DNA of 64,000 bases from Macrostomum lignano (lineage: Eukaryota), in the NCBI GenBank assembly GCA_002269645.1, contig NIVC01000916.1, positions 62,001-126,000 on the forward strand, read 5' to 3'. The translations under genes were made by a program, and so were the position numbers. Numbering within the stretch: position 1 is the first letter of the stretch; every line of letters begins with the position of its first letter. Positions 1-64,000 of the stretch are shown one piece after another. The notes beneath the pieces are model-generated. The model was not told the origin of the DNA. It worked only from the letters and a program-made list of their open reading frames with translations, and ran no database searches.

Positions 1-49
1 GTCCCATGCGACAAGTATAGAAAATTTTGAGCTACGAACATGCCGTAAG

Positions 50-1900
50 TTAGAACACGGACAGGCACTCGCAGATGTATTTCCAGTTGAAATAGCATCC
101 GGCATCATCGACGCCGATCTTGTGGACAGCAGCGCAGCCCTCAGTGGGTAATCCGTTTTTCGGCGTCCCCGGCTCCCAGACGTCGGCCCGGATGCTCTCG
201 TTGCAGGCGTCCCAGATCCAGCCTTCCGTCTTGTCCTCAGAGCCCGGAATCTGGTGGCCACCCAGGTACAAACTCTCTACAGGAATGTTCGACACGTTCT
301 TGATCCACATCAGGTGACGCGACTCGTCCAAGTCCAGAGCGTCCGTGAACTTCGACAGTCCGGCCGGGAGAGAGCGTCAGCCCAATTGGTCGCAGGTGAG
401 GCCGACACCTTGTATGAGGATCCGAACTGAGAGTACTCGTATCCGGGTGGGCACAGGCGACCCGGAGCTACTCCAGGTAGCGATCTCACGTACACGGTCA
501 CTCGGTGAGTGCAGTTGGCCACTGACTACACTCGATGGCTGCACTTGTCGAACAGGAACAGCTTGCAGAGGCAGTCGCCATCCGGCAGCGAGAAGGCCCG
601 GCAGTTCGGCATCTTGGCGCAGTGCAGGCTGCAGGACTGCGGATCGGACGAGCCCCACACGGTGTGGGTGAAGTGATGCTCCTTACTACCAAGACTCTCT
701 CAGTAATCAAGGAACAATTACTTCTAGCTACTTTGCTAGGCAACCCAGTTATCAAATGAAGGTACTGCTTACCTTGACTCCGGTTTGACAGATCTCCTTG
801 TAGTTCTCGTCCAACGAGTTGTTCTCGCAATCTGTTGCGTTCCTGTCCTTCAGGAAATGTAGACGTCTAGAATCGGTCGATCTGGTCCTGTATCTTCTTT
901 TACTTCCGATGAAGTTGTTTCCGGCCGGTATCTGCAGTCAGGACCAATCAGAGGCCTCGTGTCAACAATGGGTACCCTGCGCCGACCTGCGGTTTCACTT
1001 AAGCCTTCTCCTTCTAGTAGTGCCTCAATGCACTCTAGGTATTGCTCCGGTAATCTCTAATAGATCCTCTAAGATCTTTTAGGGTAGTCCTTCGGGTGAC
1101 TACAACCAATGGAGTCTCAGATGGACTCAAGAGTCTCAACAGACTCTAACACTATCACTCAGTTTGAGTGAGTCGACTCAAACCACGGGCGCAAATGAGC
1201 AAGGCTTACCGCAACAACTCAACTTGACTTGGTGATCAGGAAGTCCTCCTAAGGCTTCCTCTTCGGAGCTTCTATCGTCGGGAGTTGGCTCCGGGTCCGC
1301 TTCGGACCACTTGTATTTATAGGCAAATGGACCTCTCTCGAGGTCGTCCATCACCTTTTTCGTAAATGTCAAAGGGTCACGCTTTGGTTGCTGGCAAGCA
1401 TGACAGGGTAGAAAGTTGCGCAACTAGTCTAGTGTAAGCGCGCATGATTGTTACCGTAGCTGAGCTATTTTTAGATACCTTTGATTGGTTCATCCGGGTG
1501 CAAGCCGAATGATGAATCGTAGGTGGGGTTTGAACTGACAAATGTTGGTCACACGTGACCAATGATGAATCGCAGATGGGGTTTGAACTGACAATTGTAG
1601 GTCACATGATTGATTGGTTGCTAAAAATTACATGTCCGACTTTTCGCTCTTCTGATTGGTTGATTAAGATATATATGTGATTCAACGCTTATTCGTATAC
1701 ATGCTACTTGTCTTACTACTATGTAAGTAGTACGTTCACAATTTTATCACTTTTTGAGGGAGGTAGAACACTCTACAGAAGCTGAAAGTCACGCAGACAG
1801 CGCCAGAGATGGGGTGAAAAGTCGCTTTCGGAGAGTTGCAAGTTGATTCACTTTTTACGGTAACGCTGAAGTACGTCAGCAGCAGCAGCAGTAGCAGCAT
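50..1900 (-). pseudogene. PAN/Apple + C-type lectin gene, copy 1 (disrupted)
   Basis: Near-identical to the intact ORF 3331-4092. The 5' end (MLLLLLLLT...) is at 1778-1900 and the rest at 50-673. It is split by the 674-1777 insertion and frameshifted by a short deletion in the CGQEAG codons near 362. Confidence 0.85.
674..1777. mobile_element. Solo-LTR-like insertion (TG...CA, 4-bp TSD GAAG)
   Basis: Starts TGATGCTCC and ends CTCTACA. GAAG flanks both sides (670-673, 1778-1781), and removing the insert restores the lectin sequence. It contains an internal ~52-bp tandem duplication, several ATTGG boxes and TATATAT near 1670. Confidence 0.7.
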
Positions 1901-2913
1901 TTCATGTGGTTGTCTGGTGACAGTAAATTCAGTTTTCGGTCGTATTACTGAGTAGCTCTAATGTGGTCGCTGCAAGTCTAATGCAATAAGGAAAATATCA
2001 GGTTTATATCAGCCAGCAGATTCGGACACTATCCAGTGGAAAAGCACGCCGGTTTTCTGTTTTAGTCTTTCGTCGCGTCGAAAAGTGGTACAGGAATCTT
2101 AAAAGTTATTGCTCCCTTAGAGTAATAGGCCCGGAGATGAGTCCTTTCTGCGCCAGGAGAAGAAGAGGCTCCTGCGTCGCACTTCAAACAGCATTGGAAT
2201 TTGCATTACCGTTCCAAGCTGATTCGGATCAACTTGTGTTACCCGCTCGCATCATATGGGCTTAGGGAGATGCTCTCGGGTCCCTTTTGTTACGATGGCA
2301 ACGGCGGGCAGGGAGGCGATTGGGAAAAAGCGGAGCATGAGTTCACATCTATTATCCACGCAAACAACGGTGGCTCAGAAAATTGCAAATTTCTCACCGC
2401 TTTTCGGTGAGGTTGCTGCCAGCTCTTGGCATTGCCGTCTGTTTCACTTCTCTTGTCCCCATCTGAGAAGCAGATGCCGCTCGCTCGTTTGTGTGACCAT
2501 CATTTTCGGATCACAGACCGCACAAATGTCAGTAGCTCATAAGCTCACTACAGTTGTTCCAACAAGCCGTAAAAAGTTATTGCTATTGCACGCATGTTGG
2601 TGTTAGATAAAACATGCTTATGGCATTGAAATTTGCCAATTAAAAAGGTATTTGGTGTTTGATTGTGTATTCCAGATGTTAAGCTATAGGGTCTTGTTGA
2701 CACAGAGAGACGGACCAAAGTCAAAACAGTTTCCTTACAGGATGTACTCGTAAAGGCAGTTTGCGTTCCACTTAGGATAGCGAGAAAGAGGTTGATTGAT
2801 ATGATCACAGAAACAAAACATGCAACAGTTGGGCTGCGTTGGTTGACTCTAAATATTTTTCACTTATAGAGAATGTCGAGGTAGCTCGTATCTTCAAACT
2901 TTCAATGGTCCCA

Positions 2914-3281
2914 TTTTTTTATTATTAGAGGCAGGGGGGTTGTGTGCACCCTGGCGCACTTTAAGCGACATAGGCACACAACCGGCGAGAGGCATTACTG
3001 CCCATTCCGCCGACTCCCCTGAGCAGGCATACAAGCGCGCGGATACGTACGCAGGCACACACTCACACAGGAGTGTACAGCGGCCCTAACTTTATATTAT
3101 CGTTAGGCATGTACACTTCACTGCGCCTTGGGGGGTTGGCCCTCAAGGCCGTTAATTGTACGAGCAGAGCCAAGCCGAGATTCCAATTCAGCCCCAAATT
3201 AATGTGACTGCACTTGGAATCGAGCCTGGGTCGCTGGCACACCAGAGCAGCTGCGCTACCGCTGGGCTACGGCCCCCCTCT
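2914..3281 (-). mobile_element. tRNA-derived SINE
   Basis: The minus strand begins GGGGGCCGTAGCCCAGCGGTAG (A box) ... GGCTCGATTCC (B box) and ends in an A-rich tail. TSD AATGGTCCCA at 2904-2913 and 3282-3291. A second copy lies at 35367-35727. Confidence 0.85.
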
Positions 3282-3330
3282 AATGGTCCCATGCGACAGC
3301 ATTCAAGCTTCTGAGCTACGACCATGTAAG

Positions 3331-4092
3331 TTAGAACACGGACAGGCACTCGCAGATGTACTTCCAGCTTTTAGAGCATCCGGCATCATCAACGCCGAGC
3401 TTGTGACCAGTGTAGACACCCGCGCAGCCCTGATCCGGCAATCCTTTGTTCGGCCTCCCCGGCTCCCAGACGTCGGCCCGGATGCTCTCGTTGCAGGCGT
3501 CCCAGATCCAGCCTTCCGTCTTGTCCGCAGAGCCCGGAATCTGGTGGCCACCCAGGTACAAACTCTCTACAGGGCTGTTCGACACGTTCTTGATCCACAT
3601 CAGGTGACGTGACTCGTCGGAGTCCAGAGCGTCCGCGAACTTCGACAGTCCGGCCTCCTGGCCGCACCGGGAGAGAGCGTCAGCCCAGTTGGTCGCAGGT
3701 GAGGCCGACACCTTGTATGAGGATCCGAACTGAGAGTAGTCGTATCCGGGTGGGCACAGGCGACCCGGAGCTACTCCAGGTAGCGATCTCACGTACACGG
3801 TTACTCGGTGAGTGCAGTTGGCCACTGACTGCACTCGGTGGCTGCACTTGTCGAACAGGAACAGCTTGCAGAGGCAGTCGCCATCCGGCAGCGAGAAGGC
3901 CCAGCAGTTCAGCATCTTGGCGCAGTGCAGGCTGCAGGACTGCGGATCGCACGAGCCCCACACGGTGTGGGTGAAGCTGGACGTCACGCAGTCAGCGCCA
4001 GAGATCGGGTGGAAAGTCGCTTTCAGAGAGCCGCAAGTTGGTTCACTTTTTACCACGATACTCAGCGTCAGCAGTAGCAGCAATAGCAGCAT
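3331..4092 (-). CDS. Secreted PAN/Apple + C-type lectin domain protein, copy 2 (253 aa, intronless)
   Basis: Poly-Leu signal peptide. PAN-like Cys pattern (CSLHCAKMLNCWAFS...C). CTLD motifs: NWADALSRC, LYLGG (WIGL-equivalent), WEPGRPN, GCAGV, DDAGC, YICE. Confidence 0.85.
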   Translation of the reverse strand: MLLLLLLLTLSIVVKSEPTCGSLKATFHPISGADCVTSSFTHTVWGSCDPQSCSLHCAKMLNCWAFSLPDGDCLCKLFLFDKCSHRVQSVANCTHRVTVYVRSLPGVAPGRLCPPGYDYSQFGSSYKVSASPATNWADALSRCGQEAGLSKFADALDSDESRHLMWIKNVSNSPVESLYLGGHQIPGSADKTEGWIWDACNESIRADVWEPGRPNKGLPDQGCAGVYTGHKLGVDDAGCSKSWKYICECLSVF

Positions 4093-4945
4093 TTCAACTG
4101 GCCGTCTGGTGACAGGAAATTAGTTTTCTGTCGTATTACTGAGTATGTACTCGCTTTAAGTCTAATGAAATATGGAAAATGTCAGGTTTGAGTCCGATCA
4201 GCAACTTACAATTGAGAGCAAATGATCCAATTAGTGAAACCAGAGCCAGCAGATTAAGACACTATCCAGTGGAAAAGTATTTGTGCTTTTGTATTCTGTC
4301 GAAAAGTGGTAGAGGAATCGTAAAAAGTTTTGCTTCTAGAGCAAGAGCTAGTAGATTTGGCATTTATGGAGTTCTGAGATGAGTCCTCTCTGCGCCAGGG
4401 GCAGAAGAGGCTTCTGCGTTGCGTTTCCCTCAGCATTGGCAGCGTGAAACAGGATGGGAAGAGAAAAAGCCTATTGATTTTTTGTGCCGTTCCAAGCTGA
4501 TTCGCAGCAACTTGTGTTACCCGCTCGCATCACATGGGTTTAGGGAGATGCTTTCGGTCCCTTTGTTACTATCGCAACGGCGGGCTGGAAGGCGGTTGGC
4601 AGAAAACAGAGCTTGTATTTATTATTTATGCAAGCACCGGTGGCTGAGAAAATTTTCAAATCTCTCGCCTTTTCAGGAGCGTGTAGAATGTGGGTTGCTG
4701 CCAGCTCATGGCATCGCCGTCTGTTTCACCACTCTTGTCCCCACAGCTGAAAGGCAGGTGCAGCTCTCTCGCTTGAAATGCTTCCCTTCAGCTTCAATCA
4801 CTTTGCCTTCCATATTCAACAATACGAGCTGGGCTTCTTGTAGAGCTAAATTGAATGCGTCTTCAACCATCAACCAACCGTCTTCAACTCAACTAATAAT
4901 TAATTGAGCCAAGCATAGGCTAGAATTGCTAGTTTGTACCACCAC

Positions 4946-5416
4946 AGTAGTATGAGTTTATGCAACTCTGCCGCACTTGCACTGCGGAGATAGGCGGTAA
5001 TGTAAAAAGGATAGGAGGGCGTAAAAAAAGCCAGCTGAGATAGCCAATGGAAATAAGGGGGCGTGGGGTGGGTGTGATTGGCTAGGCGGCGCGGGTGGTG
5101 AAACGCTTAATGCAACTCTGCCGCACTGGGGGAGGCATGTAGCAAAGCAAAGAATCGGAAGGTTTTTGGAATAGCAGAGTAAACAAATTAAAAACAAAGT
5201 AGGCATAGCGTGGAAACGTCCACCTCAATTTATGCCTGGCCATTGCAACTCCTCGGCGTCCCCCACTGTGCTTATCCCATAGCATGCCTATGCAACTCTG
5301 CCGCACTATTTGTCAGTGCGAAGTGAAATAGATAAGAGAGAGGTTCTGGTCTTCTTGAGTGTCTGCCTCTGGCGCACTGGGATTGATAATAAATGGGCAA
5401 TAAACTTTGTAACGGG
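4946..5416 (+). repeat. Polinton left TIR
   Basis: Imperfect reverse complement of 25876-26386. Starts AGTAGTATGAGTTTATGCAACTCTGCCGCAC. Confidence 0.92.
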
Positions 5417-5508
5417 TGCGGGGCTTGAGTGGAAAGGGTGGGGTTTTGAAATGGAGGCAAGGTTGATAAGCTCTAAAAACAGTTGTTCAACTCTACCGCA
5501 CTTTCACT

Positions 5509-5964
5509 GTGCAGGGACAGAGAGCAGAGCAGGACTCAAGCGAGTTTTCAGAGTCCGATTGTGACTGCTGGTCAGAATCAGAGAGCGAAGATAATTGGTC
5601 TGAATCAAGTTCCGGGGCAGACTACTCGGAGAGTGATTTCGATAGGCTCTCTGAAACCGACACCAACAACACTAAGCAAGATTGTGCTAGTAGGGTTCCA
5701 GTCTGATCGACACCGGCGGTGGTAGTGCAGGAAGCGACACCGGCGGCGGCAGTGCAGGAAGCGACACCGGCGGTGGCAGTGCAGGAAGCGACACCGGCGG
5801 CGGCAGTGCAGGAAGCGACACCGGCGGTGGCAGTGCAGGAAGCGACACCGGCGGCGGCAGTGCAGGAAGCGATACCGGCGGCGGCAGTGCAGGAAGCGAC
5901 ACCGGTGGTGGTAGTGCAGGAAGCGACACCGGTGGCTGTAGTGCAGGAAGGGAACTCAGCTTGA
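5509..5964 (+). pseudogene. Possible Polinton accessory ORF: Ser/Asp/Glu-rich region followed by (VQEATPAA)n repeats, one in-frame TGA
   Basis: ORFs 5509-5706 and 5719-5964 share a frame and are separated by the TGA at 5704-5706. A 24-bp tandem repeat (~10 copies) covers ~5707-5950. Confidence 0.35.
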
Positions 5965-6221
5965 TCGAAAACAACGGTGCCAGCAATATTCATCCTTATC
6001 GTGAGTCAACAACATTTTAATTTCAGCCTTAAGTTATTTAATTCCTGGGTGCATTCGAAGTTTTGTATTTAAAAATCGAGAAATTCAATTTAAGTGTGCT
6101 TATTGAGTCTAAATTTCATTACCATGGAATACCATCCTTTGAGTAACAGAAAATAAGCAAAGCTGTTAATTTTTTTATTTTAGACATTCAGCAAGTAGCA
6201 AGTGCGCACAACGAAACCCTG

Positions 6222-9200
6222 GTGGTGTATCGAATTTCCGTGCCAAGCGATGAACCATGTGATCCATTTGAACTCGCCCGACGGAGCAGGGAAGCAATAC
6301 AGCGAATTGTATTCGAGAAGATGGTGAACCCAAATCTTTTAGTTAGAGCGCAGCTAAAAATGAGCATCCGAATGAACAGAATCCAAGCTGGTGAAGTGGT
6401 GAACCAGGAAGAAAGATGGGTAAGCAGCACTCGTTTGCAACCTGTCAATGACGCCGCTTGCTTTGATGATTGGTGGAAGCAGCAGATTGATGGTTGCGAA
6501 GGCATCATTGAGAAGATGAACACAAATGGCAGTGGTTGGGTGATTGTGCGCGTCAACTGCATCGACTTGAATATTGCGGTTGGTCAAAGACTGCGCTTCT
6601 ACTCTGGTCACGCAAGCAATTTTGAATTACCTCCTCTGCTGAAGGCAAAAAAAGCCGTCATCAATCCTCCTAGTACTGGCTCTGATTGTTTTTTGTATGC
6701 CTGCCTTGCAGTGCTGCATCACGGTGATGAGAATTTGAGGAAAAACCCTCAAAGGCTTTCTACTTACAATGACTGATTGAACGATATCAATCTTTCAGGA
6801 ATTTCCTTACCCGTTGGACTCAACCAGCTAAATCGAATCGAATTATTGAACCCAAGGTTATGTTTTGTAGTTTTTTCTTGGTCAAGCAGTAACGGTGTCA
6901 GTGTGCTGAGGCAGCCACGAATTGAAGTCGCATGCAGTCGCAAAGTAGTTCTTCTCCTACTATTGAACAAATCAGCTAACAAGGATGAAGAGGATAAACA
7001 CTGGTGCGGAATTGTGAGCCTTGATAGGCTACTAAACAGTAAAAGCGGTCTTTACCACAGAAAATGGTGTGAACGCTGCTTGAGCTCTTTCGTAACTGAT
7101 CAGAAGCTAAATGAGCACAGAGAGCAGTGCTATCGCTCTAATGAGTTTGCTGTCAAGGAACGAGTTCCTGCTGAGAAGCGCAGCGTGCTGTCTTTTCAAA
7201 ACTACTTCAAAACTATTGAAGCACCGTTCGCCATCTATGCTGATATTGAAGCATTTAATTCTCCGCTAGGCCCCCACACTCGAGAGGTCATGCATCAGAA
7301 GGTTGAGGAAATGGAGGTCAGCGACAATGAGCAAGTCTGCAGCACACGCAGCAGCAGCAGTCATGTACAAGCAAGACCAGATGAGGGCATGGTAACTGGC
7401 AAAACTGTCTTTATTACCGAACATCTGCCTGCAGCGGGTGGATTTCTACTCGTTGCTCGTGAAGGCATGAAGGGACCACCACTCAAGGATCAAGGTCAGG
7501 TGAAGTTGGTCTCCAGTTCGAATCCATTCGAGTGTATGGAAACGTTTCTTCATGAGCCGGAACGCGTGGCTCGAGAAGTCCATGAATGGAACAGAAGGCA
7601 CAGCTACCAAACGGCTGAAGCAGACACTACTGCTAGTCAAATCTTCAGTGAATCCTCCAACTGTCATTACTGTGATCGACAGTTTACTGACACTAATGAC
7701 AAGCACTATGACCATGATCATCTGACTGGAAAATTCAAAGGCGCCGCATGTTCACGGTGTAACAAATTAGCGCAACTTCGCCGAAGATTTCTGCCGATTT
7801 TCTTCCATAATCTCCGAAATTATGACATGCACCTCCTGTTTTCAACAGCGTTAGGAAATATGAACAACTGGAAGCTGAGTGTCATTCCTCAGACTTCTGA
7901 ACGCTATATGTCTCTTCGAGTAGATTTCCCAATCGCCGAAATCACTCTACCGAAAGGCGAAAAGAAAACAATTTTCTTCACTCTGCAGTTCCTCGATTCA
8001 TTCCAGTTTTTAAACGCGAGTCTAGACAAACTGATTCGCAACTTACCTCTCCAGGACAGAAAATTCACTCAGCAAATGAAAAGCTGCTTTCCAAAGTTAA
8101 CTAATGAAACTTTGTCTATCAAGGGAGTCTTTCCCTATGATTTCGTCAAATCCCCCGCGAATTTGGCAGTGACCGAACTTCCGAGCAGAGAAGAGTTTTT
8201 CAACTCTCTGACAAAGACAGCTTGCAGTGAGGAGAGCTGTGCTCATGCGCGCAAAGCCTGGGAGCAGATCGAAGCAAAAATTTGCACGACTACATGCTTG
8301 CCTACCTGCAGCTTGACATCCGTCAACTTGCCGATGTTTTTCAGAACTTTCGCCGTTTGAGTCTCCATGATGACGGTCTTGACCCGGCCCACTACTTTAC
8401 TACACCAGGTCTATAATTTGATTCCGCGCTGAAATCCGCGCCAACACCGCTCCAGTTGCTCGACGATGCTGAGAAGTACAGACTCTTTGAGCTTGGCATT
8501 CGTGGAGGAATCGTTTCGTTTCATCATGTTACTGCCAGACCAGTCACCAGTCACCAGTCGTCAGATGGTGCAGATTCATCAAGCGCAGCTTCCAATGCCG
8601 AGACAAATTCTTTGCTCCCCGTAGACATGAATAATCTCTACGGGCAAGCGCTGTCCGAAAAACGACCCGTCAGTGACTTTGAGTGGCTTAGTGAAGAAGA
8701 ACTGTGTGAATGGACAGAAGAGAAGCTACTTAAATTGGATGACGATGGTCCAGTTGGCTACCTATTTGAGGTTGATCTGGAATATCCAGATGTAATCCAC
8801 ACGCAGACACAAGATTTGCCATTTGCCCCCGAGAAGGCCGCGCCTAAGCTCGAAGAGTTTCCGCCATTCATGAAACGTCTTTGGGGCGAATTGAACACTC
8901 GCAACGAGCCGTACAAAGGCTGTGTGAAACTTTTACTCACATGTCATGACAAGGAATCCTACGTCGTGTATTTCTGAATTTTGAAGTTCTACTTGCGTCA
9001 CGGTATGCGACTAAAAAAGGTCCGAAGAGCTATTCGATTTTGTCAAGCTGCAATTTTCCAAGCCTACATTGACAGAAACAGCAAAAAGCGCTCAGCGGCT
9101 ACAACGGAATTCGAAAAGACTATTACAAATTGAAGAATAACTCCCTGTTCGGCAAAACGATGGAAAACGTACGGAAGAGGCTCAGTGTTCGAATTTCTAA

Positions 9201-10004
9201 CAACGAGGAGCAGTCCGAAATCTATTCATCGCGTCCGAATCTTAAGGACTTTACGATTGTGACTCAAGACTTAGTCGTTTTTCAATTTTTCAAGACTTCA
9301 GTCACTCTTGACCGCCCAATCTACGTTGGTCAATGTGTTTTAGATGACTCTAAGCTGGCGATGTACCGATTGTACTATGAAAAGCTAAAGCCAACATTTG
9401 AGAATCTTGCTCTCCAACAAGGAGTTTCCCTATGCAGTGGGGACACCGATTCCTTCTTTCTGTGCTTTAAAAACATCGATGTTCAGAGTGCTGTTCTACC
9501 AGAACTCATTCGCCAGCGATTGCTAGATACCTCAAACTTCCCGGCCGACCATCAATTCCGATCCGATGATCTAAAAGCCAAGTTAGGCTGCATAAAGGAC
9601 GAATCTGCAGGCAACCCCCATCGTGAATGGATCCTTTTGAGACCAAAACTATACTCGATGAAGGCCGAGTCTGGAGGGAAGAAGGCAGCCAAAGGTTTTC
9701 AGAAGAGTGTGCTGCGGGCAGAAATCACACACGATGACTACATGCAGGCATTTGCCAGTTTGAAGGAGCTTCGCGTCTTAACACGCAGAATCGCTAGCCG
9801 ACGACACAGAGTAGTCACTTTAGAGAAACAGAAGCGTGCCCTGACTGTATGGGAGGACAAGCGTGCGTGGACTTCCCCAAACCAAGTCTTCCGTATGGGC
9901 ACTTTGCTCTAAGAGACCCCTGCCGCCACAGCTGCCGCCGTTACAATCGAGAAGCACCTCAACTAGCTGCTGATCAGGCTCCCAAGCAAATGAGGATGCA
10001 ATAA
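6222..10004 (+). pseudogene. Protein-primed family B DNA polymerase (pPolB), fragmented
   Basis: Collinear ORFs 6222-6776, 6777-8360, 8456-8977 and 9130-9912. Motifs: HDHDHLTGKFKGAACSRCN (EndoVII/HNH-like insert), FFHNLRNYD, FLDSFQFL, KGVFPY, GIRGG, DMNNLYG, KNNSLFGK, GDTDS, KLYS. A frameshifted SLPYGH tail ends at TAA 10002-10004. Confidence 0.93.
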
Positions 10005-10348
10005 CATACATTTGACTAGTGCGTACTTTGGAATTGAGCATTTGCTCAGCTTTGCATTTTGGTTTTTGGAACGCAATGTACGTGTTGTCCGCATAAATGC
10101 TATTGTACTTTTCTTTAACGTGCCATTGCTTTTTCAAAACTTGCTTAACTTTTATGAGTGTTAGCATTTTCATTTTCTTTCTTTTCCTATGTTCTTTTAA
10201 TATTAGTATCAATTTTCGCTGTGTTGCAGTTTGCTGACAATTTTTTAGCATCTTTTGTAACCAAAAAATAAAACTAGTAAACAAGGCATATTAAAGTTTT
10301 TTTCTGCTAGTTCTTGTCGGAAGATTAAAGACGGATAATTATTGTGCT

Positions 10349-10969
10349 TTATTTTAGTTGCATAAGTGTGTTAACAGAGCGAAACAGGGAAGAACTGTCG
10401 GATTTTAGCATACGCAGAGATTTCGCCCCACTTGGAATATAAGAAGCATTATGAAAAAGCAAGCATTTACAATAGTTAAGTTGACAAACTAAAGCTGAAA
10501 ATGTTTCTGGTTCATACTGTGCTTTGGGCAAAACAAGTTCAGTAAGCGGTAGCGCATTTTGGAGCTTAAAACGTCCATGAGCAGTAATAGTTTTAATTCG
10601 AACACAAATTGTTTGATGAGGCAGCAGTTGATCCGGCACTCTCCGATGCAGCATAGCCACGGAGCGACGGGCAGCCCTTTTGGCGTCTGCGTGGGTCTTG
10701 GCGCCACAGATGCTCAGTTGTCCAGTAGGGTAGAGTAGCAGAGTCACTCTGGGACTCCGCATCCGCTTGATGAGCACCCGGGGCCAGACGGGCCGGTAGA
10801 TCACATGAGCCATGCTGAGAGCCAGTTCCCGTAGAGGCAACTGGGCGCCCCTGCCACCATCCAGTCTCAGATCCACTCCGCCAACCAGATTGGTCACTTT
10901 TAGGGCTGTAGCTGCAGGTGGACTCATTTCGATCCTTGACTTCTTCACCAAATCTTCTGCCAACTTCAC
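10349..10969 (-). CDS. TATA-box-binding protein (TBP)-like protein encoded by the Polinton
   Basis: Two TBP repeats: VTNLVGGVDL...IYRP...KRMRSPRVTLLLYPTGQLSICGAK...AKRAARR and YEPETFSAL...CLLFHN...SGAK. The first ATG is at 10927. Confidence 0.88.
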   Translation of the reverse strand: MKLAEDLVKKSRIEMSPPAATALKVTNLVGGVDLRLDGGRGAQLPLRELALSMAHVIYRPVWPRVLIKRMRSPRVTLLLYPTGQLSICGAKTHADAKRAARRSVAMLHRRVPDQLLPHQTICVRIKTITAHGRFKLQNALPLTELVLPKAQYEPETFSALVCQLNYCKCLLFHNASYIPSGAKSLRMLKSDSSSLFRSVNTLMQLK

Positions 10970-10999
10970 TGCCCCTGTGCCACGGACACTGCTCGCTTC

Positions 11000-11443
11000 T
11001 TAAGTTGATGCAGAACTTTGGCTTAAGCCAACTATAGTGCAGCAATAAATTTCTCACTGCACAGCCAGTATCTGAATCTTCAATCGAGGGTGCTCCCAAA
11101 TCTTCTAGGTTATAAACCTGTCTACCAAGCAGCTCAGTCAGGAAAATAGACTTCCTTTCCCCATTTGTCCAGATCGGACCACTGGCAATCCTCAGAATGT
11201 CTTCCGCCAGTTCCATGTACGGACGGGTTCCATCATTCCACTTAAACTGGTGCAGACTCTTTGATAGCTGTCTGTAGCAAATTCGCATGTCAGGGGAGAC
11301 TCTCTCCCATGGATACGGAGGTGCGTACACATGGTGAGCAATTCGGTAGCTTCCCGCTCTGACCTGAACAACTGCCAACTCTTTCACAACAAATTTTTGC
11401 TTGTGCTGTTGCACGGGAATCCTTGGAATTCAATGTAGTTCAT
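11000..11443 (-). pseudogene. Polinton accessory DnaQ/DEDD-fold-like protein (frameshifted)
   Basis: MNYIEFQGF from ATG 11443, then a frameshift into FVVKELA...PPY...HQFKWNDG...Y...NLEDLG...CAVRN. This pattern resembles small exonuclease-fold ORFs of animal Polintons. The 3' end is approximate. Confidence 0.55.
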
Positions 11444-11486
11444 GATGCAGCTTTCCCTCGAAATTTCGGAGTCAGTTCCCCTTCTT

Positions 11487-12146
11487 TTATACTTTTCTTC
11501 CGGGCAGTTTCAGCCAGGCTGTGTTGCTCCCGTACCCCTTGACTAGACTCGCCTGTTCTTTCTCCAGTTCACTCCCTCTGCTGGTTGCCATTTTCTTTTT
11601 AACTGATTTACCAACAGCGGAAAGCGGAACATTAAGCTTTTTCTGCTGCAGCAAATCGATGAACTCACGCGCACATGGCGAATCCCTCACTGTGTGCTGA
11701 ATCAAGTCCAGTATGTTTGAGGAAGGGATTGACGTGCCCGCGATTTCCACCTCCTCGTTTTCACAAACTCGAATCAGCTCTGGATTGGTGGATACGATCG
11801 TCCATAGACTGCGAGCCCTGGTTTTGAATTTCTGTGGCACCGACTTGCTGATCTTCTCTTCCCAGGTGCTCATCTGTGGTGTCTCTGTTTTCATCAACTT
11901 GGCTTCAGTATTGCGTGCTCCTTCTTTTCCAGCGTGCTTGCGTTTGGCCAGCAAACTTTGCATTGCACTTTGATACATGGTGGTTTTCACATCTTCTGGA
12001 CAATCTTCGGCATACAAGATATCATCGCATTTCTTCTGAGCCTGCTTCAAGTTAGCGTCAGTGCTATTCTCATTCGGCTTCAAATTCTGCATCAACATCT
12101 CATACTCTGCTTTAGGAATCAGAACCATTTCTGAAAATTTGTTCAT
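11487..12146 (-). CDS. Conserved Polinton protein (PZ-like), 219 aa
   Basis: N-terminal MVLIP, ILYAED..DVK..MYQ, VPQKFKTRA..LW and E.EI.G..IPSSNILDLI motifs. It lies downstream of the ATPase/PW genes. Confidence 0.6.
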   Translation of the reverse strand: MNKFSEMVLIPKAEYEMLMQNLKPNENSTDANLKQAQKKCDDILYAEDCPEDVKTTMYQSAMQSLLAKRKHAGKEGARNTEAKLMKTETPQMSTWEEKISKSVPQKFKTRARSLWTIVSTNPELIRVCENEEVEIAGTSIPSSNILDLIQHTVRDSPCAREFIDLLQQKKLNVPLSAVGKSVKKKMATSRGSELEKEQASLVKGYGSNTAWLKLPGRKV

Positions 12147-12450
12147 TTTGCTTCTTCTTCTTTACCAGCTTAAGCAGAATCAGGAGTATTTTAATGAAGC
12201 CAACCTTCAACAAGTTTGTCTTTCTTCTTTTGTGAGTAATTTTTCGAATTATCTCTTTTGACTTTGCAAGAACAGCTTTTTCATCGAGCGAAAACGATAT
12301 ATTGTTTTGTATGAGATTATGGCAGGCCTCGACAAGAAAACAACGCACTTCTTTTGGACAATTTTTTATCAACAGCCGCTTGAAGCGCACGGTAAATTTA
12401 GGTGACGCAAGAACCGCAAAAAGACTTGCATGTGAATCAAGCACTTCCAT
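12112..12450 (-). CDS. Small basic Polinton protein (PW-like)
   Basis: RLLIKN...EACHNLIQNNISF...K..L.K.K..IRK...GFIKILL pattern. The likely start is MEVLDSH at 12450. Confidence 0.55.
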   Translation of the reverse strand: MEVLDSHASLFAVLASPKFTVRFKRLLIKNCPKEVRCFLVEACHNLIQNNISFSLDEKAVLAKSKEIIRKITHKRRKTNLLKVGFIKILLILLKLVKKKKQNEQIFRNGSDS

Positions 12451-12719
12451 AGCGATGAAAACAATAGCTGATAAACAAAGAAGCTTCACTTTCTTAAGCA
12501 AATACAAGATGGGGTCGCTGGTTGGGCAGAATTCTGGCCCGCACTCGCAGCTCATCGGGAGTTGATCGGTGAAAGTCTAGGAACAGGTAAGCTCCCCTGT
12601 TCTGCGCGGTCACGTGCTTGAACACTGACAGCAGAAAGCCGGGCTTCTCTGTAAAGCACTGCCTGCCCAGTGCTGCAATCTGCAGCTGGTCTCTGGGGTT
12701 TTTCAAGATAGCTAAGTAC

Positions 12720-14863
12720 CTTCGCGATCCGCTCTACCGTCCGCCAAAGCGGCCACCGCGGCGCTACTACCGCGCACTCAGAGCCACCGATACGCAGCGT
12801 CGCTTTGCTAGCGCCTTTAACACCGCGCTGGGCGACAAGCGTGGAAGTGCCGAGTATGCGGAAGTGTGCGCTGCAGTCAGAACCGCCGTGGAGCAAGCAG
12901 TCCCGATGATGCAACCGGCTCAACCTGGGCAGCCGGTCTGGCAGGACGACCCTGCGATTCAGGCAGCGAGGGAAGATCTGGAGAGGCTCCGCTTGAGCAG
13001 GCGACCAACCCGCGAGGCAGAGGCAGCTCTGGCGGCTGTCTACCTGCAGCGCCAACAAGCGGCTGTCGATGACGCCATTCAGGCTGTCTCTGCCGCTGGG
13101 CCCGATGCCAGAGGGCGCGTGGCCTGGTCCGCCATCAACGCTCTGACGGGGCGAAAGCGGCGCAATCCGCTGAACCTGGCTGTGACACTCCGGACGAGCG
13201 CAGGAACGAGCTGCGCGAGTTCTTCGCCACCATCGTTAACGCGCCGCCACCCCCGCTGCCAGACAGTCTGACGCTGCCGCCGGAGACGCCGTTGCCGGCA
13301 GAGGAGAGTTTCAGCGTAGCCCCAGTCAACGCAGCCGACGTTGTCAAGCTCGCCCAGCAGTCACCGGGCGGGAAAGCGCTGGGTCCGGAAGAGGTGCCCA
13401 TCGAGGCGCTGCGCATCCCCTGTGTGGCCGCTGAGGTCGCCAGAGTGATGAACCGCGTGCTCTTCGGTGAGGCGGCGCCCAACGAATGGACCACGGCGCA
13501 CATCGTCGCTATTCCAAAGAAGCCGGGCACCACTAGGCTTGAAGACCATCGAGGCATCTGCCTTCAGTCCTGTGCAGCGCAGCTGTTCAACCGGATGCTG
13601 CTTTCGCGGTTGCAGCCCGTGCTGGATCCGTACCTGCGCCCAGAGCAGAACGGGTTCCGGCCCCATCGCGGCACAGTGGCGCAGATCCTGGCTCTTCGCC
13701 GAGTCATCGAGGAGGCGCGATTCGCCAGTCGATCCTGATTCTAATCTTTATTGATTTCATTCGACTCGGTTGTCAGAGCCGTGCTTCCAATGGTGCTCCG
13801 TGCGTACAACGTGCCTAAGCAGCTGATCTCCGCTATCATGGCGATGTACCGTGATACGACAGCTGCTGTGACAACACCGGACGGCCTATCGGACTCCTTT
13901 GAGACATCCTCCGGAGTACTTCAGGGAGATACGCTGGCGCCGTTCCTGTTCGTCCTGGTGCTTGACTGGGTGCTGCGGACTGCTCTTCCTACCGACGACG
14001 ATGGTTTTCTGCTGCAGCGACGCGTGGGTCGACGTCAACCGGAGAAGCGGCTCAGCGTGCTTGGCTACGCCGACGACCTCGCCCTGCTGTCCTCGACCGT
14101 CGAGGGCGCCCAACGGCAGCTGGACAGGCTAGTTGCCGTTGCGGCGAGTGTCGGCCTGGTGGTCAACACGCAGAAGACCGTTGTGCTCTGCGTGCCGGAC
14201 GACATCGAGGCTGCAATATTCTGCCGAGGCGCTGACGGGCAGGCGACCGAACTCCCGCGATGTCAGCAGTTCGTCTACCTCGGCGGTCTGGTTCCAGAAG
14301 CTCGCGAGGACCTGCGACGCCGCCGCGGGCTTGCCTGGGCTGCCTTTCGTTCTGTGAGGGCAGTCCTGCAGTCCGAGGCCCTACCGGACCGCCAGAGGGC
14401 GGCACTGTTCCAGGCGGTAATCGAGACCGTCCTGTTGTACAACGCCGAGACCTGGACGCTGACGGACTCACTCGAACAGCAAGTCGATGCGGCGCACGCT
14501 GGCCTGCTGCGCGCCGCCTTCAACATCGGCGTCGAGCGAGTCACCAACGCGGCACTCTATCGCCGCGCTGGCCTGCCACGTCCAAGTGATCTACTGCACC
14601 GTCGGCGACTCCAGCTCGCAGGCCATCTCATCCGCGCCGAGTCGTACTGCCCACAGCTGGTGCAGGAGGTGCTGCTGCTCACGCTGCAGGCACCCTACCG
14701 GCGAGGTCAAGCGCGAACTCGGCGTTATGTCGACTGTCAGCTGGCTGACGCCGGCGCCCCGGACACTGCCGGTGGCGCGGCCTTTGTTCGCGCCCAAGCC
14801 ATGAAGCGCGCCCTGTGACGCAGACTTTTGCCATCCTGACAGCGTATTTTGTTGTTGTTGTTG
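12720..14863 (+). mobile_element. 5'-truncated RTE-clade non-LTR retrotransposon
   Basis: RT motifs (RGICLQS, EQNGFRP.R, GVLQGDTLAP, YADD, FVYLG) occur in frameshifted ORFs 13292-13738 and 13751-14818. It has a (TTG)n tail and TSD TAAGTAC at 12713-12719 and 14864-14870. Confidence 0.9.
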
Positions 14864-15095
14864 TAAGTACATTACATTTAAGCTCATTGTTCGCGACTCT
14901 TTTCCCTTGAAAAATATATTCTGAGTCAGCATCACCAAGAAGCACGGCAAGTGATGTGCGATTCCTGTGAAAAAATTTTGCATTGAAGCAGAGTTTGAAG
15001 TTTCCTCTATTAAGTCATCGAAAACAACCAGGTCATAGGGCCTAAGTGCTGCCTCGATGTTGGTGGGAAATCCCTGGCGCAGCTGCACACCTAGT

Positions 15096-15472
15096 GTGAC
15101 GACGTCGTTAGCATCTTAACTTTTTAGTTTCTATCTGAGTTTTTATTACTTAAAATTATTGTAGTTGATTAATTTTCAGGTTCCCCAGCTATTAATTTAA
15201 TGTAATTTATTTAGAAAAAAATGTACTTCATGTTTTATTTATTTAAGTCCAAGTTATTATTACTTTTTTGATAGACATCTTAGGTTTAAATGAATCGGAT
15301 TTCCCCGCCAATTTAAATGTTGCCTCGAGCTCGTTTTTGTACTCTCCTCAACGCGGCGTTTTGTCTCGTACCCTGCGTGTCAACACTACTAGTAATTGAA
15401 CTAGCTAACTAATAAATAAATAACTAATAATTAATTAATCGCTAACTACATCTCGAACTCGCTCACGTCATA
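15096..15472 (+). mobile_element. Solo LTR, 377 bp
   Basis: Ends TGTGACG...CGTCATA (one mismatch from a perfect 7-bp inverted repeat). 5-bp TSD CCTAG at 15091-15095 and 15473-15477. AATAAA lies near 15411. Confidence 0.75.
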
Positions 15473-15698
15473 CCTAGGCTGCTCAGTTCTGCATGGCCTG
15501 CCTGTGAGATCCCATAGTACCACAGAACTCTGCCAGGCTTCACATCAAACATGACGTCTCTGTACTGGATCAGGTGTTTGACAAAGGTTGTTTTTCCTGC
15601 ATTGGTGGGCCCGCAGACAATCATGCAGCTTCCCTGCCTGAGGCGGATATCGTAGCAAACTCGCTTTTCTGCCATGTCTAATGCATAAATATTAGAAA

Positions 15699-16208
15699 TC
15701 ACGCACATCTTTTTCTTAAGTTGGCTTCAAACCTCTGTAAGATTCTATCATTCAAATGATTTTTTTCATTAGCATGCAAATGCTTCAAAATCCCCTCAAA
15801 TGATCGATTGAACAGAAACTTTTGATAAGCAAAATAGATGCAAAACATTCCGCATTTATTAGAGTTAGCACATTGAAACCTGTTTTTATTGCTTCGGAGC
15901 CAAAAGCCAGTTGTTTTAATCTCCCGAAACAAATTATAAACCACAGATAAAATTTCAGGTTCCCAGCCGAGGGAGTTGAACAGCTCAATGCAATTTCCTT
16001 GTCCAACATAGCACACCACCCAATGACCAAATGAACCATTGTGCTGTAGTAGAACAAAAACAAACTTATTTTCGAGGGAAATTGATCGATATTTTCTTTT
16101 TAGACTCAAAGGCAAAAAATTTTTATAGCGTGAATGTAAAGTAATGATGAGAAATTTTCGGCAAGACAAAAATTTTCTGGCGAGATTAAGTAGTTGAATT
16201 GCGTCCAT
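15699..16208 (-). CDS. Adenain-like cysteine protease
   Basis: GHWVV (catalytic His), ELFNSLG, and FQCANSNKCGMFCIYF (Gln/Cys) as in adenovirus-type C5 proteases. Confidence 0.9.
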   Translation of the reverse strand: MDAIQLLNLARKFLSCRKFLIITLHSRYKNFLPLSLKRKYRSISLENKFVFVLLQHNGSFGHWVVCYVGQGNCIELFNSLGWEPEILSVVYNLFREIKTTGFWLRSNKNRFQCANSNKCGMFCIYFAYQKFLFNRSFEGILKHLHANEKNHLNDRILQRFEANLRKRCA

Positions 16209-17012
16209 GCCAATTAAGAGGAATAGTCCAGCAAAAGCTCCCGGTGCTTGGTGACCTCAATCAGCGAGTCATACAGGCACAGAGAGATCAGGGACACCGC
16301 TTCGTCCAGAGCCTGTCGGAAGCGAATCTCCAGCCGCAGGTTGCCCTCCTTCTGTCCCTACCACAGAGCCGCTCCCTCTGGTGTGAGATCGAATGCAAAC
16401 ACCGTGTTGTTGTTGGAGAAGAGCTGGTAGGGGATCCACGGGACCGAATTGCTTGCAGATTGACAGCTTTTCATGTGGTGCAAGTATTCTCTTACAAAGG
16501 AATTGTTTTCAGGTGTGAAGGCGCCGTGGCACACGGTCTCTCCGTGCCAACCGAGCCAACCGGCTGAGGTTGAAGCTCTGGAACTGGAACGGATTCGCGT
16601 GATGATGTGTAGTGACCTTCGCGAACTTTCTTTAGCGTATGAATAATAGAAATTTCCCGATATGGTAATATTAAATATTCTACGCTTTTCCTGAAATTTC
16701 CATCAAGTTCACAATATTATTTCTACACCGTTTATGCATAGTTAATTATTAATTTACATGAATTCTTGTACTGTAACACTTAGTCACTATTTGAGCAATA
16801 CGTACATACAACTTAGTTTTGTTATAAGGATGCACGTTTTTCCAGAACTTTCCGGAAACCCCAATTTCATCTATAAATACACGAAACCAGAAATGCAATT
16901 ATTTTAAGTCCTTTTCAATCACTCGATTGACTCAAATAACAGAGCATTCAATTGCTAAAGTCTTTACAACTGGTCCGGTGAGGCGGATCAACGCAAATAC
17001 ATCGCGATAACA

Positions 17013-18029
17013 ATGTCAACTCCTAGCGACTCCAGTGCGTCGAACCTACCGCCTCCTCCACCGACGGAGCAACCTCCGTTACCGGTCGTCAGTCAGCCCA
17101 GCGGCGTTGCTTCACCACCGGCGATAAGCCCGCCTAGCACCACCGCCGCGGCACCGTCAATTAGCCAGCCCAGCGTCCTTTTCTCGCCGGCTGCGATGCC
17201 GCCTTACCAGCAGGCTGTGGCTGCCGTCAGCGTCAAAGCCCCGCCGTTCTATCGCAACAACCCAGACGCTTGGTTCCAGACGCTGGAATCTCAGTTTAAG
17301 TTAGCCCGCATCACATCCGAGGAAACAAAGTACCATCACCTCGTGTCCAACCTGCCAGAAGACGTCGCATCTGTTCTCCTGTCGTCTGAGACTCCTGCCA
17401 ACTACACTCTACTGAAGACCAGCGTCTGCAACATGATGCAGAAGAGTAAGCAGGAGAAGATTAACGAACTTCTGGCGACATCGGACCTCGGCGGCGACAA
17501 GCCCTCGATTTTTCTACAACGCCTGACAGCCAAGATGTCGCAATGCGGGATACAACCAGCCAGCTGCCCGGACATGGTCAAAGCCACGCTGTTGCGCTGC
17601 CTACCGAGCGAATTCCGCCTGGCCTTGTCTGGATTCCAGGAACAGACTCCAGCACAGCTCGCCTCCATCGCCGACTCGATGTTGGCCGTCCAGAATTCCT
17701 TCGGTCGGGTCAACGCAGCGCAACCAGAGCTCATCGCGGCTGTACCAGCAAAACCAACCGGTGACTTCAACAAGGCTCGGAAAACTAGAAGCAACGGGAT
17801 GAAGCCGTTCAAAGCAGGTCAACGCCCCGTCATCTGCCGCGCTCATATCTTCTACGGCCAACAAGCGCGTACCTGCCGCCACTGGTGCCAGTTTCCAAAG
17901 GCACCCAGTCACTTCCCGCGCGTCCTTACGAACAACGAGGCGACGCCAGCGCAATCGCGATCATCGTCACCAACGCGAAACAGCCCAACTCCGGGAAACT
18001 GGACGACGCTGCCCAACACGCCGCAGTGA
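17013..18029 (+). CDS. gag: Gag
   Basis: [26 protein letters not shown] and CHCC box. Confidence 0.9.
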
Positions 18030-18055
18030 GCAGCGTCAGCCGAGGAAATGCGGCG
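17993..18055 (+). promoter_or_regulatory. -1 ribosomal frameshift signal (slippery G GGA AAC + H-type pseudoknot)
   Basis: GGGAAAC at 17993-17999 in the gag frame. Stem 1 pairs 18005-18012 with 18030-18037, and stem 2 pairs 18019-18025 with 18049-18055. Confidence 0.8.
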
Positions 18056-21000
18056 ACGAAGCACTTCCTGGTGGTGGACCTCACATTCAACGGTCAATGT
18101 CTGTCCTTCCTCGTCGACACAGGAGCCGCTGTGTCCATCATTCCGCCAAAGTATCTCCACCAGGCTCTTCAGGCTACCGGTTACAGATTGACTACCGCCA
18201 CCGGCACGTCCATTCCGGTTTCTGGAGAGATCACTCTCACCGTCTCCATCCGAGGACTTCGTCGATCCTTTCAGTGGACCTTCCTCGTCGCCGCCGTCAT
18301 CCAGCCGATCCTTGGTTATGACTTTCTATCCCGGTACGGTCTTTTAGTTGACTGCAAGGCACGACAACTGGTGGATCCAGAAACTACGCTGCACACGCAG
18401 ACTCTACCTGTCACCAGCCTGCAGCTTGACAGCTTCGCCGTCTCCTTGGCATATCCCGAGCATTGCGATCCGAGAGTGCAACAGCTCATCGATCGTTTTG
18501 CCGACACCTTCTCGTACGTCGAAGGTGGTCGCCTGCCTAGAGCTGAGGAGGTTAAACACAACACGAAGCACCACATCATCACCAACGAGCATCCTCCGAC
18601 ACATGCCAAAGCGCGACAGCTACATCCCGAGAAGCTTGCCATAGCCAAGGACGAGTTCCAGCAGCTGATCGACGCAGGATACCTTCGGCCTTCCGCCAGC
18701 AACTGGGCATCAGCTCTTCATATGGTCCCCAAGAAGGACAACGGTGTACCTAACGGAAAATGGCGACCCTGTGGTGATTACCGGCAGCTCAACAAGTTGA
18801 CCAAACCGGACAACTATCCTATTCCGCACATCCAGTGCTTCACAAGGAGTCTTCACGGTGCAAGGATCTTCTCGAAGCTGGACCTCGTACGAGCGTACCA
18901 CCAGATTCCGATCGCCGATGAAGATATTCCGAAGACCGCCATTATTACGCCGTTCGGTCTCTACGAATGGACCCGCATGCCGTTCGGGCTGCGGAACGCA
19001 GCGCAGACATTCCAGCGCTTCATCGACAGCGTCCTGCGGGGTCTTCCATATGCGATAGCCTACGTTGACGACCTCCTGATCGCATCGCCAAACGAGGAGG
19101 ATCACCTGCGACACCTGGAATCAGTCCTGACTCGTCTATCGGAGCACGGACTCAAGGTACAGCTCAGCAAGTGCACCTTCATGCAGCCGGAGGTAACCTT
19201 CCTGGGACATCAGGTGTCAGCCGAGGGCATCAGGCCGCTTGCCTCCAAGGTCGACACCATCCGGCAGTGGCCGATTCCCAAGGATGCCAACGCACTACGT
19301 AGGTTCATCGGTGTCATCGGCTTCTACCGCCGTTTCATCCCGAAATTCGCTGACATCGCCGCGCCTCTGCAGGATCTCGTTACTACATCTCTGCAGTCTC
19401 CACGATCCTACAGATGGAACTCGGTTCATCAAGAAGCCTTCGACAAGCTCAAGGCTGCCTTGGCAGAGCGGTTGCTGTTGCAGCACCCGGATCCGAGTTG
19501 CGACGCCTATAGCCTTGTCACGGATGCTTCATCTTACAGCGTCGGCGCAGCTCTTCATCAAACGACTGGCAATGTCACGACGCCCATCGGCCTGTTCAGC
19601 AAGAAGCTGACAGCAACGCAGCAAAAATACTCAGCTTTCGACAGGGAACTCCTCGCAGTGTATCTCGCCGTTCTGCATTTCCGGAGCCTGATCGAGGGAC
19701 GTGAAGTAACGGTTTTCACGGACCACAAGCCCCTAGCTCAGGCGTTCCACAGCAACAGCGGCGGAACTTCCGACCGGAATCAGCGATACCTGAGTGTCAT
19801 CACTGAATACGTCACGGACATCGCCTACATCCGCGGCTCCGACAACATTGTCGCTGATGCGCTCTCCCGGCTCGACGAAGCGGACATCAGCCAGGTCAAC
19901 AACGTCCAGCAGCTGTCACCCATAGACATTCCGGCCATCGCAGACGAGCAGAAGCGGGAGCAGCTGCTGTCACTCGATGGTTGCCGACCCTATCCGGTGG
20001 ACGGTCAACGAACCCTGCTCTGCGAGACCTCAACAAACTATCCGCGGCCGGTCGTCCCTGAGTCGCTGCGACGCCGGTACTACAGCACTTTCACGACCTG
20101 GGACACTTCGGCTTCCGCAAGACCGCCCGCCTCATCACGTCACGCTACTTCTGGCCAAATATGCGTGGCGACATTAAGGCCTACTGCCGAGCCTGTGAGT
20201 CCTGCCAGCGCAACAAAATTAGCCGCCACACGGTATCTGGAAGCTCGGAATTCGACCTGCCTTCGAATAGATTCGAGACCGTGCACATTGACATCGTCGG
20301 GCCTTTGCCAGTTCCGGAACGCCAGCACGACGTCTCATGCGGCTTGTCTCCTCGGTATCTTCTCACCATGATAGACCGGGGTACCAGCTGGATCGAAGCA
20401 GCGCCGATCGAGTCCATCACAGCCCAGAGCGTCGCCTCCGCCTTCCTAGCAACCTGGATCTCACGATTCGGGGTGCCCCTCTACATCGTGACTGATCGCG
20501 GGGCACAGTTCGAAGCGGACCTCTTCAACATCCTGGCTGCCAGCGTTGGTTTCTACCGCCTCCGTACGACTGCCTACCATCCGCAGACCAACGGCAAAAT
20601 CGAGCGCGCCCATCGAACGCTCAAGAACATCCTGAAGGTTCGTGGACAGTCCTGGCTTGACAATCTACCACTTGCACTACTCGCCATGCACATCTCTCCC
20701 GATGAGAACGGCGTCAGCCCCTTCACGCGTCTCACGGGGGAGCACCCGATGCTTCCACGAGTCCTGGTTCCCGACGACGTCAATCCTCAGTCTGTTCGGC
20801 TGCGCATGGACGACATCACCGACGGTACGCGATCTTCGCCTTCCACGACCAAGCTGTACATCCCTGCCGACCTCTGGACAGCAGAAAAGGTCTGGCTCCG
20901 TGTGGATCGCGTTCGCAAGCCTCTAGAAGCACCTTATCAGGGGCCCTATCCTGTCATCCGTCGGACAGACAAGTTTTTCATCATCGAGGCCCAGCCTGGT

Positions 21001-21234
21001 CGGCAGGAGGCCGTTTCGATCGACCGTCTGAAACCATTCCGCACGGCCAGTGGCACCATCAGTTCAAGGCTACCCGCCAAGAAACAGACGTCCACGGAAT
21101 CTCGCCAATGTTCCCAGCCGACAACTGTGCTCAACCAGCCGGATGCAGCCGCTAAGGGAGACAGCACCCCAGTGATCACCCGGAGTGGCCGGCATGTGCG
21201 ATTCAAGAAGTGCAATGACTATATGTATTTTTGA
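17993..21234 (+). CDS. pol: Pol (PR-RT-RH-IN), -1 frame relative to gag, one frameshift near 20075
   Basis: LVDTGA protease, [10 protein letters not shown] / MPFGLRNA / YVDD RT, TDAS / TDHKPL RNase H, and HIDIVG / TDRG / [11 protein letters not shown] / GPY integrase. Confidence 0.92.
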
Positions 21235-22368
21235 CCACTGACTGCTCTTTATCTAGGCCATCATCTGCTAGCTGTCCCACCTGATAGTTTTTTCCCCGGG
21301 ACTCCGTCTTCCGCGGGGGGGACTATTGTAGTGACCTTCGCGAACTTTCTTTAGCGTATGAATAATAGAAATTTCCCGATATGGTAATATTAAATATTCT
21401 ACGCTTTTCCTGAAATTTCCATCAAGTTCACAATATTATTTCTACACCGTTTATGCATAGTTAATTATTAATTTACAGATGACCGTTGAATGCTCGGTGG
21501 CTCACGAAGGCCAGCATGATGAACTTCGGCAATTTTCCATGAGTGAATCCTTCAATGTTTTTAGATTGAATGCCCTGGGGTAGGATGAAGTTCTGCATTT
21601 CAGTTCGCTCGATGGGATACAGTGCATTTTGGTTTGTCAGCCCCTGCTCGTGAGCCAGGCTGATGTGAGGCACCACTTTGACTCGGCGAAGATGCAGAAT
21701 GCTGTGAGAGATTTCCATGCGATAAGCCGCGTTGTTTAAATTCGGGGTTCTTCTGATGGCAAAGGCCCCATCGCTGGGGACCAGTTTGATGTGCAAGTGC
21801 AGATTGTTTAGCAGAAACACTGGGCACTGGAAAACATCGCTGAAGAGGGGCCCCGCATACTCCATCCATCGGGATTCCCTGTGGCTCTCCGTGTGCTCTT
21901 CAGCTGCAGAGTCCGGCTCCAGGAAGCCAGCTGGGTAAAGTTTTAGTTGCTGGGCATCAGATGAGCTCATTAGTGCTTTAAAGTACGCATGGTAGGGATA
22001 GAGCTGGTCTCCACCAGACACCACTCGCTGGTTAATGCTCACAATTACATCTGAGAAGGCTGTAGACAAAACAAAGTTTTCTGGGTGCACGTCACTGTCT
22101 CTGCGCTCGGTGATGATGCCATCTCCATCTCGAACATCCTCCCTCAGCAAACCCCCATCCAGTCTCACAAGGCGGCAGCGAATATAAAGAAAAGTATTAA
22201 GCAGATCTGTGTATTCATCGGCAGATTGGTGGCAGTCAAATTCAATGGGGGAGTTTGCAGTAATGGAATTAACTGGGTGAATATCAACATAAGTAGCTTT
22301 TTCAATGCAGGTTTGTAGAACAGGCGTCTTAAATAAATCAAGTCTGGGATTGAATCCGTAAGCCATGT

Positions 22369-22757
22369 CTATGACAGATAGTCGAGCACGCGTTTCACAG
22401 TTTTCTTGCTGACTTTTCGCTTTCGCTTTCCTCCGCCTGCTGCATTCTTCTTTGCTTTCGTCTTCCTATTCTTAAGCTTTTTCCTACTAGCCTTGCTCGG
22501 ATTTCTTTCATTGCACCTCTTATTGGTGCGATCTCTACCAGTTGCCTTTCGGGTGTACTTCTTCTTCTTCAATCGTTTCGGACTTGCTTTAGTATTTCTT
22601 TTGCGCCTGACATTGCTATGCGTTGAGAATGATGATGTAGCCGCTGGAGGAGGCTGGTATGTCATGATCCCCGGAAAGCTCCCACAGCCATAGAGTGCAG
22701 GCTTTTCGTGTCCTGTCCTCACCCCGAATATTGCTGGATCAGCTGCTGGTAGTTCAT
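22369..22757 (-). pseudogene. Basic core/genome-condensing protein-like ORF (stops and frameshift)
   Basis: Lies between penton and MCP. The ATG at 22757 overlaps the penton TGA. The C-terminus is very Lys/Arg-rich, ending GGGKRKRK...VLDYLS. Confidence 0.6.
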
Positions 22758-23580
22758 TGAATGCGTTTCTCCCGAATCTGAACTGTGAGCAGAACAGGGC
22801 TGAGTGTCTGGGCAATCAGTGGGCAACCATAGATGTCACGCAGCTGAACTCGAATGCTGTGAAGAAGACTGATTCGTTGAATCGGGAAGAATATTGTTTT
22901 CTTAAATATTTTTGTTTGATAGTTGCCCATTCAATGCCGACTTTCATTCCAACTGTTCTCAACAGGGAGCCCCAGTTGCAATTAGTTGACTCAACGACAC
23001 TGCAGTGTACATTGATTAAGCTGGTGCGCGGGCAGCCAATGCAGTGCTCGGACACGCGGCTCCCTGGCTGGATTTTCACAGCCTGGTTTCCAAATCCCAG
23101 CCAATGCAGAATTTTGCTAGATGGAAGAAACAGCTCTGCTCTCGCAGTGTTGTTGTGCACCACAGTTCGTGAGTTGCGGATTTCGAACTTCATACCAAAT
23201 TCCCTGTTGCCACTACGCCCCATCAGGCCGGACTCATCAGCCTCCATCTCAAATTCCCTGTCACTCATCGCATCAAAGAACAGCGAATCAGAGTTGGCCA
23301 GCAGCTCATTCAGGCGCTCCACCAGCTCCTCCACTCTAGCAAAGCGTCCGGGTTGAAGAACCAGGGCCTCATGCTCTCTTCCATCTGAGACAGTGAAGCA
23401 GTAAGGCTCGTCAACATTGAACCATGCAGCAGGCAGATGGATTTCAGCCAGACCTGCCTCATAGTCCACATTTCGATCCAAGTAAATAGGTGAAGGCAGG
23501 TAAAAATTAAAGTCACTAGGAGTACCTTCAGCATGCTCACTGTTAATCAAAATAGTTCGCATTATAAAGATAAACTTCAT
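22754..23580 (-). pseudogene. Minor capsid (penton, single jelly-roll) protein, frameshift near 22920
   Basis: GTPSDFNFYLPSPIYL...YEAGLAEIHLPAAWFN at the N-terminus and INVHCSVVE..LLRTV. The alternative-frame tail reads FPIQ...IRVQLRDIYG...LTVQIR. Confidence 0.82.
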
Positions 23581-23599
23581 GATGAGGGATGTGCCAAAG

Positions 23600-24626
23600 C
23601 TAAACCTTTCTTAAGTCTTTTTCATCCACCCAGCCAGTCGAGTCGTAGCCCGCCCACTTCACCAGATAGCGAATTTTTCCCTTCCGCTTCTCCGTTTTCA
23701 GAATCTTCCCAATCACATACAGCCGCTGTGAGTCGCTGCATGTCTTTAATCTTGTACATGTAGGGATAACGTTTTGGGGCTCTGCTCACCACGGTGTACA
23801 CCTCCTCACTCCAGCTCGCTTTGTATCCCTTTTTGAATAGCCGTGGAGCATTGGAAATTCTCACTGACTGGTTTTCAGCGAATTTAGGCTTCTTTAATTT
23901 TTCTAGAGTCTCGGCTGCTTTTCCGTCGTACAGGTTCATCCACACTTCAGATTCATTCTCTTTGCAGACACTAGTGGGTGCCATTTTGATGCTTCTGTGG
24001 TAATTATTGTTGTAAGATTTTACCAGCTTAGGCAGCACATCAAGCCAGTGCAGTGTGCTCTTGTAGGTGAAGTAGCGCCACATTCTACTTTTCAGAGTCC
24101 GATTCCATCGCTCAATGACAGCCGCCTTCTGCTCGCTGTTAGTTGGGAAAGCCAGAATCCCTCTGTCAATGCAGTATTGACGGAAAGTGGAGTTGATAAA
24201 TTCCTTCCCCTGATCTGTGCGAACTGTGCGTGGCTGGCGCTTTGAACTTCTCAGTATGCTCTCGAATGCTGACTTCACTTCTGCAGCAGATTTATTTTTC
24301 AGTGCCTTGGCCCAAGCACACTTTGACAGTACGTCAATACATGTGAGAATATATTTGTAGCCTTTATTATACTTTGCGAATGGAATCATTTCTACCAAGT
24401 CAAGTTCCCACTGATCATCGATAGCCCGCACTATGATTGGGGCCCTTGGATATCGCCTTCTAGCTGGCTTGTGTAGGGTGTGCACTGGCTGCTCACTGAG
24501 CCACTGATCTATGCTCTTAGTGGATATGGGATCTCCTCTTCTCCTAACTTCATTCAACAGTTTGGAAGCACTAGAAAAACTAGTAGCCGGCTGTTGTGGG
24601 TCAAAGTAAATTTTTTCCATTCTCAA
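23600..24626 (-). CDS. Retroviral-type (c-)integrase with frameshifted C-terminal chromodomain
   Basis: IYFDP, QWELDL, TDQGKEF and IERWNRTLK form the DDE core. The alternative-frame tail KIRYLVKWAGYDSTGWVDEKDL ends at 23600. Confidence 0.93.
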
Positions 24627-24985
24627 ATGAAAAAGAACCAGATGTACACAGGTATGTTTTTCTTAAGAGCAACGATTGGCGTTTTAAAAGACATTTTTTA
24701 TTCCAATATTAAACTCATACAATGTACACGAGTTATTTTTTAACTCGGGGACTGCGAACAGTTGATGATCTTGAAAAGAAGATTGCAGGAAATAATAGCA
24801 TTGAGTAGTGCAAATAAGTATAAACTGCATGCATTTAAGTATAAATTTGTTTTGTTAACACTTGAATAAATAAAACTAAATGGTTACGACAATTGTCAAA
24901 ACTTAACTTAGCTGAATAAAATTAGACAAAATCAAACCAAACTGAATTATCCATTGAGTCTCATCAGTCTCATCCAACCTCCAGC

Positions 24986-25684
24986 TCAGTCTTCAAAACG
25001 CAGCTTAGACACCTTCATTGTCTCCTGCCTGCGCAGAGGATACGGCAGTTTGCGCTTCCGATTGTTCTCCACTTCAGCGGCATGAGCCCGGAATCGGTAC
25101 CACACCGGATCCTGCTGCAGGTCCGTGTCCTCCGCCCGGATGTTCCCAGTCGATGTGCCGGCTCTGGCCAAAGGTGTGGAAGTCACAGCCTCGATGTCGG
25201 TTGTCATCTCCGATGGTGAGCCGACCTCCTCCTCGCCTTCAGCAGGCTCAGTCTTGACCGGCAGTATGACGGTGGCGTCTTCGTCCTCATCTTCGGATGA
25301 GCTCAGCTCGTACTTCGCCCCCGCGCCTTGGTAGGGCTCTGATAGCTGCTGGTCTATCCAGTCCGAAGTCTGCCACAGCTTCTGCCAGAGCCTCGGAGAC
25401 AGCGGCACGGTGCTGCGCTTCATAAATTCATCGCAGCAGTCCTCAGGCAGCCGCTTCAGCCAGATGAGGCCATCCTTGACTTGAATAAATTTGTCGAAGC
25501 CCAGCTTGATGACCTTGACCTCGTTATTCAGAGCCGACTTCACCAGGGAGCGCTTTAACTCCTTTAGCTTCGTCCACTGCTGCACATTCAGGTTGAAGCC
25601 AGGAACACCAAAACTTCTGATCGCAATGTATTTCTGGCCTTCGAACTCTTGCACCTGCACTCTGTAACCTTCACTAATATCCAT
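24986..25684 (-). CDS. Tandem PC4/Sub1-like ssDNA-binding protein with acidic tail
   Basis: RVQVQEFEGQKYIAIRSF..GFNLNVQQWTKLKE matches the PC4 fold pattern. A second degenerate copy reads KLGFDKFIQV...VPLSPRLWQKL...IDQQL. Confidence 0.72.
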   Translation of the reverse strand: MDISEGYRVQVQEFEGQKYIAIRSFGVPGFNLNVQQWTKLKELKRSLVKSALNNEVKVIKLGFDKFIQVKDGLIWLKRLPEDCCDEFMKRSTVPLSPRLWQKLWQTSDWIDQQLSEPYQGAGAKYELSSSEDEDEDATVILPVKTEPAEGEEEVGSPSEMTTDIEAVTSTPLARAGTSTGNIRAEDTDLQQDPVWYRFRAHAAEVENNRKRKLPYPLRRQETMKVSKLRFED

Positions 25685-25767
25685 AGTTCACACAAAATCA
25701 CTACAAAAAACTTTTGAAATCGAATTCAAGAAAAAATAGATTTACCGTTGAATTTAAAAATCGGGGG

Positions 25768-25775
25768 CTTATATA
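25768..25775 (-). promoter_or_regulatory. Candidate TATA box (TATATAAG) upstream of the PC4-like gene
   Basis: About 85 nt 5' of the ATG at 25684, flanked by GC-rich bases. Confidence 0.45.
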
Positions 25776-25875
25776 CCCTCAAAGCGGAGTGGGGTGGGTG
25801 TCAGAATGAGCACCCACCCCATTTTTTCCTTATTTGGCATCAAGCAGCGGCTGCTCGTCAGCGTCAGCCACACAA

Positions 25876-26386
25876 CCCGTTACAAAGTTTATTGCTCATT
25901 TATTAGCAGCACCAGAGGCAGACACTCAAGACCAGAGCCTCTCTCTCTTATCTATTTCACTCCGCACTGACAAATAGTGCGGCAGAGTTGAACAACTGTT
26001 TTAGAGCTCACCTCTCTGTCCCTGCACAGTGAGAGTTGCATAGGCATGCTATAGGATAAGCACAGTGGGGGACGCCGAGGAGTTGCAATGGCCAGGCACA
26101 AATTGAGGTGGACGTTTCCACGCTATGCCTACCTTGTTTTTAATTTGTTTACTCTGCTATTCCAAAAACCTTCCAATTCTTTGCTTTGCTGCCTGCCTCC
26201 CCAGTGCGGCAGAGTTGAATAAGCGTTTCCTTACCCCGCCAACCAGCCAATCGCACACCCACCCCACGCCCGGCCCTTATTTCCATTGGCTATCTCAGCT
26301 GGCTCTTTTACGCCCTCCTATCCTTTTTACACTGCCGCCTATCTCCGCAGTGCAAGTGCGGCAGAGTTGCATAAACTCATACTACT
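25876..26386 (-). repeat. Polinton right TIR
   Basis: Reverse complement of the left TIR. Ends ...ATAAACTCATACTACT, followed by the TSD CACCAC. Confidence 0.92.
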
Positions 26387-26789
26387 CACCACATTAGATT
26401 CCGTGTGAGTAGTGTGGAGGCATTTCCAAATGCACAGGGCGATTTTAATTAGCTATCTACCAATAATCAAACCAAATTTGACAGGCTGTCTAAAAATCTG
26501 TAATCCATATTCAAAAATAATTTTTTGGCAACAATTTGGCAATACTCGTATGAATAGCAGAGTTCACTGACACTCTTAATTTATATTTTTTTGCTTTAAT
26601 TGAAGACTTGGAAGGCTTTCATCCTGAATATTACAAGCTAATACTATTTGCAGGAGGGCTGCAAAGCTTTCGGCGACAGCGTCTCACAAGCGGAACTGAT
26701 CCAATTCCTCTGAAACCTGAGCACAGACAAGCGCGCGGGTACTGTACGCAGGCACGCACTGATACACACAATCACACAGGATGTACTTT

Positions 26790-29700
26790 CGCAATGGCCG
26801 CTCTGATAACGTTCTTGATGTACTTGTTGACTCGCCCAGTCGTTCTGTTCGCCTCGGGGTGCAGCGGGCAGATCCAGCGATGCTTGATGCCGATCCGGCG
26901 ATGCTTGATGCCGATTTAGTGATACTTGATGCCGATTAAGCGATGCTTGATGCCGATCCAGCGATGCTTGATGCCGATTTAGCGTTGCTTGATGCCGATT
27001 TAGCGATGCTTGATGCCGATTTAGTGATACTTGATGCCGATCAAGCGATGCTTGATGCCGACCCGGAGATGCTTGATGCCGATCCAGCGATGCTTGATGC
27101 CGATTTAGCGATGCTTGATGCCGATTTAGCGATGCTTGATGCCGATTTAGCGATGCTTGATGCCGATCCAGCGATGCTTGATGCCAACCCGGAGATGCTT
27201 GATGCCGATCCAGCGATGCTTGATGCCGATTTAGCGATGCTTGATGCCGATTTAGCGATGCTTGATGCCGATTTAGTGATACTTGATGCCGATTTAGCGA
27301 TGCTTGATGCCGATTTAGTGATACTTGATGCCGATTAAGCGATGCTTGATGCCGACCCGGAGATGCTTGATGCCGATCCAGCGATGCTTGATGCCGATTT
27401 AGCGATGCTTGATGCCGATTTAGCGATGCTTGATGCCGATTTAGCGATGCTTGATGCCGATCCAGCGATGCTTGATGCCGATTTAGCGATGCTTGATGCC
27501 GATTTAGCGATGCTTGATGCCGATTTAGCGATGCTTGATGCCGATTTAGCGATGCTTGATGCCGATTTAGCGATGCTTGATGCCGATTTAGCGATGCTTG
27601 ATGCCGATTTAGCGATGCTTGATGCCGATTTAGCGATGCTTGATGCCGAACCGGAGATGCTTGATGCCGATCCAGCGATGCTTGATGCCAACCCGGAGAT
27701 GCTTGATGCCGATCCAGCGATGCTTGATGCCGACCCGGAGATGCTTGATGCCGATTTAGCGATGCTTGATGCCGACCCGGAGATGCTTGATGCCGATCCA
27801 GCGATGCTTGATGCCGATTTAGCGATGCTTGATGCCGATTTAGCGATGCTTGATGCCGAACCGGAGATGCTTGATGCCGATCCAGCGATGCTTGATGCCG
27901 ACCCGGAGATGCTTGATGCCGATTTAGCGATGCTTGATGCCGACCCGGAGATGCTTGATGCCGATCCAGCGATGCTTGATGCCGATTTAGCGATGCTTGA
28001 TGCCGATTTAGCGATGCTTGATGCCGAACCGGAGATGCTTGATGCCGATTAAGCGATGCTTGATGCCGACCCGGAGATGCTTGATGCCGATCCAGCGATG
28101 CTTGATGCCGATTTAGCGATGCTTGATGCCGATTTAGCGATGCTTGATGCCGATTTAGCGATGCTTGATGCCGATCCAGCGATGCTTGATGCCGATTTAG
28201 CGATGCTTGATGCCGATTTAGCGATGCTTGATGCCGATTTAGCGATGCTTGATGCCGATTTAGTGATACTTGATGCCGATTAAGCGATGCTTGATGCATA
28301 TCCGGCGATGCTTGATGCCCATCCGGCGATGCTTGATATCGATTTAGCGATGCTTGATGCCGATTTGCCACGGGATGATGTATCTGCTAAACAGAAGCCG
28401 GAGATGTAGAAGCACTGCCTCAGCTGATGTTGAGCCGACTATGTCGACCTTGGGAAATTCCAGCCATACTCCGTCCGGAAGGTGAGTCGGTGAGAGCGGT
28501 GGCGGTGCAAGGCTCTTCGGCGATGTCGCTTTACAGGGGAGACAAGACTGGACGAACGCCTGGCAGTCGCTTCTTATCGCTGCAAGCAGGACAAGGCCCG
28601 CAGCTTTCTGTTCTACTTGTCCCACTGACCAGTTCGTAGAGAGCTGCTTGGATCGTGTCGTTCGACACTGAAGTCTCCTGAATTGTTGCGAAGCTCAGTC
28701 CTTTCTGAGTATAGCCGATGGCGATTGCGTTGAGGAAGTGTCAGTCGAGAAGTCCAGGATTGTCCTTTGTCTGCAGTTCAGGCTGTCTACTGAGGACATC
28801 TGCTGGATTCTGTGGCCCTGGCAAACAGATAAAGCTTGAAGTTGAGGTGCTGTACTCTTAAAGTCATCCGTTCGATCCGTGGCGGAGGCCTAGAACCAGG
28901 CTGAAAAAGCGGGACCAATGAACAGTAGTGGGTCATCACTGAAGTGATGACTGTGAGATCTGGACGGTCGATGAGGTAGTGCTAATGGAAAGCCTTTACG
29001 ATGTTGAGCTCGCTGAATACCTTGGAACCCGCTATCTCGTCCGTGATCTCCTTAAAGGTTGGGATGGGCTGCTTTTCTGGCACCGAAAATGAGTTTATGT
29101 CACGCAGGTACTAGCAGATGCGGATGCCCCAGCTCTCTTTCGGGTCGAAAACCAAGCGGAAGACCCACTGTAAAGAGCCGTTGAAGCACTCGATGGTACC
29201 TTGGTCGAGGAGAGACTGAAGTTTTGCGATGACCGCCGACCGCTGGTGGACGGGAAATCTGGAGGGTGGGTGGGCAAAGTGGGACAGCTTCTGGTTGACG
29301 ACGAACGTCACCCTCGTCGTCTTTCACGCACCAAAGGCTTTTAAAGATGAACTGGAACTCACTAAGGAGACTGCTGACGCGGAGTTCAGTTGGGGTTTTA
29401 GTCAAAATCTCTGTACTTGCCCTCGATCTTCAGGTGAATGTTGGCGGAGTTGTGTTGGCGCAGGTTTTTGAGACTGGATAGTGAAGGCCTCCTCGATTAG
29501 CGAATCGTGGTCTATAAAGACCGCCTCAGCTTCTTTGTCCGCTACGGTGTTGATGCTGGAGCTTGTTGGAGGCCTGCGTTGTCAGCATGCTTTGGCGAGG
29601 TGGTTTGGCTTGCCGCATGCCTGGCAGGTTTTGGCTTTTGCTGCATTGCATGAACTGTGTCTGCGCTCACCCCATCGAAAGCAGGTGGTGGGCCTGCTGT

Positions 29701-30320
29701 TTGCTGCGCCGTCAGTGACCCGCTGACCATTCCGTCGCGTTCCGCTGTCTCTAAACTGCTTCGGTGCTGCGCTGTGCACTGCTGCGATGCTACCGGAGTT
29801 TTCGATGGCTGTGGCCTGCTCTTCTGCTGCAAATGCGGGCGCTTGTTTTAACGCATCGCTGAGAGAGATGTTGGACTCCAGAAATCTTTGCCGAATTCTA
29901 TCGGAGCAGCATTTCACCACTTTCTGATCTCAGATAAAGGAGTCATTGGGTGTTAAGAACTCGCTGATTTAAGTCGAAAGTACCAGGAGCTCTCCACTTT
30001 GCTGAACGCAGAGACGAAACTGATAGCGGGCAAATGCGATGTTGCTGAGCTCTTCAACGATGCTGTCTTTCTTATCGATTGGCAGGTCCTTTATGATTTT
30101 CGCGATTTCTCTGCTAGACCGTGTAGGCCAGAAGCTTGCGATGCCTGACGCTTAGACGGAGTCACAAAAATGACCATTTGTTCCAGCGTTTACTGGCATT
30201 CCGTTGATTCGCACTAGTGCTGATGCTCAGGGGTGGCAGTGAGATGTGTTGAACAATAAGTGGCTAGCCAAAGTGGGCTTGGCTTGCAACGCCACTTTAA
30301 AGTCTGAAGACGGCGGTTTA
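26790..30320 (-). mobile_element. Degenerate, internally deleted Gypsy (Mag-like) remnant
   Basis: Gag knuckle CQACGKPNHLAKAC (~29600), RT remnant PIPTFKEITDEIAGSKVFSEL (~29000), integrase CQAFVQSCLPC...DIVG (28344-28625) and GIKHR..PLHPEAN (~26850). Boundaries are approximate. Confidence 0.75.
26871..28367. repeat. 21-bp minisatellite (GCGATGCTTGATGCCGATTTA)n, ~70 copies
   Basis: Direct tandem repeat with variants ATCCA, ACCCG and TTAGT. It has higher-order blocks. Confidence 0.97.
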
Positions 30321-30324
30321 CTGA

Positions 30325-31077
30325 GCGGTTTTCTGAGCGGTTTACTGGGCGGTTGTCTGAGCCCGGCCATTACTGTCAGGCTGTGCACGGATTTCCGTGC
30401 CGGCCTCCAAACGATTCTGCGCGGCCCGACCGTCGCGGCGGACGATGTCACCCGACGCGTCTGGGCTAATATCGCTGCCCTGCCGAGTGGCTGCAAAGTT
30501 CACCTGCAATGGGTGCCGGGTCACGCTAACCTCCCCGGGAACGAAGCGGTTGATAAGATGGCCGGGAGAGCTACCGAGGCTCAGCAACAGCCGAACACCG
30601 TCACCCCTATCACCGCTAGGACTGCCATCAATCACGTTCTCCGAGGTTGGCGAAAAACGCGAGACCACCCACATGCACCCGTATCCGAGCCCGACGCCTG
30701 GCCACGACGATCTCCCGAGATGAAGCCAGGTCACCCTTTGCCAGCTGAGAACGCGAAAATCTCCGCTCACGCGCGACACGCTCCACCGATTCGGCCTCAC
30801 CACTGACGACCGCTGCATTACCTGTGGAGAGTCGGACTCGGTCGAGCATTTGCTCCTTACCTGCCCAGGCTACCACCAGGCTCGCATCCGCACCTGGGGT
30901 GGCATCAGCGTTGATTGGAATACCGTGCTGGGGGGCGAGGGCAGCCTCCTCTGTGACTACCTGCGCAGGGTGGGCCGCCAAGAACCGCCTATCGACGATC
31001 CTGGTGGCAGAGCGGCCCCGACGCGGCCTCCCGCGGGCGGCCGCAGGTCGGAGTGAAGAGAGAGAGAGAGAGAGAGC
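30325..31077 (+). mobile_element. 3' fragment of an RNase H-bearing LINE (I-group-like)
   Basis: LCTD...VHLQWVPGHANLPGNEAVDKMA (RNase H), a C-terminal C..CGESDSVEHLLLTC knuckle, and an (AG)n tail. Confidence 0.8.
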
Positions 31078-32151
31078 AGAATTTCATGTGGTTGTCTGGT
31101 GACAGTAAATTCAGTTTTCAGTCGTATTACTGAGTAGCTCTAATGTGGTCGCTGCAAGTCTAATGCAATAAGGAAAATATCAGGTTTATATCAGCCAGCA
31201 GATTCGGACACTATCCAGTGGAAAAGCACGCCGGTTTTCTGTTTTAGTCTTTCGTCGCGTTGAAAAGTGGTACAGGAATCTTAAAAGTTATTGCTCCCTT
31301 AGAGTAATAGGCCCGGAGATGAGTCCTTTTTGCGCCAGAGGCAGCAGAGGCTATTGCGTCGCACTTCAAACAGCATTGGAATTTGCATTACCGTTCCAAG
31401 CTGATTCGGAGCAACTTGTGTTACCCGCTCGAATCACATGGGCTTAGGGAGATGCTCTCGGGTCCCTTTTGTTACGATGGCAACTGCGGGCTGGGAGGCG
31501 ATTGGGAAAAAGCGGAGCATGAGTTTACATCTATTTCCACGCAAACACCGGTGGCTCAGAAAATTGCAAATTTCTCACCGCTTTTCGGTGAGGTTGCTGC
31601 CAGCTCTTGGCATTGCCGTCTGTTTCACTTCTGTTGTCCCCATCTGAGAAGCAGAAGCCGCTCGCTCCCCTTTCTTGAAATTCTTGTTTTTCAACTTTAT
31701 TTACTCTGCCTTCCATCCTCAACAATGGGCTCCTTTTAGAGCTAAATTTAATACGGCTTCAACCATTTTGCTTGCTCAGTAATTAATACAGAAAAGTAGT
31801 TTTTACGAGTACAAGCGAAGCGCGCTACATTCCGTGTAAGTTCCGTGTAAGCAGTGTCGAGGCAAGAGCGATTTTAATTAGCTGGCTGCCAAAAATCATT
31901 CTACGAGTATTTTCTAAGTGACGTACAAGACGTCTATGATTCTATAATACAAATTCAAAAACAAAGTTTTGGCAACAATTGGGTAAAATGACAGCACAAA
32001 GTTCATTAGCTGACACCGCTTTGATTGAAGACCGAAAGCTTTGATCCTGAATAATGCGAGCCAATCATTTTGCAGGAGGGCTGCGGGCACCCTGGCGCAA
32101 CGCTCTCGGCGACAGCGTCTCACAGGCGACACTGAAGCAATGCAGAATTAA

Positions 32152-32265
32152 GTGTCTTGTTCAAGGACTCAAACTGTTCCGAGTGGGTTAAGAATCGAAC
32201 GCCGACCTTTCAGTCGTGAGTCTGAGGCTCTAACCACTGGACAACAACCCCTCTGGACAATGAAA
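32152..32265 (-). mobile_element. tRNA-derived SINE fragment (second family)
   Basis: The minus strand has an A-box-like GTCCAGTGGTTAGAG and a B-box-like CGTTCGATTC, followed by GTCCTTGAACAAGACAC. Confidence 0.55.
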
Positions 32266-32670
32266 GTAGTTAGGTTGTAGCACGTACAATCACCTCCGGC
32301 ATGTTGCTGACAATGTCTATCACCCCACAATAGAACGGGGCTGCAAGCGTCACCGGTTACAGAGCGGCTCTGCTTCTCTTAACTCGGTTTCGCTCTACAG
32401 CACATTTCGCATCATCTGATGTTCTCTTCGATCGCCTCTGGCAAGGCCTGATGCAGGTCTGGGGTTAGCGGAATGGGATTCCGCACTTTCCCGTTGTGTG
32501 CCTCCGGGACTGCAGCTAAGTCAGGCAAGTCAAGAAGAGAGTTCCAAAAGAGAGTTGGTGTGACCAGCATTTTCGGATCACAGACCGCACAATTGTCAGT
32601 GGCTCATAAGCTCACTACAGTTGTTCCAACAAGCCGTAAAAAGTTATTGCTATTGCACGCATGTTGGTGT

Positions 32671-35015
32671 TGTTGTGTGCGTATGCGAATATTAATCTAT
32701 GTGCGAAACCATATGCCCCCGTTTATATGTCGACCCTGACGATTTATTTATAGCTGACGATTTATTACGGGACAAAATCGTCCTGGGAATCAGAGATCCA
32801 GATACGGTAAAACGCCTGCTGGCCCAGCCGAAACTCAGTCTCTCCGAGGCAATTACAATTTGCCAATCTGAAGAAGCATGCGTGAAACAGCGGGCCGAAA
32901 TTTGCAAGTCAGCGAGCCTGAATGCGCTAAAAATATCTGCGTACAGGACGACTAAGCACCCAGGATTCCTAAAAGGACAACCCCAGACGAGCAAAAGTCA
33001 ATCGTGTGGCTACTGCGGTAAGCAAAAGTACTCGGGTGAGACATGTCCGGCCAGAGACAAAACGTGTCGTCGCTGTGGAAAAAAAGGGCACTTCGATAGA
33101 GTGTGCCGCTCGAAAAATACACTAAGCAAAAAACCCAGTGAATCGTCGCGAAAAGGAAACATTCAATCTCTAATAGCCATGCTGCAACCTGATTGTCCCG
33201 TAGTGAATGTACAAATCGGAGGTGTCACACTAACAATGATGCTCGACACTGGCTCAAATATAACCGCTATCAGAGTAGAAGACATGCAAAAGCTGGCAAA
33301 GAGGCCACGAATTTTAGAAGCCGCTGATGGTCCAACAGCCGCGAATACACAAGGTGCGATGGGTAAAAGGCAAGGACAATGCCGACGCAGACGCTCTGTC
33401 GCGAGCACCAGTGGACAATCCGACTGCACAGGATGAACTGGGCGAGTCTGCAGATTTTCAACTTACCAATCAGCTCTTAATGCACCTCGAATCAGCAGAG
33501 CTGGATCCTATTCTGCAAAGCGTGCGACAAAGCACAGCTTCTGATCAGGAGTTGCAAGACCTGATGCAATATATTCGGGATGGCTTTCCCAATGACAAGG
33601 CAAACTTACCTCTTTGCATTCGGTCATTTTGGCATGTAAGAGACAAGCTCTCAGTCGACGATGGCATCATTCTATGCGGATGTCGTTGCGTCATACCACA
33701 TGCAATGAGGAAGCAGATTTTGACGGACTTACACGCAAGTCACCAAGGTCTGTACAAGACAAAGCAGAGAGCAAGGATGGTCGTCTACTGGCCTGGCATC
33801 GATCGGGACATTGAAAATACAGTCAAGCAGTGTCAGTCCTGTCGGGAACATCTACCATCGCAGATCAGGGAGCCGATGACGGCCCAGGACCAACCGGATC
33901 GATGTTTTCAACACATACATGCAGATTTCTGCGAGCATGCCGGCAAGAAGTTCCTTGTGCTCGTGGATGCATACTCAGGCTGGCCAGCGTTCTGTCATTT
34001 CGGTGATCGAGCACCCACGTACAAGCTGATAAACGCTTGCCGGGAATTCTTTTGCCAAACAGCTGTACCGGAGAAATTCTGTGCAGACTGTGGGCCACAA
34101 TTTAAAGCACAGCCGTTCGTTAATTTTTTACGTCGCTGGGGTGTGAACATCAAAAACTCATCTCCGTATTACCATCAAAGCAATAGAAGAGCAGAAGCTG
34201 CCGTGAAAAGTATAAAGAAGATCGTTCGAGGAGCATGGGACAGTCGCTTGAGTGACTTGGACAAAGACAAGATGGCTCAGGGTTTGCTGCAGCTGCGAAA
34301 CACCCCCATGTACGATGGCAGAATTCCATCTGTAACGGTCTATGGACACACAGTCAGAGACACGCTGCCCGCGCATAGGAAAAGTTTTGCAAAGGAATGA
34401 AAGGACAAGGTCTGGAAAATGGAGGAAAAAGCTGCAGAAATTCACGCTAAAGTTCATCAACACTACAATGCCTCGAAGCGACAACTGGAACCTCTCCGAG
34501 TCGGCAGTCACGTTGTTCTTCAAAACCCTGTCACAAATCTTTGGGACAAGAAGGGCGTCGTAGTAGAAGTTGGTCGGCACCAGGACTACATGGTCAAGTT
34601 AGGAAGCGGCCGAATTTTCCGTCGCAATCGTGTGTACATCCGCCGAAGTCTACCACAGGAACAGCTCTCTACTACTGGTGCATCTCAGAAGGAAGGTGAA
34701 GCACAAGACGCCCCGGACAAGCCAAAGACCGCACAGCCAAGGCGAAGTCAACGGTCGAACAAGGGAGTCCCGGCACCCAAGTTGCATTACAGGAAGTTGG
34801 GTGAACCAGTTAACGCTTAAAAGGGGAGATGAGGAAGAAAGAACTGTAAAACTGTTTTGCTTAAAAGGGGAGATGTTGTGTGGGTATGCGAATATTCGTC
34901 TATGTGCGAAACCATCTGCCCCCGTTTATATGTCGACCCCAAACAAGCGACCAAATATATTAACTCATTCTCGGCCTAGCACCGATTACTGTGGCTTAAG
35001 GCCAAGAACATAACA
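32671..35015 (+). mobile_element. Internally deleted Mag-like Gypsy element
   Basis: TGTTGTGTG...TAACA ends, TSD GGTGT (32666-32670, 35016-35020), 3' LTR 34874-35015 with PPT AAAAGGGGAGA, and a 5' LTR truncated at ~32737. It carries a double CCHC gag, LDTGS protease, an RNase H tail and integrase. RT is missing. Confidence 0.9.
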
Positions 35016-35366
35016 GGTGTTAGATAAAACATGCTTATGGCATTGAAATTTGCCAATTAAAAAGGTATTTGGTGTTTGGGTGTGTATTCCAGATGTTAAG
35101 CTATAGGGTCTGGTTGACACAGAGAGACGGACCAAAGTCAAACAGCTTCCTTACAGGATATAAAGGCAGTTTGCGTTGGCATTCCACTTAGGATAGCAAG
35201 AGAGGTTGGTTGATTTGATCACAAACACAAAACATGCAACAGTTGGGCTGCGTTGGTTGACTCTAAATTTTGTTCACTTATAGAGAATGTCAAGGTAGCT
35301 CGTATCTTCAAATTTTCATTGGTCCCATGCGACAGCATTCAAGCTTCTGCGCTACGAACATGTAAG

Positions 35367-35727
35367 TTTTTTTTTTTAGAGGCAGGGGGGTTGTGTGCAC
35401 CCTGGCGCACTTTAAGCGACATAGGCACACAACCGGCGAGAGGCATTACTGCCCATTCCGCCGACTCCCCTGAGCAGGCATACAAGCGCGCGGATACGTA
35501 CGCAGTCACACACTCACACAGGAGTGTACAGCGGCCCTAACTTTATATTATCGTTAGGCATGTACACTTCACTGTGCCTTGGGGGTTGGCTCTCAAGGCC
35601 GTTAATTGCACGAGCAGAGCCAAGCCGAGATTCCAATTCAGCCCCAAATTAATGTGACTGCACTTGGAATCGAGCCTGGGTCGCTGGCACACCAGAGCAG
35701 CTGCGCTACCGCTGGGCTACGGCCCCC
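35367..35727 (-). mobile_element. tRNA-derived SINE (same family as 2914-3281)
   Basis: Near-identical body and poly(A) tail, with its own TSD AACATGTAAG at 35357-35366 and 35728-35737. Confidence 0.85.
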
Positions 35728-35737
35728 AACATGTAAG

Positions 35738-36496
35738 TTAGAACACGGACAGGCACTCGCAGATGTACTTCCAGCTTTTAGAGCATCTGGCATCATCAAC
35801 GCCGAGCTTGTGACCAGTGTAGACACCCGCGCAGCCCTCACTGGGCAATCCGTTGTTCGGCCTCCCCGGCTCCCAGACATCGGCCCGGATGCTCTCGTTG
35901 CAGGCGTCCCAGATCCAGCCTTCCGTCTTGCCCGCAGAGCCCAGAATCTGGTGGCCACCCAGGTACAAACTCTCCACAGGAATGTTCGACACGTTCTTGA
36001 TCCACATCAGGTGACGTGACTCGTCCGAGTCCAGAGCGTCCGCGAACTTCGACAGTCCGGCCTCCTGTCCGCACCGGGAGAGAGCGTCAGCCCAATTAGT
36101 CACCAGTGAGGCCGACACCTTGTATGAGGATCCGAACTGAGAGTACTCGTATCCGGGTGGGCACAAACGACCCGGAGCTACTCCAGGTAGCGATCTCACG
36201 TACACGGTTACTCGGTGAGTGCAGTTTGCCACTGACTGCACTCGGTGGCTGCACTTGTCGAACAGGAACAGCTTGCAGAGGCAGTCGCCATCCGGCAGCG
36301 AGAAGGCCCGGCAGTTCGGCATCTTGGCGCAGTGCAGGCTGCAGGACTGCAGATCGCACGAGCCCCACACGGTGTGGGTGAAGCTGGACGTCACGCAGTC
36401 AGCGCCAGAGATCGGGTGGAAAGTCGCTTTCAGAGAGCCGCAAGTTGGTTCACTTTTTACGACACTCAGCGTCAGCAGTAGCAGCAATAGCAGCAT
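35738..36496 (-). CDS. PAN/Apple + C-type lectin protein, copy 3 (252 aa)
   Basis: Intact ORF, highly similar to copy 2. Confidence 0.85.
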   Translation of the reverse strand: MLLLLLLLTLSVVKSEPTCGSLKATFHPISGADCVTSSFTHTVWGSCDLQSCSLHCAKMPNCRAFSLPDGDCLCKLFLFDKCSHRVQSVANCTHRVTVYVRSLPGVAPGRLCPPGYEYSQFGSSYKVSASLVTNWADALSRCGQEAGLSKFADALDSDESRHLMWIKNVSNIPVESLYLGGHQILGSAGKTEGWIWDACNESIRADVWEPGRPNNGLPSEGCAGVYTGHKLGVDDARCSKSWKYICECLSVF

Positions 36497-37857
36497 TTCA
36501 ACTGGCCGTCTGGTGACAGGAAATCAGTTTCCTGTCGTATTACTGAGTATGTACTTGCTGTAAGTCTAATGAAATATGGAAAATGTCAGGTTTGAGTCCG
36601 ATCAGCAACTTACAATTGAGAGCAAATGATCCAATTAGTGAAACCAGAGCCAGCAGATTAAGACACTATCCAGTGGAAAAGTATTTGTGCTTTTGTCTTC
36701 TGTCGAAAAGTGGTAGAGGAATCGTAAAAAATTTTGCTTCTAGAGCAAGAGCTAGTAGATTTGGCATTTATGGAGTTCTGAGATGCGTCCTCTCTGCGCC
36801 AGGGGCAGAAGAGGCTTCTGCGTTGCGTTTCCCTCAGCATTGGCAGCGTGAAACAGGATGGGAAGAGAAAAAACCAATTGATTTTTTGTGCCGTTGCAAG
36901 CTGATTCGCGGCAACTTGTGTTACCCGCTCGCATCACATGGGTTTAGGGAGATGCTTTCGGTCCCTTTGTTACTATGGCAAAGGCGGACCGGAAGGCGAT
37001 TGGATAAAAACAGAGCTTGCTCTTATTGTTCACGCAAGCACCGGTGGCGGAAATTTTTTTCTAATCTCTCGCCGCTTTTCAGGAGCTTGTAGAATGGAGG
37101 AATCTAGCACGCTGACGTCAAAGTGCTTGATTCCCATTCTTATTTGATCCAACATGTGTGGCTAAAGTAGACAAGGGTGGAGCTGGGGTGTGGAGTTAGA
37201 CTTGAACCATAGAGAAAATATGCGTGAGCTAGTCTGAACATTCTTGCACTATGGAAAGAAGATTATGCTTGTAGTCTATGGCTTTTATGCTAAATATAGA
37301 AACATTGCGCATTACATTCTTGCACGATTGACATTCCTGCACGGAGTGCACACGTAAATTCAAAGTGCTTTTACCATAGACACTTGCATTTCTGCACGCA
37401 TATGGCGACTTCCAAAGCATTCTTGCACGCTGGATCAAATAAGAATGATATATTCCTGCACGGTCACGAGTGCGGGAATGACATCTGCACGAGTGCGCGC
37501 TAGCGCACGAGTGCACGATGTCCTTCACGCACGAGTGAACGTGAAGGAATTCCATTGTCGGATGATTCATCGTGCAGGAATGCACAAAACCGTGCAGGAA
37601 TGCATTTCTGCGCCTAATGCTTTTTCAGTGAGATTTTACCATAGACATCCATTCCTGCACGCAAAAGAGTGCAAGAATGCCATTCTTGCATGGAAAATCA
37701 GCCGACAATGTACACAGAGAGTGTGGAGGGAGGAAAGAGAGAGGGGGTTAAAAATAAATCGATCTTTGTGCTTTTTTATTTCACACCGACATATAAAATT
37801 AATTCAGTGAAGGGGGAGAATGGCTCTAATAAGAATGAAATTCATGAACGCTTACGA

Positions 37858-38109
37858 GTCTTATCGATTGACAGGTCCTTTATGATTTTCGCGATTTCTC
37901 TGCAAGACCGTGTAGGCCAGAAGCTTGCGATGCCTGACGCTTAGACGGAGTCACAAAAATGACCATTTGTTCCAGCGTTTACTGGCATTCCGTTGATTCG
38001 CACTAGTGCTGATGCTCAGGGGTGGCAGTGAGATGTGTTGAACAATAAGTGGCTAGCCAAAGTGGGCTTGGCTTGCAACGCCACTTTAAAGTCTGAAGAC
38101 GGCGGTTTA
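37858..38109 (-). mobile_element. Duplicate of the Gypsy leader/5' gag fragment at ~30065-30320
   Basis: About 250 bp, nearly identical to 30070-30320. Confidence 0.75.
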
Positions 38110-38755
38110 AGCTGAGGAACTGACTGGCCAAGTTCGCCATTTATATATTTGAGGCTCCAAATGAGAATGCAACGACGTACACGAATCATTGACCAGGTGC
38201 CACCCAAGATGTGCATTTATATTAGAATCTAACTCGCTCCTCAGCTTGTTGTTGCAAGGCAGTGACAGTATCATTCACAGGTCTTATGATCCTAATATAA
38301 ATGTTTATTAATTTTGTGTTATTAAATATACGAGCGATTCTACCAGTCGTCCATTGATGCTTTCCCAGGAGATCTAAGGGCTGAATTTCAAGGCAATGAA
38401 GGATAGGCCGGCCCAGATCACTACAAAACCGCAAGTGGCCTCATTATAAGGATAAACATAAGTACAAGCATTGTTTCCCGCCTTTTTCTACAGGGACTAT
38501 TGTCCCAAACAATAGAAGGGAAGCACGGCTACAATAGCCACAGCACCACAATAGAAATTTTCTTAGTTTGTAATCTAAATTCTATTCTTAACCCGTCGTA
38601 AATTTTTCCTGGAGTGGAAAACATGGAAAACATATGCTTATGATAAGAGCTGATATAAAAGCTGGGGATAAAGTTGGCAGAGAATTCAATTTTCAAATTT
38701 CTTTGGTGCCATGCGACAAGCATTGAAACTACTGAGCCACAAAAAATATCGTAAG

Positions 38756-39201
38756 TTAGAACACGGACTGGCACTCGCAAAGGTACTTCAGGTTGCTAGA
38801 GCATCTGATATCATTGATGCCGATCTTGTGATTAGCGTAAACAGCCGCGCAGCCTTACTTCGGCCACCCACCCTTCGGCCTCCCGGGCTCCTGGACGTCG
38901 GCCTGGATGCTCTCGTTGCAGGCGTCCCAGATCCAGCCTTCAGTCTTGTTCGCAGAGCCCAAAATCTGATGGCCACCCAGGTACAAACTCTCTACAGGGC
39001 TGTTCGACACGCCCTTGATCCACATCAGGTGACGGGACTCGTCGGAGTCCAGAGTGTCCGCGAACTTCGACAGTCCGGCCTCCTGGCCGCACCGGGAGAG
39101 AGCGTCAGCCCAATTGATCACAGGTGAGGCCGACACCTTGTATGAGGATCCGAACTGAGAGTGCTTGTATCCAGGTGGGCACAGGCGACTCGGAGCTACT
39201 C
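38756..39201 (-). pseudogene. C-type lectin copy 4 (5'-truncated, in-frame stop)
   Basis: CTLD only: ...EPGRPKGGWPK*GCAAVYANHKIGINDIRC...LCECQSVF. Confidence 0.8.
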
Positions 39202-39977
39202 AAATATAAGCGAAAATCCGAGTCAAAAATTCAGGCTCGGAGCGGTATTAAAGAAGACTTTGGAATACGTTAACAAAGAAGGCCCATCTCTGAGAGAAGA
39301 AAATAGTTTTAAAATCTCCGAACGCTCCAAGTAGGTTTGTCTAGGGCCTAAAAAATTGCTTATCGTGCATGCTATATACATTTATTGTATCTATCACACA
39401 AGACTCCTACGACCACCGACCGCAAGAGGATCCGCTGCAGTAAGAGTATTTGATTTTGCATATACCTAGGCACTTGTTCCCCAGGGCCTTAGAAGTGGGA
39501 GTTTTCGAGTGACTGATCACCACTCTTAAACTCTTCAGCGCAGTGGGTTGCATAACATACCTACGAGCTCGTAAATTAGAAGTTTTGCATGTTTACTGTA
39601 AGTAGCCAGACATTAGCAAACAAGCTGAAATCTTGAAAATGCCAAGCTGCAGGTACTGTAAAGTTTGCTATACCTGCAGCTTACCTGCAGCTAAAAAGAC
39701 CATATTCTGAGATCGTAGGTAAACGTTCCCCAGCGCATCGAATAATCGAGCCACTTTTCATTTGTCTAGCTCGTAGGCTGGGCAATCTGAACGTTAGTGA
39801 GAAAGTACAGCGTGCAGTGTATTCATTTTTTTATGTTCTAACTACGAGTAGTGTGAATTTCGCAATGCAAATCTATAAATGAAAAGTAAATTTTAATACG
39901 GATACTAAATAGATTATTCAACTACGAGTAGTTTGAAGAACTTTACGCTTTGGCACCAGCATACAGTCAGCCATTGT

Positions 39978-40080
39978 CTCGGTCGTCGGCTCAGTCATCG
40001 GCTCGGTCATCAACTCGGTCATCAGCTCGGTCATCGGCTCGGTCATCGACTCGGTCATCAGCTCAGTTATCAGTTCGGTC
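39978..40080. repeat. 12-bp tandem repeat (CTCGGTCATCAG) just after the disp stop codon
   Basis: About 8 degenerate copies. Confidence 0.8.
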
Positions 40081-40086
40081 TCTACT

Positions 40087-43000
40087 CTACACTTCAGTTC
40101 GCCTTTTCCACACTGGGGAGTCTAGAATGTCTCCGTCGTGGCTGCTGCCGCCGTTGTTTGCTGGAGGGGAATTCGCTGCTCGCGCGCTTCCTCTGCCAGT
40201 GCGGCAGTTGTTCGCTGCGTGGCCGGCGCCAGCGCTGCTGTGACAGTTGCTGTTCAAGAGTCGATCGCTGCTCGACTCGGTGCCAGACAGTTCGGCCATA
40301 TCCGTGGCCTCGCGAACCACCTCCGAGGCGTAGGGCGTCAGATCGCGTCGCTGCCGCACCTCGGAGGCGGTGCAGAGGCACTGGCAGGGACTGGCCAGCG
40401 GGCCGAATCCGGGACAGCCCGCTTGGCACAAGTCAGCCCGATCGTTGCCAAGAGTAACGATGACGCTGGGGAATACTAGACATGCGCCAAGCCAGGCCAT
40501 TCCTGAGACTGTGATGAGAAATACGCCAGTCATGCGAGCCACGTACACGCTGGAGGTGACGACCACGACGCCAGCCAAGCAGGTGGTTGCAGCGGCGAAG
40601 GTGATTGGCGGCGTAGTTTTACGCAGCACCAGAGCGGCTCGGACCTCCCGGAGCGGCTCCCGATGGGTGCGAAATGCAACGCCGTAGTGCAGGGTAAAAT
40701 CAACTGCCAGGCCAAATGATGAGGTGAGGATGACGCACTCCACAAGGTCTACGCACCAGCCGAGCCATAATAGGACGCAGGCTGTGCCGCACAGGGTGGC
40801 AGTGAGCACCAGAAGCGACTGAAGAGCGAGCAGGGGATTGAGCATAGTCAGCAGAAAGGTGACAGCCGCGGCAGCCAGGGCAGCTCCGGCCGAGAGCAGC
40901 ACGGCAGATTTGAGCGCCCGTCGAAGCTCCCACTCGAGCAGGCCCTCAGCGTAGACGAATCCGGGCAGGCCAGTTTCGGCTGAGAGGCCGGCAAACCAGG
41001 CCTCCAATTCGGCCACCATGCGCGAGAGGTCCGTGAAGTTGGCCCCTCCCGCGGGTACGTCGGTGGCGTACGACGCGCGGAAGGCAATCGGCCGGTCGGA
41101 GTCGTCGAAGTAGAACGTCAACAGGTCTTCTGCAAAACCCTGCGGTCGGTGCCTGCAGAATGCGGGATAAACTCGTGAATATTGCTTTAAAGTATCTTGC
41201 TTACGCCAAAACCTGGGTCCTGTGATAGGTGCATGCGTCTAGTCAGAATAATAGGGGCAGAGCATCTCAGCACTAAACGCCTCTGACTTTCGTTCCACAC
41301 GACCCCTGGTTCGATTCCGTGCGCAACCACTAGCAATTTTGGGTCTTTTGCACGAAAATTGGTCGGTTTTGTTGTGCGATTCCAACAACCAAGGTTCAGA
41401 AAGTGTACAGGCCTGACGATAAGAAAGTCAGGGCCGCTTTACACCCTGTGTGAACGTGTGTATGAGTGCGTGTCTGCGTACAGTATTAGCGCGCTTGCAA
41501 GTACTCAGAAGTCAGCGGAACGCTCAGAATCGCTTCAGCGCTGGTGTGGGATGGTGTCGCCGGTGTTGCGCCCACAATAGCCATTCACATTGAAGCTCAT
41601 ATGTATATCTAGTGGTTAACCGACTGTCACCTACCTGATCTTTCTGAGGTAGTCATCCAAGCAGGCCCTGAAGTGGCCATAGCTGGACCCCATGACATCG
41701 CCGGGGCCCTCCCGACAGCAGGCGTCTTCCTTGTTGCAGAACGGCCTCCGGCCAATTAACTGAAAGCCGTGCAGGAGGCTAAATGTCTCGTGGCCATTGA
41801 AAGCGCACATTAAGTTCTCGTGGCTGATGAATGACGCAATGTAGGGCGCTCGCTTCACCGTGGTCGTGCAAAACCGCTCAAACCACATCCGAGTCGCGTT
41901 GGAAGAGAACAGCTCGCCTGTCGTGCCGCCTACCCGCTGGTAGTTGATCGGCACCTCAGATGCGGGAGACAGAAAGTGCCGGCCGTCCTTGGGCAGGACG
42001 CCCCACACCAAGTGGACTCGAACCTTCGGCTGAGGCTTCAGGAGTTGCAGTCGGAAAGCCTAGAAGTTTTAGGAATTCAAGTCGCACGAGAAGATGATTC
42101 AAACTCCCACTGCTTCACCATCGGTTTGGACTAATTAGTCCAAGGGCCAGCTTACCTTTGCGTATCTGGCGTGATAGCCTTCAACCGGATTGTCCGGCGT
42201 GAATAATGATCTCCGATTGGAACGAGGAAACCGGAGGCCGGGGTAGTAGGCGACCGAAAGGAAGCAGAATATGATGACGCCTACGACGCCTAGATGCACC
42301 AGGTAACGCAACCGGATGGCCACCTGTTGCCGCGTTAAAGTTGTTGCACGTACATCTTGACTTTCGAATAAGCGATTATCTAATTTCTAAATTTCTAATG
42401 CCTCAAATGATCGTCAGGTAAACAGGGATTCCCTACGGACAAAAACTCCACTCTACTTTGACTTTCTCTGCAGACCAGCAGATTCAACTTTTTCAAACGC
42501 TCACCAGGGACAGAAGCCGGACGCAGCCAGCGGTGATCGCAGCTAGAAAGCCGCCGCCTGCCAGTGGACGTCGCAGTCGATCGCACACTGCCGCCGGGGC
42601 TCGGCAGGTCTGCTCGGCGACAACGATGACTGCTGGCACCACGGTCAGCATGAAGAACAGGTTGAAGCCAACAGTTAGAGAGGCGTAGATTGCGAATGAG
42701 TTGATAGCTACTATGGGCGAGATTATGTTGGTGGCGAATGCGGCTATCGTGGTGAGGCTCGTCACGGTGACGGAGAGTCCGGCATGCTGCAGCGTGTCGG
42801 ACAGCAGTTTCTCTAGGCGGCAGTCGCGGTGGTCCTTAAGGAATTTGTACATGGTCCTGCTAAGCTCTGTGCAGTTATTGATATTCGCGTCGATATGGAT
42901 GCAGATGCGGACGCGGACGCGAATGCGGATGCGGATGTGGATGATGCGAATGTGGATGATGCGAATGTGGATGATGCGGATGTGGATGATGCGAATGTGG

Positions 43001-46000
43001 ATGATGCGGATGTGGATGATGCGGGTGTGGATGATGCGGATGTGGATGATGCGGATGTGGATGATGCGGATGTGGATGATGCGGATGTGGATGCGGATGT
43101 GGATACAGATGCGGATGCGGATGCGGATATGGATGTGGATGTGGATGTGGATGCGGATGTGGTGCGGATGTGGTGCAGATGCGGATTCTTATATGGATGT
43201 TGATTTGGATGCAGGACTTTGTTCAGTCTAACTAAGCCTCGAACAGTTACGAGTAAAAGTCTACCTTTTCTGTCCCAAACTAGGCGGCATAACTAAATTT
43301 GCAAGCCTTAGCTTGGTCATGTACCTTCTTGGCGTGCCTCCAAGCGGACGCGATGACAAACACATCGTCAGATCCAATACCAACGGCCAGCACTACGGCC
43401 ATTGAGTTCAGCATGCTGAAGCTGTTCGAGCCGCTCACCACTGTGCACACAGCGTAAGCCAGTGCCAGACTGCAGAGGATCACGGAGAGAGTGGCTGCCA
43501 CCAGCAGCGCCGACTCGGTGTACACCCAGGTAATCAGAGCGATGCCCAGGATTGCCAAGGACAGCCAGGACAGACTGCTCAATACGATCTCACCGTAAAG
43601 CTGAAGCTCTGCCGTGGGGCTGATGTAGATGCCAGCCACCCGAATCGAATGATGCTGCGGCTGTTTCTGCAGGCGCTCGAGCTCGGCAAACACTTCGTAG
43701 CGGTTGTTAGGAAACTGGAACACCGACTGGACAATTTTATGCGATGAAGCGGCGTTGATGGGCAGGTTTAAGCGATAGGCGGCCTCCAGCTGCCACGGCT
43801 GACAGCGGGCGGGTGTTGGCTGCCAGCGGCCGGTGGAGTTGCCGTCCAGGTAGGACGCGCAGTCAGTCAGCAGCTCCACGAACTTCGCCACCTGATGTGC
43901 AGCAGACATCTCTTTTTTAAATCTATTGTTGAGCTTGAGCATTTGTTCTGTGTTTTGTGTTGCATGTGTTGTAGCAAGCAGTGTGCTTCGTGTTGCATGT
44001 GTTGTAGCAAACAGTGTGCTTCGTGTTGCATGTGTTGTAGCAAACAGTGTGCTTCGTGTTGCATGTGTTGTAGCAAGCAGTGTGCTTCGTGTTGCATGAG
44101 CTGCAGCAAACAGTGTGCTTCGTGTTGCATGTGTTGTAGCAAGCAGTGTGCTTCGTGTTGCATGAGCTGCAGCAAACAGTGTGCTTCGTGTTGCATGTGT
44201 TGTAGCAAACAGTGTGCTTCGTGTTGCATGTGTTGTAGCAAGCAGTGTGCTTCGTGTTGCATGAGCTGCAGCAAGCAGTGTGCTTCGTGTTGCATGTGTT
44301 GTAGCAAACAGTGTGCTTCGTGTTGCATGAGCTGCAGCAAGCAGTGTGCTTCGTGTTGCATGTGTTGTAGCAAGCAGTGTGCTTCGTGTTGCATGAGCTG
44401 CAGCAAACAGTGTGCTTCGTGTTGCATGTGTTGTAGCAAGCAGTGTGCTTCGTGTTGCATGTGTTGTAGCAAACAGTGTGCTTCGTGTTGCATGAGCTGC
44501 AGCAAGCAGTGTGCTTCGTGTTGCATGTGTTGTAGCAAACAGTGTGCTTCGTGTTGCATGAGCTGCAGCAAACAGTGTGCTTCGTGTTGCATGAGCTGCA
44601 GCAAGCAGTGTGCTTCGTGTTGCATGTGTTGTAGCAAGCAGTGTGCTTCGTGTTGCATGTGTTGTAGCAAACAGTGTGCTTCGTGTTGCATGAGCTGCAG
44701 CAAGCAGTGTGCTTCGTGTTGCATGTGTTGTAGCAAGCAGTGTGCTTCTTGTTGCATGTGTTGTAGCAAACAGTGTGCTTCGTGTTGCATGAGCTGCAGC
44801 AAGCAGTGTGCTTTGTGTTGCATGAGCTGCAGCACTGCTGTACCTGGCGGGGCCGCAGCTGCCTGCAGCTGGTGAGGTTGGCTAGATTTGCGGCCAAGTT
44901 GGGCAGCGACAGCGCCGGCTTGCACCTGGTGTAGGAAGCGAACATGAAGCATTTGTCCTTGTAAGCTGGCGACTCCGCCAGGCGCTCCTCCAGCTCGCAG
45001 ATGCTGCGCATCGGTACGAAATCCATCACGGATGGGGCGGGCCCGCTGCCGCCGGTGCCGCTGCTGGAGTTTCCTGCTCTGGCCGCCGCCTGCTGATCAG
45101 CAATGTACGCGTCGGATAGAGAGTACACCACGGCCAGGTTCTCCAGCAGGGAGCGAGGTTCAGCGTCCAGATCTGCGTTTACGAAAGTGGTGGCTTAACG
45201 GATTAAGGCTGGGTTTAAACAGCTTTCCCATCATAGCCTACTATTAGTAGGCTTCCATTTGTTGAGGGTAAAGATAGCATTAAAGCTTGTATTTTGAACA
45301 GCAACAAGACCCAGCAGGATGTCGGGGAACTGGGCCGGCCGGCTTAGTAGTCGTAAAAACACACCTTTTATGCTTGCGTGTGTGCACGGCAGAGTTTGCC
45401 AGCCAGCTTGGTCCATCAACTGGTTCGGCTTGGGGTGTTCGGGTGGGGGGGGGGACAGTCTCGGCTTTCTCCGCTCTGCCCTCTCCTCCCCGCCTTCCAG
45501 TCAATCAGTCTGAAATTGCCTGCTTGCCAGACTGTCTGCCTGGCGGCGCAATCTGGAAACTGTGCCACATCTCCCAGCTGATGAAGCACACAACCCGGAC
45601 CCTGCTGTTTCATTGGAATAAACTGTGAAAAGCTAACACGGCTGATGCATGCAGACCTTAAGTGCACGCTGTCAGAAATTTAGGGAGAGATTCAAAGTGA
45701 GATTCACAGAGAGATTCAAGATGAGATCCAGAGTGAGATCCAGAGTGAGATTCAGAGTGAGATCCAGAGTGAAATCCAGAGTGAGATCCAGAGTGAGATC
45801 CAGTGTGAGATCCAGAGTGAGATCCAGAGTGAGATCCAGAGTGAGATCAGAGTGAGATCCAGACTGAGATCCAGAGTGAGATCCAGAGTGAGATCCAGAG
45901 TGAGACCCGGAGTGAGATGCTGAAAAGCCAATAGTCACTCACGCCCCAGCTGCCGCAGTCTTTCAGCGGTCTCGTCGGTCTTCCCCGCATCTTCGGTCCC

Positions 46001-49000
46001 CTCGCTGGTCCTTGCCGCGTTTCTCGCCAGCCTGTCCGCCCTGTGGGAGCCGTTCTCCTTCCAGCGCCCGGAGTCCTCCACGATATAGTTGGGAAACTTT
46101 TTCCCATTGTTGATCAGGCTGCTCACTTGGATCATTCGGGCCGAGTAGTCCGTGTTGACCGTGAGAAAGTCCTGGCGGGAGGATCGGCAGAGGGGATGGC
46201 CTTTCTTGTGGCTTCGAAATCACTCAGGGGGGTTGCAGGATTTTTTATTGAAATTGGGGGCGCAAGCACCGGGGGGCGAAAGCACCGGGGGTGCAAGCAC
46301 CGGGGGGGCGAAAGCACCGGGGGGGCGAAAGCACCGGGGGCGAAAGCACCGGGGGCGAAAGCACCGGGGGCGAAAGCACCGGGGGCGAAAGCACCGGGGG
46401 CGAAAGCACCGGGGACGCTAGCCAACCGAGTGGAGGGGGGGGGGGTGGGCGGACCCCTTTTGCCCCCTGGCTACTTCGCTGAAGTGATTCAAGATTCAAG
46501 TCAAGTCCAGTCGAGTCAATCACTGTCAGCCCCGAGCGGCGGGCGGATCAGAAAGTGCACTTGGACTTCGAGCCCCAGCCCCCAGCAGCCCACTCTCCGG
46601 TCATCTGTCCGACTTCCCATAAGCAACAATTTCACCACGGCTGAAAAGTGCACTAAACTTGGAGCGAAGTGAGGGAGAGGCGGCCACCCCACTCGAGAAC
46701 TGGACTTCATCAGCGCCAATGGCCACACCCACCCATCCCGTTGGCTAGCCTCGCAAGAGCTCTTCGAATTTATTAATTATGCAGAGAGTTCGCATCAGCT
46801 GATTACTAATAATAACCGCTGATTGCTTTGCTTCTTCACCTTCATTTGTAATCAGGCAATTGCACTGCTATTTGGCTGGCTTGGGCCTCAGATACGAGTA
46901 CTCGTATTGTAATTCCAAAAGGTATTGCCATCAAAACACCTTAAAAATTAACTTTTCGTTTTATGTTGCTATTTTTTGTCTCCACACTCTCTCTCTGACC
47001 CCTGCACACTCCCTTTGACCCCTACACACTCTCTCTGACCCCTACACACTCTCTCTGACCCCTACACACTCTCTCTGACCCCTACACACTCTCTCTGATC
47101 CCTCCACACCCTCTCTGATCCCTCCACACCCTCTCTGATCCCTCCACACCCTCTCTGATCCCTCCACACCCTCTCTGATCCCTCCACACCCTCTCTGATC
47201 CCTCCACACCCTCTCTGATCCCTCCACACCCTCTCTGATCCCTCCACACCCTCTCTAATCCCTCCACACCCTCTCTGATCCCTTCACACCCTCTCTGATC
47301 CCTTCACACCCTCCCTGACCCCACCAAACCCTCTCTGATCCCTTCACAAGCTCCCTGACTCCACCAAACCCTCTCTGATCCCTTCACAAGCTCTCTGACC
47401 CCACCAAACCCTTTCTGATCCCTTCACAAGCTCCCTGACCCCACCAAACCCTCTCTGATCCCTTCACAAGCTCTCTGACCCCACCAAACCCTCTCTGATC
47501 CCTTCACAAGCTCTCTGACCCCACCAAACCCTCTCTGATCCCTTCACAAGCTCTCTGACCCAACCAAACCCTCTCTGATCCCTCCACACCCTCTCTGATC
47601 CCTCCACACCCTCTCTGATCCCTTCACACCCTCTCTGATCCCTTCACACCCTCCCTGACCCCACCAAACCCTCTCTGATCCCTTCACAAGCTCCCTGACT
47701 CCACCAAACCCTCTCTGATCCCTTCACAAGCTCTCTGACCCCACCAAACCCTTTCTGATCCCTTCACAAGCTCCCTGACCCCACCAAACCCTCTCTGATC
47801 CCTTCACAAGCTCTCTGACCCCACCAAACCCTCTCTGATCCCTTCACAAGCTCTCTGACCCCACCAAACCCTCTCTGATCCCTTCACAAGCTCTCTGACC
47901 CCACCAAACCCTCTCTGATCCCTTCACAAGCTCCCTGACCCCACCAAACCCTCTCTGATCCCTTCACAAGCTCTCTGACCCCACCAAACCCTCTCTGATC
48001 CCTTCACAAGCTCTCTGATCCCTCCCGACCCCTCCACACCCTATCCAGCCTCCCCGCACACCCGACCCCCTCCCATTCCGCCCGCGCCTCACCTTGTGCG
48101 ACAGCTTGAAGTTGGGCGGTCCGTAGGTGAGCAGGCAGAACAGCATGCAGGCGGTGGACAGGACGAAGATCACTGAAATCACCAGCCAAGGCCGGTTGGC
48201 CAGCAGTCTGGGGTACCTGGAGCGGAACAGATGCTCGGCAATTTGTTCAGTCAATCAACTGGCAGTCAGAAGGCTGCTGGCTACCCGCCCCGACCCCTAC
48301 AAAGCACAGCGATAATATCGGATTTCGAGCTCGGCGGGCCGGGCGGAACCAAAGCAATCCGCCGGGATGGTTGCCAGGCCGCCTCCTCTGCCCAGTGCAA
48401 ATATTTGCCGCCGCTGCCCCAAGTCTGTCAGGGATTCATTTTTTCCTTTTGCCAGAGCCTCTGCCTTCAAACCGGTTGTGCGGGCGACCTGACTCGGAGT
48501 TCCGCGCGCTTTGCATCTGACTTTTGCATCTGCTTTCGGCTGGGACAGAACTACTGCACTGTGTCAACACATTTATCCGAATCTATCCCAGTCCCTCCGA
48601 ATCTATCCCAGTCCCTCCGAATCTATCCCAGTCCCTCCGAATCTATCCCAGTCCCTCCGAATCTATCCCAGTCCCTCCGAATCTATCCCGTCCCTTTGAA
48701 TCTATCTCAGTCTACTCTGAATCTATCCCAGTTCAGCTCCACTCAACTCTATCCCAGTTCCACTCAACTCTATCCCAGTTCCACTCAACTCTATCCCAGC
48801 TTCACTCAACTCTATCCCAGCTCCACTCAACTCTATCCCAGCTCCACTCAACTCTATCCCAGCTCCACTCAACTCTATCCCAGCTCCACTCAACTCTATC
48901 CCAGCTCCACTCAACTCTATCCCAGCTCCACTCAACTCTATCCCAGCTCCACTCAACTCTATCCCAGCTCCACTCAACTCTATCCCAGCTCCACTCAACT

Positions 49001-49148
49001 CTATCCCAGCTCCACTCAACTCTATCCCAGCTCCACTCAACTCTATCCCAGATATACGCGGAGGCCCAGCGAGTCTGCCTCACCAGGTGGGCTGCCTCAG
49101 CGGCGGAGGCTCGGGAAGCCGCAGCCGCCATTGCCGCTCAGCTTTCAT
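40087..49148 (-). CDS. disp: Dispatched homolog (RND/Patched superfamily, sterol-sensing domain), ~1100 aa, 9 coding exons
   Basis: Exons 49084-49148, 48093-48216, 45943-46171, 44844-45172, 43325-43891, 42505-42834, 42156-42323, 41635-42059 and 40087-41152. All junctions are GT-AG and phase-compatible (3303 nt). Motifs: GIGSDDVFV, TLQHAGLSVTVTSLTTIAAF, VWGV, GLAVDFTLHYG. Confidence 0.88.
42895..43190. repeat. GATGCG/GATGTG 6-15-bp repeat in a disp intron
   Basis: Direct inspection. Confidence 0.9.
43955..44835. repeat. 33-bp minisatellite filling a disp intron
   Basis: Unit GTGTGCTTCGTGTTGCATGTGTTGTAGCAAACA and a GAGCTGCAGC variant. Confidence 0.95.
45685..45920. repeat. 12-bp repeat (GTGAGATCCAGA)n in a disp intron
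   Basis: Direct inspection. Confidence 0.9.
46265..46415. repeat. 15-bp repeat (GCACCGGGGGCGAAA)n
   Basis: Direct inspection. Confidence 0.9.
46985..48040. repeat. 20/40-bp minisatellite (CCTCTCTGATCCCTCCACAC)n
   Basis: Direct inspection. The variant block shifts along the array. Confidence 0.93.
48585..49050. repeat. Adjacent 20-bp and 21-bp repeats sharing CTATCCCAG, in disp intron 1
   Basis: ATCTATCCCAGTCCCTCCGA followed by TATCCCAGCTCCACTCAACTC. Confidence 0.92.
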
Positions 49149-49669
49149 TTCCTCACAGGCTGGCCAGAAGCAGACAGAAGTTCGCCAATTCAAATGCCTT
49201 GCGTTCTAGGAATCAAACAACTAATTCCAGAGAAAAAAGGTCTCAAGCTCGACAGCTTGATAAAAAGAAGATTGGAACACAAAGCAGCCAGAGTGGCTCT
49301 TGTTGAGAGAGAAAGTTTCTGCAAGAACGGAGGGAGCGGCCCGCCCACCTCAGAGCAACTCTCTGCACAATGTCTCTCTGAGCTCTTGTTGCAGCAGCTC
49401 TGCCTCTAGAAGATTTTTTCATACCTTTCACTTGTTCTCAACGCATTATTCTTCTGTCGGGACTGGCGGAGCCACCTCTGTCGTAACCCCCGCCCCACCC
49501 CCTAGCGTGCAACTTGAGCTGTTCTGCTCTGTGTGCTCAGCTCTGCTCAGCTCTGTACAGCCATGCAAGTTGCTTGGGTTCGACACACTTCAGTCCTGAG
49601 TATCCGTGAGCGGCTTGGACTCGAGCTTCACTGAATTCTTTCATCTGATTTAGCTAGACTAGCAATCCA

Positions 49670-51010
49670 TTTTAGTTCTTTGCCCCACTTGGCTAGTTTA
49701 GCAATCCATTCTATTCCTGCATCAATGATAGGCTAGATTAGCAATCCATTCTATTCCTGCATTCATGATAGGCTAGATTAGCAATCCATTCTATTCCTGC
49801 ATTCATGATAGGCTAGATTAGCAATCCATTCTATTCCTGCATTCATGATAGGCTAGATTAGCAATCCATTCTATTCCTGCATCCATGATAGGCTAGATTA
49901 GCAATCCATTCTATTCCTGCATCCATGATAGGCTAGATTAGCAATCCATTCTATTCCTGCATCCATGATAGTCTAGATTAGCAATCCATTCTATTCCTGC
50001 ATCCATGATAGGCTGGATTAGCAATCCATTCTACTCCTGCATCCATGATAGGCTAGATTAGCAATCCATTCTATTCCTGCACCCATGATAGTCTAGATTA
50101 GCAATCCATTCTATTCCTGCATCCATGATAGTCTAGATTAGCAATCCATTCTATTCCTGCATCAATGATAGGCTAGATTAGCAATCCATTCTATTCCTGC
50201 ATTCATGATAGGCTAGATTAGCAATCCATTCTATTCCTGCATTCATGATAGGCTAGATTAGCAATCCATTCTATTCCTGCATCCATGACTGGCTAGATTA
50301 GCAATCCATTCTATTCCTGCATTCATGATAGGCTAGATTAGCAATCCATTCTATTCCTGCATCCATGATAGGCTAGATTAGCAATCCATTCTATTCCTGC
50401 ATCCGTGATAGTCTAGATTAGCAATCCATTCTATTCCTGCACCCATGATAGGCTAGATTAGCAATCCATTCTATTCCTGCATCCATGATAGTCTAGATTA
50501 GCAATCCATTCTATTCCTGCATCAATGATAGGCTAGATTAGCAATCCATTCTATTCCTGCATCCATGATAGGCTAGATTAGCAATCCATTCTATTCCTGC
50601 ATCAATGATAGGCTAGATTAGCAATCCATTCTATTCCTGCATCCATGATAGGCTAGATTAGCAATCCATTCTATTCCTGCATCAATGATAGGCTAGATTA
50701 GCAATCTATTCTATTCCTGCATCCATGATGTAGGCTAGATTAGCAATCCATTCTATTCCTGCATCCATGATAGGCTAGATTAGCAATCCATTCTATTCCT
50801 GCATCCATGATAGGCTAGATTAGCAATCCATTCTATTCCTGCATCCATGATGTAGGCTAGATTAGCAATCCATTCTATTCCTACATCCATGATAGGCTAG
50901 ATTAGCAATCCATTCTATTCCTACATCCATGATAGGCTAGATTAGCAATCCATTCTATTCCTGCATCCATGATAGGCTAGATTAGCAATCCATTCTACTC
51001 CTGCATCCCT
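49670..51010. repeat. 40-bp minisatellite (GCTAGATTAGCAATCCATTCTATTCCTGCATCCATGATAG)n
   Basis: About 32 near-identical copies with no spacers. Confidence 0.96.
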
Positions 51011-52489
51011 TCACTTTTCAGGTATTAGTCCTTTCACTCGTGAAAAACTATATTTTCCTTTTCCCGGTGGGGGAAGCGGATTTCTCAAAAACTCAAAGAT
51101 CTTGAAATTCGGAAATCCCATATCCTCAATAGCACAAAAATCTTCCACCGCAGCCCCCCCCCTCCCCCCAGCTCAAAAAGTCGCGGGATAGGAAAGAATC
51201 TGAAAGAGGTAAGGAAGGCTGAAGTTTGAATAGCGGGACTCCTGTGACTGGATAATCCCTCATTTGAAGCCTTCCGAAACACGCAATGGAATCTCCGAGT
51301 GTCTGGGGCTTGGCTGATCCCCGCATCTCCATCCGAGCGCGGCTTTGATGCGGCCTCAGCCTCCGCTTGCATGGCATCGTAAGCCCCTCAAACAGGAGAT
51401 CCCAGTGCGCTCTTAGCGGCCAGCCGCTTCTTAAAAAACGAGGGAGTTTGACCTGTCAGCCCAATCTCCCTCACCATCACTGCCTCTCTCACCCTCTCCC
51501 TGCCCTCCTTTTCTCTACCCTCCCTCTTTTCTATTCTCCCTCACTACCCTTCTCTCACCCCCTCTCTCCCTCATCCTTTCTCTTTCTTCCCTTCTCCTCT
51601 TCCTCTTTCTTTCTTCTTCCCATGTTCCCCTCTTCCTATTCCCTTTGTTTTCTTCCTCTCTCTCTCTCTTTTCCCCTCCCCTGTTCCCTTCTCCCTGATC
51701 CCCTCTCCCTGTTCCCCTCTCCTCCTCCCCTCTACCTGTTCCCATCTCTTATTCTCCTCTCCCTGCCTCTCCCTTCTCTCATTACCCCCTCAATTTTCCT
51801 CAACCTGAATCGGGCCCCTAAAAACTGCCGTCTAAGCTCGCATTTCCAATGCAATTCGCTTCAATTTTTTATTCCCAAAAGATTCCGTAGGCATTGATTT
51901 CCAACACGTGCCAAACACCTGGCTAGCAGTGCAGAACGGATCTCAGGGGAGAAGCAGCTTTCGATGAAGAGAATGGGAGAATGGGGCATCGATCCCGCGA
52001 CCGGGGGACGGAGGCGGGCGGTTCTCCATCTCCCTGTCTCGGGATAATCCATCGCCAGCAGCAAGGCGAAGTTTGAAGCGATTTCGATTACAAAACGCTG
52101 GCTGGTAACGCACTGGCTTTGCCTGCGGTTAACGACAGGCAGATGAAGTGCCGAGAGAGCGGCGGGGCTGTGGCATCAGCAGCCTGCGACTGCATGGCTC
52201 AGCTGTCTAACACAGACAGGGGCTGGTGTAGTGTGGATGCATTTGAATTTGCATTTGCTTTCTCTGGCTGGCCACAACGGATTGCCCAGGAGTGTCGTGA
52301 GAACCCGGGGCACCGGGCAGATTGCTTACTTCTCTCACTGCGGCTGCGGTGCGATAACTGCTCCAACTTTTGTCTGTGTTGCCTTCCACGGTGCCCAATT
52401 TGCCTGCACCCTGCTGAGTGCATCCTGAGGTCAGCAATTTGCATCTGACGCCCTGTCCACTCTGTGCGTCCTCTCCCTGCACTCTGTCC

Positions 52490-52537
52490 ATTATCCTCTC
52501 CCACCTCCTCTCTCCCCTCTCCCCTCTTTCTTCCCCC

Positions 52538-52594
<57 letters not shown>

Positions 52595-53158
52595 CTCTCC
52601 CTCTCTCCTCTCTCTCCTCTCTCTCCTCTCTCCTCTCTCTCCTCTCTCTCCTCTCTCTCCCTCTCTCTCCTCTCTCCTCTCTCTCCTCTCTCCTCTCTCT
52701 CCTCTCCCCTCTCTCTCTCTCTCCTCTCTCCTCTCTCTCCTCTCTCTCCTCTCTCTCCTCTCCCTCTCTCCTCTCTCTCCTCTCTCCTCTCTCTCCTCTC
52801 TCTCCTCTCTCTCCTCTCCCCTCTCTCCTCTCTCCTCTCTCTCATCTCTCTCCTCTCTCATCTTCCCTCTCTCCTCTCTCTCCTCTCTCCTCTCTCTCAT
52901 CTCTCTCCTCTCTCATCTTCCCTCTCTCCTCTCTCTCCTCTCTCCTCTCTCTCCTCTCTCCTCTCTCTCCTCTCTCTCCTCTCTCTCCTCTCCTCTCTCT
53001 CCTCTCTCCTCTCTCTCATCTCTCTCCTCTCTCATCTTCCCTCTCTCCTCTCTCTCCTCTCTCCTCTCTCTCATCTCTCTCCTCTCTCATCTTCCCTCTC
53101 TCCTCTCTCTCCTCTCTCATCTTCCCTCTCTCCTCTCTCTCCTTTCTCTCCTCTCTCA
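52490..53158. repeat. CT-rich microsatellite/low-complexity tract
   Basis: Direct inspection. Confidence 0.93.
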
Positions 53159-53864
53159 GTATAGAATCGCAGCACAAGCAGCCATAGGTGGGCAGCTCAG
53201 TATAGAATCGCAGTACACAATTGAAATGCGCAAACAGCTGGCTTGAGCCGCCGCCACCGCCTCTAAGAGCCGCTGAGCTGTCAATCAAACCTATCGGATA
53301 ATGTCCTCTGGCTAAAGGGAGGATTAACGCTAACTGTAACAGAGGAGCCGGATAAGATAACCTCACGTGATCGGAGCGGGGGCGGGGCGGACCAAGCCAC
53401 TTGGATGACCCACTGGACTTTAGCCCACCTACCAGTTAGAAGGAAATTTATCGGACAAATTTGAAAAAAAAAATGCGTAACCTTGGTTTATTGTTTAAAT
53501 TAATATTAGAATTTTGTTATAGTCTGGATATTACTAATTTAATTTCACGTTGAACTCTAAATTTTACAGCACGAGAGGGTTGGTGAGCATTTATTTTATT
53601 CTAATATTTATTTTAAGCCAGTTTCCACATTGCTCTGCGCACAGCCCGGTCCTCAGGTGGGCAATAAAGCACCTGCCAATCAAATCGGACTTCACCCATT
53701 GTTAGGGCCACCCACCGTGAATTTTCAAAAGCTCAGGATCGCCTGGTTCCTCCTGCCAGCCTGCCTGCTTGGGATATATTTGCTTGCCTGCACTTCTATC
53801 CCCGGCTAGCGGGAGCGACTGAGTAAACAGGCGAAACTGGCGCGGACTGAGGATTAAGGCTTTG

Positions 53865-54405
53865 AGGGCGGGAGAGAGGGCGGGAGAGAGAGCGGGAGAG
53901 AGAGCGGGAGGGAGAGCGGGAGAGAGAGCGGGAGAGAGGGCAGGAGAGAGGGCGGGAGGGGGCGGGAGAGAGGGCGGGAGGGAGGCGGGAGGGAGGGCGG
54001 AGAGAGGGCGGGAGAGGGCGGGAGGGAGGGCGGGAAGGAGGGCCGGAGGGAGGGCGGGAGAGAGAGTGGGAGAGAGAGCGGGAGAGAGAGCGGGAGAGAG
54101 GGCAGGAGAGAGGGCGGGAGAGAGGGCGGGAGAGAGGGTGGGAGAGAGAGCGGGAGAGAGAGTGGGAGAGGGCGGGAGAGAGGGCGAGAGGGAGGGCCGG
54201 AGGGAGGGCGGGAGAGAGAGTGGGAGAGAGCGGGAGAGAGAGAGAGAGAGCGGGAGAGAGAGCGGAGAGAGAGCGGGAGAGAGGGCGGGAGAGAGAGCGG
54301 GAGAGAGGGCGGGAGAGAGAGCGGGAGAGAGGGCAGGAGAGAGGGCGGTAGGGAGGGCGGGAGACAGGTCGGGAGAGAGAGCGGGAGGGAGGGCAGGAGA
54401 GATAA
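53865..54405. repeat. GA-rich ~12-bp repeat (GCGGGAGAGAG)
   Basis: Direct inspection. Confidence 0.92.
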
Positions 54406-54884
54406 AGCAAAGCAGCGGGCAGGCCCTGTGATAGCAGGATGTCTCCAGCTAGAAGAGTCAATAAGCGACACGGAAAACTTTTTTACAAAACACAGAACGC
54501 GAAAAGATTTTTCCATTTTTTGATCCATGGAATGCTTCCGAAATTCTTCCGCCCTCTTCTTTGTTGGCTGACAGAAGCAGAGTCCCAGCCACCCCCAAGG
54601 CCGGGTCTCCTGAGGATAAATCGCCCCTGCTGGCTCACCAAGCGGACAGTTCTCTCTTGTCTCCATGTTTGCATCTGGGAGTTGGAGTGGACAAGGGCAG
54701 TTTGGACAATCGAGCGGCTTTATCGTTCGAGAAATGGGCGGCATTTCTCCGTAATTTTCAGGTTTCGATTTTGTAAAAACCCCCGCTTTTATTGCGGCAT
54801 TGACGGACAGGCGCCACTCAGCGCGAAATTGAGCGACGGTAAAAGCGCTGAAAGGGTTCGATGCCAGTGAGCAGGGGAACGAGG

Positions 54885-54892
54885 CTGTCTGC

Positions 54893-54951
<59 letters not shown>

Positions 54952-55046
54952 GCCTGTCTGTCTGCCTGTCTGTCTGTCTGTCTGTCTGCCTGTCTGTCTG
55001 CCTGTCTGTCTGTCTGTCTGTCTGTATGTCTGTCTGTCTGTCTTAG

Positions 55047-55091
<45 letters not shown>

Positions 55092-55092
55092 T

Positions 55093-55159
<67 letters not shown>

Positions 55160-55215
55160 GCCTTTCTGTCTGTCTGCCTGTCATTTCATTCTGTCTGTCT
55201 CTGTCTGTATGTCTG
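54885..55215. repeat. (TCTG)n microsatellite
   Basis: Direct inspection. Confidence 0.95.
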
Positions 55216-56134
55216 TAGTAAGGATACACTGGGACAGACACTAGGACTCCAACTCCTAGGGCCGCAGTGGCATCGCCATTCCCAGTGCCCCGGGCGCACA
55301 GGCAGCCCCAGCTGGCACCCCAGGCCAGAGCCAGGCGCACAGGCAGCCCCAGCTGGCACCCCAGGCCAAAGTCAGGCGCACACAGTGAAGCAGCAGCCAA
55401 TGGATCTGCTGGCTGCACTTTTACAAGCTTGCCAGCAAAAGATGCAGTCGGGCTAAAAATAGCAGCCACTTCATGCGAATGAATTTCTCTCTCTGCTAGG
55501 CGGCCCCTTTATTGATCAGCGAACCCCGAGGGGCGGGGGCTTGAGACCCCTCAGCTCACGGCTGACTGGCTTTAAGAGATGCCAGTTTAAGAAGTTTGCT
55601 GACAATGACAATGTGATTGGTAGAGCCAGCGCCTGGGCAAAAGAAAGGAAAGTCAAGCAAAGGAATTAGATATGCACTAAATTCTGAAGATATGTAACGA
55701 TTGGTGACAGCATTGGTAACAGAATGCAAAAATGCAGTGCTGAGCGGCTGGGCAGAGAGACATGGGACAGCAGCACCGAGCAGGCAAGCATGTGAACACG
55801 CAGATTCGGTCTTCCAGTCACAACTGGGAGCTCCTGGTTTCTCGTCTCTACCCAGAAAACTTCGGGTTTTGGGGCTGAGGACTCTGTTGACAGACAGTCG
55901 CTGCTCTGCTGCCGTGTCTCCTCCAGCCTCTCGTCATTCTTCATCTACTCTGCTATCGATTTCGTGTCCACCCGTACGGTGGAATCCAGTTTTCCACTCA
56001 CTTCCCTGTTTGCCCCATCGCCCCACTTGGCGAAGGTTTCCCAAGCTCTCCAAGTTCCGGAGCAGCTGGCCCGCCTTTCTGCAGGGTGGGGACTCAAGCG
56101 GTTTAAGGGAGATTCTGAGCCAAACTGAGGGTGT

Positions 56135-56512
56135 CAGGTTTGTTAAACTGGGGTGTCAGGTGAGTTAAACTGGGGTGTCAGGTGAGTTAAACTGGGGTGT
56201 CAGGTGAGTTAAACTGGGGTGTCAGGTGAGTTAAACTGGGGTGTCAGGTGAGTTAAACTGGAGTGTCAGGTCTGTTAAACTGGAGTGTCAGGTCTGTTAA
56301 ACTGGAGTGTCAGGTTTGTTAAACTGGAGTGTCAGGTGAGCCAAACTAAGGTGTCAGGTGAGTTAAACTGGGGTGTCAGGTGAGTTAAACTGGGGTGTCA
56401 GGTTTGTTAAACTGGGGTGTCAGGTGAGTTAAACTGGGGTGTCAGGTGAGTTAAACTGGAGTGTCAGGTGAGTTAAACTGGGGTGTCAGGTGAGCTAAAC
56501 TGGGGTGTCAGG
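56135..56512. repeat. 22-bp repeat (AAACTGGGGTGTCAGGTGAGTT)n
   Basis: Direct inspection. Confidence 0.93.
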
Positions 56513-57849
56513 TACATTGCCCAAGGCTGACAGCAAGCAATAGCCGGAGGTTCTGTGCCCCAGCCTGCGGACACCAGCTAGTTAAGGCAACGGACAGCCA
56601 AGCGAGGCGAACAGACAAAAAATTCCTAAGCTGTCCGAATTTAACGAGCGGGGGATTCATGCGCAGTTCGGCAATTAAAAATCCCCGCGGGCAAGGAAAA
56701 AACGCTGCCGCTTCCAGCTTCTCGATCATTCTTCATCGCAAAACTACTGAAGGGAGGCGGGGGGTGGCAGCGCAGGAGGTCCTGACGGATGGGCCTGCGG
56801 CATCGAGCCCGCCTCTCTCTCTCTCAGCAGAAAGATGATTTCGCAGAAGACGGACAAGCCCCGAGGGTTCCGTCATGGACAGGCCGGTCTGCTGGTAACG
56901 CATTGGATATCCCCCCCCCCAGCAACACTGCGTCTTCTCCTAGTTGCCCGAGTTTAGCAGACCCATTAGGCCATGAGAATCTTTATTTTAGCTCACCTGC
57001 CCAGCGGGGAGCAGCAGACCGGGCAGCTTTCTGACATGACTGGGCCCGGGTTCGAATCCTGCTTCCTGTCCAGATGGAGTCTCGCGCGGTATTTCTTGGA
57101 ATAAAAAAACAAGCGGAAAACTTCGTCAATCGGCAGACAGAGTTACAGGCGGGCAGACACGAACTGCAGGCTGTGCCCAGGTTTAATACTCTCTGACTTT
57201 GACTTTCCTTGGGCCTCCAACCTTCCCTCCATGCCTTTCCCGTGCCGCAGAGGCCGCTAATTGGACCAGGAGGCTCAGTTCCTCTTGGCAGCAGTAGAGA
57301 GAGGGTGTGGGGAGGGGATCATGGGCAGACAGGCTGGGCCCAAATCAGCAGCGCCAAGGAGCACCGGGCATAGGGATCTGGGCTACTTGGACCTCCTCAG
57401 TCCCCTGTCGCTAGGAAGTGAGAACAATGGACCCCGCGTGCAGACTTCTCTTCTTAGAAGCAACTCTCAGACGGCCTTGATAATGAATTGAAGTGCGCCA
57501 ACCTGGAGGAGCCAGGAAAGCCGCGGTGTGTGGGAGGGAGACACAATTAAGCAGACAGACCGCTGCGCATCTTTGCGTGCGCGCTAATGATGGCCTGAAG
57601 CTGCGGGGCTCTGCCCGGCCTGGGGAATGTCATTCAAGCGTCCCCAGCGGGTCTGAGACTTCCGACTTCAAGCGCAAGTTAAGTTAATTGTTAACAAATT
57701 GTTCAGACTGGATGGGAGCAAACTGAAATAATTCAATGTACTTACTTATGCCCCAGCAACTTGAACTCTTTGTCATATCCCAAAATCATACAGATCCTAT
57801 AGTCCCTGATATCACATCCCTCCTAGATATCCCGAATTCTGATTATCCC

Positions 57850-58560
57850 AGATATGCCTCAATTCAAGATATCTCCCACAATATTCCATAATCCCAGATA
57901 TCCCACAATACCCCCAATCCCAGATATCACACAATATCCAGCAATCCCAGATATCACACAATATCCAGCAATCCCAGATATCCCACAATCCCAGATATCC
58001 AACAATCCCAGATATACCACAATCCCAGATATACCACAATCCCAGATATGCCACAATCCCAGATATGCCACAATCCCAGATATGCCACAATCCCAGATAT
58101 ACCACAATCCCAGATATCCCACAATCCCAGATATCCAACAATCCCAGATATCCAACAATCCCAGATATCCCACAATCCCAGATATACCACAATCCCAGAT
58201 ATCCCACAATCCCAGATATCCCACAATCCCAGATATCCCACAATCCCAGATATCACACAATCCCAGATATCACACAATCCCAGATATCCCACAATACCCC
58301 CAATCCCAGATATCACAAAATATCCAGCAATCCCAGATATCCCACAATCCCAGATATCCAACAATCCCAGATATACCACAATCCCAGATATCCCACAATC
58401 CCAGATATCCCACAATCCCAGATATCACACAATCCCAGATATCACACAATCCCAGATATCACACAATCCCAGATATGCCACAATCCCAGATATCACACAA
58501 TCCCAGATATCACACAATCCCCGATATCCCACAATCCCAGATATGCCACAATCCCAGGGT
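57850..58560. repeat. 17-bp repeat (AATCCCAGATATCCCAC)n
   Basis: Direct inspection. Confidence 0.93.
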
Positions 58561-59369
58561 TGTGATTGGCAATGCTCGCGCAATGAACTGACTACTGACA
58601 ATGAACTATTGGCCTTATCTCTGCTCAGAGATAGAGGCTCTGCATATGTCTGCAGCTGCCGCTATGATGACTAAATGAAATTCACTTAGACTAAACTCAA
58701 GTCATGGAAGGGTTTAAATACGTGGCACTTGACTAAATCGATTCCACTTCTTTACTATAGTCTATGGTAAAGCCCGAGTGCTGACTTAATCAAACTCACT
58801 CTTTTAGGACTGAGCTGGCCAAAGACTAAATAAACTTCACTTATGTCCAAGAAATTGTTAAAAGGTGTATTTATCAAATTCTGTGGTATTTATATAAGAT
58901 ACGCTCGTAAATGATTTATCCGTGAATGTTTTAAGGCTAAAGAGACGAAAATAAACAACTTGAAATGTTGTGTCAGAAAATCTATGAAAAAATGAGTACA
59001 TAATTTTATAAAAAAATATTCCTCTTTGTATTTATCAACATCTTTATAAAAAGCTTTAAAAGCAGCATATTTCGATTTGTAGTCATGGCCAGTGCAAAAT
59101 TAAAACAAAAATAGCAACAGCTGAGCCAACCGGCCAATGGAATGCAGCAATTTCCGTGCAGGAAACGCAAATACTATTGAACTTACAGGAGATATTACTG
59201 AAAGTAGAAAAATAAATGTTAAGCTAAAAATAGAATCCACAATCACAAATAGAAAACTCTGATATAATTTTTTCTGTTAGCACACTGGAAGTAGACAGCG
59301 GGATGTGGCGGTTATAAACAGCAGTCAGTCCTGGGCCGGAAGTACCACCGACGCGGGTGCGAGCAGTGG

Positions 59370-60898
59370 TCAGAGCCTGTGCATGTGACCCACTGGGGCA
59401 AGTTCGTCGACCGGACTGCGGCCAGTGTCCGGGTCTGGCCGAGCCTGCGCGATGGAAGGCAAGGATCAAATACCAATCAGCATCCCCAGGCCTGAGGATC
59501 TGGGAGGCTGGCCGAGCAACTGAGGATCTGGGAGGCTGGCCCAGCAACTGAGGATCTTAGAGGCTGGCCCAGCAACTGAGGAATTGGGAGGCTGGCCCAG
59601 CAACTGAGCATCTGGGAGGCTGGCCCAGCAACTGAGGATATGGGAGGCTGGCCCAGCAACTGAGAATCTGGGAGGCTGGCCCAGCAACTGAGCATCTGGG
59701 AGGCTGGCCCAGCAACTGAGGATCTGGGAGACTGGTCCAGCAACTGAGCATCTGGGAGGCTGGCCCAGCAACTGAGGAATTGGGAGGCTGGCCCAGCAAC
59801 TGAGCATCTGGGAGGCTGGCCCAGCAACTGAGGATATGGGAGGCTGGCCCAGCAACTGAGAATCTGGGAGGCTGGCCCAGCAACTGAGCATCTGGGAGGC
59901 TGGCCCAGCAACTGAGGATCTGGGAGACTGGTCCAGCAACTGAGCATCTGGGAGGCTGGCCCAGCAAATGAGGATCTGGGAGGCTGGCCCAGCAACTGAG
60001 GATCTGGGAGACTGGTCCAGCAACTGAGCATCTGGGAGGCTGGCCCAGCAAATGAGGATCTGGGAGGCTGGCCCAGCAACTGAGGATCTGGGAGGCTGGC
60101 CCAGCACCTGAGGATCTGGGAGGCTGGCCCAGCAACTGAGGATCTGGGAGACTGGTCCAGCAACTGAGCATCTGGGAGGCTGCCCAGCAAATGAGGATCT
60201 GGGAGGCTGGCCCAGCAACTGAGGATCAGGGAGGCTGGCCCAGCAACTGAGGATCAGGGAGGCTGGCCCAGCAACTGAGGATCTGGGAGGCTGGCCCAGC
60301 AACTGAGGATCTGGGAGGCTGGCCCAGCAACTGAGGATCTGGGAGGCTGGCCCAGCAACTGAGCATCTGGGAGGCTGGCCCAGCAACTGAGCATCTGGGA
60401 GGCTGGCCCAGCAATTAAGGATCTGGGAGGCTGGCCCAACAACTGAGGATCTGGGAGGCTGGCCCAGCAACTGAGCATCTGGGAGGCTGGCCCAGCAACT
60501 GAGCATCTGGGAGGCTGGCTCAGCAACTGAGCATCTGGGAGGCTGGCGGTGGTGCAGAAACTGCAGCACGAGACGAGCGCAAATGCTTACCCAATTACGA
60601 AGGAAATCTTCGAAGGCCCGGCGGTCTCTGTCGGGCACGAGCGGCCGCAGGCGCAGCAGCAGGTGGCTCCGCTCAGCCGGGAACAGCCGCTCCAGCTGAG
60701 GCCGCACGCTGCCAGCGAAGGCGGCGCCGGATTCCCAGTTGCTGAGCAGCTGGCCAAACTGCTCCATCTCCTGGCGGCTCAGGCTGCAGACCAGGCTGTC
60801 GACCGCCTCCTGACGACGTTGGTTTTCGGAGTCCAGCTTGTTGAATTTCGTATCAGGCGCTCAAAGCGGCATCAATATGGAGAGCAGTGCGTTGGATG
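59370..60898 (-). pseudogene. CCM2-like harmonin-homology-domain exon plus repeat-invaded terminal exon
   Basis: LSRQEMEQFGQLLSNW.SGA...LERLF...HLLLRLRPLVPDRDRRAFEDFL resembles the CCM2 C-terminal HHD (recalled from memory, not searched). There is a GTAAGC donor after 60591, and in-frame TGA codons upstream of the HHD and at 59466. Confidence 0.55.
59490..60547. repeat. 28-bp minisatellite (CTGGGAGGCTGGCCCAGCAACTGAGGAT)n
   Basis: About 38 copies. Confidence 0.95.
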
Positions 60899-60969
60899 CT
60901 GAAATATGCATATCGACAACGCCACAAGTTGTAAGATAACTCCCATATAATGATGGGACTTTTACCTGC

Positions 60970-62010
60970 AATACTGGGACTAGGATCCCATAACAGGGTG
61001 GGACTAGGATCCCCATAACAGAGTGGGATTAAGATCCCATAACATAGCGGGATTAAAATCCCCATAACAGAGTGGGATTAGGATCCCCATAACAGAATGG
61101 GATTAGGATCCCCATAACAGAATGGGATTAGGATCCCCATGAAAGAGTGGGATTGGGATCTCATGACGGAGTGGGATTGGAATCCCCATAACAGAGTAGG
61201 ATTAGGGTCCAATAACAGAGTGGGATTAGAATCCCCATAACAGAATGGGATTAGGATCCCATGAAAGAGTGGGATTATAATCTCATAACAGAGTGGGATT
61301 AGATCCCGATAACAGAGTGGGATTAGAATCCCCATAAAACAGTGGGATTGGGATCCCCATAACAGAGTGGGATTAGAATCCCCATAAAAGAGTGGGATTA
61401 GGATCCCCATAACAGAGTGGGATTAGGATCCCCATAACAGGGTGGGATTAGGATCTCATAACAGAGTGAGATTGGGATCCCCATAACAGAGTGGGATTAG
61501 GATCTTATAACAGAGTGGGATTAGGATTCATATAACAGAGTGGGATTAGGATCCCCATAACAGAGTGGGATTAGGATCTTATAACAGAGTGGGATTAGGA
61601 TTCATATAACAGAGTGGGATTAGGATCCCCATAACAGAGTGGGATTAGGATCCCATAACAGAGTGGGATTAGGATCTTATAACAGAGTGGGATTAGGATT
61701 CATATAACAGAGTGGGATTAGGATCCCCATAACAGAGTGGGATTAGGATCTTATAACAGAGTGGGATTAGGATTCATATAACGGAGTGGGATTAGAATCC
61801 CCATAACAGAGTGGGATTATAATCCCATAAAGGAGCGGGATTGGGATCCCCATAACAGAGTGGGATTAGGATCCCATAACAGAGTGGGATGATAATCCCA
61901 TAAAGGAGTGGGATTGGGATCCCCATAACAGAGTGGGGTTAGGATCCCATAACAGAGGGATTAGGATTCCATAACAGAGTGGGATTAGAATCCCATAACG
62001 GAGTGGGATG
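60970..62010. repeat. ~25-bp repeat (GGGATTAGGATCCCCATAACAGAGT)n
   Basis: Direct inspection. Confidence 0.93.
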
Positions 62011-62804
62011 CTTGACGATCCCTTACAAAGTGCAATCAGGATCCCCACTAAGTGTAGTATTCATATGCAATGAGATTATACTGCAATTTCAGAACCCAAT
62101 AAAGGCGTGATGCAGTTAAAAGTTCTGAAAGCGAGAACAGGATTGAAACGAATGGCAGAATTAACTGTATACTCAGAGTAGTCAAGCACTATACTATTAC
62201 TAAGAGGAATGTAACAGGTAAAAGGCTAATGTATATAATAAAAGATTACAGTAAACACAATAAAGCACATATACTGTATTTACAGAGTACATTCAATTTG
62301 AAGCCAACAGAAACAAAAATTCACATTAATCTAACATGAAAACAAGTAGGGATGAGGCAAGTTGCTTCTAAACACAAATTTTGATTGTTGAAGGAAACAC
62401 AAAATTCACAGTCGGGCAGGTCTAGAGAAATTCTTTAGTTGAAATGGAAAACTGATATTATAGCGCGATTATAAATCCGCAACATTCTACTTACTCAGCA
62501 GAAGTAGCAATAGCAGCATCTGGCTCTTAAGGCGGATTTTTTATCTACGAGTATATATTCTAATTAATACATAATTTCTCGTTCAAACAAGTGGCGTTCA
62601 TCAAAAGCAAAGATATAAACAGGTGGTGAAAGTTTATATCTACTACTATCTACTATTTACTACTGAAAGTAATATAATAGTTTATTAAAGACCCTAACAG
62701 TAATGAAACTGTATTTTTCGAAAAAACATTACTCAAAAACTATGAATTATAGTGATCACCTCAAATTGATATAATGGGAGAGTGAGATGAGTAAGTGGGG
62801 ATTA

Positions 62805-63612
62805 AGGATAAGCGGACAGAGGGATTAAGGATAAGCAGACAGTGGGATTAAGGAAAAACAGACAGTGGGATAAAGGCTAAGCAGACAGTGGGATTAAGGA
62901 CAAACAGACAGTAGGATTAAGGATAAGCAGACAGTGGGATTAAGAATAAACAGACAGTGGGATTAAGGATAAGCAGACAGCGGGATTAAGGATAAACAGA
63001 CAGTGGGATTAAGGATAAGCAGACAGCGGGATTAAGGATAAACAGACAGTAGGATTAAGGATGATAAACAGACAGTGGGATTAAGGATAAACAGACAGTG
63101 GGATTAAGGATAAGCAGACAGCGGGATTAAGGATAAACAGACAGTAGGATTAAGGATGATAAACAGACAGTGGGATTAAGGGTAAACAGACAGTGGGATT
63201 AAGGATGATAAACAGACAGTGGGATTAAGGATAAACAGACAGCGGGATTAAGGATAAGCAGACATTGGGATTAAGGATAAGCAGACAGTGGGACCAAGGA
63301 TAAACAGACAGTGGGAATAAGGGTAAACAGACAGTGGGATTAAGGATAAACAGACAGCGGGATTAAGGATAAACAGACATCGGGATTAAGGATAAACAGA
63401 CAGCGGGATTAAGGATAAACAGACAGCGGGATTAAGGATAAACAGACAGCGGGATTAAGGATAAACAGACAGCGGGATTAAGGATAAACAGACAGCGGGA
63501 TTAAGGACAAACAGACGGCGGGATTAAGGACAAACAGACATCGGGATTAAGGATAAACAGACAGCCGGATTAAGGATAAACAGACGGCGGGATTAAGGAT
63601 AAACAGACGGCG
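62805..63612. repeat. ~23-bp repeat (GGGATTAAGGATAAACAGACAGC)n
   Basis: Direct inspection. Confidence 0.93.
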
Positions 63613-63619
63613 AGGCCAG

Positions 63620-63841
63620 TTAGAATCTGTGCGCGTGACCCATCGGCGAGAGCTCCTTGACGGGACTTCGCCCGGAGTCCGCCGGCGCCACCATGGAGGC
63701 GGAATCTTCGAGTCCGTCCAGCGCGAGGTACTTGTGCGGCTGGCCGGGCGACCGGCCGGCAGTTGAGGCGGAGGCGGCGGACACGGAGCGAGAGTAGCTG
63801 GGCTGGGCAAACTGCTGCTGGCTCATGTCCAGTCGCTGCAC
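63620..63841 (-). CDS. Terminal coding exon of a gene extending beyond the window
   Basis: A strong acceptor CTTTCCTCTCCCCAG/GTG is followed by 73 codons to TAA. The C-terminus DSGRSPVKELSPMGHAHRF is paralogous to 59370-59465. Confidence 0.55.
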   Translation of the reverse strand: MQRLDMSQQQFAQPSYSRSVSAASASTAGRSPGQPHKYLALDGLEDSASMVAPADSGRSPVKELSPMGHAHRF

Positions 63842-64000
63842 CTGGGGAGAGGAAAGGTTTGTTAAGGACAAATGAAGGTCAATTCTTCTCGAAATTCCGA
63901 CTCGGGATTTTTACATTCAGGATCATGATTTAAAGAATCTCAGAGGTGGGATCGGGACTTCTAGAGTCGGGATCGGGACTACTAGTCGGGATCGGCCCTT

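Follow-up and report, generated by a model that had tools for sequence, protein, structure and literature searches.

A TATA-binding-protein-like gene carried by Polintons of Macrostomum lignano and its predicted role as a late-gene promoter factor

Polintons are among the most widespread virus-like elements of animal genomes, and the timing of their gene expression and the activation of their capsid programme are open questions. The closest described systems for the gene reported here are the vTBPs of beta- and gammaherpesviruses (BcRF1 of EBV, ORF24 of KSHV and MHV68, and UL87 of CMV), which excerpts from two papers connect with a TATT late-promoter word (PMC4893493, PMC12529657). According to the latter source, herpesvirus ORF24, namely that of KSHV, is without the glutamates that bind TFIIB (PMC12529657). 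In the relevant portion of another source, these stirrup glutamates (C.L3.2 and C.L3.4) are identified as TFIIB contacts, and the first of them is about 40% conserved in large viruses, which bring their own TFIIB (PMC7221094). Adintoviruses and MELD viruses belong to the same element class as the Polintons described below, and TBP labels appear in two MELD-virus figure legends in a section on non-animal datasets (Starrett et al., PMC8502044; bioRxiv 10.1101/697771). The portions of that study covered here contain no description of a TBP family, promoter word or mechanism; TBP is not listed in the section on accessory genes of animal adintoviruses, nor does it occur in one supplement (PMC8502044; 10.1101/697771). 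TBP and TATA terms were absent or irrelevant in the main-text portions of PMC8097293, PMC11131425, PMC12220804, 10.64898/2026.10.13.758929 and 10.64898/2026.06.19.733378, and the terms PC4 and polinton gave irrelevant results in part of PMC11662393. In the openly accessible literature covered here, mostly main texts, neither a TBP family nor a promoter word was found described for animal Polintons.

The window examined in this study is a stretch of 64,000 nucleotides from the genome of the flatworm Macrostomum lignano (contig NIVC01000916.1), and its features are listed in Table 1. It holds a Polinton with long TIRs, AG-type termini, a 6-bp TSD, a protein-primed family B polymerase (pPolB) and an RVE integrase (INT). 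The polymerase lies on the plus strand, while the PC4-like gene, INT, the putative minor capsid gene (mCP), a small basic ORF, the major capsid gene (MCP), the protease and the packaging ATPase follow one another on the minus strand, in a block that also holds two conserved ORFs, a DEDD-like ORF and the TBP-like gene (TBPL). The ATPase is homologous to a Pox_A32-positive protein. The capsid ORFs are conserved and stand in the expected place with no Pfam match, and the names MCP and mCP, with the jelly-roll folds that they imply, are presumed from synteny and general knowledge. The polymerase matches Pfam DNA_pol_B_2 at 1e-3 in this copy and at 2e-12 in a lineage B copy, and PC4 scores better elsewhere than in the window, with 3e-5 for lineage B and values as low as 1e-16 for lineage C. 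Since pPolB is spread over four frames and both the ATPase region and MCP carry insertions, this copy of the element is dead. The Gypsy element within the capsid gene has LTRs that are 100% identical and long open gag and pol frames, and it was inserted very recently. A word, CAACTCT[GA]CCGCA, recurs in or near both TIRs (at 4963, 5113, 5293 and 5488 on the plus strand and at 25990, 26217 and 26369 on the minus strand) and is a possible candidate binding site for a replication or integration protein. Outside the Polinton, large tandem arrays (26700-28300, 43800-45000, 46900-48000, 49600-50900 and 57850-63700; periods 21, 33, 20, 40, 17, 28 and 23) give rise to spurious long ORFs in the window.

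Table 1. Coordinates of the Polinton, its genes, nested insertions and upstream words in the window
Feature	Position	Strand	Remarks
Left 6-bp TSD CACCAC	4940..4945	+	
Polinton/Maverick element, inactive copy	4946..26386		AGTAGT termini, TIRs, 6-bp TSD
Left TIR	4946..5417	+	contains repeats of word CAACTCTGCCGCA
Protein-primed family B polymerase with EndoVII-like domain	6147..9912	+	broken, four frames
TBPL, 192 aa, two saddle repeats, lineage A	10349..10927	-	
DEDD/Maelstrom-like ORF directly upstream of TBPL	10593..11429	-	frame open across TBPL N-lobe
Word CTTAAGAA	10997..11004	-	77 nt 5' of TBPL ATG, within upstream ORF
Conserved ORF, 219 aa, function not assigned	11487..12146	-	present in lineages A, B, D, E
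Conserved helical ORF, no TFIIB likeness	12112..12555	-	
Word CTTAAGAA	12491..12498	-	48 nt 5' of in-frame ATG used by sisters, conserved ~110-aa ORF
Nested non-LTR (RT-bearing) retroelement	12720..14863	+	missing from closest sister
A32-type packaging ATPase remnant	14864..15660	-	374-bp insert at 15095-15468 (approximate ends)
Adenain-like protease	15699..16208	-	Pfam Peptidase_C5 5.5e-4, below cut-off
Word CTTAAGAA	15713..15720	-	before packaging ATPase; 42-58 nt from ATG in sisters
Major capsid gene	16358..22366	-	split by Gypsy element; name presumed from synteny and general knowledge
Nested Gypsy LTR element	16608..21477	+	identical 151-bp LTRs
Word CTTAAGAA	22469..22476	-	110 nt 5' of major capsid gene
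Putative minor capsid gene	22816..23580	-	name presumed from synteny and general knowledge
Word TTTAAGAA	22899..22906	-	before small basic (core-like) ORF; 149 nt from ATG in sisters
Word CTTAAGAA	23608..23615	-	35 nt 5' of putative mCP, in last integrase codons
RVE integrase	23622..24620	-	Pfam rve 4e-13
Word CTTAAGAA	24660..24667	-	47 nt 5' of integrase gene
PC4-like gene	24986..25684	-	Pfam PC4 0.006
Canonical TATA box TATATAAG	25768..25775	-	91 nt 5' of PC4-like gene
Right TIR	25875..26386	-	
Right 6-bp TSD CACCAC	26387..26392	+	

The first-pass annotation of this DNA had described an uninterrupted TBP-like ORF within the TIR-bounded element, on the same strand as the virion genes, and this description was borne out. 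It had placed the start at 10969, which proved to be a GTG in a non-conserved upstream open stretch; the first ATG lies at 10927, and in two sister subfamilies a stop codon stands directly 5' of it. Both of the saddle repeats that it had reported are present (Pfam PF00352 in two stretches, E 1.5e-18), and the PDB sequence matches are all TBPs (E 8e-13 to 4e-10), with archaeal TBPs at the top. An AF2 model built from a 14-row alignment (pLDDT 85) gave a TM score of 0.80 to archaeal TBP 1mp9 in Foldseek and a Z score of 18.7 to TBP in VIA (171 residues superposed at an rmsd of 2.0 A), against 8.3 for the next unrelated fold; the structural comparison with TBP that had been suggested as a check thus returned a TBP fold for the predicted model. 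The ORF at 10349-10927 is confirmed as a two-lobed TBP-fold protein. It shares about 28-30% identity with the host TBP, and a database protein named for Macrostomum lignano is one residue off the TBPL of one subfamily. The absence of introns and of an N-terminal extension, once offered as a distinction from host TBP, holds for TBPL as a single open frame but does not discriminate, since the host TBP is itself a single open frame of 218 aa with a short N-terminus. The genes for host TBP and a TRF2-like protein, both single open frames, are found on three contigs each, and TFIIB is also on three contigs.

The saddle of TBPL combines kept and altered positions (yeast numbering, which equals host numbering plus 23; alignment of 28 element rows), and the roles of single residues are those that we take them to have in TBP unless a source is given. 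The intercalating aromatics had been read as W, Y, F and F. Y116, F190 and F207 are indeed in register, but in an ungapped alignment F99 is replaced by proline and the tryptophan falls at R98, so that the four positions F99/F116/F190/F207 read P, Y, F, F. The first-repeat asparagine was correctly noted as kept, N69 and V71 both being conserved, while in the second repeat N159 and V161 are both threonine; of the paired central asparagines (N69/N159), one is thus retained and the other lost. Within lineage A, N69, V71, L114, Y116, G119, G125, E186, P187, E188, F190, L205, F207 and G216 are conserved, and the changes are F99 to P (with W at 98), V122 to S, T124 to C, and N159 and V161 to T. Across all five lineages N159 and V161 are T or S (N159 is T in A, B, C and E and S or T in D), and position 99 is P in A, L in B and F or Y in C, while the A and B rows and almost every C row retain aromatics at 116 and 207 and the N69/V71 pair. 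The stirrup glutamates E186 and E188 occur in all A and B rows, and residue 188 is acidic in all 28 element rows.

The DEDD/Maelstrom-like frame continues over the N-lobe of TBPL (10593-10927) with no stop in nine of nine distinct lineage A and B ORFs (the window plus loci L035, L037, L041, L043, L046, L048, L050 and L017), where 3.3-4.6 stops were expected (P 0.002-0.025 each), which suggests that the overlapping frame is under selection. The DEDD-like protein itself (10983-11450, minus strand) falls into unnamed clusters made up chiefly of arthropod proteins, Maelstrom being a weak lead (0.86), and may have the piRNA pathway as its target. In lineages A, B and C, TBP is accompanied by a PC4-like gene that frequently has two PC4 domains (L053, L054, L057, L060, L066, L067). 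In lineage D a deoxynucleoside kinase adjoins TBPL and in one subfamily forms a fused open frame with it, and a dUTPase is also carried (L082:6293-7015, L082:1026-1601, L086:6372-7790). None of the 15 genomic matches to the TFIIB domain PF00382 (23 of 23 candidates scored) lay on contigs listed for TBPL. The two conserved ORFs of the block bore no likeness to host TFIIB, and may yet have a remote cyclin fold; PDB profile searches with three ORFs neighbouring TBPL reached E 0.04 at best.

TBPL is a repeated component of the Polintons of this genome. At least 152 matches were found (150 of 231 candidates scored), in subfamilies of about 97, 80, 78, 77 and 73% identity, and 95 of the best 98 are free of stops; these copy numbers are inflated, because single-copy host genes each appear on three contigs, and copies within a subfamily are not independent counts. 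In nine of the nine flanks fetched, which include lineage B, TBPL lies downstream of a DEDD-like ORF inside a Polinton; lineage B has 36% identity and a different gene order. The TSDs differ among the three sister insertions checked. Other Polintons were located with an outgroup ATPase search of the genome (150 of 332 candidates scored), and six of the ten ATPase loci fetched held TBP-like ORFs that have diverged much further and make up lineages D and E, with 83 and 90 genome matches respectively. Lineage D is assigned to TBP by Pfam (2e-7) and a broad HMM, its single-sequence fold being poor (pLDDT 46), and lineage E, which has no Pfam match, by the broad HMM (E 4e-6) and alignment. The genome-wide search for TBP ORFs in sister Polintons that had been proposed as a check was positive, with a TBP-like match within 13 kb of the ATPase in 139 of 150 loci (A 64, D 40, B 20, E 15). 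Among the 11 loci without a nearby TBPL, nine were inspected and none was a complete TBP-less element that could serve as an intact control: three were truncated or decayed, three ran off contig ends, one was internally deleted, and two lost homology upstream of pol. The last two, in which no TIR was detected, may be truncated or truly TBP-less. One lineage E unit (L093-L094, G000:C175) spans about 10.4 kb between 814-bp TIRs and holds TBPL, INT, MCP and ATPase with no polymerase match, and is possibly a many-copy non-autonomous family.

Beyond this genome, a profile search of 1.8 billion representatives gave eight matches below 1e-30, seven from the TBPL clade and one ordinary plant TBP. Lineage C is a neighbouring family of unnamed TBPs of ~170 aa in about 40 clusters. 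A large set of short divergent TBPs in the same search proved archaeal and was rejected. A metagenome pattern scan returned 29 loci, of which 24 encode a lineage C-type TBP and five were dropped as chance matches. In 20 of the 24 contigs a Polinton INT, MCP or ATPase adjoins the TBP gene; the other four are shorter than 1.8 kb, and in two of these PC4 is the neighbour. One contig (L056) holds pPolB, ATPase, INT, TBP and MCP all together. At 70% identity, the 17 metagenome contigs that were taken further make up 12 groups. No relative was found in the first metagenome scan, or in scans of viral contigs apart from one giant-virus TBP (L051).

On the sense strand of every lineage a TATA-like word stands 5' of the genes for virion proteins and integrase, in most cases by 33-110 nt. 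Lineages A, B and C use TAAGA(A), lineage D uses TATAAGCA and lineage E TATAAATA. In lineage A, [CT][AT]TAAGAA precedes TBPL, the DEDD-like ORF, the ~110-aa ORF, ATPase, MCP, the basic ORF, mCP and INT, and among 6-mers TAAGAA ranks first, being found in 7 of the 12 gene families (for each of the six elements the binomial p lies between 8e-7 and 2e-4, post hoc values for a word chosen after looking). No word was found near the protease gene or the 219-aa ORF. A canonical TATA box stands before PC4 in all five lineage A copies scanned. In lineage B the TAAGA word is found before the DEDD-like ORF, ATPase, MCP and mCP, and TBPL lies behind a canonical TATAAAAG. Sense and antisense counts of TAAGA are 77 and 18 in A, 18 and 0 in B, 116 and 30 in C, and 21 and 16 in D, while those of TAAG[CT] are 85 and 35 in D and 47 and 88 in A; TATAAGC occurs in 19 of 78 upstream windows of lineage D. 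Lineage C provided an independent test, in which TAAGA was upstream of INT in 10 of 13 cases, MCP in 5 of 5, ATPase in 0 of 2 and TBP in 1 of 17; for INT and MCP together (15 of 18) versus TBP, Fisher's p is 4e-6, and shuffles gave a mean of 4.6, with 0 of 500 reaching 15. In the one lineage E element examined, TATAAATA, a canonical TATA, recurs seven times, always on the same strand, and four of these copies precede ORFs. Leu-Arg pairs lying 20-120 nt before an ATG are written TTA-AGA in 12 of 21 cases versus 4 of 129 elsewhere (about 2% expected), an excess which indicates that the word fixes codon choice where it falls inside the preceding gene. Distances from word to ATG accumulate from 32-33 nt upward, at 33-56 in lineage A (25 of 49) and at 32-40 in lineage C (17 of 53, with 10 of 53 sites closer than 32 nt). 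They fit TATA geometry with short leaders and also an initiator with 33-56-nt leaders; no initiator-like YR peak was found at a fixed distance 3' of the word.

On this analysis, TBPL is probably a late-gene promoter factor that works like the herpesvirus vTBPs, with its binding and timing predicted. We infer that TBPL would bind the TATA-like word of its own lineage (YTTAAGAA in lineage A), that the word would act as a TATA-type element with the start site about 30 nt downstream, and that host TFIIB would be the partner, recruited with RNA polymerase II via the kept stirrup. The same reading gives an early/late cascade: canonical TATA boxes would let host TBP read PC4, and in lineage B TBPL as well, at an early stage, after which TBPL would turn on the capsid, packaging and integrase genes as a late block. 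In lineage A, where the TBPL gene itself lies behind the word, positive feedback would be expected. The first-pass annotation had offered two ideas, an element-specific preinitiation complex and a decoy against host TBP. The former gains from the lineage-specific words and the kept TFIIB glutamates and may well apply, while the latter explains the words poorly.

If TBPL were a decoy or competitor, host TBP/TFIID would read the words and TBPL would soak up TFIIB, Mot1 or NC2, or block host promoters, freeing machinery or damping host defence. This seems unlikely, although the acidic TFIIB stirrup is the best-kept surface of TBPL and the DNA-facing N159, V161, F99, V122 and T124 are changed. Host TBP may be able to read the words, since PDB titles record crystal structures of wild-type TBP with the TATA variants G(-26) and T(-30), indicating that single variants are tolerated, and since the lineage E word is itself canonical. 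It also counts against the reading of words by TBPL that A, B and C share TAAGA despite widely differing DNA-facing residues. However, a decoy leaves unexplained why the word changes with the TBPL lineage and why the TBP genes of lineage C are without the word that INT and MCP have, and the retention of aromatics 116 and 207 and of N69/V71 speaks against it.

Baculovirus late promoters have the form (A/G/T)TAAG, with transcription by the viral polymerase starting inside TAAG, and virophages carry copies of the late promoters used by their giant viruses. The TAAG core could thus be a late initiator of baculovirus type, read by the polymerase of a helper large DNA virus, with TBPL doing some other job. 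In lineages A, B and C, TAAG mostly has A, G or T in front of it, the 33-56-nt distances would also suit a late 5' UTR, and no initiator signal was seen downstream of the word. Nevertheless, the bases that follow TAAG differ from lineage to lineage inside a single host genome (A versus C/T), no word of lineage E contains TAAG, and the TBP gene would be left unexplained, all of which makes this explanation improbable. A genome search for LEF-8 gave no match, its controls being equally silent.

Slightly less probable still is a role outside transcription, in which TBPL would bend or mark element DNA for replication (with PC4 as a single-strand binder), packaging or integration near host promoters, leaving the words to host TBP. 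TBPL often adjoins the PC4-like gene, the integrase or the dNK/dUTPase genes, as such a role might lead one to expect, but the words stand before genes on the sense strand rather than within the TIRs, the stirrup for TFIIB has been conserved, and PC4 is also a coactivator of RNA polymerase II.

In an LG+G4 tree of 28 rows, restricted to lineages A, B and C among the element proteins, these three come together as a single clade (98/94), next to eukaryotic TBP/TRF2 (98/97) and archaeal TBP. AU tests rejected a placement of A and B with host TBP or with host TRF2 (p 0.029 and 0.024, for groups named after earlier trees were seen), so that the phylogeny against TBP and TRF2 suggested at the outset set TBPL apart from both. 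A quick tree of 60 rows joined all five lineages (SH-aLRT 93) with a long-branch warning, and D and E may have been joined to the others through long-branch attraction. Values of dN/dS were 0.14-0.48 in 14 pairs between subfamilies (0.07-0.25 for the N-lobe) and 0.14-0.69 in three near-identical pairs, which have too few changes to judge; this comparison among element copies, likewise suggested, argues against neutral evolution, and by these sequence comparisons TBPL is under purifying selection. The subfamilies have the N-lobe and virion block in common and differ in the C-lobe and pol, and dS in the C-lobe is many times that in the N-lobe. Identity to four of the five sister subfamilies ends at 10400-10575 of the window, inside the second lobe of TBPL, and this breakpoint and the excess of C-lobe dS point to a module swap that runs through the second lobe and replaces pol too, the frames of the chimeric TBPLs staying open. 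A recent one-off retrocopy of host TBP or TRF2, riding neutrally in one element, has practically no chance of being correct: its one favourable point, the lack of introns, is common to the host gene, and it is ruled out by the 152 genome matches and presence of TBPL in four lineages here and a fifth elsewhere, the differing sister TSDs, the low identity to host TBP, the AU tests and dN/dS well below 1.

A one-gene promoter-recognition factor with a readable word would make Polinton gene timing testable, and the word would offer a sequence rule for calling early versus late genes in any such element. If the proposed role is true, this would be the most compact means known by which a nuclear DNA virus privatises RNA polymerase II, and a switch for the capsid programme in elements whose virions have not been seen. 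The five natural TBP variants and three words are also a ready series for the study of how TBP saddle specificity changes.

Compared to cellular and archaeal TBP (PF00352) and TRF2/TBPL1, the element protein has the same two-lobed saddle (rmsd 2 A), N69/V71, an aromatic residue at 116, F190, F207 and the YEPE stirrup, but it shares only about 22-30% identity with them, has T or S at N159/V161 and P at F99 in lineage A, and is distinguished from cellular TBP by a first-loop insertion, a separate clade and carriage on a mobile element. The TBP-like proteins of NCLDV, mirusviruses and poxviruses are likewise viral two-lobed TBP folds (BFVD matches at E 7e-11 and weaker); in the part of the source that covers them, these viruses mostly co-encode TFIIB and have a variable stirrup (PMC7221094). 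The Polintons studied here, in contrast, retain the acidic stirrup, and neither a TFIIB gene nor one for RNA polymerase was seen in them.

The herpesvirus vTBP is a large multidomain protein, whereas TBPL is a bare saddle of ~170-200 aa. TBPL also keeps the TFIIB-binding glutamates that ORF24 lacks, its words are TAAGA, TATAAGC or TATAAATA rather than TATT, and, in a comparison short of profile searches, the elements showed no homologue of any of the other five subunits of the vPIC. In both systems, a virus without an RNA polymerase of its own encodes a TBP fold, and structural genes lie behind a variant TATA and early genes behind a canonical one. TBPL thus works like a herpesvirus vTBP in the scheme proposed here and is not a member of that family. 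There is perhaps an even chance that the TBP-fold late factor is an old, overlooked core gene in a large part of animal Polintons, in which co-evolved pairs of TBP and word plug into host TFIIB and RNA polymerase II; it would then be the missing switch of the capsid programme and a one-protein counterpart of the six-protein late complex of herpesviruses.
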